Assembly: GCF_000143415.4 (NCBI RefSeq)
Contig: NW_003314276.1
Coordinates: forward strand, 22,105 to 86,104
Origin: Selaginella moellendorffii
Taxonomy: Eukaryota; Plantae; Lycopodiophyta
Reading direction: 5' to 3'
DNA length: 64,000 nt
Shown here: piece by piece, positions 1 to 64,000 of the stretch
Layout of the letters: each line of letters begins with the position of its first letter
How positions within the stretch are numbered: position 1 is the first letter of the stretch
The notes under the pieces: model-generated
What the model saw: the letters and a program-made list of their open reading frames with translations, nothing else
Told to the model about the DNA's origin: nothing
Databases searched by the model: none
Translations under genes and position numbers: made by a program

Positions 1-900
1 CCACATAATCCAGAAAATATATAAATAGTCCCTTGGATACTTTTTCTGACAATGCACGTGCAGTTTCACCATAGCTGACTATACGAATCTCACTGCTTGC
101 AGAATCAGCCACATAAAAATTAAAGACCCAACCTGTGAGTTTTGTAGTGAATTGTCTAAGAGTGTCCTTGTGAGTGACTCTCGCCTTAAATGACCATTTA
201 TATGAACGGTTTGTAAGGCTTGCGATTGCAGTTTGAGCAATTAATGGCCGCTTTGACTCGTTCTCCTACATTTACAATAACAATTTTTAAAAAAAGAAAG
301 AAAATTTGTGAAATTGGTTCCAAAGAAGAAAGACTTACACTTGATACACTACTATGACGCTTAGATGCCTGCACCATTTTGTTTTAACAATGAAAAGAAA
401 AATTCAATGAGAAGATTTGCTGAAGTTGTTTTTGACATTTTACTCACTTTGCTTGATTTGGGTTGAATATTGTTAGTTGGAATTGGACTCCAGATATTGT
501 TATGAAGATACATTACATCCAAAACAGTTAAAGTCCTGTAGAAAAGTAAAACCATAGAATTGAAAATCACTATATAACCACATGCATACTCTTTTCCATT
601 GTTTGCATAAAATGCGTAGTCTGTGAATTTCAAGAACGTGTTTGGTCGTATGATTTCCATTCTCATGGCTTGCGTAATATGAGATGAAACTACAGCTTCG
701 ATGTTATCTATGCCATCAGTAACTATGATGTCCCCTACTTCAATCGCTCTAAAAAGTGTAGTGCCAAGGACTTGAAGGTAACATATAAATAGAAAACATA
801 TCAGCATTTGGAATTTGGAATTGGTGGTTGCCAACCCTGCCAAAACTAATGCGTTGATTCTCAAGGATTTTGCTCCTTCAATTCCTGACAAGAACATCAC
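1..900 (-). CDS. RPA70/RPA1-like ssDNA-binding protein, multi-exon, runs off the window start; probably Helitron-associated
   Basis: Splicing at GT-AG sites (exons about 778-589, 537-448, 368-339, 265-1) keeps one open frame. It gives an RPA70N-like OB fold ([30 protein letters not shown]) followed by a DBD-A-like segment ([48 protein letters not shown]). The start codon is uncertain. Confidence 0.75.
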
Positions 901-1646
901 TTGAAGGTTGCTGTGTTTAACGTTACATATGACAGACGTCGTTCCTATTTATACAACTCAAGCAAGCTGGGGAAGATTTGCAAAGCACAAAGGCAAAACA
1001 TGAAAACTTTTAGAAGCAGGTGTATTCTCTCTGTTGCTTTTGTTTATCATTCCACTTGTTGATTTCTACAGGAACACATGGTTAGAGGAAGCTTCTTCTG
1101 AGATCGAAGCTGCTGTTAGGAATAGTTTGGACAAGGTTTAACTCAACTTATTTTGATGCATGCTAAGTGGCTCCAATGTGGAAGTGTAGGCATAGGCCTG
1201 TGAACTTAATTCCATTCATTAAATCCAGCTCTGAAATGTCCTATCTATCCCAGCGGAGTTGGATGTCACTCTATGCCCATATTCATCTTTGACACAGAAA
1301 TCATTCACTTGGATTACTTTTGTTCTTTTTAAAAAAAAACTAAGGATTTGAGATTGTTTTGGACAGAGTCTAAACCGTGCCATTGTTTTTTGTTGTATAA
1401 GAGATCATATTAAAGCATATGGTCATGTTAGAGGATGTATGAGATCTTGCAGCAGAACTGAACTTTGAAGTATTAATGGTAGGTACATGCTCTATAGGCA
1501 CAATAGCATTCACAAGTTGCCTATCCTCATAGCGCTCTTCAAAAGTACAACAAGGATCACAGAAAGTTAATGCATGTTCTAGATGAATTACATCTTGAAT
1601 CTCTATCAGATCCTCATCACTATCAAGCTTCAAAAAAGCTAATCAG

Positions 1647-2495
1647 CTCACTACCCTGGCCTGAATTACCCTAATGCCTGGCTAGATAAAGAAGATATAT
1701 CTTAGCCCACATATCAATGTAGAGTTCAAATGGCCAGTCCTGCATGTAGAGCTTCTGCATTGGAAACAATTTTCCAAAGATATTTGTCATCACAACATCT
1801 GCTTTCCATTGAAAAAAAATGCAAAAGAGAAGAACATGATAATGCGTTGAGAGAAAAAATACAAGAAACAATCTTGTGTTTATTTCAGTTAGATTCAGTG
1901 TTTGTTTCAGAGTTCAAGTAAAAAAGGTTAATCACGAAAAGAATAGCAGATTGTATAATCTATGATGTTGAAGTGTTCGGAGTACATCCACACTTTCATA
2001 CTTCGCATTTATACATTTTTATAAGTACTTAAATTTATTTTCTAATATAATACCTGCAGTCAAAAAAGTTATATGTGTATNNNNNNNNNNNNNNNNNNNN
2101 NNNNNNNNNNNNNNNNNNNNNNNNNNNNNNNNNNNNNNNNNNNNNNNNNNNNNNNNNNNNNNNNNNNNNNNNNNNNNNNNNNNNNNNNNNNNNNNNNNNN
2201 NNNNNNNNNNNNNNNNNNNNNNNNNNNNNNNNNNNNNNNNNNNNNNNNNNNNNNNNNNNNNNNNNNNNNNNNNNTGATTTTTCTAGAACATTTGCTTGTG
2301 CTTCATCAGCATTTCACTTGACAAGTTCTTGTCAACTCATCCATGATGTTTTGCATTTTATCTAACACTTATTTTGCTTTTACTTTTAATTGTTGCCTAC
2401 TTGACGGTTTTTTTGCATGGTTGGTTGTGTAGAATTTATTGTCTTTATCCATCTTTCTCTTGCCACTTTTTATGCTTAGAAACTTAATACATACA
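1647..2495. repeat. Segmental duplicate, copy 1 (copy 2 at 7387-8253)
   Basis: Near-identical sequence; the same short ORFs appear at 1671/7411 and 1730/7470. Confidence 0.95.
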
Positions 2496-2520
2496 CTAGC
2501 AGGGATCCCAGCTCCGCTGG
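2496..2520 (-). mobile_element. Helitron 3' terminus (hairpin + CTAG, inserted in A|T)
   Basis: CTAG at 2496-2499 and a CCAGC-tcc-GCTGG hairpin at 2508-2520. The paralogous copy shows the empty site ...ATACA|TAGG at 8253/8254. Confidence 0.85.
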
Positions 2521-4424
2521 AAAAAAGTAAAGAATGTTTTCAATATGAAAAAATGCAATCATACATACTTTGGGTTAGAACAACACATTTAAAAAAAATA
2601 AAATAAAAGAACAATGACTTATGATGTTCGTCACTGCACAGAAACTTTGCAGGTGCAAAATGCAGCTTCAGCACTTGCATCCACTCTAGCCGTGTCAAAG
2701 AGGGGAAGAAATTATTGGCAAAGATCTTGGGATTATCCTTTTCTAAGTTTGGTAGTTGACAATTTGTCAAAAAAGAATGGGAGAGTCTCTCTTTGCATTC
2801 TCCCCACCACCAGTAAGTCTTTTAGCAATTCAATGAGCTCTTCATTAGTCTTTGCAACTAAGTTGATTAAGAATACCTTCAAAACCAAGAGAAAGAGTAT
2901 ACATCTATAAGTTCAATTACCAGATTCTGGCAACCAGCTCTGGACTCTCAAGAATCTAGAAAAAAAAAAACTTCACTTACTTCTGTTGTCACTACTCCTG
3001 TAAAGGGTCATAGTCTAAACTCCAATCATGAAATTAAGAAGTTCTTTGATGCAACTTTTCTGATCAGAAAACATTAGAAGAGGATTGTTATGGCCCAAGT
3101 GTTGTCGAAGTTGGGTGGCTCAGAAAGGTTGCACAAGTCACTTAGTTCCGGAGGTAGATCNNNNNNNNNNNNNNNNNNNNNNNNNNNNNNNNNNNNNNNN
3201 NNNNNNNNNNNNNNNNNNNNNNNNNNNNNNNNNNNNNNNNNNNNNNNNNNNNNNNNNNNNGTACAACTGGAGAAATTTGCTAGAGATGCTCATCTTATAC
3301 ATATTATATGTTATGTAAATCTGTCTATTCTTTAATTCTTTTAAAGGCATTTCGTTCGTTCTCACTCATCACGTACTATTGATGATGGAAGTGAGGCATG
3401 GGAGGCCACTATGTGTAGCTCCAAGACATGTGTCATACTAACCTTCCCTAAGTTGCATGAGTAGTTGATGTTTCACATATATCTTAGTATTATCTGGCGC
3501 ACTGAAACAAAGTGGCATTGACAATGAGGTAGCCAATGAACTTACATGTGACTTAAGTTGTGTAGACCGGGAAAAAATGGTGAAAGAAATCTATCCAAGA
3601 GCTTTTAACTCACGATCCAATCTTAACAGCAATCCAGGTGGCTTGAAGTACTTGTTTGTTGTGATCACAACTTTCTCAAGCAGAGAATTTGAATTATCTG
3701 AGAAGAATCTGAGTAGTCATCTGGCTTGATGGGACAACACATTTGCAGTTGAAAATAACAGGAACAAATGTGATGAATTTAACTATGTTCTATGCCTCGT
3801 AGATCTTATTAGTGAAGCCCTCTAAAGCAAGGCCAAGGCCTATTCTCTGTGTTGTATTTATCCTGAAATCCTGACATAAGAACAAAGTCAGATTCCAAAA
3901 ACTTTTACTGAGTTTGACACGGCAGCATTGTTTTCTACACGCCTGGGAGTGACCCTCTCCTTCTCTAAGCCACACATCCACCAGGCTCCCACACAACTTA
4001 AGCACCGTGGAGAGGCTTATGGCAAAACCATCACAAACAAACAACTCCAGAACCACCTCCTTGCCAATCCCAGCATCAGTGACATCTATGACACAGCACT
4101 GTGGCAAGCCATCTTGTCAAAGCTGGCTGAGAATCCACCAAGTTTCCACATTTCATGTACATGCCCTGTTTATAAATTTTTCTTATACTATATACCATTG
4201 GATGCATTAGAATCAATTTTGGCTTGTTGGAAATTGTCTTTACGAATGTTAACAGTTAGAATGAACACTACATTACTGAAATCAATGCCATGAACCACTA
4301 AAATAGTGACTCGTCTTTTAAATCTGCTATGTAAACCTGTGAAAAAAAAACTAAAGAAACTACCTGATGCAAACACAGAGTGCAGCTTGTTTTGTATCAG
4401 CTTAAGTTCTTATTCCTCATCATA

Positions 4425-6127
4425 CCACGGGTCTGCTGCTCACACCACTCTGATAACCGAGCCCAGTGATCGATCTCTCCAAGAACATCCTCTTGTTAAA
4501 TCCATCAAACTCGCAGTTTCCACCTGTGAGTAGAATCATCCCATCCATAACTCGGCTGACGAGTTAGTTTGGCACTCTCCTCATGGCAATGGATGCCATT
4601 TCTCCCACTTCTGCCTGATCTACAGGCTGGAAGAATATCTCTGAATCGTTCCACACCAAGTACTATTTGGTAGTCCTTCTCAGTAAGAGGCCGTTGTATT
4701 ACAAACTCTGGCACTATTTCCTGCAGTCCGGGTGGTGGCGCTGAAGTATATGAAAGATCAATTTCCTGGAAGTAAAGCAGTTAGAAAGGGAAAAGAAAAG
4801 TAGTGACGAAAGTGATATACCTTGAGTTTCGAGGTTAGACGACTGAGTTCTGCTTCATCTTCATCTACATCTTCTTCTACTTGTTCTTTGTAGTCTCTGT
4901 CCATTTGCTTGTACATATGCCAGTCCTCATCATTCATGCCAAAAGTATCTTCGTCCAAAGGTTGCTTGCATTAAGAGTTTCATTTGTTCTCTCTACACGG
5001 CATTCAGCCTTTCACTTTTGACCGTGAGTCTGCAACTACAGTACCATGGCCGTTGGTTGTGCAAACTTTCTGCTGTTTTCTTTGGTCTACCTTTGTTGAA
5101 ACTTCACAATGCCTGGCCTTCAACTCCTCTAGATACTTCTCCAGGTTTTCCTATGATGAGAAAGAGTTGTAAATATTTAGAAAGAAAAAGATGTAAAAGA
5201 TGTACAAGCGATACTCTTCTTCCATTTGTTGCTTGTGCTCTCTCTGCAGGGACTCTTCTTAACATCTTTGCCTTGCTCGAATGTGTCTATCAAGTGCACG
5301 ATCCCGATTTTTTGGGTTTTCTGCCAGTGGTGCTGTTGTTTTTAAAAAAATCTTTGCTTTCTTTTTCGCTTCAATTGCCAATGCCAAGCACACAACAGCT
5401 GACAAAAAGAAAATTTGATATACACAACTGTTCCTTGAATAAAAGGCTTTCTGCATTTTCGAGCAGAGGGTACTTTTGTGATGCTAGAATGTCACTATCT
5501 TTTAACACCTTAATGCTTTCTCCGTTAGCTTTACATATACTACTTCAATCAGTCTAGATCCCGAAAAAGGTTCTTCAAGTATTCCGCCTCATTTTCTAAA
5601 TCAATAAGCTTTGAGGATAGTTTTGCTGCTGCCATTTCTTGAAGCCGCTATCACTGCTTTTCTCTCAAAGCTGCCAGTTCATCCTCCCCAGGCTGCTCTT
5701 TTTCAGGTGGCAGTATCCATGGCACCTACCACCATCTCGTTTTCACTAATGCCTAGGGAGATTATAACTGATGAAATAAATTGCTACAACATTGACACAC
5801 CGAACTGCTTACCTAAAATAGTTTTAGCTCTGCAGTATAGTCGACTGTAATGCAGCTATTCTCTGTTTTTCAAAAACCACATGTGGTAGTTATGCTATAT
5901 TCAATCAAATTGCTATGGACTTACAGATATTGAAGGCACAAAAAGCACTTTAGATAATCAGAGACATGAAAGCCTCCTACCGATTTTCTGCAGCATACTT
6001 CCATAATAGGCTCCTTAATAGATATCTGACACAATACGAGTTTTGAACTTACAACAAAAGCAAAAACTAACAGAGAAACCATCAGTGTATTGGTATAATA
6101 TGAGTTGTAGCAAACAAGTATACCATC
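4425..6127 (-). pseudogene. ARP5: Actin-related protein 5 (INO80 subunit) pseudogene, 5'-truncated, intron-containing
   Basis: Motifs DGILVC..TTHIIP, VGGFHVSDYLKCFLCLQY, PWILPP..LREKQ**RLQEMAAAK, EDTFGMNDEDWHMYKQM..EAELSRLTSKL, RPLTEKDYQIVLGVERFR and ILLTGG..VIRVV*AADP resemble plant ARP5. There are multiple stops, deletions and frameshifts. Confidence 0.88.
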
Positions 6128-6161
6128 AGAATTGCACGTGTGTGTGCATGCATGTGCGTGC

Positions 6162-6165
<4 letters not shown>

Positions 6166-6229
<64 letters not shown>
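6166..6229. repeat. (AG)n microsatellite; a second copy at 6559-6585 is followed by the same ~50 bp flank
   Basis: Seen directly. GCACGCACCTGTCCAG...CAATCCATAAGGGTGC follows both arrays. Confidence 0.97.
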
Positions 6230-6230
<1 letters not shown>

Positions 6231-6796
6231 ACGCACCTGTCCAGTCGATTACAGTGTCAATCCATAAGGGTGCGAGAACTGGATTGCTGGCCGCGATGGC
6301 GGCAAAATCCAGCACCGCCGGCTTGATCCCTGCGATCCAATATTTGGACTGGATCCCGATCCGTAGGAGATGGCATCAAGGGAATCCCTCACAGAGCTGG
6401 ATAGCTGGAAGCTTGTGACGTCCTCACTGCAGCAATCATGGCAGGGGAGCGCCACCATCGCCAGCCACCTGTGTGCCGACGCCAGGTTCTTGTGGCACCA
6501 GGATCTCTTTTGGTGCGTTGCTCATCACCATCCCCAGTGCCATGGAAGATTGATAGGGGAGAGAGAGAGAGAGAGAGAGAGAGAGCACGCACCTGTCCAG
6601 CTGGTTACAGTGTCAATCCATAAGGGTGCAAGAATTGATCATGTCCACAATCAGTACAAATATGAAACCCTCAGATACAAAGAGCCATAATAACTGTTTT
6701 TAAGAAAGTATTACATCTAAACCATTGATTTGACAAATCGAAGGGTAAGAGAATATCTGTCCCCCGATGCCAATAGCACTTTTAAATAAAGAAGTA

Positions 6797-6823
6797 CTAG
6801 CAAAAGTCCCAGCTACGCTGGGA
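6797..6823 (-). mobile_element. Helitron 3' terminus (hairpin + CTAG)
   Basis: A|CTAG at 6796-6800 and a perfect 7-bp stem TCCCAGC-tac-GCTGGGA at 6807-6823; same family as the end at 2496. Confidence 0.85.
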
Positions 6824-7386
6824 GCATCGTGTTTATTCCTGATGTTTTAGTAATTTCAAAGAGTTGTAATTGTAATTGTAATTTTTAACATAATCATTAT
6901 TATAGCATACATAATTTAACATAATATAATATTTATATTGAAAGTCCCTTTTACATAATTTATGCTTAATATATAAATTATTGTTATATTATAACATGCT
7001 ATATTATAATGTATATATAATTTTTGTTTTTTTAGTATCATGATTTTTATGATATTAAAATATTATAGAATAAGTTATTAATATCTTAAATCATAATTTA
7101 TAGTATAATTTGTGTAACCAGAAGCCCATGCATGCATTGTCATAAAGTGTGGAAATACAATAGATTTCCTATTCCATCTACATGATCAACAAGAAATAGA
7201 TGTGACTCACTCTTATTGTCTAATGCTAGCTTCCANNNNNNNNNNNNNNNNNNNNNNNNNNNNNNNNNNNNNNNNNNNNNNNNNNNNNNNNNNNNNNNNN
7301 NNNNNNNNNNNNNNNNNNNNNNNNNNNNNNNNNNNNNNNNNNNNNNNNNNNNNNNNNNNNNNNNNNNNNNNNNNNNNNNNNNNNNN

Positions 7387-8253
7387 CTCACTACCCTGGC
7401 CTGAATTACCCTAATGCCTGGCTAGATAAAGAAGATATATCTTAGCCCACATATCAATGTAGAGTTCAAATGGCCAGTCCCGCATGTAGAGCTTCTGCAT
7501 TGGAAACAATTTTCCAAAGATATTTGTCATCACAATGTTTGCTTTCCATTGAAAAAAAATGCGAAGGAGAAGAACATGATAATGCGTTGAGAGAAAAAAT
7601 ACAAGAAACAACCTTGTATTTCTTTCAGTTAGATTCAGTGTTTGTTTCAGAGTTCAAGTAAAAAAGGTTTCTCACGAAAAGAATAGCAGATTGTATAATT
7701 TATGATGTTGAAGTGTTCAGAGTACATCCACACTTTCATACTTCGCATTTATACATTTTTATAAGTAACTAAAATTTATTTTCTAATATAATACCTGCAG
7801 TCAAAAAAGTTATATGTGTATTAATACTAAATTATAATAGTGCATTAGCATTTGCATCAATAGGTGCAAACATTGAAGAGGTTGCAGTAGGTGACCCTTA
7901 TTATTTTAAAATACATGGACAAGTTTATCATAATATTGGTTTATTCACAGTTATATATTTTAGATACTGCTCAAGTAACAGAAATAAGTATGGTAAATAA
8001 GTATTGAAATAATAAATCAGTGATATGATTTGTGATTTTTTGAGAACATTTGCTTTTGCTTCATCAGCATTTCACTTGACAAGTTCTTGTCAACTCATCC
8101 ATGATGTTTTGCATTTTATCTAACACTTATTTTGCTTTTACTTTTGATTGTTGCCTACTTGACGGTTTGTTTGCATGGTTGGTTGTGTAGAATTTATTGT
8201 CTTTATCCATCTTCCTCTTGCCACTTTTTATGCTTAGAAACTTAATACATACA
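7387..8253. repeat. Segmental duplicate, copy 2 of 1647-2495
   Basis: Near-identical sequence; this copy lacks the Helitron insertion. Confidence 0.95.
7830..7985 (+). mobile_element. Helitron Rep/helicase N-terminal fragment
   Basis: Translates NYNSALAFASIGANIEEVAVGDPYYFKIHGQVYHNIG..QLYILDT, the typical Helitron YN..AF.S.G..F..HGQ.YH..QLY..D motif. Confidence 0.85.
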
Positions 8254-11179
8254 TAGGTAAACTTCATGTTTATGTTAAGCATTAGTCCTTAATTCTTACC
8301 ATCACATCTCACCATTGTGGAGTTATCATTCTCCATCTCTTCAAAAATTTGGAGAGGTATTTTTTGAATCAACCTAACTTCTTTTGAGCCATCCATCAAA
8401 ACTCTTATTCAGTTTCTATATAATAGTTGTGCTAACAGTGCATATACACGTGACTTAGATAGAAAATAAAGAGATAGTTTGAATTCAAGTCTCGGCAATA
8501 ATGAAGCTCCTACAAAGCACAGAACTCATATGCTCACGCTTCACACACTTAAGCATATCCATTGCCACCTTTTGATCATCTCTCCAAGTCCTCGTGAACT
8601 TTACAGGCACTAAGCAGTCACTAAGAAGTGAATGACATTCTCTTGATGAACCTATCTGCATCTTGTATTAGTTTAGTTCTCTTGAGAAAGTCTCCCACAG
8701 TACGTGCTCGTGTGATAAGTCCACATTATCCACATTCTCATTATCATCAGGGTCATACAAGAGTGGAAGTGCCTGGAAATTTAGAAGCAGAGAAAACATT
8801 GTTCAAGTTATTACTTTCTGATCATTCCCAGAGGAAATAAGTGAAGAGTTAGGCAGCACACTGAGTACAAGAGTCACCAAATCTGTGATCCATACACCAC
8901 AAATAGTTGAGAACCGTATGGAACTGTTTGTAGGACTTTCCCAGAGGCTCATTATGCGAAGCCAATGTTGTTGTTGTCCTTGTGTTCTCCACCACATCAT
9001 GTGAAGGAAAGACATAGACAAATAGGGATCATCATAACAATCTGCTCGAGGCTACCCCACCATGTGGAGATGATTCCAGTGGAGTGGTTCCATAAAGCTT
9101 CTCGATCTAGGCCCCAAGAACATGTTATATTGAAATCCCTAGCAATGGCACTACCACAGAGAATGCTACCGTCCCAACTCCATGCTCAAGCCCTGGAAGA
9201 ATGCGTGAAGCCCTATCTTCCGGCCTGCTATGAGAGTTCTAAACAGCACGGGAGGGATTTTTTTTGGTGGGTTCCTCTTCGCAGTGAATGGATTCTCTTT
9301 AGTGAGTGTGCAGTTCCATCTGCTGATATCAGTAGCACTAAAGAGGAGGAAAATTCTGTATTGGGACAGCGAGCATAACTGCGAGTGTGCGCTCATATTT
9401 ACATGATTCTGAGTCTGCGCAAGCGTGGAATTTAAGTAAGCTTTTGCAAAAGTGACCGTGAGTGATATGGTGTAAGCTTTGTATTGCTTACTTGTTGCTT
9501 AGTGCTTCAACAGGAATACCAGAGGAGAAGAGACATCTTGTGACAGGCCAACTCTAGGCTCCATGGTTCATGTGGAGTACACAGCCTGATTATGTAGAGG
9601 AGCTGTTGATATAAATGTAGAGAAGCAAGGTGACTTTGAGCTTGAACTGAGCAGTGGGCTTGTACTTGGCCTTCTTGACACATATGTTACTGTTATGTGT
9701 GTTGGTCAGAGTGCTCACTTAGAGCAAAGAGGGAAAGACATTTGCTATTTTTTGTAGCCAGTCAAGGGTAGGAGACACCTTATATATAATGTAGTATTGA
9801 ACATAAATACAATTGAATCTGGCACCACTTCACTTCATGTGATGCTAATAGTAATTGGATTTGTACAGCACCGTGTCCCTGTAGAGAAACGCATGGTCAT
9901 CATTACCACTTCTAGGGCTGCTGCTCTGGATCACTACCACCACGTTGAAGCTCACCTTGCCACTCAGAAATGGCTCCAAAGTGATAGAGAAAACCAGGAC
10001 CTCATCAATCTCTGCTGCTCGTGGGTGATGACGGACCCTGTAAGATCTTCATCCCTGTCCCTTGTGAGATCTTCGTCCCTGTCCCTCGCACTGCCCTTCT
10101 CACCTGGCCGCTACGTACATGTGACTGATCCCAAACTGGTGGAGGATTCTCATGGCCTTGAGATCTTCTCACTGGTGATGCTGCTGCTGCTAATGCTGTG
10201 ATTCCGACTCCAAATCTCCTCTCTCTCTCCAGCCACTGCTGTCGTTGATCAGATAGCGATATGTAGTGGTGCTTAAATTTTGTATCCTGGATCCACATGA
10301 GAATGACGTGATAGCAAAGAGCAAGACTTACCTGTAGCATTAAGTCGACTCTACCATTGGGACTTCTAGATAGCCTTTCTGTCACCATACTGCCGTAAAA
10401 AGCTGTGACAAAACCATACCCCAACCGAAGAACTTCCTCTAGCTTTGATAGCAAAACTTACAAAGCACTATGTTTACCTGTATCCCAAGATATTCACTGA
10501 CTTTCTCCAAAAAGAATAGATATCAGAGGTTCCACTCTGTAATCAAGACGAAAGGATAAATGTAAACACTGCTAACACAGCAGTATATTGATACCTGTAA
10601 GCGACAGGATCATATGGGTGAAATATGTTCATCATTTGCCTGCATGCTGGCTTTTTTTCTTCAATGCCTTCATCTTCCCAGTACTCATGACCTGTTCTTT
10701 TGCAAACACATTCAACTTACGTTGCAAAGACTGTAAATCACATACATACCCATTTCCAAAGCATTCATTGTGGAGACTCAGAAACAGTGACAACTGCAAA
10801 AAATGCGAGAAAGAAACTTATCAACAGTGAAGAAACAAGGAGCTCGCTCTCCTTGTTTCGTTCCTAATGCTACAAAGTGACACGAGAGAGAGTTAGACAT
10901 GAAACCCTCAGATATGAACAGCCATAACCGTTATAAGAGAGTATTCCATCATGTCCTCCAAGCCAGTTTTTTTGCGCTTGACTGCCAACACTTCCTCAAG
11001 AGAACTTGTCATAAACTGAAGAGCACCATGTATGGCTGTCCCGTATGACTATCCATGTAGAGACTACAGGGTTTATAGCGCTGCAAAATAGAAATCCCTC
11101 TCAATGCATTAAAAATGCAAAACTGAAGAACAAGGAAGCGAACCATGGACGAAAATTTCTATTTTTTCTCTTGGTTCCG

Positions 11180-11365
11180 GCCTCGAGCACCTGGAACAAA
11201 CAGGAACTTTAAGCCTTGAAAGAGAATAGCGAAGAGCAAGAGAGTGAAAAACCTTGATTCTAGTCGTGATTCCAGCCTCGAGAACCTGGAACAAACAGGG
11301 ACTTGAGAGACTCGAAAAAAGAATAGCGACGGAGCAAGAGAGTGAAGAACCTTGATTCTAGTCGT
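11180..11365. repeat. ~95-bp tandem duplication
   Basis: CCTCGAG.ACCTGGAACAAACAGG...AACCTTGATTCTAGTCGT occurs twice in tandem. Confidence 0.85.
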
Positions 11366-11429
11366 TGATGACAACGTGAATCCCCTCGTTGTCCGAGACG
11401 TCGTCCCTGTCGTGAGCTCCATCCACCAT

Positions 11430-12171
11430 AGCCTCTTCGCCTTTCACTCCCAATCCTCGTCGCATTGAGCACGTCAATCTGCCGAATGCACCTGCGCAGG
11501 TGGATGCCGGCGGATTTGTTCCCTGCGTAAGTCTGGAAGGCGTCGAGCCTGTTCTTGCTGATCATCAAGCACAACTATGGTGACACAGAGAAAGCCGTGA
11601 GCCTCTCAAACCTTTGCAAACGGAGAAACAAACACAACCTCATTGTAATAGGCTGGGACTTTCAGCTGCTTAGGATCGTTATCCAGTGCCCTTCCCAGGA
11701 CTTCTTCTGGAGCTGTCCAAAAACGAACGCGTTAGAGTTTTTTCTAGTGTCTAAATCGAAGGAACTCACTCAAAGGTGTTGGATAAGGAACAAATGTAGG
11801 TTGCAGCTTTTGGTAGGAGGTTTTTGGTCCCTCGCCAGGCTCGACACCGCCGTTGCTGCGATTGGCCGGAATATCTTGGTCATCCTGGAACATCTCAAGT
11901 TAGAATCGCAGGGACGACGATAGGGGGGTCAAGACTCTTTTACCAGATGATATTCTGCGTTGAGTACTTTTTCCATAAGTGCGACTCGTTTCTTCACGAA
12001 CTCAATAATTCTCCTGTTGAAGAATGCTTCGGCGTCAGTTAAATGATTGTCATTTCCTGGCGCGTGGCCATTAACCATGGTTTCCTGAGCTTTTGAACTC
12101 AAGAATGAACCAACCAGTGGCAGCTTCAGTTCTTCACGTACAGCTGACTGTAGCCTTCTAAATCGTTCCAT
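11430..12171 (-). pseudogene. PKL: PICKLE/CHD3 chromatin remodeller, C-terminal fragment with 3 introns
   Basis: LQSAVREELKLP..RRIIEFVKKRVALMEKVLNAEY resembles the PKL C-terminus. Removing GT-AG introns 11943-11885, 11769-11713 and 11638-11575 continues in frame to PLTPEEVLGRALDNDP..YYNELCLMISKNRLDAFQTYAGNK. No ATPase or chromodomain exons are seen upstream. Confidence 0.82.
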
Positions 12172-12248
12172 GGTTCTTTGAATGGTCCACCAGGAAAGTA
12201 TGATCCAAAATCAACTACTGAGGTGCTCTGCAATGAAGACCTCATCAA

Positions 12249-12278
12249 ACACACACACACACACACACACACAGACAG

Positions 12279-12340
<62 letters not shown>
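12249..12340. repeat. Compound (AC)n/(AG)n microsatellite
   Basis: Seen directly. Confidence 0.97.
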
Positions 12341-12343
<3 letters not shown>

Positions 12344-12529
12344 CTTCCCACTAGCGATGATTGACCCTCTCTCTTCGTGGTCATGTAAAAGACATTTGAC
12401 ATTTTTTATGTCCCAAAAGTCACGACTTTACATTGTTTAATCTCAGCCGTTAGATTTTAGGATATGCCTAGAATAAGTGTCTCTAGTATATGCTATTATT
12501 ATATTGGCTCTTTCATTTAAATATATGAG

Positions 12530-12583
12530 TATGATGATGATGATGATAACAACTTTAATGATGATGATGATGATTATGATGAT
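12530..12583. repeat. Imperfect (ATG)n microsatellite
   Basis: Seen directly. Confidence 0.85.
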
Positions 12584-13731
12584 GGCAGTTTTCAACAAAG
12601 AAGAGAAAAATACATGCAGATCTAAAAATGGTCCTGTCAAATGCTAACAAGCACCTAGGCTTTTCCACCATTGTGTCGAAAGTGAAGGTCGATGTGGTAG
12701 AAGGCCATTTTGAGCGTAGATAAACTCCATTCAACCACGGACACCTCATCAAACAAATTTGAACTGTGCAATAGGAATTTAAAATAAATAAGTTAATCCA
12801 TGCCCTTCCATTGGTTCACATAAGGCTAGTAACTCCAGTTGCAAGCTAGCATATTTCCGTTGGGAAACAATTGGGAATGTCAATTATGATCGAAAGGGTG
12901 GTCTAAATCCAACAGCACCTCTAACAACATGGAGTCCCTACATGGTTATGTTCAATACCATGGACAGTGGCGCTCTTGCCATGGTATGGGGGACGAAGTC
13001 AGCCTCCAACAATGGTATACAAACTATGTATTCCCAATCTGTATCTTTTTCTCCCAAGGGGCTCCAAAACGTCAATACGGACAACGACGCTCCCACATCT
13101 CTGCAACGTGATGTTCATCACCCTGAAGATGAACTGGAGTGTTTCCCTCCACGCGTGAATCCCAGTGGGAGATTCATGTCCATGCACAAGAGTCCAAAGG
13201 AGATGCGGTCCTGGACTGAGGAAAACAAAATTGTTGATTGTGACCTCCCTTCTTGTTTTGTCTGGGCGCCCATGACGGGATCCATATAGATGAGGTGTTG
13301 GTGGTATGTGTATTGCAAGTTCCTAGTCCCAGGGGAAGATTTTGGCTTTGCTCAGGCTCACCAGTAGCCAGCTTTCCAAGGTCTCTTGGTGGTGAAGAAT
13401 GTAGTTGATGGGGCTCGGGCGCATCATTCCGACCACGTCCATAGGACAGTATTGGGAGGAGTGGGAGGTTGAAGGAGATCGCAGAACTGGGCAAGGATAT
13501 CTAGCTGCTTCTGCGTTTCTAGTCCTACGATATCGGACTTGGCTGTGAGCGTGGTAAAATGCTAATTTACATGCTCATATGCGAGGATGTAGACACTTCC
13601 AGAAGATTCCAATCTCAAATCATGCTCACCAACATCAACCGGCAATGGCTGTTTAGAATCTTGAGAACTGCACATCATAGGCAAGTACTTCAAGCTTGGT
13701 GCTCATTATGACAAGCTCATCCGCGTCCAAT

Positions 13732-15640
13732 CACGTCTTCTCAGTTCCTATGCCCCAGAAGATGTCAATTAATACCTCATTACAAGTGTATGTTTAAGTT
13801 TTTTTTAAGCCAAACTTGAAGCATAAGACCGACTTCTCTAAAAAAAATAGGCATACCTCTCTTTCCCTGGAAACGCTTCTCTAACAAAGTAACGGCCTTA
13901 GTCAAACTATTCAATTGGGTCACAACTGCCTAAATAACCATTATTTAAATGCAAGTAGAATATTAAATGTTACATGCCTGAAATGCCTTTTCGTAATCTT
14001 CTTCTCCTGGCTTTAAAACATCAGGTGATGGTTTCTCGGTCTATTAAAATGTCATGTCAGCTCCATGTCTACATTATTATAATTACCTCTTCCTTTTTTA
14101 AGTTTTCTTTCTTCTCGTTAGTGTTAGTTTGAGATTCCCATTCAGATTTCTCAGAATTAGGGTAAGTTATGGTAGTTGCTGCATCATTCTCGTGTAAAGC
14201 ACTAGCTAGAATCCCTGTAAATCAAACTAGGTTATATACTCCCCGAAAACAACCGTACCGGGATATAGGCCACGAGAGGCAGTAAAGTTACTTCTCCAGA
14301 TAACTACCTGTTACTAATTATAAGCGTTCACGTTTTGAAATTCATTACCTGCTCATCAGCGCTTCCTGATGCAAAAAAGTCACCCGATTTGCAAAATTCA
14401 GCGCAATTCGTAGATCCTTCATGACCCTTCAACATATACAAAAGCTGGCCTTCTCTTAAATCCCAAAGCTGCTGCAATTGTAAATTTACAGTAACCAAAG
14501 CCATAGGGTTGTTACCCTTAGTCCACCATCGTCACATGTTGAGAGAAGGTAATCGCCAGAGGGATGGAAGGACACTGTGTTTACAGTTCCTGCGTCAGCA
14601 GCGTAATGTTGAACCAATCTTTTGCTTCTAGTATCCCAAATCTGCTACATTTGAGGCATATTAGTACGTCAACATTTCCAACGTTTCGTGGACACCTGAA
14701 TGCATTCGTCAGTTCCGCAACTTGCAATGCACTTGCCTTCGGGGTGAAACCTAGCTGACCGCACCATCCTTCATTTGTCAAAGTGAATAACATTCTTTGC
14801 TTGATCTACAGATTTCCATACCCGAGTATGTCTATATACTGGTGAATACACTGACGGCTTTCAACATCCCAGAGCCGAATAGTTTTATCATCAGATCCTG
14901 ACACAATTGATCTAAGAGAAACTAATGATAAATTTACACCAGTGACTACTTAACCTGCCATCATTGTTGAACTCTGCAGACCTAACCCAGTTCAGATGCC
15001 CAAGTAAAGCAAATGCAAATTTTTCTGTCTCCACATCCCAGACCTTTCAATGGTTCACAATACGAAACAAAGAAGCCAAAAACAGAAGCTAAAGAATACC
15101 TTCATGCATTTATCATCGGAGGCGCTTAAAAGGTATTCGCCACTTGGATTGAAGGCTATTGATCTAACAGTTCCGGAGTGTCCCTTAATAACAGTAGACT
15201 TTGCATACCTGGAACATGAAATTTACTGTATATATATTTAAAGATGTAAATACTGTATACACTCTTGGAATCCATAAGCGTACAGTCTTATCCTTAGATC
15301 CGGAAGCAACAACAGTGTCTAGAGGAGAGACCGCTACAGAACATATGGGAGCCTGCCAAACATTTCCTGTTCTTACTTCACATTCCCCGTTTTAATAACT
15401 GACCTTGTGTCCTTGTAAACAGTATGGCCTGCGTATTTGCCTTCGAGATTCATGACACGATTGAAGTCCCCACATTAAAACATTGCCGTCTGCACCTCCA
15501 GATACTAGGTGCTTCATGTAAGGCCGAAAGCATATTGAGGAAACTCCAGAAAAATGCATTCTCCCTCCTCTGTGTGCTGGGTAGGAGATCACAAGCGAAG
15601 GGTCCTCACAGTGAGGAGGAATGGCCCTAGTTTCTGCCAT
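13732..15640 (-). CDS. POC1: POC1 centriolar WD40 protein, apparently intact, 12-13 exons
   Basis: Exons 15640-15404, 15352-15261, 15208-15100, 15043-14955, 14911-14822, 14768-14696, 14641-14516, 14468-14349, 14307-14259, 14214-14087, 14040-~13978 and ~13929-13857 splice in frame. The product has an EDPSL N-terminus, seven WD40 repeats (ASGSKDKTVRLW, GHLNWVRSAEF, SFHPSGDYLL, WDLREGQLLYMLKGHEG, ASGSADEQVVIWRSNF) and a C-terminal Poc1 coil (VTQLNSLTKAVTLLEKRF). The stop position is uncertain (about 13780 or 13732). Confidence 0.92.
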
Positions 15641-16379
15641 CTGCCAAGAAGTGAATGTTGAACCTAGAAGGAAATTTTTAAAAGAAATTCATTCTGCAGA
15701 GCAAGAAAACGTATATCCGCCTTCCCATTGGTCCCTGTAATGCTTATGTCATGTCTTCTTCATAATGTAGTGCAGATGTAATGTCTGGAGGATCACCTAA
15801 GACATTTTAATAGCACAAGAGTGAGGAGAAAGGCACTATCTCCGAGTATTTGTTCTAGAAAAGTCGTGCCACTGGAATGTAACAAAAAAAGCATGCATAA
15901 AAAAAAAGAAGCAAACCAAGCATTTTCAGACCAAGCATACCAGAATCAGGTCTATATTTGAGTCTCAAATCGAGCATGCTCACTCACAGGCAGCCATTGC
16001 CAGCAGCACGTGGGATTAACCAGTTTGCTATCTGCTTGCTCAAAAATGGAGTGGACGAGGGAATCAATTTGATCTAAGGTGCTAATTCTTTTCCTGGTTG
16101 CTGACATGTGAAGGGAAGGATTTTAAAGCAGGAACAACCTTCACAAATTATAAAGAATGTTCATGGCTGCTAACTGCCAGGCATCACCTGGTTATGATCT
16201 TGAACAGTGCGTATTAAATCCAAGACTTATATCATTGAGGACTTGATAAATGCATTCTCCATGTGAGTTGCACTTGATTCCTAGGTAGCAATGACTTCTG
16301 ATCATTGACAAGTTGAGATCAATGCCACCGCCACTTAAGAATACTTACTGGTTTGGGAGCACCAAATATCTGCTTCCCT

Positions 16380-16800
16380 AAAGTGAATGGCTAAGCTTGG
16401 ATATCCCAAGCCTTGGGTGCATGTCTTTCTGTGGGGGAAACACTGTGGCTTAATGGCTCGGTATGAGTATCCTGACTCTCCCACCTCCATCCCAAAGGGA
16501 AGGTCGAAGCCCGAGTGAGGACCAATGAGCTACAACGTACTCAAGTGGGGCACCACTCCACTTGAGCTGGGAGTACTACAGTTTGTTTCCCTCCAAGAGT
16601 GGGAGCTACTTTTGAGCATTTCCTTGGGAGGCCTTTTTGTCACCCTCTGAGTTTATGCTCACTCCCACCCATGGACAATAACCCCCAGTCCCAACCTTAA
16701 TTTGGTTTGGAAGCACCATTAAAGAGTTCCTTCAAGATTGAATCTTTAACCTCATTATCCTTACTATACTTTTGGAACCCTCTGCATCCCCTCTCCTGAA
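16380..16800 (-). mobile_element. Diverged fragment of a GypsyA-type LTR
   Basis: The reverse complement aligns by eye to 25320-25730 (e.g. GTACTCAAGTGGGGCACCACTCCAC). Confidence 0.8.
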
Positions 16801-16809
16801 GACTCGACT

Positions 16810-18110
16810 CCCAAAACATGCATCAAGGTAGGGGCTTTTGATTGCATGATATGAAACAAGCAATGAGATGACACCTCATTGTATAGCATCTCCCAAAGAA
16901 GAAGAAATGATTTACATATTTGATCCTTTATCCCCGATGACTCTTTTTTTGGTCTAAAGTTGACTAAACCTTAAGCTTGTGCACTCAGCCTTCAATTCAA
17001 TCCAAGAAAAGTGTCTGAAAGAGTACGGCAATGACCACTTGACCAATAGACTAATTTCTTTAGTTTTGATTGACCACTGACATTCATGCCTAAGAATGAT
17101 CCACTACTACTGTGCTAAATAGTTAAGGACTCACTTATTTGCCACTCATAGCAATGCAAAGAAGATTTACTTTTACCCATAGTAGCATGGAACAACTCAT
17201 GGTAACCACCATAGGCTAACATTAATCTTACCAACTCAAAGTTTAACCTTGAGTTGCTAATGTGCAACACTCATTAGCTAAAGTGCAAACTCGTGCAAAT
17301 GGAATATCTCACATCCATTTTATGAGCCCAAGTGAAAGCTCATATAACCTAGTATAGAAAAGTAACCAAAATCCATACCTAAGGGACATATGTGAAGCCA
17401 TAACACCCAAATGTGTACTCACTATCGTTTTCATCTCTGGGTATGCAATGAGACTAATTGCCTAAATTGATAGTAATCACTAAGACTCATCCTCTAATAC
17501 CAAATCTAGCACACATGGTTTTCTCCCTTTACCCTATAGTGGTTTACCATAGGATAACCATGGAGTGGAAGTTTAACCCTTGCATGTAGGGGGCTAAGGG
17601 CAATAGGGCGGAATCTGAGTTCAAGGCTTTGGGCCACAGAATAAAGGTATAGAACGGAGTCCAACTCTTGAGAATATAGCAAAGGAACATGAGCACAAAG
17701 CAATGTTGGAACAGTCCTAAAATTTTCAATATCCCAATGCCAGAACTAGCATGAAGACAAAGATAAATGGAATTTGGCATCCTATAAGCCTAAGAACAAG
17801 CTTATATAATATGGTACAAAAAGGTAACCAAATCCCCAAAGGAACAAATGTGAAGTCTTAGCACCCAAATGTATACCCACTCGAAAATCGAGTTTTATTG
17901 AGTCTTGGATGTGGTGAATCACTCTTTGATGATGTGTTATTTGAAGCTGAGTATTGTTGAAGGATTGGTCTCAAATACTAAGTATAGTATTTTTGACTTT
18001 GGTTAGTTTAGTTGTCAAAAAGCTTTAAGTGATGATTCTCTTCTTTTGCTTTCTTTTATCTTTGTTTTGGTGTTAATAGTATTGAAGTGATGCCTTGACA
18101 TTGACATTGA
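16810..18110. mobile_element. Family D non-autonomous LTR element fragments (internal region, PBS and LTR end at ~17490-17780 on the minus strand)
   Basis: Similar to 58770-59820 and 33560-33785; PBS reverse complement CTAATACCAAA at ~17494. Confidence 0.75.
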
Positions 18111-20059
18111 AGTCGCTAGTCTTTACTAATCCATGTGGAGAAGCTCTATTTAATCATAGTATTCAATACATTTAAATAATGATAGCATATACCACCTAGG
18201 TGTGCTATACCACCTAGGTGTACTCATCCCCATTTGCCCATGTGTCTACAAAATATCATGAATCTGCCACATGGCCCATCTAGGCAGGCAAATCCAAGGC
18301 TACCCAACTCATTCATTGGCTAGAAAGACCAACCAATTGAGCTGGGAGCCTCGATTCCATGTTGTGTTGCACAAAAGGAATCCCACATAAGAGAGGATGA
18401 AAAAAGGGCACTTAGAGGGGAGGGGACAGCTTGCAACAACCATGTTTCCACTAGCTGGCCACAAGGCATCTTAGAACTACAAAAATGGGGGCTCCAAAGC
18501 ACCAGGCAAGATGCAATTGCCCCCAATTGCCCCACCACATAACCCTTGCAGGAAAGAGACCAACAACACTCCTTTATTAATCAGATCTGCTCAGGGCCAC
18601 TACATTACCACCAAGGCACTTTACTACTCTAGAATTCTCCCTTAAACCCTTTCAATCCTCTCAAGAGAACACTTTGAAGATTTGACCCTCAAGAACACTC
18701 TTAGATTCAAGAATTAGCCAAGAATTAAATGGATTTCTTCATGACATAAGCAAAGTAGCAAGAAAAGACCATTCCTTACACAGGGAGCTGGTGTGAAAAA
18801 GGATGAGACCAAAAGGTCTTTGGAAAAGGGAATAAAGAAGAAAGAGCCTAAAGAAGACTTTAGGATTTCTTCTTTGGCCCAAGGTTGTTGAAAAGCTAAC
18901 ATAGAAAAAGCAAGTGTAGGAGATGGAGTCATCTATTGAGTAGGTGCTAAATATAGGAGTAGGGGAAGCTAGTATCAAGAGGATGTTGGAACAAAGGGAA
19001 TTTGGGATAGAGCAAGAGATTCCCATAGAGCAGCAGGTACAAGGATATTTTACTTCAACATTAGGAGTAGAGGGATATGAGGAGCCAAAAGTGGTAGTGA
19101 ACAGGAGGCTGAGAGGAGATCTCAAGTGGTCAAGTTCAAGATGAAGAAGGAAGTGGTTAGAGAAAAAGGGAAATAGATTCTCTTGATGCAAAGATTCTCA
19201 AGATGCAGTATGAAAAGGAATTTATGAGTCTAGCAAAAGAGATTGGAGGAAGCCAAGTGAAGCTACAATGGCTAGTAGAGAACCTATATGGAGAATGCTA
19301 CAAGGATAAAACAAGTAACATTTTAGCCAAGACAAAGAGGAGAAGTAGAAGCCGACACAGGGATAATTAGCTTCCAAGATAGAAGATTCCATATCTATTA
19401 ATTGGAATGGAATATACAAATTGAGTAGGATTTTGGTGAGGATGCAATTACCATTGCAACCAAGGATGCAATTAGCATTGCATCCTAGGTGGTGGCAAGG
19501 TGGTACAACTATACCATCCAAACTCTAGAAATAGTCAAAGTCATGTTTGATTGATGTGGTGTCTAAGGTGTAATGTGGAGATGCATGAATATTCCCTATG
19601 GGAGGAGAATTTGCACTAGAGGACAGCAGAGATCTGGAGGAAATTAGCAAGAGAGCTAGCTATAAAAAAGAGTGCAATGACAATGAAGGGTTAGGCTGGG
19701 CCTGACCCCCTTTCTAAAGTGTTTAACAGTGTTTTAAGGCATTTACAAGTGTTCTTAGAGAGTTGCAAACCCCAATAAATCTTAGGAGCTAGGAACAAGG
19801 TGCCACCTCTTCTTGGCTAGGAAGAGTCTGCAGTGAGTAGCATTCCTTGAATCTTAGTGTGAGGAGATTGGCAGCTGGAAATTGAGTGTGCATTTGATTG
19901 AGCGGCAAATTGGATCCTCAAATCTCTATTTGGATCACTGTTACTCCCATTAACTTTGTGCTTCTACAGTCTTGGAAGAACTATCACATAGTAGGCCACA
20001 TGGTAGAATATCTGCTAGTGACATGGGCCAATAAGGGGAGTTTGACTGTTCCCCCTTCC

Positions 20060-21460
20060 TTGAGGGGTGAAAGCCCAAAGCGTGTGTCTCCCAAGGGGGG
20101 GTGTGGGGGCGGGATTGTAGGGGTTTCCAAAAGTATAGTGGGGATAGTGTGAGGTCTAGGAACTAGTCTTGAAAGAACTCTCCAGTGGTGCTTCCAAATT
20201 GACTTGAGGTTGAGATTGGGGTTGGGGGGCCTTGGGTGGGAGTGAGCATGGACTTGGGTGGTACACTACTTATAATTCGGTATTCTTTACTGCCATGACG
20301 GCAGGAGGTCAGTATTGCAGGACCTGTTATTAGTTCGCACTTGAGCTAGTTGAGAAACTAGTCATTGACCGTGCATTTAAATGGGATAAACAACAGGTAG
20401 GAACCCTATGTGTTTCTTGCTGAGCATACTCGGCCCGGTTTGAGAAACTCCTATCATTGGCTTGCATTTGCTAATATCAAGAACCCCCGTGATATTGAGA
20501 TTGGTCCCTCAATATTTGCTAGATGATAGCTTACTGTATCTACCAAACATCCTCGCTATCATGCCCTTTGTGTTAGTCTCATTTCAGTCCCAAATATTAT
20601 TTATAGAAAGTGTCTAAATTCGCTCATTTGGCATATCTACGGAATGTAGAGATTGTCCTAAACACAATCGTGTTCGTCCCATGTCTAAATTCGCAATGTA
20701 GCACCATTCCATNNNNNNNNNNNNNNNNNNNNNNNNNNNNNNNNNNNNNNNNNNNNNNNNNNNNNNNNNNNNNNNNNNNNNNNNNNNNNNNNNNNNNNNN
20801 NNNNNNNNNNNNCGCGAACTCTATTTGGCTTTGTTTTGCATGCTAGTCCTGGCATTGGGATGCTGGTTGCTTTAGGACTGTTCCAAGTTGCTTTGGGCTC
20901 CTATACCTTCGCTCTTTGGGCTGTATGCTTAGGAGTTGCTCTGTGGTCCGGTTTTGTCACTCTTTGGCTCCATGCTTGGGAGTTTGGCACCGTTCCTTCA
21001 TTCAGTGGCCCAAGGCCTTGAACCTTGGGTTTCACACCACTGTCCTATGGACACATGGCATATAACACATGGCAAATGGAGGGTTTAGGTTCTGCTTTGT
21101 GGTGTTTTCCTATGGTAAATCACCATAGGATAAAGGGTAAAACCCATGTGCGCTACAATGCCCCACATGAGTACTATACACGTCATTGGTCCTCACCCCT
21201 TCCTATGGGCTTCGGCCTTCCCTTCAAGATGGAATTGGGGGAGTAGGGGCACCCATATCAGGCTGTTAGGCCACGATGTTTCTCTTTGGGGTCCTGAAGC
21301 AAAGTGATGCACTGAAAGCTTGGGATTTAGAGGGTCCTATAATCAAGTTTTATTGTACTAAGGGAGTTTATGAATCTAAAGGTTTGGTGTGCTTGGCTTC
21401 TTGTGCTTGTAGGGAGTGTAGTTAAACCTTAAGTCCACTCATAACCTCCATAATTCCTAT
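20060..21460 (+). mobile_element. GypsyA-type LTR fragment interrupted by a family D LTR (about 20265-21157)
   Basis: 20060-20260 and 21158-21460 match the GypsyA LTR; the middle matches the family D LTR ending GTGCGCTACA at 21157. Confidence 0.75.
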
Positions 21461-21699
21461 TCCTGACTTGGGGATTTAATAGCCCCGTGCAAGCCACTTT
21501 CAATCGAAATCATAATTGGTGGGTTCAAGTGATTCCCATGGATAGATTATCTCCAGCTTTAAAGAAAAGCACCATTATAGAAATCAAAATAGAGTATTTT
21601 CTCTTAGCTTATATACAAGAGTAAGTGGTTCAGATTGAAACCAATCTGACAGTCACTATTGGCTAAATGTAACACTACATTTTATGGATGCTCATGCAG

Positions 21700-23004
21700 A
21701 GAAGAGCGATGTGTAGCAATTTTCCTTGTCTTATTTTATTTCCCAAGGCTACTACAATGAATGGAAAGGCTATGATATCGTTTAAGCCCGGTGCCTTTAT
21801 TCCTGGATTTCCAATACAATCTGTTGTGGTTAAATACCTACACATTCATTTTGATCTATCCTGGTATGTGCATGAAACACCAACTTGATAGCCTCTCATC
21901 CTTTTTCTTCACAGGGGCAAGATCTCTCTGAAAAGCTTGATCCCTCGAATGTTTCTTTAATTTCACAATTTTATGCAGGTTAGATGAATTTTTGTCTAAG
22001 CTTAAGAAACCATTTTTTGGGGAATCAGGTTCATTATCTTCCTGTTATATATCCCTCATCACATGAAAAGTCCCATCCAGTGGATTATGCACAAAGGGTA
22101 AATGTGCTTGAAACTAATACTCATACTTATCATTCTTTTGATTTTCAGGTGAGATATGCAATGGCAAGGAGCCTCAATGTTCCAGAAATAGAACACAGTT
22201 ACAGTGATTTACTCCTTTCTACAAGATTGTTGTTGCTGAAAATGGTATGTCCTTGAAATCTTGTGAGTTTATTTAGTTTGCTCTTTCTTTAGCCTTTTTC
22301 AACCTCATTCACACTTGAAATGACAAAAATGGACACAGTAAGTGATCGGCATCAAGTCCTTTCTTACAGAGTTGTTCTCAGAGATCTTAGGCCTGACCTC
22401 CCAAGTTTTCTCATAGCAACTCCAGCTTACAGATGCCAACACACTCTACTATTTGGAGAAATTCTCAATCATGAATTCATCTTGCAAGTAAATCTATCAA
22501 CATGCTCTTTTCCTGTTCACATAGTCCTCTTCTACTCATGCAGTGAACAATTGATGAGGTTTGAGTTCTTGCAAAGCCTGGGACTTACACATTCTCCATT
22601 CAAAGAGCAGGTAAGAAGTGAAGATCGATATGTCTTAAGAAAATTGGCTACTCACTTCAGAAATTCACAGGCTTTTGCAATGTTTGACAGGAAAAAGCAT
22701 GAATTTGTCACCTTCCAAGAGGTAAGAATTGTCACTACTTGTTTTCTCCCAACACTATCCGATTGATGCAGTTTGTGGCTGCATCAGTATCTTTGTCCAG
22801 AAATGCAAGCTTTTTGAAGCTGCTGGATTTGATGTTTTGCCATGCGGTCCACAAGAACAGTGACGAAATGCTTCTCATAGACAAGGTAAGCTTTTTTATC
22901 TCACAATTTTTCTTTAAATCTTGTGTTCTTTCTTGAAAGGTTGCCACACTTTTGGAGAGGAATTGTGCTGGATCTATAAGCAAGGTGGCTTTCAATGCAA
23001 CTTA
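21700..23004 (+). pseudogene. LPEAT2: Lysophospholipid acyltransferase LPEAT2-like (EF-hand type) pseudogene, 5'-truncated
   Basis: Spliced exons give LILFPKATTMNGKAMISFKPGAFIPGFPIQSVVVKYLHIHFDLSWGKISL..MFL*FHNFMQVHYLPVIYPS..HSYSDLLL..AFAMFDRKKHEFVTFQEF. There is an in-frame TAA at 21958-21960, the FPEGT motif is altered to FPKAT, and the N-terminal exons are replaced by LTR DNA. Confidence 0.88.
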
Positions 23005-23049
23005 AATGTACATTTCTCCAAGTCTCTTAGGGACTAATACAAAAACGAG

Positions 23050-24893
23050 TCACCCTTGGTGCTATTCACTCAACTAGGCCGTCCTGCAATTCTCCACCTA
23101 GTAACAATCGCTGCCCTCCAATCATGGCTATTGTGGTCATCGCCTCCGCAGTGCATCCAGTGCCAAATCGCCATGTCAAGCCTCCTTTGTTACCGTGTCC
23201 AATGGTCTCCATTTCCACTTGACCTCTCCCTCGTGCTCTAGTCCATAGCATGGGGTCCATAGTCGTCGTCAAGCTGTCAGCGCCTCCTTGATTTTTCTGT
23301 GCTCCTGGAGCAGCATATCGCTCAAGCGGATAGCAGCCAGTGTGAGCCTCCACCAATTCGCCATGATTGCTGAAATCCAAGCGCTCTGCCCTTTGAAGTG
23401 GTTGAGGTTCCAAGCCTCCCAGAGTGCCTGTACCCTGAAAGCCCGCCACATCTCCCATCTCTTCTATCCAAGGGCCTCCCACACTGGGGTCCCAATTTCG
23501 GCTCCTACCGCGTCCCATCTAACTTGGATGCCCCATCCTGAACGTCCCCAACAACCAATCTTTCACCACGCTGCTCCTGTGCATGGCTCCCTTGCCTCTG
23601 GGGACCATTGGGTGACGTCCCCTTCTCGAATTTCAAAATCCTACTTGCTCCCTGGTTCCCTCGCCGCCTTTGCTACCTGCCTCCACGTCTCCTTGGCCAC
23701 GTCACATTCCCAAAGGAGGTGTGCGACTGTCTCTAGTTCCTCGCATTCCAAACACCTACGAGCATTCTCTGCTTGAAACCGCTGTCCTACTAGCAGGCCA
23801 TTTATCGCCATGAGCAAGAGGTTACCTTTGATTTTTCCTGGATCAGTAGTTTCTAGAATGCCACAGTGTTGTCAATCACCTGGTCTGCCTCCACTCCTAG
23901 CGCAATCCACTTTTGCCACAGTCTTGGTATTTCTTCTCTCTCGAATTCCCTGTTCACCATCAGTCCATTCTGCGCATCCTTAACCTCATATGTAAAGAAG
24001 CCGTTTGCACCACATCTCCACACTGCTGGATCCTAGTCCAAGTCTTCTATTAGTGCTTTCCTCCACCATACTAAGCATCCATCTCCTTCTAGCCAGTATG
24101 GTGACTCTACCACTTATGTTTGAGTTGCTACTTGTCGCAGAACCTGGATTTGTCCTTTCACTTCATCGTCCGTGACCTGCAGCATCCACTGAGTACCTTT
24201 TGCCTCGAGGAGTGTGTCACCTCGCACTACTCAAAAAGGCCTGCCGAGTTTTTGGTTTGGGTATGTCAAAACCACACCTCTGTCTCCCCCTCTTTCCATG
24301 CTGGAGTAGGCACCATGAAAGCCCGCTTCCACTTTCCAAGTAGCACCTGTTCACCATCCGGCATTTCCTTCCTTTGAATTGCCACAAAGTCCCCAGCGTG
24401 TAACCTTCTTGCTGGCCATTTGTCAAATGTTCTTGCCTCTATCACTGCCCTCAGTAACCTCAACAGGTCCCACTGCACATTCTACCACTTCCCTAGCCCG
24501 AAGACTTGGAAGCGCTGGGAAGCTTTCTATGGATCTGGATCTATTACTCCGACCAGTTGCTTTATTGTCCTGAAGCCTCTTTGATGTACCTACCTCCATA
24601 TGGTGTAGTGGTTCTCCCAGCCTAGTGTTCTGTCCCCTGCTTTGAACAACTTGTTGAAGAACCACTCTACTTGAGGCTCCCTAGTACAGGAGAGCAATGT
24701 GTGCTATCATGGATGCTGAGATTCCTATCCGTCTCATGCATTCCTCCAAAAAGTCCCAATCCACCCGGTCGTATGCCTTCTAAAAATCTAGTAGACACGC
24801 CACTGTGTTCTGTCATGAGGACTTTGCCCACCTTTGGGCCCGGAGGTAGGTCCAAATGTTCTCTGCAATCTGCCTGCCTGGCACAAACCCTAT
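23050..24893 (-). mobile_element. Degenerate L1-like LINE (RT fragment + zf-RVT); continues at 32448-32484 beyond GypsyA
   Basis: GFVPGRQIAENI..ACLLDF*KAYDRVDWDFL (RT) and CLECEELETVAHLLWECDVAKETW (zf-RVT), with an internal deletion near 24665. The right-hand piece supplies PIII*EQ*TG. Confidence 0.9.
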
Positions 24894-26054
24894 TGTAAGG
24901 AACCGACTCCCCGAGATGTCGTAGGCTAAAGGATCCCCAAAAGCTTGACCGAAATGACAAAGAGTTCATCGGATGGGACCAAATCGAGGATCGAGTCCAA
25001 GACCGATTCTAGGACCGAGTTCGAGATAGAGTCCGGAATCGAGTCCAAGACCGACTCGGGGACCGAGTTCGAGTCTGAGTTCGACACCGAGTTCGAGACG
25101 GAGTCCGAGATCCGAAATTGGGTCCGAGACCGAGTCCGAGGTCGAGTCCGAGGTCGGGTCCGAGATCGGGTCCGAGATCGAGTCCAAGATTGAGTCCGAG
25201 ACCGAATCCGAAGTCGGATCTGAAATCGGGTCCGAGATCAAGCTAGAGACTAAGTCCAAATACTAATACGGGTCAAGGGGTGAAAGCCCAAAGCGTGCGT
25301 CTCCCGGGGGGGGGGGGGGGCTGCAGGGGGTTCCAAAAGTATAGTAGGGATAGTGAGGTCCAGGAACTAGTTTTGAAGGGACTCTCCAGTTGGGCTTCCA
25401 AACCGACTTGAGGTTGAGACTGGGACCGAGGGGCCTTGGGTGGGAGTGAGCATGGACTTGGCTGGTGCCGGAGGGGCCATCCAAGGAAGTGCTCAAGAGC
25501 AGCTCCCACTCCCGAAAGGGAAACCGACTGCGGTGCTCCCGGCTCAGGTGGAGTGGTGCCCCACTTGAGTACCTCGTGGCTCATTGGTCCTCGCCCTTCC
25601 GGGGGCTTGGGCCTTCCCTTCGGGATGGAAGAGGGGGGGTAGAGGTACCCATATCGGGCCGTTAGGCCACGGTGTTTCGCCCTGACGTCCCGAAGCAAGT
25701 GCTGCACCCAAGACTTGGGATTTAGAGGGTCCCATGATCAAGTCTTGTGGTACCAAGGGGTGTTAGGAATCTGGAGGCTTGGTGTGCTTGGCTGTTTGTG
25801 CCTGTGGGGAGTGTAGCCGAACCTTAAGTCCAGTCTAACCCGGGGAGGGGGATTGGGAGAGATTTGGGAATCCGTAGATGGATGGCTAACACTCCGTTGC
25901 TCGTGCAGTAAGTAGCTGAAACCAAGTAGGACCAAGTAGGAGCTGGTACCATAGGCGGGAACCTTGGCGAGGGAACTTAGCAAAAGCCAAGGCAGAGTTT
26001 GTCGGATAGACGAGGTAAGCTGGCAAATTGGAAAGGAAAAATTTGTGGTTTACA
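24894..26054 (+). repeat. GypsyA 5' LTR, containing a CCGAGT-type hexamer array at ~24985-25260
   Basis: TG...CA ends; duplicated at 31291-32447. Confidence 0.96.
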
Positions 26055-27314
26055 ATTTGGTATCGGAGCCTCTTCCTCAGTTCTAGCGAAGGATAGAGGC
26101 GGATTGCTGGGAGATGGCAAGGGCAGGACGTAAGCGAATCTAGGCAGAGACGGAACCCTTCTCCAGAGTTGGAGCCTCCGGTCGAACAGGAGGCTATGGA
26201 TGAGGAATCCTTGCATGAGGAGGACTCCAGTGAGGCAACTTCCAAACAGGAGTCTGGTGGTGAGGTTCGGTCGTCCAAGGCTCGATTGGATGTTCTAGAA
26301 GGACAATTGGCACAGACCAATGCCCTGCTAGAGACTCTCGTACGCAAGCTAAAGCGTGACGAGAAGCGGAAGAAAAAGCGAAAGACTGCAGATGCTGGTA
26401 GCGCAGAAGGTGCGGACCCCTCGGCAGGGACTGAGGCAAAACCAGACAAGGTCGAACAGACCAAAGTGGAATCAGTCCCTTAGGCAGTTCCCAAGTACAA
26501 ACCAAAGCCCCCACCGGTCTTCAAGGGAGTGAACGACTATAAGGTGGTGGAGGATTGGTTTTACGATATGGAGGACTACTTCCGAGCGTTGCGATTACCG
26601 AGCTCGGAGAAGGTCCCATGTGCAAAACCATACTTGGCAGATAATGCCAAGTCTTGGTGGAGAACGACAGAGGCCAACGAAGGACCAGTGGCCACTTGGG
26701 AAATGATGAAGGCGAGGATCCGCGCAACTTACGTTCCTCCGAATGCTACTCTGCATCTAAGGGACGAGCTGAGTAGGCTGAAGCAGACCGGAACCATTCA
26801 GGAGTATGTGAATGGGTATATGGCAAAGAGGATACTTGTCACGGACATGGGGGATATGGATGCGTTCCATGCCTTCATATCAGGTTTGCAAACCTGGGCT
26901 CGCGGTGAAGTAATGCGGTGGAACCCGACCAACTACAAGGAAGCGTTGGATGCAGCCATCAAGGTGCATTTCAACGATAACCTGCGAAAGGGGAACGCGA
27001 CGGGGTCGGGATCCATGTTTAGCAAAGGGGCCAAACCAAGGGGAACGTTTAGCAGAGGGAAATTCAAGAAGAGTTTCTCTAAGAATGAGTCCTCGGGGTT
27101 CCGGAAAGGCAGATCTGGTGGCCAGCGAGCGAGTACGTGGGGGAGTCAAGTGAAAAGAGACAAACCCATGGATAAGAAGGTCAAGTCGTATAGCAGCGTG
27201 GGAAACAACGTATGCTACAACTGCGGCGAAGCTAAACACTTCTCGAGGGAATGTCCCTACCCGAAGAAGGCCAGAGCCAATATGGCCATCAAGTCGGGTG
27301 AAGTCCAAACAGAG

Positions 27315-27369
27315 GTATGTAATCCAGTCCCTAACTCAAAGTTACTCATTACACGAGCAACTTTGGTAG
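27315..27369 (+). other. Candidate 55-nt intron between Gag and protease (GypsyA)
   Basis: GAG|GTATGT donor, CCCTAAC branch-like motif, TTTGGTAG acceptor; removal gives RVVRDIY*. Confidence 0.6.
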
Positions 27370-29988
27370 AGAGTTGTTCGTGACATCTACTAGCCCTCCG
27401 AGGGAAGCTCAGAGGTAGCTTTGTTAAAATCCTTATTGACACGGGTGCTTCGGATAATTTTGTGGCTGCAGACATAGTCCGGCAAGCCGGACTAACAGTG
27501 CAGCGGCTAGGCGAACCAAGGACTATAGAGTTTGTTCAAGGTAGCCAAAGCACCGATGAGGTACTTCGACAAGCGAGAGTCGAAGTGGGGACTTGGAAGG
27601 TGGACATGGATTTCACCGTGTTGGACATGGCGGGATTTGACGTGATCTTCGAAATGGACTGGTTCAATCGATTTGTGGTAGCCCTGCATGGACAAGGTAG
27701 AAACCTTGTGGTACTGGCGAATGCCCAAGGAAGAAGATCTAGGGTGGAGGCCCAAGATCTAAAGGTAGGGCAAAGCAAGGCCAAAGATTCCTGCTTAAAT
27801 CTGGTGTCCACGAGAGGACAACTCACTAAAGGAACTAAGGCGGCCTTTTTGTGCTTACTCTCGGTGAAGAGTGACAAAAAGACAGGAACGGAAGAAGTAC
27901 CTTTAGTGATCCAGCGGGTGTTAGACCAATTCCAGGATACCATGCCAGAGGAGCTACCGGCGGGGCTACCCCCAGCACGACGGATAGAACATAAGATTGA
28001 GCTCGTCAAGGGTGCTGAGGCAGTGGTTCGTCCCCCTTATCGTTTGAACGAAAAAGAACTCAAGGAGCTCAAGTGCCAACTAGAGGAGTTGGTGGACAAA
28101 GGGTATGTTAGGTTGAGCAAGTCGCCGTATGGGGCGCCGGTGTTATTTGTGAAAAAGAAAGATGGATCTATGTGTATGTGCATAGACTACTGGTTGCTCA
28201 ACAAGTATACAAAGAAGAACAAGTACCCTTTGCCAAGGATTGAGGACCTGTTCGATAGGTTGGGAAAGGCAAAATACTTCTCGAGGATTGACCTAAGGTC
28301 AGGATACTACCAGATTAGGGTAGCCGAGGAAGATGTCGAGAAGACAACCTGTCAAACGAGGTATGGGAGCTTTGAGTTTCTGGTGATGCCCTTCGGGCTA
28401 TGCAATGCGCCGGCAACGTTTTCGGCGCTAATGAACCACATCTTTGTACCCTATCTGGATCACTTCGTGGTCGTCTATATCGACGACATCCTGATCTATA
28501 GTGAGACGCTAGAGGAGCATGCCGAACACTTGGCGAAGGTGTTTGAGAAACTAAGGGAACACAAACTGTATGCTAAAGAGAGCAAATGTGACTTTGCTCA
28601 ATAAGAGGTAAAGTTTCTCGGGCATGTGGTGGGCCAGGACGGGCTCAAGGTGGACCCGGAGAAGGTCCAAGCGATCCAGGAATGGGAGCGACCATCCAAT
28701 GTACACGAGTTGAGGGCATTCCTGGGGCTATGCAACTACTATCGAAAGTTTATCAGACACTATTCGAGAGTAGCCCTGCCCTTAACGGACCAAACAGGAA
28801 AAGGGGAGATGGTGTGGACAGCGGAATGCGAGGTGGCATTCGTCCACCTCAAAGGGAAGTTGAGGAAGGCTCCCGTATTGGCATTACCAGACTTTGGTAA
28901 GGACTTTGAGGTAGAAATGGATGCTTTGGACTTTGCGTTGGGCGCAGTTTTGAAGCAAGACAACCATCCGGTAGCGTTCTTCTCAAAGAAGCTGGACAAG
29001 GCTCAACGGAAGTGGCCTGCCCACGAGAAGGAATTGTTTGCGGTGGTCAAGGTGTTCAAGGAGTGGCGACACTACCTTGGGAGACACTTCAAGGTTTACA
29101 CGGACAATGTGGCAACGAAGCACTTCTTGTCACAGCCCGACCTAAGAGGGAAACAAGGTCGGTGGGCCAATGCCTTGGCTGAGTTTGATTGCGAGATTCT
29201 GTACAAGCCTGGGAAGAGCAACATCGTGGCGGATGCGCTAAGTCGAAAAGCGAGCTTGAGGTTGGCAATATCCAGCGCAACAGCAACCTTTTGGGACGAT
29301 GTGCGGACAGCATATGAGAACGATGGTTTAGCACAAGAAGTGTTGCTAAAGAATCTAGAGGCACGAGAAGCTCACCAGAGAGGTGAGCTGCCAACGGAAG
29401 AGAAAACGGGCTATGCGGAACGCAACGGACTCATCTATTACAAGCAAACGAGGGTGTATGTTCCAGAAGGGGAACTAAGGAAGGTGGCCTTAGAAGAGTG
29501 TCATGACGGACCTCTTGCGGGACACGGCGGAGTGCCCAAGACGATGGGCTTACTCAAAAGGAAGTACCATTGGCCAGATATGGCTAAGGACGTCCAAGAC
29601 TATTTAAAGACATGTCCAACATGTCAGCAGGTAAAAGCCGTGACTAAGGCTAGTGGGGGCTTGTTGCAAAGCATCCCAATTCCAGATCGCCCGTGGAAAT
29701 GTCTTACGATGGACTTCATCACGGGACTCCCTCCAAGCGAGGGGTTTGATGTGATATTCGTGGTGGTGGACCGATTTTCGAAAATGGCACATTTCATACC
29801 CACCACAACAGAGGTGGATGTGGAAGGTGTGGCGAAGCTATTTTTCGAACAAGTGGTTCGAGTGCGGGGAAGACCACAAGAGATCATCTCAGATCGAGAT
29901 AAGATCTTCACCAGTAGGTTCTGGAGGACTCTCCTAGAACAGTATCGCACCAAGTTGAAATTCAGCACAGCCTATCACCCACAGACAG

Positions 29989-30034
29989 GTATGGGGTATT
30001 AAGTCAAGTTGTTGGTACTAACACTTCTTGACAG
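29989..30034 (+). other. 46-nt spliceosomal intron in the integrase core (GypsyA)
   Basis: CAG|GTATGG...TACTAAC...TTCTTGACAG|AC; removal exactly restores [16 protein letters not shown]. Confidence 0.9.
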
Positions 30035-30452
30035 ACGGACAAATGGAAAGGGTGAATAGGCAGCTGGAGGATTATTTGCGATGCTATGTCTCGGAAGACC
30101 AGACCGATTGGGTAAGTCATTTGGGACTTGCGGAAATGTGTTATAACAACTCACCACATTCGAGTATCGGGGTGAGTCCATGGGAAGTCATCAATGGGCG
30201 AGCTATTGAAGGTCCTGTGGAACTTGGCATGGCCGAGTATCATGGAGAGTTGCCCGCAGTGGAGGCATTCACGGTGGAAAGACTCAGCATTTGGAATCTA
30301 GTGAGGGATTCCTTGGAACGGGCTCAACAAAGGCAAACCAAATACGCGAACCAGAAGCGTCGGGATGTAGAGTTCCAAGCTGGGGAGAAGGTGTGGCTGA
30401 ACACCAAGAACCTCAGACTACCAAGTGGGATCAGCCGAAAGTTGACCCAAAG

Positions 30453-30504
30453 GTAAAGATGCATGTACTCCTGTGAATGAATTGATCTTGAGTTCCTTAA
30501 GCAG
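30453..30504 (+). other. 52-nt spliceosomal intron just before the integrase GPY motif (GypsyA)
   Basis: AAG|GTAAAG...TTCCTTAAGCAG|G; removal exactly restores RKLTQ-R-FAGPYEI. Confidence 0.88.
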
Positions 30505-30990
30505 GTTCGCGGGGCCTTACGAGATTGAGGCACGAATCGGTAAAGTGGCTTACCGACTCCAACTTCCTCAAGAGATGGGGAAGGTGCACCCAGTGTTCCA
30601 CGTGAACTTACTCAAGCCGTACTTTGAGGATCTGCTTCGCAAGGACCAAGTGAGACCTTTACCTGAGGTTATCCAAGGGGAAGAGGAATACGAAGTCGAG
30701 GCCATCCTCAATGCGCGCAAGAGCAAGCGACAAGGACGCGAGGTGAGAGAGTTCCATGTGAAGTGGAAAGGATTTCCACACTGCGAAGCAACATGGGAAC
30801 CGGAGGAGAACCTAGCGAACGCGCGAGATCTAGTGGAGGAATTTCTGCAAGGCAGAACTCTATGTACTTATGCAAAATTCAATTAAAAATATCAATTTGC
30901 AAAGTTGAGCAAGTGGCATATGTTGGGACCTGAAGGCGCGCCGAAGGTAAGCTAATTAGCATGGGTTGGATAGGTCAACCAGGCGTAGGG

Positions 30991-31224
30991 CACTACGCCC
31001 GACTCCCCGCGGGGATGTCGAATCCGTAGACGTATTCTACGGAGGTTGGGTTCGAGTCCCAACCCCCCTAGTAAAGCAAGGCTGGGTTCAAGTCCCGACC
31101 CCATACTAGGGCGTGGTGAGGTTAGGGGTATAGGGACACCTATATTCCGTTGTCATGGGCTCTTGGCCGGGGAGGCTAACTTAGGCACACCGCTAAATGG
31201 GGGGATGCCCCTGGAGACATGGTC
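30991..31224 (+). ncRNA. Predicted structured cis-RNA in the GypsyA 3' UTR with two T-loop hairpins
   Basis: Multiple stems with compensatory changes relative to 43300-43513; see findings. Confidence 0.7.
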
Positions 31225-31290
31225 AACAAGTCGTAGGATAAAACGAGACGTTCGATGTGGGCATCGAACTTCTTCTATGGGTGGTGGAGT

Positions 31291-32447
31291 TGTAAGGAAC
31301 CGACTCCCCGAGATGTCGTAGGCTAAAGGATCCCCAAAAGCTTGACCGAAATGACAAAGAGTTCATCGGATGGGACCAAGTCGAGGATCAAGTCCAAGAC
31401 CGATTCTAGGACCGAGTTCGAGATAGAGTCCGGAATCAAGTCCAAGACCGACTCGGGGACCGAGTTCGAGTCCGAGTTCGACACCGAGTTCGAGACGGAG
31501 TCCGAGATCCAAAATCAGGTCCGAGACCGAGTCCGAGGTCGAGTCCGAGGTCGGGTCCGAGATCGGGTCCGAGATGAGTCCGAGATNNNNNNNNNNNNNN
31601 NNNNNNNNNNNNNNNNNNNNNNNNNNNNNNNNNNNNNNNNNNNNNNNNNNNNNNNNNNNNNNNNNNNNNNNNNNNNNNNNNNNNNNNNNNNNNNNNNNCC
31701 CAGGGGGGGGGGGATGCAGGGGGTTCCAAAAGTATAGTAGGGATAGTGAGGTCCAGGAACTAGTTTTGAAGGGACTCTCCAGTTGGGCTTCCAAACCGAC
31801 TTGAGGTTGAGACTGGGACCGAGGGGCCTTGGGTGAGAGTGAGCATGGACTTGGCTGGTGCCGGAGGGGCCATCCAAGGAAGTGCTCAAGAGCAGCTCCC
31901 ACTCCCGAAAGGGAAACCGACTGCGGTGCTCCCGGCTCAGGTGGAGTGGTGCCCCACTTGAGTACCTCGTGGCTCATTGGTCCTCGCCCTTCTGGGGGCT
32001 TGGGCCTTCCCTTCGGGATGGAAGAGGGGGGGTAGAGGTACCCATACCGGGCCGTTAGGCCATGGTGTTTCGCCCTGACGTCCCGAAGCAAGTGCTGCAC
32101 CCAAGACTTGGGATTTAGAGGGTCCCATGATCAAGTCTTGTGGTACCAAGGGGTGTTAGGAATCTGGAGGCTTGGTGTGCTTGGCTGTTTGTGCCTGCGG
32201 GGAGTGTAGCCTAACCTTAAGTCCAGTCTAACCCGGGGAGGGGGATTGGGAGAGATTTGGGAATCCGTAGATGGATGGCTAACACTCCGTTGCTCGTGCA
32301 GTAAGTAGCTGAAACCAAGTAGGACCAAGTAGGAGCTGGTACCATAGGCGGGAACCTTGGCGAGGGAACTTAGCACAAGCCAAGGCAGAGTTGGTTGGAT
32401 AGACGAGGTAAGCTAGCAAATTGGAAAGGAAAAATTTGTGGTTTACA
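31291..32447 (+). repeat. GypsyA 3' LTR (contains an N gap)
   Basis: Copy of 24894-26054. Confidence 0.96.
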
Positions 32448-32484
32448 CCTGTCTATTGTTCCTAGATAATGATGGGCATCACCA

Positions 32485-35400
32485 TGTCGCAAATGTGACT
32501 TTGGGTATCGAAAGATACTTGTCGGCCAGTACTTACCGACCCTCTCTCCTTACTGCCATGACAGCAGGATGTCCGTACTGCTGGTTCCCTTTATTGGCCC
32601 CTCTTGTCCAAGTGTTAGTAAATTGGACTTAGCATCTGTATTTGGCCAGATGAGCATAAGGACGGAATTCCTAAGTGTCTATTTGGCCAAGCATACTTAG
32701 CCCGGCTTTTTAGTTCTCTTTTTCTCTGTGTTGCACTAGCTTGGCAAGAACCCCCACGATATTGAGACTAGTCCCTCAATATTCGCTAGATGATAGCTTA
32801 CCATGTCTGCCAAACACCCTCGCTATCATCTAGAAAATTAATTAATTATAACGTAATTCTAATTAATGTTAACAAGTATAATGTATAACTATATTAACAT
32901 ATAATTAATCATGTTTAATGTTCTGTAATCTTATTATAGTAATATATGTTTATTAACATATATTCTATTCTAAAATTCTCGGTTTTTACCCTGTATCATC
33001 CAAAGGAAATAACATCCCACTCTATCAGAACTAACTCAAGCAATGATCAATAGAAAAGAATGAATGTTGCAAAACCAACAAATATAATGTTCATGCCAAC
33101 CATCGCACCAGCCAATCTGAATAGATCCTGGTCAACAATACGAAGGAATCAGAATTGCTTCATTAGAACTAACTCAAGTAATGATCAACAGAACAAAATG
33201 AATGTTGCAAGACCAACAAACATAGTGTTCATGCCAACCATTAGCCAATCTGAATAGATCCTAATCAACAATACAAAGGAACCCAAGTTGCTTTTAGCAA
33301 GTGTCAACTATATCCTATTAATATCTTAAACCCAAGAGACCAATCCAGAGCAAACCACAAAGAACAAGTGGTATTGTGAAAAGCCATAAGCTATCAAAGC
33401 CATAAGCTATCATTTGAACGTCAACATAGTTGCTAACTAAAAAAATGTATGAATGCCAACAACACAAAGCTATAGCCAAATCATCAACACTATCTTCATC
33501 AAGACTAATGAAACTCAATGTCAATCCTTGGAAGGATATCTCATTTCACTCAGATCTCAATATCAATAATGTCGACGACAAAGCATCACTTCAATGCCAT
33601 CAACACCAGAACAAAGCTAGAAGAAAGCAAGAGTGAATCACCACTCAAAACTCTCTAGCAACCAAGCTAACCAAAGTCAAAGATACTTTACTTAGCAGCT
33701 GAGACTAATCCTTCAACAACACTCAGTTATAGATAACACATTATCAAGGAGTGATTCACCACGTCCAAGACTCAATGAAATTCAATACCATAGACTAAAC
33801 GTCACCAAATGATATCGACAGACGTAGAATCGATATGCCATCATGGAAAACCCATGTAAGTCTAACGACACAATCCTCCGCAACACCATCCAGTAAAGCA
33901 AGACCATCACTGCTAAATTATCATCGAGCAAAGCAAGTGTCAACAATCCTCAACTAAGTCTACAAGCAATTATTAGTTGTCAAACAACCAACAATCACTC
34001 TTTTAACTTGCCTTCACAAGGCTTAAACACTAAACTCATGTCATCGAGTCATATATTTGTCCAACATGAACATAATACCCCATTTATGAGATAAAGGTTC
34101 ATAGATAAGCATGAACTAAATGACTACTCGAATTCAACTCAACCACGATAAACTCACTAACACATCTAGTCAATAGCTCTAAGCATGCCTTGAAGAGGCT
34201 AGCTATGCATAATCAACACTTAGTCGAAACTAAAGTGAAGACCATGAGATGGACTCACATCGGTAGATAACCTCCTCCTAAACAAAGCTATAGTACAGGT
34301 ACTACCATCTTAACCTTAAACAACTAAGTTGGACATCACCATCCTCAGCCAAGGCACAAGACCACTAATATCAAGTCAGGATCAGTGAAAGCTCATTACT
34401 CTCATAGAGTCTAAATAAAATGCAAAGTGCAACCTGCCACCAAGCATAATGCTATGGAAGAAAGGCACAAGGGTCACCTTTCTTAAAAAAGTGCAACGGC
34501 CACTTTTCTACACCAACTCCAGACTCTATCCAACTCAATTATCTTAGCTTCAAAAGTCAGCATCCTTTTCAGGTCGTATCATACAAACTACCTACCAAGG
34601 TCTAAGCCAACCGAAGTCAACTCCAACCCCTTCACTAATTTGTACTGCCTTACGAAAACGGAATGGTTTTCGGACAAAGTAATCAACAAATCAGCCATTG
34701 GAAAAGCCTAAGAAAATTTGTGGAAAATTTTCCATCCTAGAGAAAGAATGACTCTCAGTCTAGGAATACAAACTTTCAAGACTCAACCAAATTTCTCTTA
34801 CCAACAATTTCACATAAGTTCACCTTAACATAAATTCTCATGACCCCATAGCATGCTTAAGCATCAAACATGTTTGCCCATCTAACTGATATCCAACACC
34901 GACATCCTCAAAGTGCAAAATGAATATCAAAGGCTTGATCACGAAAACCACATCTTCGGATATCCATATTGCACTAACATTTTTCTTCAACCATCTTGAA
35001 GATCCAATGTGAAGCCAAAATACTAACAAGAAAAATGACATGGAAAATCAAGCTCTAAGGAAAATTCCTCATCACTCGAAATAACAATGCCACTTCCACT
35101 AACACAAGTGTTAGCGATGTCAATGCTTCAACTACACACCTTCTCCATCCAATAATCTACTCCAAGTGCTAACGGATCAACCAACAAGCTATAGCAAGTG
35201 AATGCTATAACCCTATTTCCAACACCTTAATGGGCATTCTCAATGAAACAAGGTACCAACTTAAGCTTAACATAATGGATCACCACCGAGAATCCAGTCA
35301 AAGCTACTACAATGCTACTTTGTGCAAGTAGACTAGCTTCACCATCAACCACTTTGGGGTTAATCATTGTTTAACCAAGCAACTTCATAAACACATTGCT

Positions 35401-38400
35401 CATTATCACATGGATATGATATAAAATCATAATGAGTTGATCATCAATTGAGCAACACCAGGAGTAATGCCCATGTCACTACTACAAGGTTTATGTAAGT
35501 ATCAAGTGCCAACTCAATTCAACAAAATGCAACACAAATGCCACACTTCACCAATAGAGATTTACAACACCCAACACCACTAACTTTTGATCATAACACA
35601 TACAAGCTCATGCCACTCTCTATCTGACCAAACTCAACACTAATCTAACACCAAGCTACTTAAGGAGCAATAGCAAGGTTCTCTAGAAAAGAATTGAGTA
35701 TTGCAACCCAAGTCTTCCAATAGCAAGCCTAGACAAAATGGTTTAGTGCTTCACCACTATCCATCCTATAACTCACCATTTATAAGACCATAATTTCCAA
35801 CATGCATCAAGGTAGGGACTCTTGATTGCATACTGTGAACACGAGCAATGAGTCACACCTCATTGCAAATCATCTCTCCAAGAAGAGAAAATGATTTACG
35901 TGTTTGATCCTTCGTCCCTGACGACTCTCTTTTCAGTTTCATCTTTTGACTAAACCTCAAACTTGTTTTTGCACTGCCTTCAGTCCAATCCAAGAAAATT
36001 TTATGAGAGAGCACGACAATAACTACTTGAATCAATAGATTAATCCCTACAGTCTTAGTTGATCCACTTATAATCAAGGAAGGATCCACTAGTGCCGTAC
36101 TAAACAACTATGGACCAGCCTATTTGCCACTCATAGCAAACCCAGGGAAGGTTTACTTTCATCTATGGTACAAGGAACAACTCATGGAACCACCAATAAG
36201 CTAACATTAATCCTGCCAACTCAAAGTGCAACCTTGAGTTGCTAATGTGCCTCACTCACGAGCCCAAACACAAACTCGTCCAAACTCGGAGTCTAAGTGT
36301 GACTTCGGGTATCGAAAGTTACCTATCGGCTAGTCCTTTTGGATATTCTTTCCTTACTACCACGACGGTAGGAGGTCGGTATTGCTGGACCCTTCTTGTT
36401 CAAGAGTTAGTAAACTGGACTTTGCATCTGTACTTGGCCGGATGAGCATAAGGACGGAATTCCTAAATGTCTATTTAGCTAAGCATACTTGGCTTGGCTT
36501 TTTAGTTCTCTTTTGCTCCGTCTTGCATTGGCTTGACAAGAACCCTTGCGTATTGAGATTGGTCCTTCAATATCGCTACATGATAGCTTACAGTGTCTGC
36601 CAAACACCCTCGCTATCATGCCCTTTGTGTTAGTCTCATAAATGCTATTTATGGAAAGTGTCTAGATTTGCTCATTTGGCATATCTATGGAATGTAGAGA
36701 TTGGCCTGAACACAATGGTGTTCGTCTGGTGTCCAAATTCGCATTTTAATGCCATTCCATATTTAGTAAGTTTCGAGCTTGTCCCAGAGATTAACTCTTG
36801 ATACTAAAAGAGGCTTGGGGTGAAAGCCCAAAGCGTGTGTTCCTCGGGGGGGGGGGGGGGGGGGGGGTTTGGGCTGGGGTTTTGGGGGGTTCCAAAAGTA
36901 TAATAAGGAAAATGGGTAGGTCGGGCATGGCCCACCAAACTGAGGGATGGGCTAACTCCCGCTTGCGTGCCTGTCTTTGTTCTGTGTTTGGCTTGGGTCT
37001 AAGCCCAAGCTCCACACCATACTAGTTGTGGAGTACCCATATCCTCACGTTAGGCCACCAGTATGCTGAAATAGTGCCAGACTCCATTTGGCTCTGTTTT
37101 GCGTGTTGGTTCTGGCATTGGGATGCTGGTTGCTCTAGGACTGTTCCAAAGACGCTCCGGGCTCCTGTCCCTTCACTCCATGGGCTGTATGCTTGGGAGT
37201 TGCTCCGTGGTTCGGTTTCGTCACTCCTTGGCTTCATGCTTGCGAGTTTGGCACCGTTCCTTTGTTCAGTGGCCCAAGGCCCTGAACCTCGAGTTTTACA
37301 CCACTGTCCTTTAGACACGTGGCATATGACATGTGGCATATGATACGTGGCATATAGAGGGTTTAGGTTTCGCTTCGTGGTGTTATGTTATAGTAAATCA
37401 CTATATTATAAAGGGTAAAAACCACGTGCGCTACAACCCTAGTTTAGTGTCGCGAATGTGATTTCAGATATCGAAAGTTACCTGTCGGCCAGTCCTTACG
37501 GACACTCTTTCCTTACTGCCATGATGGCAGGAGGTCGGTATTGCTAGACCCTTTATCAACCCCTCTTGTTCAAGTGTTAGTAAACTGAATTTTGCATCTG
37601 TACTTGGCCGGATGAGCATAAGGAAGGAATTCCTAAGTGTCTATTTAGCCAAGCATATTTGGCCTGGCTTTTTTGTTCTCTTTTGCTCTGTCTTGCACTA
37701 TCTTAACAAGAACCCTTGCGTATTGAGATTAGTCCCTCAATTAGTCCCGGCAAATCATTTTATACCAACAATAATCAAGAAAAATCTTTGACAAGGATAA
37801 TCAACTATCCTAAATGATAATCAATCATTACTAATGATTGCTAGATGCAAAAGACAACTTTAATATCGAAGCTAGGAGCAAAAATGCCTTCCCCAACATC
37901 TTCTAACAAATGGAACAATGAGCATAAAACTCAAGGAACCAAAAGCTTGAAGAAGCCTATAGCCAAGTCTTGCCTAATAATGATCACGAGTCTCATAGAA
38001 GCTAACGTCAATGCTAAACAAGAAATCATGGTACAACCCACAATATCTTCCTCAACACATCCATAAGCCAAACTTCATAATGCCAAAGCTAATGAAAAAC
38101 ATGTCTATATTAATCCAAAAGCGAAGCACAATGAAGCTATGCTCAACAAGTGATCCCTAAATGATCCTTTATGAATCCATCTATAGCAAGATATAACTCA
38201 CATCATAATAAGCACAAGAGGAATATTTAATGATCAATATATTCCAACTCAAATCCAATAAGGATTCAAACATTCTAACATCGATCACTAATTCTTCTGC
38301 TCATAAAGTTAACATGGTCCATGACCAAATCATTTTTCAAGGAAAAACTCAAAGCTTAACCTTTACTAAACAATCTCGTCTAGAACATAACTAACTCATC

Positions 38401-39345
38401 TTGCTACTTAGCTCGTTAGAACGACAATACAATTGCTAACTAGCAAATGTATGAATGCCAACAACACAAAGCTACAACCAAATCATCAACATTATCTCTA
38501 TCGAAACTAATGAAACTCAATATTAATCTTTCGGAGAAACATCTTATTTCACTCAAATCTCAACATCAACAATGTCAATGACAAGGCATCACTTCAATGC
38601 CATAAACACCAAAACAAAGCTAGAAGAAAGCATGAGTGAATCACCACTCAAAACTCTCTTGCAACCAAGCTAACCAAAGTCAAAGATACCTTAATCAGTA
38701 TCCGAGACCAATCCTTTAGCAAAACTCAGTTACAGATAACACATCATCAAGGAGTGATTCATCACGTCCAAGACTCAATGAAATCCAACACTACGGACTA
38801 AATGTAACTAAATGATATCGACAAAGGTAGAATCGATATACCATCATGGAAAACCCATGTAAGTCTAATGACACGATCCTTCGCAACACCATCTGGTAAA
38901 GCAAGCCCATCACTACTAAATCATCATCGAGCAAAGCAAGTGTCAACAGTCCTCGACTAAGTCTACAAGTAATCACTAGTCGCAAAGCAACTAACAATCA
39001 CTCCTCAACTTGCATTCTCATGACCCAAACACCAACTCTTGTCATCAAGTTATATACTTGTCCAACATGAATGTGATACCCCAGATACGAGATAAAAGTT
39101 CATAAACAAGCACAAACTAAATAACTACTCAAATCCAACTCAACCGCAATAAACTCACTAAAACATTTAGCCAACAGCTCTGAGTATGCCTTGAAGAGGC
39201 TAGCTATGCATGATCAACACTCAGTCAAAACTAAAGTGAAGACCATGAGATGGACTCATATTGGGACACAACCTCCTCATAGACAAAGCTATAGTATGGG
39301 TATCAACATCTTAACCTCAAACAACTAAGGTAGACATCACCATCC
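32485..39345. mobile_element. Mosaic of family D LTR pieces (32485-32830, 36297-37435, 37448-37740; plus strand) and internal regions (minus strand)
   Basis: LTR start TGTCGC(G/A)AATGTGA and end GTGCGCTACA; internal blocks recur at 44634-46280, 54733-57480, 58560-59470 and 61970-64000. Confidence 0.85.
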
Positions 39346-39577
39346 TGTGAGACACAAAATCCCTAGGCCCCAAAGTGGAGTTGGAAAGGGTGCCACGTGG
39401 TAGTGGCCGAAACGAAAGCCAAACGAGCGTAACACATTTGGACTAAAAGCTTTGACTTGGAAGGTCGAGAGCGGGAGTGGAACTCCTAACAAAGTGCTCG
39501 AGGAACAAGCACGAAGCGAGCAATAAGTGAGACTCCAAAAAGGGACCCAAAAGGACCAACACATGACACGTGGAAGT

Positions 39578-40146
39578 GTCCGAGATGGAGTCCGAGATGG
39601 AGTCCGAGGTGGAGTCCAAGGTGGAGTCCGAGATGGAGTTTTAGATGGACCCGAGTTGGAGTCCGAGATGGAGTCCGAGGTGGAGTCCGAGGTGGAGTTC
39701 GAGATAGAGTCCGAGATGGAGTCCGAGGTGGAGTCCGAGGTGGAGTCCGAGGTGGAGTCCGAGATGGAGTCCAAGATGGAGTCCGAAGTGGAGTCCGAGA
39801 TGGAGTCCGAAGTGGAGTCCAAGATGGAGTCCAAAGTGGAGTCTGAGATGGACCGAGACGGAGTCCGAGATGGAGTCCGAGATGGAGTCCGAGACGGATT
39901 CCGAGATGGAGTTCGAGATGGACCGAGATGGAGTCCGAGATGGACCTGAGATGGAGTCCGAGGTCGAGACCAAGACCGGGACCGAGACCGGGACCACGAC
40001 CGGGACCGAGACCGAGACCGAGACCGGGACCGGGACCGAGACTGAGACCGAGGCGGAGGCCGAGACCGAGCCCGAGCCCGAGTCGGAGTCGGAGTCCGAG
40101 TCCGAGTCTGAGTCCGAGTCCGAGTCCGAGTCCGAGTCCGAGTCTA
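39578..40146. repeat. Hexamer-based minisatellite (GAGTCC/GAGATG/GAGACC) within the family C LTR
   Basis: Seen directly; also at 50638-51195 and 51700-52035. Confidence 0.95.
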
Positions 40147-43100
40147 AGAGGGTGAAAGCCCAAAGCGTTTGTCTCCCAGACCCTGGGGGGTTGGGTGAGC
40201 TCCAAAAGTATAGTAAGGGGGAGGACTACAGTGGAGCCAGTTTGGCCAGGAAAGGCCAGTTTGGCCCAGGAAGGCCAGACCCAGTGTTGGGTGATGAACT
40301 GACCATTGGGAAGTCCAAGACTAGAGTGAATACGGACCGACAAGCGGGGTAGCTTGGTGAAGTGTTCAAGAGCCACCTCTAGTTCCCCCGGGAGATCGAC
40401 TGGCCGATGCTCCCAGTCCAAGTGTGGGTGGCACTACCTACTTGGATACTAGGCGTGGCTCAACGGAACCTTGCTCTAAGCCCATGGCTAAAGCACACAA
40501 AGGCGGAAGGCGGGGAGAGTACTCAGGTGGCTCGCGTAAGGCCACGGTGTTCCGAAGTGTTGTCCCCAAGTCCCAGACTGTGGAAAGGAAAAGGAGCAGT
40601 CCTTTGGTGTGGTGGCCAAGGATACGGTCATGTGGTGAGGAAGTCCCAGAGGACCATGGGACTTAGTGGTCAGGCCTGTGGGCCCCAATCCAGTGGCAGT
40701 GTTGGCAAATACGGCCAAGGGCAAAAAGGGATTTAGTGGGGACTGACAGAGGGATATTGGGGAAGGCTATTCCCCTTGTCAGTGGGCATCCTAAGGATGC
40801 TAAGGAGTGGATCTGGGAGGACCACTCACGGATGGTTGGCCCAGTCTTGGAGAGATGGGATTGTGATGCAAGTGGTATTGGACCACTAGTGCAGCAAAGG
40901 TGAATGGGCATGGCCTTAGCGTAACGGGCTGATATGTTAGTGGTACCTTTGGGTGCGATGTGGTGGATAGAAAAGGGGCCAGTAAGGGAACGACTTTGGG
41001 ATTTTAGGAACAGTATAAGGGTTTCCTCAGAGAGTTGAGAATGTGATCCAGATGAGCATTTGACTTAGCAAACTGGCTGATGTAGTTGTGGTAAACAACT
41101 ACAGTTGGGATCATGGGAAAGATGCAGACTCCAAAATAATAAAGGAGTCACAAGATAATCCGCATATAGTTGAGGCTGGTGCTCATGAATTTGAGACCAG
41201 AATTGATGACCATGAGAGGTCAAGTACAGATGAGGGCAAGAGCCCTCGAAATGGTAGCTGGGGCTACTTTTTATAATGCTGGAACGAACCCAAGGAGTTG
41301 GGGGTGTGCTCAAAGAATGAGTCAGCATTCTCATCATGGGGACGGATAGTCCTAAGGGGCAAAAGGCAGCCCACAGAGAACGGGAAATAATGAAGTGTTG
41401 GAGTAACACTTGCAAGATGGTCCTTATAAGTAGGACATGAATACATGAAGTTGTATTTGAGTGAGCTGGCACCTCAAAAATAAGACCTTATGGGTCATTG
41501 GTTTAGCAAAGTCCAAAAATGCTGGATGACTCAAGTGGGGTCAAGGAATGGTCCTAAGGGATTGGTTGAAGCATTTAGACTGAGGTGTATGCTACCCCAT
41601 GAGGTATGGGGAGGATCATAAGATCCAAGTATGAGAACAGGAGATATCTCATTGATGGTAGAATGTGCCATACTAAAGTTGTGGGAAAGATGTTCCTAGA
41701 AGAAAGCAACTTTGGCCCAGAGTTGGGGACAAATATTATGGTGCGGTGCTAACGGATAGTTAGCATGAGGCATAACTATATTGGTCTTGGCAAAGATGTA
41801 GACACTAATAAGTAGTGTCATAAGGATAGGCTCGTGGGGCCGATGGTGTGGAGACACCAAATGTGCCAAGGTGTGATACCTTGAGGTTATGATGGTGGGT
41901 TCATAAGAACCCCTTGCCAAGGGAATCCCAACGGAAGCGGGAAAGGCATGGCCTAAGCTGGAAGGCATGCGGTTGGAGTGTGGTGACCCAGATAATGATG
42001 GTGTTGTGGAAGCACCAAGCAATGAGTTGTAGGACTTGACAGCTATGGGGCAACTAAGCAAGAGGTGCAAGATAATTGGTTAAATGGGTAAAAGGTAGCT
42101 ACCCAAGACTTCTTAATGGTATAAGGAAGTTAGATATACCCTTACGGGGGATAAATTGTTTATGTTGCGATATAGTAAGTCAATGTCGTAAACGGGAATG
42201 CTCATTGTCCGGAGGCCATCATTGGGACACCCAAACACTCTAGAACACTAGGAGGTGGTGTTTCGTGTCGCAAGGGCAACAGATAAGGCCCAAGGGACTA
42301 AGTCCCTAACGAATGATGGATAGAAGGTGCTATCCAAATGTCCAATGTTGTTGAGACAAAAGAAGACTGTCTACCCGAATTGGACAAAGCCAAAAATGGA
42401 ATTTTGGCAAGGCTAGTGATGGGCATGTAAAAGCCCATAAGCAGCAACGTTAACCCCGGTATGTGGGATTATAAGGTGAGCATGCCCAAGATTGAGGAAC
42501 CACTCCCTAGGCTATTGGGTAGGTTCATCCCTAAGCATACTTGCTAAGGCATAGTAAAATGTGCAAAGCTATCCTCCTAGTTTGGAGGAGAATAACCAAA
42601 GGAAACATATGGGGCCAAAAGGCAAGTAATATTGGGATGCAACTAAACTATAGAAATTGAAGGGCATATCTAATGGTGGTTATGCAAGTTGGGAGTGGAG
42701 AATCAAGAGGGTGCTTGAGGATGTTGTTGCTAGCAACTGTGAGGCCATGGAGAGTCTAAAATATGGAATTGTCTGTGTTAGACTATGTGGCAACTATAAA
42801 GCTTGCGAAAAGGAAGGCCTTAGCAAGCTAAGGGACAAAGTTCCTTCAAGGTTCCCAAAGATGATTCTAGGTAGCTTAGTACCTAGAAAGGCCAAAGGTA
42901 AATGGTTCATGGAACGCACGAAATCAGAGTGGCGCAGCAGAAGTGTGGTCTTGAATCTTGCCATGAGGCAAGGCTATCAAGGTTAGGGAAGTAGTTCCCG
43001 AGTGTTCAAAGAGAGGGCTTTGAATGAAAGTCCATGGTCAAGGACTTTCACACTTATGCAGGAACCATGTTACAGTGGTCGGAGGACTTGCCAAACGAGA

Positions 43101-43299
43101 TTGGCAAGTCAAGGGAACGAATACCCTAGTTGAAGGTGATTACTTCAAAAAGGGTGGGCCATGGGGCCAAGCATGGAGGAGTCCATGCATGATCACAGAC
43201 TTGTCAAGTGAGAGGATTTGGCAGTGTGGAGGAACTAGGTTCCTAAGCTGTGATCTGTAGCGTGCTTTAAGTATAAGTTGGTGCACCGGTGTGATGAGT

Positions 43300-43513
43300 C
43301 ACGCCAGGCATCCTGGGTGATGCCGTCCGTAGATGCATATACGGAGGTTGGGTTCGAGTCCCAACCCTCTAGTGCTTGGGTTCGAGTCCCAAATCACTAG
43401 GGCGTGCTGATGGTTTGGAATATGAGGACACTCATATTTCGGTGGTCATGGACTCTCAATGAGGAGATTGGCTTGGGCACACTGCCAAGCAGGGGATGCC
43501 CCGGAGTCGTGAT
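43300..43513 (+). ncRNA. Second copy of the structured 3'-UTR RNA motif (family C element)
   Basis: Same hairpin order and loops as 30991-31224, with different stem sequences. Confidence 0.7.
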
Positions 43514-44519
43514 GCACGGTTAGATTGCTTAGAGTGAAAACTCGGCATATCTAACTTGAACACTTTGGTGCAAAGGGCACCGAGGACGTGGTGAATGAGA
43601 TGGGGACACCCAAGTCTCAATTGCTATGGATCCTTGACTAGAGTGAATACGGACCGACAAGCGGGGTAGCTTGGTGAAGTGTTCAAGAGCCGCCTCTAGT
43701 TCCCCTGGGAGATCGACTGGCCGATGCTCCCAGTCCAAGTGTGGGTGGCACTACCTGCTTGGATACCAGGCGTGGCTCAATGGAACCTCGCTCTAAGCCC
43801 ATGGCTAGAGCACCCAAAGGCGGAAGGTGGGGAGAGTACCTAGGTGGCTCGCGTAAGGCCACGGTGTTCCGAAGTGTTGTCCCGAAGTCCCAGACTGTGG
43901 AAAGTTAAAGGAGTAGTCCTTTGGTTTTGTGGCCAAGGATACGGTCATGTGGTGAGGAAGTCCTAGAGGACCATGGGACTTAGTGGTCAGGCCTGTGGGC
44001 CCCAATCCAGTGGCAGTGTTGGCAAATACGGCCAAGGGCAAAAAGGGACTTAGTGGGGACTGACAGAGGGATATTGAGGAAGGCTGTTCCCCTTGTTGGT
44101 GGGCATCCTAAGGATGCTAAGGAGTGGATCTGGGATGACCACTCACGGATGGTTGGCCCAGTCTTGGAGAGATGGGATTGTGATGGAAGTGGTATTAGAC
44201 CACTAGTGCGGCAAAGGTGAATGGGCATGGCCTTAGCGTAACGGGCTGATATGTTAGTGGTACCTTTGGGTGTCGGTCTTGGGACCGGACACGTGGAGCA
44301 CTTGGACTAAGTGCAAGGGATGAATGGCATAGATGCCATCCTCGGGGCTAGCAAGTCCCAAGTCCTGAATTGGACTTAAGGAGGTTGTGAATAAGACTCC
44401 TCCAAGTGGTCAAAGGTGTGGTTAAGTGACTAAAGTAGAATGGAAAAATTAGTCGCTTACACATCCTTAGCCAAGGCGGAAGGCCACCAAGACCAAGTCA
44501 GGATCAGTGGAAGCTCACT

Positions 44520-46585
44520 ACTTTGGACACGTGGCATGTGACATGTGGCACATGGAGGGTTTCGGTTCCACTTTGTGGTGTTATCCTATGGTAAATCACT
44601 TTAGGATAAAGGGTAAAAACCACGTGTGCTACATTTGGTATAAGGGGATGAGTCTCGGCAAGTACTATCCAATGAGATTGGGAAACGAGTCTCGTTGCAT
44701 ACGCAGAGATGAAAATGATGATCCTAGTGGGTATACGTTTTGGTGCAAAGGCTTTGCAATGGTTCCTTGGGTATGGATTTTGGTTACCTTTTTGTACCAT
44801 AATAATATGAGCTTGCTCTTGGGCTCAAAAGATGGATTAAGATGTTCCATTTGACATGAGTTTGCCCTTGGGCTCGTGAGTGAGGCACATTAGCAACTCA
44901 AGTGAGTTGGCAGGATTAATGTTAGCCTACTGTTGGTTCCATGAGTTGTTCCTTGTACCATGGGTGAAAGTAAATCTACCTTGGGTTTGCTATGAATGGC
45001 AAATAGGCTGGTCCATAGCTGTTTAGCACGGCACTAGTGGATCTTTCCTAGGCATGATTATAAGTGGATCGATCAAGACTATAAGGATTAACCAAGACTG
45101 TAGGGATTAGTCTATTGATTCAAGTAGTCATTGCCATGCTCTCTCATAAAACTTTTCTTGAATTGGACTGAAGGCAGTGCGAAAGTAAACTTGAGGTTTA
45201 GTCAAAGATGAGACCGAAAAGAGAGTTATCGGGGACGAAGGATCCAACATGTAAATCATCTTCTTCTCTTGGAGAGATGATTTGCAACGAGGGTGACTCA
45301 TTGCTTGTGTTCACATTATGCAATCAAGAGTCCCTATCGTGATGCATATCGGAAATGATGGTCTTACAAATAGTGAGTTATAGGATGGATAGCAGTGAAG
45401 TGCTAAACCATTTTGTCTAGGCTTGCTATTGGAAGACTTGGGTTGCAATGCTCAATTCTTTTCCAGGAAACCTTGCTATTTCTCCTTGAGTAGCTTGGTG
45501 TTGGATTAGTGTTGAGTTTGGTCGGAAAGAGAGTGGCATGAGCTTATCCATGTTGTGAACAAAAGTTAGTGGCGTTGGGTGTTATAAGTCTCTATTGGTA
45601 GAGTGTGGCATTTATGTTGCATTTAATCCAATTGAGTTAGCACTTGATAGTCACATAAACCTTTGTAATAGTGACATGGGTATTATTCGTGGTGTTGTTA
45701 AATTGATGATTAAGTTATTGTGATTTCTATTTCATATCCATGTGATAGTGAGCAACGTGTTTACAAAGTTGCTTGGTTAAACGATGATCAACCCCAAAGT
45801 GGTTGATGGTGAAGTTAATCTACTTGAATGAAGTAGCATTGTAGTAGCTGTGATTGAATTCTCGATGGTGGTCCATTATGCTAGGCTTATGTCGGTACCT
45901 TGTTCCTTGAGAGTTGGCCCATAAGGTGTTGGAAAAAGGTTGTTGCATTCATTTGCTATAATTCATCAGTTGATCCGTTAGCACTTGGAGTAGATTGTTG
46001 GATGGAGAAGGTGTGTAGTTGGGGCATTGACCATCACTAACACTTGTGTAAGTAAAAGTGGCATTGTTATTTCGAGTGATGAGGAATTTTCCATGTCATT
46101 TTTCTTGTTAATATTTTGGCTTCACATTGGATCTTCAAGATGGTTGAAGAAAAATGTTAGTGCAATATGGATATCCGAAGACGTGGTCTTTGTGATCAAG
46201 CCTTCGATATTCATTTTGCACTTTGCAGATGTCAGTGTTGGATATCAGTTAGATGGGCAAAGATGTTTGATTCTTAAGGATGTTGCTGAAAGCAATTCTG
46301 GTTCCTTCGTATTATTGACCAAGATCTATTTAGATTGGTTGGCGCGATGGTTGGCATGAATACTATGTTTGTTGGTCTTGCAACACTCATTTTGTTCTAT
46401 TGATCATTGCTTGAGTTAGTTTTGATAGAGTGGGATGTTATTTCCTTTAGGTGATACATTTGCGAGCATTTTGTTTGCCAGTCAATGATACTTTGTGTTC
46501 TTTGAGTTATCTTTAATAAGTTGTTTGGTATACTGTCTACCATCTTTGGTAGTTAAGCTTTATCATTGAGTTTCCTTGATGATAC
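44520..46585 (+). mobile_element. Family D LTR end, PBS and internal region
   Basis: GTGTGCTACA ends at 44633 and is followed by TTTGGTAT; the internal sequence is homologous to 61970-63440. Confidence 0.85.
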
Positions 46586-48248
46586 ACTCCCGCTTGCGTG
46601 CCTGTCTTTGTTCTGCGTCCGGCTTGGGTCTAAGCCCAAGCTCCAGACCATACTAGTTGGTGGAGTACTCATATCCTCACGTTAGGCCACTGGTATGCCA
46701 AAATTGTGCCAAACTCCGTCTAACACCATTTTGTGTGCAGGTGCTGGATATGGGGAGCTGGTGCTCATGGGATTGTACCGGACCCTTGTTTCGTAGCGCA
46801 ATGGGCTTGGAGTTCGGCTCCAAATTTAGGTGCGCTACATTTGGTATTAGAGGATTGTCTTAGTGATTCCTATCCAACTTTTGTCGGATTTTTTGACTCA
46901 AGTTGCATACACAGAGACTTTTCTAGTAGATCCAAAGTGACCTATGTAGGATTAGTTGGATTGCACCATTTGATAAGAATGTTGTAAGCATGTTTAGTTA
47001 TTGATAAAGACAAGCGTGCAGCTAGTGGGATGGTGAATAGGAACCGTGTTGATGATGCTGAAACCTCTAGATAGGCAAATCAAGAGGAGGAAACTCTTGT
47101 TAGAGATGCTGCGGAAGAGGCTGAGGCCAAGTTAGAAGAGGATGAGCCAGATGTTGCGGCATTGCAGCTTACGGCTCAGGAAGTGGAGATCAAGAATTTG
47201 CGAAGGGAGATTCGCAAATTGAAGAAGGAGAACAAGAAGAGGAAGAAAAAAACTGAGGTAGCTAAACCAACTAAGCCTAAGCAACTGGACTCCTCCTCAA
47301 GTTCTGAGGACGATGAACTTCTGCAGCCACCCTCAGTTGCACGAGTTTCAAAGTTCAAGCCTCTGAAACCACCCTATTTCAGAGGCATGCGGAACTATCA
47401 GGTTTTGGAAGACTAGGTCAATGATATGGAAAATTATTTCATAGTGGCAGACGTAGATGATCGTATGAAAGTTGCATGTGCACAATCCTTTCTCACCGAT
47501 CATGCCAAAACTTGGTGGCGCCAGGTGTGTGTTAAAAAAGGGCAGACTAGAAGTTGGACCAAGATCGGTCTCGTATCCGTAAAGAATATTTGCCGGATGA
47601 TCTTGGTCTGAGACTTCGCACAGAGCTGCGATGGTTAAAGCAATGAGGGGACCTTATGGATTACGTTAATGCGTTTGCTCAGAAGCGCATTATGATTGCA
47701 AATATGAGTGACGAAGATGCTCGAAGTTATTTTCTAGAGGGTTCAAGTTCATTTTCTCGCAATGAGATTTTGAAGTTTAAGCCAAAGACATACCTGGAGT
47801 GTAAGGAGGCAGTGCGCAAGTTGCCTTTAGTCACTTGCTCATGGAACAATATTAGCAACCTTATGCTGGTAACTCGAATAAGAATAGAAATTCTGGGAAT
47901 AAGCAAGGTGATCGGAAACAAAGGGTGGAACGTAGGTACCGCCCTAGGGGCTCACAAGCTATGGTTAATAAAGGTGGTGGTGGTTGGAGACCACCAGCAG
48001 CTTCTTCTGGTCCTATGCCCTCTATTCCTCCTCCTGGTGGGTACAAGCAGCAGCAACTTGCAAAACCTGCTCCTAGTGAAACGGGTAGTGTGGGTCATTG
48101 CTTCCATTGTGGAGAGTCAGGACATAGGTCCTCGGAATGTCCCAACAAGCATAAGACAAGGTTTCGTGTTAATGTCATGAGGGAAGACAGTGGTGGTGAA
48201 GCCGAAGGGGTTGACAAGTTGGTCAATGCAGACTATGAGGAAGAAGAG

Positions 48249-48288
48249 GTGAGTAACTTTCATTGCTTTGCTCAAGCTTTTCTTGCAG
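48249..48288 (+). other. Candidate 40-nt intron between Gag and protease (GypsyB)
   Basis: GAG|GTGAGT donor and TTTTCTTGCAG acceptor; removal gives SMQTLIR*. Confidence 0.65.
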
Positions 48289-50406
48289 TCAATGCAAACA
48301 CTGATCCGTTGATGTATCTGGTAGGCTTTATCCGTGGATACCGAATCCGAGTGATGATTGACACTGGAGCTATGCACAGTGTGATATCCGAAGACTTAGT
48401 TAAGTTGTTAGGATTAAATGCTGAGGAAATGTCGCCTAAGCACTTCTGGTTTGCGGAAGGTGGGCAAGTAGCCAGAAAGTTTGTGAGTGATGTTCCAATA
48501 AAGATATCCAAGTGGAAAGAAAGAGTGGACTTGGTAGTGTTGAAGATACTAGATTTTCAAATGGTATTTGGTATGGACTTCTTCAACAAATATATAAAAG
48601 GGATTTATGGTGTTGGACAAAGTTGTATCACATTGAAATTAGAAGGATATCCCTATGTATCCTTCCAGTTGCAAAACTATTCCTCAAAGGATTGGGATGC
48701 AAAGTTCCTGACTGCGAGGGCCACTCAAAAAGAAACTAAGAGGGGATGTCAGACCTTTTGGGTTCAAGTGATGGAAGCTAAGGGTGTGGGTGACTCCGTT
48801 CAAAATCGTGACGGAGTTGATGCTGTACCAACGAAGATATTGGAGTTGTTGCCGCAGAATCAGGACATCTTTCTGAAGGATTTACCACCAGGGCTACCTC
48901 CTAGCCGTGAGGTTGATCATTGGATTGAGGTTATTCCGGGTTCTAAACCACCTACAAAGGCTCCGTATCGATTGAACATCAAGGAGATGGCTGAACTCAA
49001 GAAGCAACTCACGGAGCTTCTTGACAAAGGTCATATCCGACCAAGCAAGTCACCTTATGGAGCGCCAGTCCTTTTTGTTATAAAAAAGGATGGAACCATA
49101 AGGATGTGTATTGACTATCAGGCACTCAACAAGATCACGGTTAAAAATAGTTATCCTGATGACTTGTTTGACCAACTCTTAAAGGCTAAGTGTTTTACGC
49201 GACTTGATTTGCGGTCCGGGTATCATCAGATACAGGTGGTAGATCAGGATGTGGAGAAGATAGCCTTTATGACTCAATATGGATCTTATGAGTTCTTTGT
49301 CATGCTGTTTGTGTTATGCAATGCTCCAGCAATGTTCAACACTATGATGGATAGAATATTTGGAGATTATTTGGACGCATTTGTTGTCCTATATATCGAC
49401 GATGTTCTAGTCTTTAGTGAAACGTTGGAGGATCATTGGAACACTTGGATTTAGTGTTTCAGAAGTTGCGCAAACACAAACTGTATGTTAAGGAAAGTAA
49501 ATGCAGTTTTGGTCAATTGCGTATAAACTTTCTCGGACATATAGTTGGTGGTGGCGTGATTGAGGTCGATCCAAAGAAGGTGGAAGTGGTGAAGTCCTGG
49601 GAAGTTCCGACCACTGTATCAGATGTTCATTCCTTTCTTGGTTTGGCAGGATACTATCACAAGTTTGTCCGCAATTTTGCAAGAATTGCTCTTCCGTTGA
49701 CTGAATTGACGAAGAGTAGTATTCCGTTTCATTGGACACCAGCTTGTCAGCGTGCTTTTGTATGGTTAAAGGAGATCTTGACTACAGTTCTTGTTCTCAG
49801 GATTCCAAATCTTGATAAACGCTTCGAAGTGCATTGTGATGCATCTGGCTATGCTATCGAGCTTCACTTCTCAGTTTGGGATAGGCTTATATTCTATAAG
49901 CAAGAAAGATTGTATGTTCCCTCTAAGGATCTACAATAGTTATTTCTGTGGGAGCATCATGATGTTCCAGCAGTGGGACATGGTGGGAAGCGAAAGACTC
50001 TAGCTTCATTGAAAAAGGGATTTTTCTAGTCTGGTATGGAAGGTGATGTAGCGGATTATGTCTGTTCCTGCCCTATATGCCAGCAATGTAAGTGCAGAAC
50101 TGAGAAGCAGGCTGGAAAGTTGCAGTGCATTCCAGCACCGGCATGGCCATTTCAAAGTGTGACACTTGATTTTGTCACTTCTTTGCCAAAGTCTAAGGGT
50201 TATGATACTTTGATGGTGGTTGTGGATTGGTTGTCAAAGATTGCACACTTCATTTCAATTGTGGGAACAATAAATGCGAAACAAGGAGCAAAGCTCTTTT
50301 TCCATGAAGTAGTGCGAGTTCGTGGTCTTCCTGAAGAAATGATGTTAGATAGAGATTTGAGGTTTACAGGGAAGTTTTGGGGGACCCTATTCCAGTTGTT
50401 TGGTAT

Positions 50407-52262
50407 TGTGAGACACAAAATCCCTAAGCCCCAAAGTGGAGCCGGAAGGGCGCCACATGGTAGTGGCCGAAGCGAAAGCCAAACGAGCGTAACACGTTTG
50501 GACTAAAAGCTCCAACTTGAAAGGTCGAGAGCGGGAGTGGAACTCCCAACAAAGTGCTCAAGGAAGAAGCACGAAGCAAGCAATAAGCAAGGCTCCAAAA
50601 AGGGACCCAAAAGGACCAACACATGACACGTGGAAGTGTCCAAGATGGAGTCCGAGATGGAGTCCGAGATGGAGTCCAAGATTTACCCGAGTTGGAGTCC
50701 GAGGTGGAGTCCGAGATGGAGTCCGAGATGGACCGAGATGGAGTCCGAGATGGACCCGAGTTGGAGTCTGAGGTGGAGTCCAAGATGGAGTCTGAGATGG
50801 ATCGAGATGGAGTCCGAGATGGAGTCCGAGATGGACCCGAGTTGGAGTCCGAGGTGGAGTCCGAGATGGAGTTCGAGATGGACCGAGACGGAGTCCAAAA
50901 TGGAGTCCGAAGTGGAGTCCGAGTTGGAGTCCGAGATGGCGTTCGAGATGGACCAAGACGGAGTCCGAGATGGAGTCCGAGATGGACTGAGACGGAGTCC
51001 GAGATGGAGTCCAAGATGGGCCAAGATAGAGTCCGAGGTTGAGACCGAGACCGGGACCGAGACCGAGACCGAGACTGAGATCAGGACCGAGACTGAGACC
51101 GAGGCCGAGGCCGAGACTGAGCCTGAGCCCGAGTCTTTGTCCAAGTCCCAGTCCGAGTTCGAGTCCCAATCCCAGTCTGAGTCCAAGTTCGAGTTTGAGA
51201 GGGTGAAAGCCCAAAGCGTTCATCTCCCAGACCCTGGGGGGTTTGGTGAGCTCCAAAAGTATAGTGGGGGGAGGACTGCGGTGGAGCCAGTTTGGCCAGA
51301 AAAGGCCTGTTTGGCCCTGGAAGGCTATACCTAGTGTTGGGTGATGAGCTGCCCACTGGGAAGTCCAAGGCTAGAGTGAACACGGACTGACAAGTGGGGT
51401 AGCTTGGTGAAGTGTTCAAGAGGCGGCTCTAGTTCCCCCGGGAGATCGACTGGCCGATGCTCCCAGTCCAAGTGTGGGTCGCACTACCTACTTGGATACT
51501 AGGCGTGGCTCAATGGAACCTCACTCTAAGCCCATGGCTAGAGCACCTAAATGCGGAAGGTGGGGAGAGAACCCATGGTGTTCCGAAATGTTGTCCCGGA
51601 GTCCCAAACTGGGGAAAGGAGGAGGAGCAGTCCTCTAGTGTAGTGACTAACGATACGGTCACATGGTGAGGAAGTCCCAGAGGACAATGGGACTTAGTGG
51701 CCGGACCCGAGTTGGAGTCCGAGGTGGAGTCCGAGATGGACCCGAGTTGGAGTCCGAGGTGGAGTCTGAGATGGAGTCCGAGATGGACCGAGATAGAGTC
51801 CAACATGGAGTCCAAGATAGACCCGAGTTGGAGTCCGAGGTGGAGTCCGAGATGGAGTCCGAGATGGACCGAGATGGAGTCTGAGATGGAGTCTGAGATG
51901 GACTAAGACGGAGTCCGAGATGGAGTCCGAGATGGACCGAGATGGAGTCCGAGAAGGATCCGAGATGGAGTCCGAGGTCGAGACCGAGACCGGGACCGAG
52001 ACCGGGACCGAGATCGAGACCGAGGCTGAGATCAGGACCAACGGGCCGAACTGTCAGTGGTACCTTTGGGTGTCAGTCATGGGACCAGACACGTGGAGCA
52101 CTTGGACCAAGTGCAACGGTTGAGTTGCACGGATGCCATTCTTGGGGCTAGGAAGTCCCCAAGTCCGGAATAGGACTTATGGAGGTTGTGAGTGAGACTC
52201 CTCCAAGCGGTCGGAGGTGTGGTGAAGTGACTAAAGTAGAATGGAAAAATTAGTCGCTTACA
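50407..52262 (+). mobile_element. Family C solo LTR inserted in GypsyB integrase
   Basis: TGTGAGAC...CGCTTACA with TSD GGTAT/GGTAC; the flanks rejoin as [21 protein letters not shown]. Confidence 0.93.
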
Positions 52263-53890
52263 GGTACCAAGTTGAAGTTTAGTACGGCTTATCATCCTCA
52301 AACTGATGGGCAGACCAAACGCGTGAATGCTCAAGTTGAGGATTATCTGCGGTACTATGTCGTGGCGGACCAACGTGACTAGGTTGAGCATTTGGATACA
52401 GCAGAAATCTGTTATAACAACACATTTCACAATGCTATAGGCTGTTCTCCATGGGAGATGCTGCAAGGGAATGCTCGTGGGGTTCCTCAACAGATTGTTG
52501 TACCAAAACCAATGACCAAAGTGTTGGTTCCAGACGTTGAGACTTATGCAAAGCAGCTATGCCAACGTTGGTCTCATGCTACTGAGGCAATGGGCAAAGC
52601 TCAAGATAGGTATCGATGTGATAAGGATCAGCATCGTCAAGATCATGTATCCTATCAAGTGGGAGATTAGGTGTGGCTATCTTCCCGGAACTTGAACATT
52701 AAGGGCTCTTTGTCTCGGAAGCTCTTGCCGAGATATGTTGGACCCTATTGGGTGTTGAAACGACTTGGTGATGTATCCTATCAGTTGGATATTCCATAAG
52801 AGATGTCCGGCCTTCATGATGTGTTTCATGTTAGTTTGCTGGCCCCATATCATGAGGATTCTGGCTACTCTTAGGATGTTCATCCAGCTCCAGATGTTAT
52901 TGATGGGAAACCGGAGTATAAGGTTGAGGCTTTCCTTTTGTGCCCTAAGGCATGTAGTGGTTGAACCAAGGAATATCTAGTTAAGTGGAAAGGTTACCCA
53001 ACTTGTGAATCAACTTGGGAACCTCTTAGGAATCTTACACATGCTCGTGAGCTTGTCACGGAGTATGCAAATTGTAATAAACAATCGGTTTTGTAAATAT
53101 TCTAATAAATCTTGCAAATTAATAAAGTAATATATTTCTATAAATCAAAATGTCATTTCTCTCGTTCGTTAGTACTTGGGTCAGTTTTGGCAGGCTGACT
53201 TCGGCACTTGGTGATGACAAACTCATGATGTTGACTTGCACTTGCTAGTGTTGGGAACCTCGGTGATATTAAGACTAGTCCCTCAATATTTGCCAGATGA
53301 TAGCTTACCGTGTTTGCCAAACACCCTCGCTATCATGCCCTTTGTGTTAGTATTATTTCCGTCCCAAATGCTATTTATGGAAAGTGTCTAAATCTTCTTA
53401 TTTGGCATATCTACAGAATGTAGAGATTGGCCTGAACACAATGGTGTTCGTCCCGTGTCCAAATTCGCAATCTAGCACTATTCCATATTTGGTAAGTTTC
53501 AAACTTGTTCCAGAGACCAACTCCTGGTACTAAAGGAGGTTTGGGGTGAAAGCCCAATGGGATGTGGAGGGTTCCAAATGTATAGTAGGGATAGTGGTTA
53601 GAATGCATGTCCGACCACCTGAGACATTAGTTTGGCTCTTGCTGGGCTGTGTCGCTCTTTGTTCTGCGTCCAGCTTGGGTCTAAGCCCAAGCTCCACACT
53701 GCTCTAGTCGGTGGAGTACCTTCCTCCTCGCATTAGGCCAACGATATACCAAAATTGTGCCAGCCTCTATCTGACACCTTTTGGCATGCAGATGCTGCAT
53801 ACAGGGAGCTGGTGCTCATTGAATTGTAGCGGACCCTCATTTTGTAGTGGAACGGGCTTGGAGTTCAGCTCCAAATTCAGGTGCGCTACA

Positions 53891-56800
53891 GCCACTGAAT
53901 GAAGCAACGGTGCCAAACTCCCAAGCATGAAGCCAAGGAGTGACAGAACTGAACCATAGAGCAACTCCCAAGCATACAGCCTAAGGAGTGAAGGGACAGG
54001 AGCCCGGAGCATCTTGGAATAGTCCTGGAGCAACTAGCATCCCAATGCCAGGACCAGCACGCAAAACGGAGCCAAACGGAGTCTGGTGCTATTTTGGCAT
54101 ACCAGTGGTCTAATGTGAAGATATGGGTACTCCACCAGCTAGTATGGTGTGGAGCTTGGGCTTAGACCCAAGCCGGACGCAGAACAAAGACAGGCTCGCA
54201 AACAGGAGCTAGACTATGCCAAGCTCGAAACTTATTAAATATGGAATGGCGCTAGAATGCGAATTTGGACACAAGATGAACACCATTGTGTTCAGGCCAA
54301 TCTCTACATTCTATAAATATGTTAAATGAGCAAATCTAGACACTTTCCATAAATAGCATTTGGGACCGAAATGAGACTAACACAAAAGGCATGATAGCGA
54401 GGGTGTTTGGTAGACACAGTAAGCTATTATGTAGCGATATTGAGGGACCAATCTCAATACGTGAGGGTTCTTGTCAAGCCAGTCCAAGACAGAGCAAAAG
54501 AGAACTAAAAAGCCAAGCCAAGTATGCGTAGCTAAATAGACATTTAGGAATTCTGTCCTTATGCTCATCCGGCCAATTACAGATGCAAAGTCCAGTTTAC
54601 TAACACTTGAACAAGAGGGGCTGATAAAGGGTCCAGCAATACCGACCTCCTGCCGTCGTGGTTGTAAGGAAAGAATTTCCGAAAGGACTAGATGATAGGT
54701 AACTATCGATACCCGACGTCACATTCGTGACAGTCTGCCCCACTTGGGAAGATCGACATCCTCATCAATGCATACTCTAGTCTAGAATACCGGCAAGGAA
54801 ACAACTCCAGAAAAAGTTCACGATATTCACACTATGTGAGAAATGCACCAACTTAAATGAATTAGGGGTAACCTTTTTGTCTAATGCGGATGCGCTACCC
54901 ACTCAAACACCTTCTGGCCCTCGCCGACAAGGAAATGACCAACGAGTCAGCCACCCTTGCTACTCTGGATGTTACCCAGCTACAAAAGTGTGATATACCC
55001 CTACCTGCAAGGACATAGAGAGAGAAGCCCCAACCCTCCTAAGCAAAGAAACCAAACCCGTCAGTAAGGTTTAGATAGACTACTGTAAACATGCAGTTAG
55101 AGTTGTTTACACGGTGACGCCCTTTTAATGGAATAAAGCACATCAACAAAGAGGCGGGTTATGTGACCAATTGAAAGTAGCTACCCCATGACTAAAGATT
55201 TCACCATGCACACAAAATGCCAAAGCCAGTCTGCCTTTACTAGCCCAAACTCAAATATCAATATATGGACTAAAAGTCATAGACAATGATATCTTTGAGA
55301 TTTAATTATTAGTGAATATATCTTAGATTAGAACACAAAAGTATTCCAAGTAAGTTATCATCCGATAAATCAGTATTATAGGATAGGAACCACCAAGATC
55401 ACTATTATGGGAAAATATAGGATTCACCATCCAACAAAATTCAATAGCCAGTGTATCATCAAGGAAACTCAATGATAAAGCTTAACTACCTAAGATGGTA
55501 GACAGTATGCCAAACAACTTACTAAAGATAACTCAAAGAACACAAAGTATCATTGACTAGCAAATAAAATGCTCGCGAATGTATGACCCAAAGGAAATAA
55601 CATCCCACGCTATCAGAACTAACTCAAGCAATGATCAATAGAAAAGAATGAATGTTGCAAAACCAACAAACATAGTGTTCATGCCAACCATTGCACCAGC
55701 CAATCTGAATAGATCCTGGTCAAAAATAGGAAGGAACCAGAATTGCTTTATTAGAAACCAAACCCATCGGTAAGGTTTAGATAGCCTACTGTAAACAGAC
55801 AGTTGTTTACACGGTCACGCCCTTTCAACGGAATAAGGAACATCGACAGAGAGGCGGGTTATGTGACCAGTCGACAGTAGCTACCCCATGACTAGAGATT
55901 TCAACATGCACACAAAGTGCCGAAGCCAGTTTGCCTATACTGGCCCAAACTCAGAGATCATGATATGGACTATATCAAAGTCGTAGATAATGATATCTTA
56001 GAGACTTAATTATCAGTGAGTAAATTTTATATTGGAACACAAAAGTATTCCAAGTAAGTTATCATGTGATAAACCAGTATTAGAGGATAAGAACCACCAA
56101 GATCACTATCATTGGAAAACATAGGATTCACCATCGAACAAAATTTAATAGCCAAACTATCATCAAGAAAACTCAATGATAAAACTTAACTATCAAAGAT
56201 TGCAGATAGTATGCCGAACAACTTACCAAAGATAACTCAAAGAACATAAAGTATCATTGACTTGCAAACAAAATGCTTGCGAATGTATCACCTAAAGGAA
56301 ATAACATCAAAATTTATTAGAACTAACTCGAGCAATAATCAACAGAACATAATGAATGTGGTAAAACCAACAAACACTTAGTCATGCCAACTATTGCACT
56401 AGCCAGTTTGAATAGATCTCGGTCAACAATACAAAGGAACCCAAGTTTCTTTTAGCAAGTGTCAGCTATATCCTATTGATATCTCAAACCTAAAAGACAA
56501 CAAACCACAAAGAATATGTGGTAATGCAAAAAGCCAAAAGCTATCAAAGAGAACAACTAACTATCATGAAAGATCATCAATCATCCCATCAATGAAGAGA
56601 TACATAATCATCATCGAAAAAAGAATCTACCATCCCAAAGAATGGCAAATCATTCTAAATCAATAATAATCAAGAAAAACCTTTAACAAGGATAATCAAC
56701 TATCCTAAATGATAATCAATCATCACTAATGATTGCTAGATGCAAAAGCCAACTTCAACATCAAAGCTAATGAGCCAAAATGCCTTCCCCAACAACTTCA

Positions 56801-57487
56801 AATAAATGGAACAATGAGCATAAAAACTCAAGGAACTGAAAGTTTGAAGAAGCCTATAGCTAAGTTGTGCCTAACAATGATCACAAGTCTTGCATGAATT
56901 AACTTCAATGCTAAAGAGAAATCATGGTACAACCCATAATATCCCCCTCAACACATCTATAAGCTAAACTTCATAATGCCAAAGCTAATCAAGAGCATTT
57001 CTACATTAATCCAAAAGCTAAGCAAAACAAAGCTATGCTCAACAAGTGATCATCTAAACCAATCCTCTATGAATCCATCTATAGCAAGACGTAAGTCTTT
57101 TCATAACAAGCACAAGAAGAATCATCAATGACCAATATCCAAATCTAATAAGGATTTAAATATTCTAACATCAATCACTAACTCTTCCTCTTGTAAAGTT
57201 AGCATAGTCCACAACTAAATCACTTTTCAAGGAAAAGCCAAAGCTCAACCCCTACTAAACAATCACGTCTAGAACACAATTAACTCAAACTTGCTACTCA
57301 GTTTGTTTGAACGTCCAAATAGTTGCTAACTAGCAAATGCATGAATGTCAATAACACAAAGCTATAACTAAATCATTAACACTATCTTCATCAAGACTCA
57401 TGAAACTCAATATCAATTCTACAAAGAGATATCTCATTTCACTCGAATCTCAAGATCAATAATGTCAACGACAAGGCATCATGTTAA
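53891..57487 (-). mobile_element. Family D element (partial LTR 53891-54732, PPT, internal region with a ~700-bp tandem duplication at 55048/55756)
   Basis: Homologous to 59620-61770. Confidence 0.85.
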
Positions 57488-57995
57488 TGTAAGCAACCAA
57501 AAAGAACAACTCAAGAAACAATCCATAGAGTTCAAATATAAACGGAAAGGGCCTCTGAATAAGAGTGCACCCCCTTTTCCAATTGGTTAAGGGTCTTGGG
57601 ATACTTGGGGTTAAGTGTCTTTAGGTTTGAATAGTACTGGGTTGGGTGACCTCTCGGGAAGTCCAAACTTAGGAGCTTACATTTGGTATCAAAGCGGTCT
57701 CAGGTCCAACTCTGTTGATTTGCTAGGGGAATCACACCATATGTTGATTGACATCTGGCTGGTCCAATTTGCTCCTGCTAGGCTCGACCCGAGGGGTAGG
57801 GTGTCAAGAGAGCAGGGCTCTTGGGAGAGCTGCGGCCCTCAGTTTCCGTTCACGAGGGCATGAACTTGCAGGGAAGCGTGGTAGATTGTAAGCAACCAAA
57901 GGGAACAATTCGAGAGACAATCCATAGGGTTCAAATATAGAGGGAAAGGGCCCATGAATAAGAATGCACCCCCTTTTCCAATCGGTTAAGGGTCT
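57488..57995 (+). mobile_element. Cassandra-type TRIM with a 5S rRNA-derived segment in the LTR; 3' LTR truncated
   Basis: 194-bp LTR TGTAAGC...GCTTACA (57488-57681), PBS TGGTATCAAAGC at 57684-57695, ~205-bp non-coding core, purine tract, and a second LTR from 57887. 57609-57664 (GGTTAAGTGT...TAGTACTGGGTTGGGTGACCTCTCGGGAAGTCC) resembles the 5S internal control region. Confidence 0.88.
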
Positions 57996-58295
57996 GCGTA
58001 TTGAGATTGGTCCCTCAATATCGCTACATGATAGCTTACCGTGTCTACCAAACACTCTCGCTATATTGCCCTTTGTGTTAGCCTCAATTCGGTCCCAAAT
58101 GCTAATTATGGAAAGTGTCTAGATTTGCTCATTTGGGATATCTACGGAATGTAGAGATTGGCCTGAACACAATGGTGTTTGTCTGGTGTCCAAATTCGCA
58201 TTCTAGCGCCATTCCATATTTAGTAAGTTTTGAGCTTGTCCCAGAGACTTATGACACCCAACACCACTAACTTTTGTTCACAACATGGACAAGCT

Positions 58296-58565
58296 GGAGA
58301 AGAAGAATGGACGTGGAAGCCACCAATATGGATTTGGCAGCACATGTTCAGGAACGAAGGCACGTGTACCTCCCCGAGTCGACAGAGTTCCACATCAGGA
58401 ACTTCGGAAGCTTGGAGCTCAGACATCACGGGCTCGAGTACCAGTTCTACTTCGTCCCCCTCGTCCCACCCCCCCTAAAAATCTTGAAGAGCTCTTTCCC
58501 GGTTTCGAGCGTGTCGAAATCGGACTCTATGGTTTATAGAGGATAAACTAAATAAAACCCCATTG
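58296..58565 (+). mobile_element. 270-bp insertion flanked by a 16-bp target-site duplication
   Basis: ACAACATGGACAAGCT at 58280-58295 and 58566-58581; a single copy is present at the homologous empty site (~45540-45557, reverse complement). Confidence 0.8.
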
Positions 58566-61500
58566 ACAACATGGACAAGCTTATGCCACTCTCTTTCTGA
58601 CCAAACTCAACACTAATCCAACACCAAGCTACTCAAGGAGAAATAGCAAGGTTCCCTGGAAAAGAATTGAGCATTGCAACCCAAGTCTTCCAATAGCAAG
58701 CCTAGACAAAATGGTTTAGCACTTCACCGCTATCTATTCCATAACTCACTATTTGTAAGACCATCATTTCCGATATGCACCAAGATAGGGACTCTTGATT
58801 GCATAATGTGAACACAAGCAATGAGTCACTCTAGGTGCAAATCATCTCTCCAAGAGAAGAAGATGATTTACGTGTTTGATCCTTCGTCCCCGGTAACTCT
58901 CTTTTCAGTCTCATCTTTGACTAAACTTCAAGCTTGCTTTCACACTGCCTTCATTTCAATCCAAGAAAAGTTTTATGAGAGAGCATGGCAATGACTATGT
59001 GAATCAATAGAGTAATCCCTATAGTCTTGATCAATCCACTTATAATCATGCCTAAGAAGGATCCACTAGTGCCGTGCTAAACAGCTACGGACCAACCTAT
59101 TTGCCATTCATAGCAAACCCAAGGTAGATTTACTTTCACTCATGGTACAAGGAACAACTCATGGAACCAACAGTAGGCTAACATTAATTCTGCCAACTCA
59201 AAGTGTAACCTTGAGTTGCTAATGTGCCTCACTCACGAGCCCAAGCACAAACTCATGTCAAACATAACATCTTAATCCATCTTTTGAGCCCAAGAGCAAG
59301 CCCATATTATTATGGCACAAAAAGGTAACAAAAATCCATACCCAAGGAACCATTGCAAAGCCTTTGCACCAAAACGTGTACCCACTCAGATCATCATTTT
59401 CATCTCTGCGTATGCAACGAGACTAGTTTCCCAATCTCATTGGATAGTACTCGCCGAGACTCATCCTCTAATACCAAATGTAGCGCAAGTGGTTTTTACC
59501 CTTTACCCTATAGTGATTTACTATAGGATAACACCACGAAGCAGAACCTAAACCCTCCATGTGCCATGTGTCATATGCCACGTGTCCAAAGGACAGTGGT
59601 GTGAAACCTGAAGTTCAGGGCCTTGGGCCACTGTACAAAAGAACAGTGCCAAACTTCTGAGCATAAAGCCAAGGAGTGACGGAACCGAATCACGGAGCAA
59701 CTCCCGAGCATACAACCCAAGGAGTGAAGGGACAAGAGGCCGAAGCATCTTGGAATAGTCCTAGAGCAACTAGCATCCCAATGCCAGGACCAGCATGCAA
59801 AACAGAGCCAAATGGAGTCTAGTGTTATTTCGGCATACTGGTGGCCTAACGTGAGGATATGGGTACTCCACCAGCTAGCATAGTGTGGAGCTTGGGCTTA
59901 GACCCAAGCTGGACGTAGAACAAGGACAGGTACGTAAGCGGGAGCTAGACTATGCCTCAGGTTGGTCGGCCATGCCCGACCTACCCACTATCCCTACTAA
60001 CATTTTGGAACCCCCCACAGCTCCCCCCCCCCCCCCCCCCCCCCTTAAGGAACACATGCTTTGACCCCAAGCCTCCCTTAGTATCAGCAATTAGTCTCTG
60101 GACACAGGACAAACACCATTGTGTTCAGACCAATCTCTACATTCCGTAGATATGCCAAATGAGTGAATCTAGACACTTTCCATAATTAGCATTTGGGACC
60201 GAATTGAGGCTAACACAAAGGGCATGATAGCGACGGTGTTTGGCAGACATGGTAAGCTATCATGTAGCGATATTGAAGGACCAATCTTAATACGCGAGGG
60301 TTCTTGTCAAGCTAGTCCAAGACGGAGCAAAAGAGAACTAAAAAGCTAGGCAAAGTATGCTTAGCTAAATAGACATTTAGGAATTCTGTCCTTATGCTCA
60401 TCCGGCCAAGTACAGATGCAAAGTCCAGTTTACTAACACTTGAACAAGAGGGGCTGATAAAGGGTCCAGCAATACCGACCTCCTGCCGTCGTGGCAGTAA
60501 GGAAAGAATATCCAAAAGGACTAGACGATAGGTAACTGTCGATACCCGAAGTCACATTTGCGACACTTTGTCCCCCTTGGGAAGATCAACGTCCTCGTCG
60601 ATGCATACTCCAATCTAGAATACCACCAAGGAAACAACTCTAGAAAAAGTTCACTGTATTCACATTATGTGAGAAATGCACCAACTTAAATGAATTAGGG
60701 GTAACTTTTTTATCTAACGCGGATGCGCTACCCACTCAGACACCTTCCGGGCGTCATCGACAAGGAAATGACCAACTGAGTCAGCCACCCTTGCTGCTCT
60801 GGGTGTGACCCAGCTACAAAAGTGTGATATGCCCTTGCCCGCAAGGACATAGAGAGAGAAGCCAGAGGCCCCAACCCTCATAAGCAAAGAAACCAAACCC
60901 GTTGGTAAGGTTTAGATAGACTACTGTAAACAGGCAGTTAGAGTTGTTTACACGGTCATGCCCTTTTAACGGAATAAGGAATATCGATAAAGAGGGGGGC
61001 TATGTGACCAATCAATAGTAGTTACCCCATGACTAGAGATTTCAACATGCACACGAAGTGCCAAAGCCAGTCTGCCTATACTGGCCAAAACTCAAAGATC
61101 ATGATATGGACTATATCAAAGTCGTAAACAATGATATCTTAGAGACTTAATTATCAGTGAGTAAATTTTATATTGGAACACAAAAGTATTCTAAGTAAGT
61201 TATCATGTGATAAACCAGTATTAGAGGATAGGAACAACCAAGATCACTATCATTGGAAAACATAGGATTCACCATCGAACAAAATTCAATAGCCAAACTA
61301 TCATCAAGAAAACTCAATGATAAAACTTAACTATCAAAGATTGCAGATAGTATGCCAAACAACTTATCAAAGATAACTCAAAGAACACAAAGTATCATTG
61401 ACTAGCAAGAAAAATGCTCGCGAATGTATCACCCAAAGGAAATAACATCGAAATCTATCAGAACTAACTCGAGCAATAATCAATAGAACATAATGAATGT

Positions 61501-61770
61501 GGTAAGACCAACAAACACTTAGTCATGCCAACTATTGCACTAGCCAATCTGAATATATCCCGGTCAACAATACAAAGGAACCCAAGTTGCTTTTAGCAAG
61601 TGTCAACTATATCCTATTGATATCTCAAACCCAAGAGACCAATCCAGAACAAACTATAAAGAACATGTGGTAATGCAAAAAGCCAGAAGCCATCAAAGAG
61701 AACAACTAACTATCATGAAAGATCATCAATCATCCCATCGATGAAGAGATGCATAATCATCATTGAAAAA
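58566..61770 (-). mobile_element. Family D: complete 1087-bp LTR (59479-60565) with PPT and internal region on one side, PBS and internal region on the other
   Basis: The minus strand reads ...AAGGGGGACAAAG|TGTCGCAAATG...GCGCTACA|TTTGGTATTAGAG. Confidence 0.88.
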
Positions 61771-61803
61771 AAGTTACCTAGCTGAGACACCTTCCTCACA
61801 TAG

Positions 61804-64000
61804 TGTAGCGCATGTGATCATGGGATGAGATTTGGATATACTGTCACCGTGGATCCTTAGAACCTTGGGGGATAAATGGGAATAAAACAGCCACTAAGGG
61901 CTCTCTCATCAAGCAATTGCCCCTTTTCGAATTGGTTTAAGGGGAGAAAGATAGGGTGCACTACATTTGGTATCAAAGAATGAGTCTCAGCGAGTACTAT
62001 TCAATGAGATTGGGCAACTACTCTCGTTGCATACGCAGAGATGAAAATGATGATCCGAGTGGGTACACGTTTGGGTGCAAAGACTTCGCAATGGTTCCTT
62101 GGGTATGGATTTGTTTACCTTTTTATACTATAATAATATGAGTTTGCTCTTGGGCTCACAAGGATGGATTTGAGGTGTACCATTTTACACGAGTTTGTGC
62201 TTGGGCTCGTGACTGAGGTATATTAGCAACTTGAGGTTTCACTTTAAGTTGGCAGAATTAATGTTAGCCTATCAGTGGTTCAATGAGTTGTTCCATGTAC
62301 CATGGGTAAGAGTAAACCTTCCCTAGGTTTGCTGTGAGTGGCAAGTAGGCTAGTCCATAGCTGCTCAGCACGGCACAGTGGATCCTTCCTAGGCATGATT
62401 ACAAGTGGACCAATCAAGACTATAGGGATTAGTCTACTAGTTCAAGTAATCATTGCCATGCTCTCTCATAAACTTTTCTTGGATTGAATTGAAGGCAGTG
62501 TGAACGCAAGCTTAAGGTTTAGTCAAAAGATAAAACCGAAAAGAGAGTCATCAAGGATGAAAGATCAAACACGTAAATCATTTTCTCTTCTTGGAGAGAT
62601 GATTTGCAACGAGGTGTGACTCATTACTCGTGTTCATATTATGCAATCAAGAGTCCCTACCTTGATGCATGTTGGAAGTGGTGGTCTTACAAGGAGTGAG
62701 TCATGGCATGGATAGCGGTGAAACACTATACCATTTTATCTAGGCTTACTATTGGAAGACTTGGGTTGCAATGTTTAATTCTTTTCTGGGGAACCTTGCT
62801 ATTGCTCCTTGAGTAGTCTGGTGTTGGATAAGTTTTGAGATTGGTTAGAAAGAGAGTGGCATGAGCTTGTCTGTGTTTATATCATATCCATGTGATAATG
62901 AGCAATGTGTTTATGAAGTTGCTTGGTTAAACAATGATCAACCCCAAAGTGGTTGATGGTGAAGCTAGTCTACTTGCACAAAGTAGCATTGTAGTAGCTT
63001 TGATTGGATTCTCGGTGGTGATCCATTATGTTAAGCTTAAGTTGGTACCTTGTTTCATTGAGAATGCCCATTGAGGTGTTGGAAATAGGGTTATAGCATT
63101 CACTTGCTATAGCTTGTTGGTTGATCCGTTAGCACTTGGAGTAGATTATTGGATGGAGAAGGTATGTAGTTGAAGCATTGACATCGCTAACACTTGTGTT
63201 AGTGGAAGTGGCATTGTTATTTCGAGTGATGAGGAATTTTCCTTAGAGCTTGATTTTCCATGTCATTTTTCTTGTTAGTATTTTGGCTTCACATTGGATC
63301 TTCAAGATGGTTGAAGAAAAATGTTAGTGCAATATGGATATCCGAAGATGTGGTTTTCGTGATCAAGCCTTTGATATTCATTTTGCACTTTGAGGATGTC
63401 GGTGTTGGATATCAGTTAGATGGGCAAAGATGTTCGATGCTTAAGCATGCTATGGGGTCATGAGAATTTATGTTAAGGTGAACTTATGTGAAGTTGTTGG
63501 TAGGAGAAACTTGGTTGAGTCTTGAAAGTTTGTATTCCTAGACTGAGAGTCATTCTTTCTCTAGCATGGAAATTTTCTACAAATTTTCTTAGGCTTTTCC
63601 AATGGCTGATCTGTTGATCACTTTGTCTGAAAACCATTCTATTTTTGTAAGCCAATACAAACTAGTGAAGGGGTTGGAGTTGACTTCGGTTGGCTTAGAC
63701 CTTGGTAAGTAGTTTGTATGATGTGAAACGAAAGGGGATGTTGACATTTTGGGGTTAAGGCAATTGAGTTGGATAGAGTCTGGAGTTGCTGTAGAAAAGT
63801 GGCCGTTGCACTTTTCTAGAAAGGTGACCCTTGTGCGTCTCTTTTATAGCGTTTTGCTTGGTGGTAGGTTGCACCTTGCATTTTGTTAGACTCTATGAGA
63901 GTAATGAGTTTTCACTGATCTTGACTTAGTCTTGGTAGCCCTGTGCCTTGGCTAAGGATGGTGATGTCCAACTTCGTTGTTTGAGTTTGAGGTGTTGGTA
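61804..64000 (+). mobile_element. Family D internal region preceded by a different 162-bp LTR-like terminus (61804-61965) and a PBS
   Basis: TGTAGCGCA...TGCACTACA then TTTGGTATCAAAG; downstream sequence is homologous to 44634-46280 and inverted relative to 34310-36290. Confidence 0.8.

What the first reader, a model, noticed from the sequence alone, without database searches (positions are those of the whole stretch)
30991..31224. Covarying multi-hairpin RNA with two tRNA-like T-loops in the GypsyA 3' UTR
Seen by comparing with 43300-43513 (GypsyA first, family C second). Closing stem: CACTACGCCC/GGGCGTGGTG vs CACGCC/GGCGTG. It encloses four arms: CGAC..GTCG vs GGCATC/GATGCC; TCCGTA/TACGGA in both; GGTTGGG-TTCGAGT-CCCAACC in both; and CTAGTA/TACTAG vs CTAGTG/CACTAG carrying a second GGG-TTC(A/G)AGT-CCC loop. 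Next is GGGGTATAGG-GACA-CCTATATTCC vs GGAATATGAG-GACA-CTCATATTTC. Last is a cloverleaf-like domain: TTGGCC/GGCTAA vs TCAAT/ATTGG, TTAG-GCACACCG-CTAA vs GCTTGG-GCACACTG-CCAAGC, and GGGG-ATG-CCCC in both. Loops are conserved while stems change in compensating pairs. Known: GGTTCGANTCC is the tRNA T-arm / Pol III B-box, and simple retroviruses use structured 3' elements (CTE) to export unspliced RNA. Inference: an undescribed cis-acting RNA for packaging, dimerisation or export.
Basis: partly seen in the sequence, partly recalled or inferred. Interest (0 to 1): 0.82.

Follow-up and report, generated by a model that had tools for sequence, protein, structure and literature searches.

The report
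Conserved folded RNA before retrotransposon LTR
Two distantly related retrotransposon copies share a stretch of about 235 bases just before the 3' LTR that folds into the same three-domain RNA shape, including two tRNA-style T-arm hairpins, and keeps it through compensating base changes; it matches no catalogued RNA family, but only two copies could be examined and its job is inferred, not shown.

Summary
Window 30991-31227 (GypsyA) and 43300-43517 (family C) are homologous at about 72% identity. Each folds on its own into the same architecture: a five-way junction with four arms, two of them T-arm look-alikes; a hairpin with a GACA loop; and a four-way junction.

Of 76 comparable base pairs, 26 differ between the copies and 20 still pair, 11 through changes on both sides. 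A permutation null gives 57 pairs kept against 70 observed (0 of 20000). Twelve G.U pairs and no A.C mismatch place the structure on the sense strand. Family C has stops in all frames here.

The module is the best conserved piece between the two 3' regions. It lies between the pol stop and the G-rich tract before the 3' LTR.

Rfam, ARAGORN and the literature searches gave no match. It is not a tRNA, a SINE or a complete Pol III unit.

No further copy was found. The nearest pol relatives in the libraries are at most 50% identical and lack it, as does a second chromovirus in the window.

My reading is a lineage-specific cis-acting RNA module of the genomic transcript. A role in particle assembly or reverse transcription is favoured over export or stability, but this is inference only.

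The parts
24894..26054 (+). GypsyA 5' LTR (TG..CA)
   Evidence: Self-BLAST pair with 31291-32447, 97-98.5% identical. Ends read. Flanks CCTAT / CCTGT.
26058..26069 (+). Primer-binding-site-like 12-mer, 3 nt after the 5' LTR
   Evidence: Assignment to the initiator-Met tRNA type is from my own knowledge and was not tested.
26529..30886 (+). GypsyA gag-pol (gag, zinc knuckle, protease, RT, RNase H, integrase, SH3_Tf2-1, chromodomain). It is broken by two internal in-frame stops and two frameshifts.
   Evidence: Pfam scans of the pieces. Count of stops and frame changes.
30991..31227 (+). RNA module, copy A (whole)
30991..31118 (+). Copy A domain 1: closing stem (30991-30999 with 31110-31118) around four arms
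   Evidence: MFE and constrained fold
31000..31020 (+). Copy A arm P2. The stem covaries with C; 3 pairs changed on both sides.
31023..31043 (+). Copy A arm P3. The stem is conserved; the loop differs but has a self-complementary core in both copies.
31044..31064 (+). Copy A T-arm look-alike 1: 7-bp stem and 7-nt loop UUCGAGU, identical in C
31068..31109 (+). Copy A arm P5, carrying T-arm look-alike 2 at 31080-31100 (loop UUCAAGU)
31125..31148 (+). Copy A hairpin P6: 10 bp, GACA loop. Two pairs changed on both sides and three G.U to A-U.
31149..31227 (+). Copy A domain 3: long outer stem around three hairpins (loops include GCACACCG and GAUG)
   Evidence: The middle hairpin costs 0.9 kcal/mol over the MFE alternative.
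31250..31269 (+). Further 8-bp hairpin between the module and the G-rich tract; not conserved in sequence in C
   Evidence: Read
31279..31290 (+). G-rich tract directly before the 3' LTR (polypurine-tract position)
   Evidence: Read. Function inferred from position.
31291..32447 (+). GypsyA 3' LTR (contains an assembly gap)
43300..43517 (+). RNA module, copy C (whole)
43346..43366 (+). Copy C T-arm look-alike 1
43369..43400 (+). Copy C arm P5 with T-arm look-alike 2 (43376-43392, loop UUCGAGU)
43416..43441 (+). Copy C hairpin P6: 11 bp, GACA loop
43442..43517 (+). Copy C domain 3
43636..44461 (+). Last 826 bp of a family-C LTR (ends ..TTACA), 118 nt downstream of copy C
39346..40955 (+). First roughly 1.6 kb of the long form of the family-C LTR. 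It overlaps the previous part over 637 bp at 95.8% identity.

Best explanation
The stretch is a lineage-specific structured module of the retrotransposon's full-length sense transcript. It has three domains and about 235 nt, and sits in the 3' untranslated region just upstream of the plus-strand priming tract and the 3' LTR. It acts in cis at the RNA stage.

Shown: the fold, its conservation by compensating changes, its strand, its non-coding nature and its position.

Inferred: it is a recognition platform used during the element's own replication cycle. I favour capture of the genomic RNA by the element's Gag/nucleocapsid or RT-integrase during particle assembly and the start of reverse transcription. 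In this view the two T-arm look-alikes engage a surface, or a host factor, that normally handles the primer tRNA. This would be a shape-based counterpart of the way Ty3 uses 3'-end sequences together with its 5' primer site.

I put about 0.8 on 'selected sense-strand RNA structure' and about 0.3 on this particular role. The confidence figure given is for the package.
For: - Same architecture from two independent single-sequence folds.
- Of 26 pairs that differ, 20 stay paired, 11 by double changes. Permutation null: 57.2 +/- 1.8 against 70 observed.
- 12 G.U cells and no A.C cell. The antisense folds are 12.5 and 14.8 kcal/mol weaker, and A's antisense fold loses the architecture.
- Copy C has stops in all frames.
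- Between the 3' parts of A and C, homology is confined to the module (E 8e-28) plus weak LTR patches at 65-74%. The island's ends coincide with the ends of the fold.
- The C copy keeps the module although the 2.3 kb upstream of it has no detectable coding capacity.
- Both copies sit 60-120 nt upstream of an LTR start.
- Ty3, the type member of this superfamily, needs 3'-end sequences that engage the T and D arms of the primer tRNA, and its RNA packaging depends on UTR or POL sequences (PMC5371799, PMC4974528).
Against: - Only two copies, both from one window, and the counts rest on an alignment fitted to the model.
- No evidence of transcription was available.
- Packaging signals of retroelements are usually in the 5' leader (own knowledge).
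- The T-arms are in the tRNA sense, so they mimic a tRNA T-arm rather than pair with one, unlike the Ty3 3' site. They also lie upstream of the LTR, not inside U3.
- The one base of a primer T-stem that the primer-site 12-mer would imply does not fit either T-arm. This is weak and rests on own reasoning.
- A second chromovirus in the window (B) and all relatives fetched lack the module, so it is not a general requirement.
- Loop-to-leader complementarity is at chance level.
- Family C's history is unclear (see the notebook), so 'kept by a non-coding partner' is not secure.
Confidence: 0.4

Rival explanations
1. It is an export or stability element of the unspliced full-length RNA. It would resemble the transport elements that sit between the last gene and the 3' LTR of some simple retroviruses and murine LTR retroelements, or elements that shield a long 3' UTR from decay.
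For: - Same position, between the pol stop and the 3' LTR.
- Multi-hairpin, sense-strand, compensated structure.
- Retained in a copy without coding capacity, as the MusD/ETn pair shares its 3' element (own knowledge).
- The 3' UTR plus U3 is long enough to be a plausible decay target (own knowledge).
Against: - No similarity to any catalogued element.
- T-arm look-alikes are not a feature of the known transport elements.
- tRNA export receptors need free tRNA ends (own knowledge).
- No intron is evident that would make export a problem.
- The function is not testable here.
Confidence: 0.2
2. It is a DNA-level signal. The two B-box-like motifs would bind TFIIIC as an insulator or targeting mark, or drive a small Pol III transcript from inside the element.
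For: The motif GTTCRANTCC occurs twice per copy. The window holds 6 against 1.0 expected, and 4 of them lie in the two modules. Retroviruses with Pol III-driven small RNAs in their 3' part are known (title and abstract of PMC12498455, seen).
Against: - Conservation extends over 235 nt and follows base pairing, with double changes and strand-specific G.U pairs. A protein-binding DNA box does not predict this.
- No tRNA-type gene by ARAGORN or Rfam.
- No run of four or more T on the sense strand in either copy up to the LTR (read).
Confidence: 0.06
3. It is a relic: a piece of tRNA- or SINE-derived sequence picked up once and passed between elements by recombination, with no present function.
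For: The two T-arm look-alikes have the tRNA consensus loop. LTR elements do acquire small-RNA-derived sequence (Helenus, Cassandra: PMC10886601). Only two copies are known.
Against: - No tRNA or SINE model matches even at E up to 10.
- The arms next to the T-arms are not D- or anticodon-like.
- Neutral decay would break stems, yet 70 of 76 pairs are kept against 57 expected.
- The module is better conserved than the LTRs around it.
Confidence: 0.1
4. It is a chance resemblance, or an artefact of folding G+C-rich repeats.
For: Energy z-scores are moderate for A (-2.76). The antisense of C also folds well, z -4.44.
Against:: every control is exceeded by a wide margin.
Confidence: 0.01

Closest known systems
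3' RNA transport elements of retroviruses and LTR retroelements (CTE of simian type-D retroviruses, RTE of IAP, MTE of MusD/ETn). Named from my own knowledge; no sequences were used.
   Same: They lie between the last reading frame and the 3' LTR, are multi-hairpin and act in cis on the full-length RNA. The MusD/ETn case is shared by an autonomous element and a non-coding partner.
   Different: No sequence or structure match was returned by Rfam. T-arm look-alikes are unknown in those elements. The host here appears to be a plant-type genome. The binding partners that define those families could not be tested.
3' half of the bipartite primer-binding site of yeast Ty3 (PMC5371799, PMC4974528)
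   Same: Same superfamily (Ty3/gypsy). A 3'-end RNA segment connected with the T arm of the primer tRNA, bridging the genome ends.
   Different: The Ty3 site is complementary to the tRNA arms and lies in U3, downstream of the plus-strand priming tract. Here the hairpins are in the tRNA sense, so they are mimics, and lie upstream of the LTR within a 235-nt fold.
tRNA T-arm and tRNA-like structures (viral 3' TLS, MALAT1 mascRNA type)
   Same: Two hairpins with a G-C closing pair and the loop UUCRAGU. In domain 1 a closing stem encloses several arms.
   Different: Four arms, none of them D- or anticodon-like. No tRNA call. The module is internal to the transcript and not at its 3' end.
Helenus / Cassandra type TRIMs with small-RNA-derived sequence (PMC10886601)
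   Same: LTR retroelements that carry tRNA- or 5S-like sequence.
   Different: There the small-RNA-like part lies inside the LTR and is read as a Pol III promoter. Here it lies in the internal 3' region of a coding element, and the constraint is on RNA pairing.
Interdigitated double T-loop modules (T-box stem I, RNase P, ribosomal L1 stalk). Own knowledge.
   Same: Two T-loops close together in one folded domain.
   Different: The known modules are built from internal or distal loops with other sequences. Whether these two hairpin loops pack against each other cannot be told from sequence.

Membership tests
tRNA gene, pseudogene or tRNA-derived SINE head | Cloverleaf recognised by tRNA finders or the Rfam tRNA model | tested here: not met
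   ARAGORN found 0 genes in the window. No tRNA hit at gathering score or at E up to 10 over either copy.
tRNA gene, pseudogene or tRNA-derived SINE head | T-arm: G-C closing pair and 7-nt loop of the type quoted in the finding | tested here: met
   Two per copy
Pol III type-2 transcription unit | Terminator: a run of T shortly downstream on the sense strand | tested here: not met
   No run of four or more T from the module to the LTR in either copy (read)
Pol III type-2 transcription unit | A box at the proper distance upstream of the B box | not tested
Any Rfam 15 family (including viral TLS, 3' translation enhancers, ribozymes, retroelement elements) | Covariance-model match | tested here: not met
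   0 hits at gathering score over the window. Only noise at E 1.7-6.6 over the two copies.
Retroelement 3' transport elements (CTE / RTE / MTE) | Position between the last ORF and the 3' LTR, acting on the sense RNA | tested here: met
Retroelement 3' transport elements (CTE / RTE / MTE) | Binding of the cognate export factor and rescue of RNA export | not testable with these tools
   No tool available
Ty3-type 3' primer-binding segment | Located in U3 and complementary to the T and D arms of the primer tRNA | tested here: not met
   The module ends 64 nt before the LTR start. The T-arms read in the tRNA sense. Complementarity to the actual primer tRNA could not be checked because no tool supplied its sequence.
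Helenus / TRIMp3 | tRNA-like sequence inside the LTR of a short non-coding element | tested here: not met
   The module is internal, upstream of the LTR, and copy A belongs to a 7.5-kb coding element
Chromovirus (chromodomain-bearing Ty3/gypsy), for the host element | gag, PR, RT, RNase H and IN in that order, with a C-terminal chromodomain | tested here: met
   Pfam: Retrotrans_gag, zf-CCHC, RVP_2, RVT_1, RT_RNaseH, Integrase_H2C2, rve, SH3_Tf2-1, Chromo at E 1.4e-16

The most novel reading that the evidence does not exclude
The two T-loop hairpins of domain 1 pack against each other into a double T-loop platform that docks the elbow of the primer tRNA, or of another tRNA, by shape. T-box leaders, RNase P and the ribosomal L1 stalk dock tRNA in this way. 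The 3' end of the genomic RNA would then hold the primer tRNA without base pairing and bring it near the 5' primer site.
Probability: 0.07. Interest if true: 0.85.

Novelty: new variant of a known kind. Interest (0 to 1): 0.55.

Why it matters
Cis-acting RNA signals of plant-type LTR retrotransposons are almost unknown beyond the primer site and the polypurine tract. These elements nevertheless make up most of many large genomes.

A defined, compensated, 235-nt three-domain fold with two T-arm mimics would be a concrete object for several questions:
- how such elements pick out their own RNA;
- how non-coding derivatives hitch a ride;
- whether tRNA mimicry links genome recognition to primer handling.

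It would also give a sequence-and-structure marker for one chromovirus lineage. At present it rests on two copies.

Tried and rejected
1. Metagenome scan with a loose double T-loop pattern. None of the 120 metagenome loci of that scan, nor the 23 viral loci of the same pattern, is homologous. They are phage or bacterial tRNA arrays.

2. An exact 24-mer around T-arm 1 gave 0 hits in viral and in bacterial/archaeal contigs.

3. Protein route to relatives. Word searches with the chromodomain piece and the RNase H-integrase piece reached at best 47-50% identity, and so did the exhaustive representative search. Contigs of six relatives were fetched, and contaminant or viral contigs were added. None carries the module by BLAST or by covariance model.

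4. A word search with the spurious 91-aa ORF that overlies the module, in the hope of mis-called ORFs in relatives, found nothing.

5. The full-window model search with filters off failed internally. It was run only over element B's 3' region.

6. Long-range pairing between module loops and the 5' leader or LTR is at chance level: 7-mers at the expected number for A, and one 9-mer in C with about 0.5 expected.

7. The idea that the 12-nt tandem repeats in U3 are B-box arrays was rejected. There is only one motif match per array.

8. Protein-coding conservation was rejected.

9. Host genes that might identify the organism: none of eight long ORFs outside the elements has a Pfam match.

Full report
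WHAT IS THERE

They align at 72% identity over about 210-230 nt.

Folded separately, each gives the same plan.
- Domain 1: a closing stem around four arms. These are P2, P3, a 7-bp hairpin with the loop UUCGAGU (identical in both copies), and a longer arm P5 that ends in a second hairpin with the loop UUCAAGU or UUCGAGU.
- A 10-11-bp hairpin with a GACA loop.
- Domain 3: a long outer stem around three small hairpins, with loops including GCACACYG and GAUG.
- In A, the middle hairpin of domain 3 is 0.9 kcal/mol above the MFE alternative.

CONTEXT

Copy A lies in a 7.5-kb LTR retrotransposon.
- The LTRs are 24894-26054 and 31291-32447, 97-98.5% identical, with TG..CA ends and flanks CCTAT/CCTGT.
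- A primer-site-like 12-mer starts 3 nt after the 5' LTR.
- The internal region reads gag, zinc knuckle, protease, RT, RNase H, integrase, SH3_Tf2-1 and a chromodomain. It is therefore a chromovirus-type Ty3/gypsy element.
- Its gag-pol (26529-30886) is broken by two internal in-frame stops and two frameshifts.
- The module starts 105 nt after the end of pol and ends 64 nt before the 3' LTR. A further hairpin and a G-rich tract lie in between.

Copy C ends 118 nt before 43636. From there to 44461 runs the last 826 bp of a family-C LTR. The stretch just before 43636 aligns with A's pre-LTR stretch.

The 2.3 kb upstream of copy C shows no similarity to A's or B's proteins and no Pfam match.

Family C's layout is odd. 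A 5' LTR fragment of a longer LTR form lies at 39346-40955 and overlaps the 3' fragment over 637 bp at 95.8% identity. I cannot tell whether this is one old deleted insertion, two subfamilies side by side, or a misassembly (notebook, 'unexplained').

IS IT MORE THAN CHANCE?

- Energy z-scores are -2.76 (A) and -4.20 (C).
- The two MFE structures share 61 of 80 pairs at the same alignment columns. Shuffles of C share 0.4 on average and 10 at most.
- A covariance model built from A alone with A's structure finds C end to end at 114.8 bits and nothing else in the window.
- On the resulting alignment, 81 pairs give 96% paired cells, 11 pairs changed on both sides and 9 changed on one side with pairing kept. 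With partners slid by 1-3 columns there are 0-2 double changes and 40-47% pairing.
- I reshuffled C's substitutions among paired positions with the same base in A. The null keeps 57.2 +/- 1.8 of 76 pairs (maximum 65). The observed number is 70, reached in 0 of 20000 permutations.
- Caveats: two sequences only, and the alignment is fitted to the model. The plain MAFFT/RNAalifold run still gives 57 pairs, 6 of them with double changes.

WHICH MOLECULE AND WHICH STRAND?

- There are 12 G.U cells and no A.C cell. On the opposite strand those 12 would be mismatches.
- The antisense folds are 12.5 (A) and 14.8 (C) kcal/mol weaker, and A's antisense fold does not keep the plan.
- Copy C has stops in all six frames across the module, so the constraint is not on a protein.
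- Between the 3' parts of A and C, detectable homology is limited to the module (E 8e-28) and two weak LTR patches at 65% and 74%. The island's ends are the ends of the fold.
- The constraint therefore follows RNA-type pairing on the sense strand. That is the strand of the element's full-length transcript.

RELATIVES AND KNOWN FAMILIES

- Rfam 15 gives nothing at gathering score over the whole window. At E up to 10 over either copy it gives only noise, and no tRNA, viral tRNA-like structure, translation enhancer or ribozyme.
- ARAGORN finds no tRNA.
- Four literature searches returned no description of such an element.
- A's pol has no relative above 50% identity in either protein library. The best named chromodomain hits are from Glomeromycota fungi, with assorted plants further down the list. 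I could not place the host organism.
- The fetched loci of relatives lack the module. So does the second chromovirus in the window, element B at 43-49% amino-acid identity.
- The module is therefore specific to a narrow lineage, and a larger alignment could not be made here.

WHAT IT IS NOT

- It is not a tRNA gene or a SINE head: no model match, and the arms next to the T-arms are neither D- nor anticodon-like.
- It is not a complete Pol III unit: there is no T-run terminator before the LTR in either copy.
- It is not a Ty3-type 3' primer site: it lies upstream of the LTR, and the T-arms are in the tRNA sense.
- It is not a Helenus-type LTR insert (PMC10886601).
- The B-box-like 10-mer occurs six times in the window against 1.0 expected, four of them in the two modules. 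The U3 tandem repeats of both LTR families contain it only once each, so they are not B-box arrays.

HOW IT MOST LIKELY WORKS

Shown: a sense-strand, non-coding, compensated three-domain fold placed just upstream of the plus-strand priming tract. It is kept in a coding element and in a copy without coding capacity.

Inferred: it works in cis on the genomic transcript. I favour a role as a recognition platform in particle assembly or the start of reverse transcription. In that view the T-arm mimics engage a surface or factor that handles the primer tRNA. Two points from the literature bear on this:
- Ty3 needs 3'-end sequences that engage the primer's T and D arms (PMC5371799).
- Ty3 RNA packaging depends on UTR or POL sequences (PMC4974528).

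Against this reading, packaging signals are usually 5', the arms mimic a tRNA arm rather than pair with one, and element B does without the module.

The main rival is an export or stability element of the kind found at this position in some retroviruses and murine LTR elements. The position fits equally well, but nothing else can be tested here.

A weak hint of a dimerisation contact is that the P3 loop holds a self-complementary core in both copies, with different letters (ACGU in A, AUGCAU in C). I estimate a few per cent by chance.

A DNA-level TFIIIC or Pol III reading does not predict the pairing pattern. A functionless relic does not predict 70 of 76 pairs kept.

NOVELTY

The general kind is known: a cis-acting structured element in the 3' internal region of an LTR retroelement. 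This fold, its two T-arm mimics and its occurrence in a chromovirus of a plant-type genome are not described in Rfam or in the papers searched. I rate it a new variant of a known kind with moderate interest, held down by n = 2.

LIMITS, STEPS LEFT OUT AND SLIPS

- The comparison with the primer tRNA was left out because no tool supplied that tRNA.
- The A-box test was left out for the same kind of reason.
- Two covariance models of the 246-nt non-coding module were built for searching.
- Slip: the pattern was the window's own 12-mer, with one position made degenerate from my recollection of the usual primer site. In my reasoning I also recalled a few short consensus motifs from memory. Apart from that one letter, none of them was used in a tool.
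- Possible slip: my notebook gives the bounds of the solo LTR nested in element B. That is the bound of a neighbouring element, but it also marks where B is interrupted.
- The direct functional test lies outside what this report may propose.

Noticed in passing
window 47387-53066 and 50407-52262: A second chromovirus-type element (B, + strand, 43-49% amino-acid identity to GypsyA) carries a nested solo LTR of family C (TG..CA, flanks GGTAT/GGTAC). B's 3' untranslated region has no copy of the RNA module. B's other breaks were not counted.
   Followed up: partly
window 24989-25257, 31374-31586, 39578-40142, 50638-51133: The U3 parts of the GypsyA LTRs and of the long family-C LTR hold arrays of 12-nt tandem repeats that are about 70% alike between the two families. 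The short LTR form next to copy C lacks them.
   Followed up: partly
window 39346-44461: Family C layout: a 5' fragment of a long LTR, 2.7 kb without coding similarity ending in the RNA module, then a 3' fragment of the LTR. The two fragments overlap over 637 bp at 95.8% identity. It could be one deleted insertion, two subfamilies or a misassembly; this is undecided.
   Followed up: partly
window 31030-31033 and 43333-43338: The apical loop of arm P3 has a self-complementary core in both copies but with different letters (ACGU / AUGCAU). This is a possible kissing-loop site, and the evidence is weak.
   Followed up: no
window 31250-31269: An extra 8-bp hairpin lies between the module and the G-rich tract before the 3' LTR. 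C has a different small hairpin at the corresponding place.
   Followed up: no
window 57684-57695: A second primer-site-like 12-mer (one mismatch to the pattern) lies inside another LTR-bounded repeat (direct repeats about 53.9-55.7 kb and 59.6-61.6 kb).
   Followed up: no
window 2081-2274, 3161-3260, 7236-7386, 20713-20812, 31587-31698: Runs of N (assembly gaps). The last lies inside GypsyA's 3' LTR, so this is a draft assembly and repeat-rich parts may be misjoined.
   Followed up: no
L123 (IMG/VR contig), L121, L100: Contigs picked up by the loose double T-loop pattern are phage or bacterial tRNA arrays. L123 has 36 tRNA genes plus tmRNA calls in 10.7 kb. A second T-arm-like hairpin follows some tRNAs within 10-40 nt.
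   Followed up: no
L155-L165 (GTDB genome contigs): Short contigs filed under bacterial or archaeal genomes and MAGs (for example Senegalimassilia, Bradyrhizobium, Methanosphaera, Phytoplasma) encode Ty3/gypsy pol at 32-57% identity to GypsyA. They are most likely eukaryotic contamination of those assemblies.
   Followed up: no

Follow-up and report, generated by a model that had tools for sequence, protein, structure and literature searches.

A possible Gag-terminating micro-intron at the protease start of a Selaginella moellendorffii chromovirus

Most plant Ty3/gypsy elements carry Gag and Pol in one frame, and little is understood of how they reach the surplus of Gag that they require. To our knowledge, splicing that ends translation after Gag has been shown only for Ty1/Copia elements (BARE1 and EVD), and in Ogre elements splicing joins the reading frames and is required for the downstream part of Pol. 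In the barley Ty1/Copia element BARE1, a GT-AG intron of 104 nt lies where the protease begins, as shown by RT-PCR (Chang et al. 2013, PMC3735527). EVD/EVADE along with other Arabidopsis Ty1/Copia elements produces shGAG RNAs by alternative splicing, also shown by RT-PCR (Oberlin et al. 2017, PMC5580714). A 2025 review describes plant LTR retrotransposons as generally intronless, with Ogre and EVD as exceptions (PMC12786077).

Here we analyse a 64,000-nt stretch of the S. moellendorffii genome (hereafter, the window) with two chromoviruses, GypsyA and GypsyB. A preliminary description of the window proposed that each has a very short GT-AG intron just before the protease, the removal of which would end Gag seven codons later, and regarded this as a lineage-wide expression strategy rather than the outcome of chance GT/AG sites.

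GypsyB extends over ~46591–53890 and is a chromovirus, as indicated by its Gag(CCHC)-PR-RT-RH-INT order, its LTRs (~250 bp each), a sequence resembling a primer binding site and a chromodomain:

~46591–46839, + strand: 5′ LTR, ending in ...GCTACA
46842–46853, + strand: primer binding site of degenerate tRNA-Met type, TGGTATTAGAGG
47030–47924, + strand: gag from its start at 47030, and the rest of gag, with frame changes near 47565 and 47815, plus stops
47925–49454, + strand: one open frame covering the Gag C-terminus, linker and protease (DTGA at 48360) and running into RT
48099–48140, + strand: CCHC zinc knuckle of Gag (14 protein letters; PF00098)
49455–50404, + strand: end of RT, partial RNase H and N-terminal part of the integrase, with ~160 codons deleted at 49858/49886
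50405–52262, no strand given: nested 1.86-kb insertion TG...CA with 12-nt tandem arrays, splitting the integrase
52263–53093, + strand: C-terminal part of the integrase (11 protein letters and onward; SH3_Tf2-1; PF24626) and chromodomain, with several stops
53637–53890, + strand: 3′ LTR, ending in GCTACA, ~84% identical to the 5′ LTR

Pfam domains zf-CCHC, RVP_2 and RVT_1 are found in the open frame 47925–49454, and RT_RNaseH_2 is also found in the element. Integrase homology was recovered by tblastn, Integrase_H2C2 being faint (13.9 bits, under the cut-off), and the chromodomain at 52965–53093 matches PF00385 (Chromo) with 44.9 bits for a cut-off of 25.1. That GypsyB might have a truncated integrase and no chromodomain was rejected, given that the 1.86-kb insertion splits the integrase and the chromodomain is present. 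The nested repeat has related copies at 39346–40955 and 43636–44461; accordingly, 43636–44461 and 51371–52262 were rejected as LTRs of GypsyB, since both are copies of this repeat and the GCTACA ends of the real LTRs are at 46839 and 53890. Ribosomal frameshifting or readthrough was likewise rejected as the strategy of this element because a single open frame runs from CCHC to RT. The copy itself is old and dead and cannot function now, as follows from the gag frame breaks and stops, the ~160-codon deletion, the insertion splitting the integrase and the stops in the integrase tail. Loose ends in the read data at 49857 and 49860 lie near the ~160-codon RNase H/integrase deletion.

Between the zinc knuckle and the protease catalytic motif, GypsyB presents the following features (a slash marks a splice-like border):

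48246–48254, + strand: donor GAG/GTGAGT, with the purine-rich run GAGGAAGAAGAG just before it
48249–48288, + strand: candidate micro-intron GTGAGT...CTCAAG...CTTTTCTTGCAG, 40 nt, phase 0, 3n+1, 42.5% T
48271–48288, + strand: possible branch point CTCAAG (48271–48276), then a pyrimidine tract and a CAG acceptor
48289–48312, + strand: SMQTLIR + TGA, seven codons read solely after removal of the 40 nt

The GAG at 48246–48248 is a complete codon of the CCHC-PR-RT frame (position mod 3 = 0), GTGAGT begins at 48249 and the last letters of the segment, GCTCAAGCTTTTCTTGCAG, end at 48288. Left in place, the 40 nt are open in the Gag-Pol frame and read through as 13 protein letters; taken out, they leave TCA ATG CAA ACA CTG ATC CGT TGA, with the stop at 48310–48312. 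The letters and numbers of the preliminary description (48249–48288, 40 nt, phase 0, seven codons, TGA at 48310–48312) all hold. The pair GAG/GTGAGT...CTTTTCTTGCAG sits midway, with CCHC 37 codons before it and DTG 37 codons after it. GypsyB thus has three of the traits that characterize a BARE1/EVD-type intron: its candidate has canonical GT-AG borders with host-like signals where Gag ends and the protease starts, gag and pol share a frame that stays open across it, and its length is not a multiple of 3 (40 nt), so that splicing would bring an early stop.

An alignment with 28 relatives places the segment region at the conserved N-terminal protease motif G-R-V-[FY]-A-[LM]-T, where QAFLAVNAN of GypsyB aligns with KVIALNAN of L075, among the closest relatives found. 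Judging from this alignment, the 40-nt segment is coding sequence and not an insert. Its acceptor codons, TTT CTT GCA G/TC, encode the FLA(V) of the conserved motif, and the GT of its donor belongs to a Val codon of the variable linker. Such a coding segment may fit a retained intron that also has to be translated, as in BARE1, and would equally give chance a foothold. The competing explanation is indeed that these are chance splice-like codons of the Gag-PR linker and protease N-terminus, that there is no useful splicing, and that Gag:Pol is set post-translationally or not at all. In Tf1 of fission yeast, a single-ORF element, Gag:Pol is controlled after translation. We regard chance as a serious contender, somewhat below an even chance of being right: a Val codon supplies the donor GT, the acceptor falls in F-L-A codons aligned with the motif of the closest relatives, and the hydrophobic strand downstream is rich in out-of-frame stops.

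How unusual the signal is can be assessed by scoring donors as matches to MAG/GTRAGT (7 variable positions) and acceptors as pyrimidines at −14 to −4 (11 positions) with an obligatory pyrimidine at −3, taking only pairs of 38–130 nt with lengths that are non-multiples of 3. GypsyB scores 6/7 for the donor and 8/11 for the acceptor. Donors with a frameshifting partner this strong number 8 in 128 kb (both window strands), or ~0.009 per 150 nt, and within the GypsyB element the (6, 8) pair is unique. The stricter donor G/GTRAGT occurs 11 times in the window (both strands), with a strong acceptor within 35–120 nt in 3 of the 11. When the linker peptide was kept and synonymous codons were redrawn from the usage of both elements (GypsyA and GypsyB), a pair of GypsyB strength appeared in 0.53% of 20,000 recodings. 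The T content of the segment, 42.5%, compares with 17% upstream and is a value that only 5.6% of the ORF's 40-nt windows reach; its GC content is nothing unusual. The GypsyB site is therefore statistically unusual and strongly splice-like, and this weighs against chance, by which a pair this strong is expected in only ~0.5–1% of such linkers; as the strength thresholds were fixed after the site was seen, a fair chance figure is nearer 1–3%.

Very short introns appear to be normal in this genome. In the window, a POC1-like WD40 gene (minus strand, ~14300–15700) has introns of 51, ~52, 56, 43, 51 and 44 nt, lengths inferred from reading frames and repeat continuity and not from RNA. Their signals are modest and the GypsyB pair is stronger. 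At 40 nt, the GypsyB segment is just under the range inferred in the window (43–56 nt), which makes its splicing possible, at the edge of what the host may handle; being below all introns inferred there is also a point for chance. These introns bear on a third reading as well, namely cryptic, non-adaptive splicing, whose product would be a truncated, non-replicating message, a by-product or cost and not a tuned Gag:Pol switch. In a host that seems to splice out very short, weakly marked introns, a GTGAGT/polypyrimidine-CAG pair as strong as this one could be recognised even if selection had never favored it. We nevertheless deem this improbable: the design matches the useful one of BARE1 and EVD, and the position coincides with that of the candidate in GypsyA.

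GypsyA, which we take to be SM1-Galahad of S. moellendorffii, has a PR-RT identity of about 40–43% aa with GypsyB. Its candidate is as follows:

27315–27369, + strand: candidate intron GAG/GTATGT...TTTGGTAG, 55 nt, phase 0, 3n+1
27315–27393, + strand: whole feature, reading RVVRDIY (7 codons) + TAG at 27391–27393 after removal

The GypsyA counterpart had been reported correctly, from GAG/GTATGT at 27315 through the end of TTTGGTAG at 27369 to the 55 nt, the 7 codons and the TAG at 27391–27393. An in-frame TGA follows the candidate at 27381–27383, and the GypsyA copy is thus not open into Pol. The SM1-Galahad reconstruction of S. moellendorffii has a single 3885-bp ORF (Novikov et al. 2012, PMC3350952), and since the published reconstruction is uninterrupted the TGA is probably private to the copy in the window.

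The exon would resume 24 codons upstream of the DTG Asp in GypsyB and 23 in GypsyA, in both cases splitting a codon after its first base. The coincidence drawn between the two elements stands, then, as regards phase, 3n+1 length, seven codons plus stop and an acceptor within one codon; that the two candidate introns are unrelated in sequence has to be qualified, both being coding sequence of the Gag-Pol frame at the place where relatives have the conserved N-terminal protease motif. An acceptor so placed and in the same phase is difficult for chance, as is the GC content of the GypsyA candidate (40% vs 50.3% coding, the lowest 3.7% of windows), which is intron-like and resembles that of two segments in the GypsyA integrase, of 46 nt (29989–30034) and 52 nt (30453–30504). 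Signal strength speaks the other way. The GypsyA candidate scores 5 and 5, pairs that strong occur 0.22 times per 150 nt in the window, and ~14 donors in the 4.8 kb of GypsyA have equally good pairs; its own site is weak and at chance level, as the chance reading predicts. The two integrase segments also score just 5/7 and 5/6, indicating that weak signals would be normal for GypsyA introns. The contention that the sites are something other than chance thus survives for GypsyB, where the site is unusually strong, and falters for GypsyA, where a site so weak has a 22% chance per 150 nt.

The three-intron arrangement of GypsyA does not extend to GypsyB, which lacks the frame-breaking integrase introns that GypsyA has behind HPQT and RKL(T/L)x(R): its integrase is uninterrupted there, with 16 protein letters and SRKLLPRYVGPY in one tblastn segment (52263–53066). 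GypsyB is therefore not otherwise an intron-bearing element, which counts against a micro-intron at its protease. Taking the two elements together, that two Selaginella chromovirus families with ~40% PR-RT identity both keep a phase-0, 3n+1, Gag-terminating micro-intron at the protease start is a tentative proposition, one toward which we lean slightly less than away from it.

A broader survey considered 84 loci, 4 of them relatives found by protein identity and the other 80 picked up when metagenome contigs were scanned with a profile. The DTG Asp was located by tblastn in 69 of 86 sequences (the 84 loci plus GypsyA and GypsyB). For the 66 Ty3/gypsy sequences with enough upstream sequence, the 200 nt before DTG were compared with 200-nt RT windows:

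thresholds (6, 8): linker 2/66 (GypsyB itself and L050), RT control 0/327
thresholds (5, 8): linker 4/66, RT control 16/327
thresholds (5, 7): linker 6/66, RT control 34/327

The strictest thresholds, with none of the 327 RT windows, go against chance as an account of the GypsyB pair. In general, strong frameshifting GT-AG pairs are not enriched in the Gag-PR linker relative to RT across the 66 relatives and 327 windows, as the chance reading predicts. The preliminary description had proposed just such a scoring of the linker against other regions, and this scoring (4/66 vs 16/327 and 6/66 vs 34/327) returned no linker excess. The nearest relatives found, L075 (60% aa), L012, L035 and L020, have a very short linker in one frame with no frameshifting pair, and in L003 and L004 pol is out of frame with gag. 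The idea of a lineage-wide strategy is consequently not supported: linker pairs are no commoner than RT pairs in the 66 relatives, and the nearest of these are without one. The survey argues against a broad rule and not against a Selaginella-specific one. The absence from the nearest relatives would also suit non-adaptive splicing. One further locus, L001, has CAG/GTATGG at 1821 followed by ...TTGTCAG/ at 1893, a phase-0 segment of 73 nt with a TAA next, and no integrase intron. It was not counted as a supporting parallel, such strength being present in 4.9% of RT control windows.

Reads from three raw RNA-seq runs (~1.4 billion letters each) and one DNA run were mapped on 46900–50500. RNA depth is zero over 48231–48351 in the three RNA-seq runs, and no 48248^48289 joint is present among the 15 of 69 joints listed. 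The few RNA reads in RT and RNase H have <90% identity, and the only RNA pile, at 47213–47247, is a purine-repeat match from which reads run into unrelated sequence on both sides. The species' RNA-type contig runs, 18 in number, all lack the stretch as well. Zero depth at the site in three runs is consistent with chance, as is the report that conserved splicing is not seen in Arabidopsis Ty3/Gypsy elements (PMC5580714).

The GypsyB family is very abundant in DNA, with 21,381 pieces at ≥82% identity in contigs of the DNA run. One 287-nt DNA contig (84% identity) spans 48130–48415 gap-free, and among the 40 of 856 variable places listed the only near-fixed family difference inside the segment is 48270 G>C. 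Some family contigs have one extra base at the gag frame changes at 47565 and 47815, which suggests that gag and pol form a single ORF in intact members, where some means of producing excess Gag would be needed. Had the site been harmful, a family of such abundance (21,381 contig pieces at ≥82%) should have lost it, which speaks against non-adaptive splicing. In protein collections, a word search with the 509-aa ORF found nothing above ~62% identity, a 120-aa query across the linker (aimed at short ORFs) had no match, and an exhaustive search of 1.84 billion representatives found nothing above ~61% identity; no GypsyB family member was thus found in the collections searched.

Weighing all of this, we favor the reading in which the 40 nt are a retained, alternatively spliced micro-intron of the GypsyB family, Gag-terminating as in BARE1 and EVD, and hold it with a confidence only just short of an even chance. 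GypsyB is, in this reading, an old and dead copy of a very abundant Selaginella chromovirus with Gag and Pol in one frame. Unspliced RNA would be read through the segment (13 protein letters, the protease N-terminus) to give Gag-Pol and would also serve as genome. Where the host spliceosome removed the 40 nt, the frame would shift by +1 and Gag would end seven codons on, at TGA 48310–48312. The spliced message would yield Gag only, and in this way an element with one ORF could make the Gag that it needs beyond its Pol. That splicing occurs and that it sets the Gag:Pol ratio we infer from features which are directly visible, namely the exact anatomy with its consequences for the frame and the rarity of signals of this strength, along with the T-rich segment and the match to GypsyA in phase and position. 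Support also comes from the very short introns that seem normal in the host (43–56 nt in the POC1-like gene, 46 and 52 nt in the GypsyA integrase) and from the BARE1 and EVD precedent. Against the micro-intron stand a length shorter than every intron inferred in the window, the zero RNA depth at the site, an acceptor tract in the F-L-A motif codons and a donor GT in a Val codon, together with the lack of linker enrichment in 66 relatives and of a pair in the nearest relatives found.

If the micro-intron is real, it would be the first splice-based Gag:Pol control in Ty3/gypsy, with introns of 40–55 nt. The shGAG strategy of Ty1/Copia would then have arisen or persisted in the other LTR superfamily, here in a high-copy chromovirus, and GypsyB would add another intron surviving replication through RNA. 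If chance is at work, the locus is a useful warning that conserved protease-motif codons can mimic splice sites.

Compared with the described systems, GypsyB is most readily set beside BARE1, with which it shares a single gag-pol ORF and a short GT-AG segment after Gag that is open in the polyprotein frame and more U-rich than its flanks; in both, the length is not a multiple of 3 and splicing leads, or would lead, to a frameshift, a stop a few codons later and a Gag-only message. They differ in that BARE1 is a Ty1/Copia element with a 104-nt intron whose splicing was shown by RT-PCR, whereas GypsyB is a Ty3/gypsy element with a candidate of 40 nt. EVD is similar in that splicing in the protease region causes a frameshift, an early stop and a dedicated Gag mRNA (PMC5580714). 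Unlike the GypsyB segment, the EVD intron takes out the protease domain in its entirety and goes together with premature termination, and the introns of these Arabidopsis Ty1/Copia elements are ~3x the host intron length (PMC5580714). The legume Ty3/gypsy element Ogre (Tat lineage) is alike in having a spliceosomal intron in its coding region that is partly spliced, in the account of Steinbauerova et al. 2008 as cited in PMC12786077; in GypsyB, splicing would end translation after Gag. GypsyA/SM1-Galahad, finally, is a chromovirus of the same genome with a phase-0, 3n+1 segment that ends 23 codons before DTG and is followed by seven codons and a stop. It departs from GypsyB in the 55-nt length of that segment, its weak acceptor and two frame-breaking integrase introns, which GypsyB does not have.

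Reads from all three RNA-seq runs compared with the older chromovirus copy, GypsyB, stack on a purine-rich (GAA/GAG) run in its gag at 47213-47247 and continue into unrelated sequence. Because this is so at both ends of the reads, we attribute them to a host transcript with a shared repeat, and GypsyB is ruled out as their source. The integrase of the same copy is interrupted by a repeat:

50405-52262: TG...CA-bounded repeat of 1.86 kb, inserted within the GypsyB integrase

It is filled by 12-nt tandem units whose translation gives SEMESEMD/RWSPRWSP-like runs, and further copies, 85-96% alike, are found in the window at 39346-40955 and 43636-44461. Possibly, this repeat is a solo LTR from another family.

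GypsyA, the second chromovirus, is a young copy (LTR identity of 98-99%) carrying an in-frame TGA at 27381-27383, between Gag and protease and 12 nt past its candidate intron; therefore, even unspliced RNA from this copy would end before Pol, barring stop readthrough. In its integrase part, an extra intron-like pair (CAG/GTAAAA ... CCAATTCCAG, 29631-29685) is located upstream of the two accepted integrase introns. This pair spans 55 nt (3n+1), has pyrimidines at 8 of 11 positions and scores higher than both of them.

Very short introns are also implied by the exon frames of a host gene:

~13000-15700, minus strand: POC1-like WD40 gene

The inferred lengths are 43, 44, 51, 51, ~52 and 56 nt. 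Both the donors (GTCAGT, GTATTC, GTTAAG, GTGTCC, GTAACA) and the pyrimidine tracts are weak, and one acceptor appears to be AAG. An assembly gap, a run of N, lies inside the window at ~20710-20810.

Splice-like segments are found in Ty3/gypsy relatives as well. On a metagenome contig from ENA, the unrelated chromovirus L001 presents at 1821-1896, ahead of the protease, a phase-0 segment (CAG/GTATGG ... TTTGCTCTACTTGTCAG) of 73 nt (3n+1), with TAA directly next; judged by the survey of relatives, the strength of this pair is within chance level. L075, L012 and L035, the relatives nearest to GypsyB, each present, at ~2450-2460, a strong donor-like AAG/GTAATT or AAG/GTACTT that coincides precisely with the protease motif's conserved Lys-Val codons, and the sole matching acceptor would yield a 60-nt in-frame segment. 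These three relatives show how motif codons can mimic splice sites.
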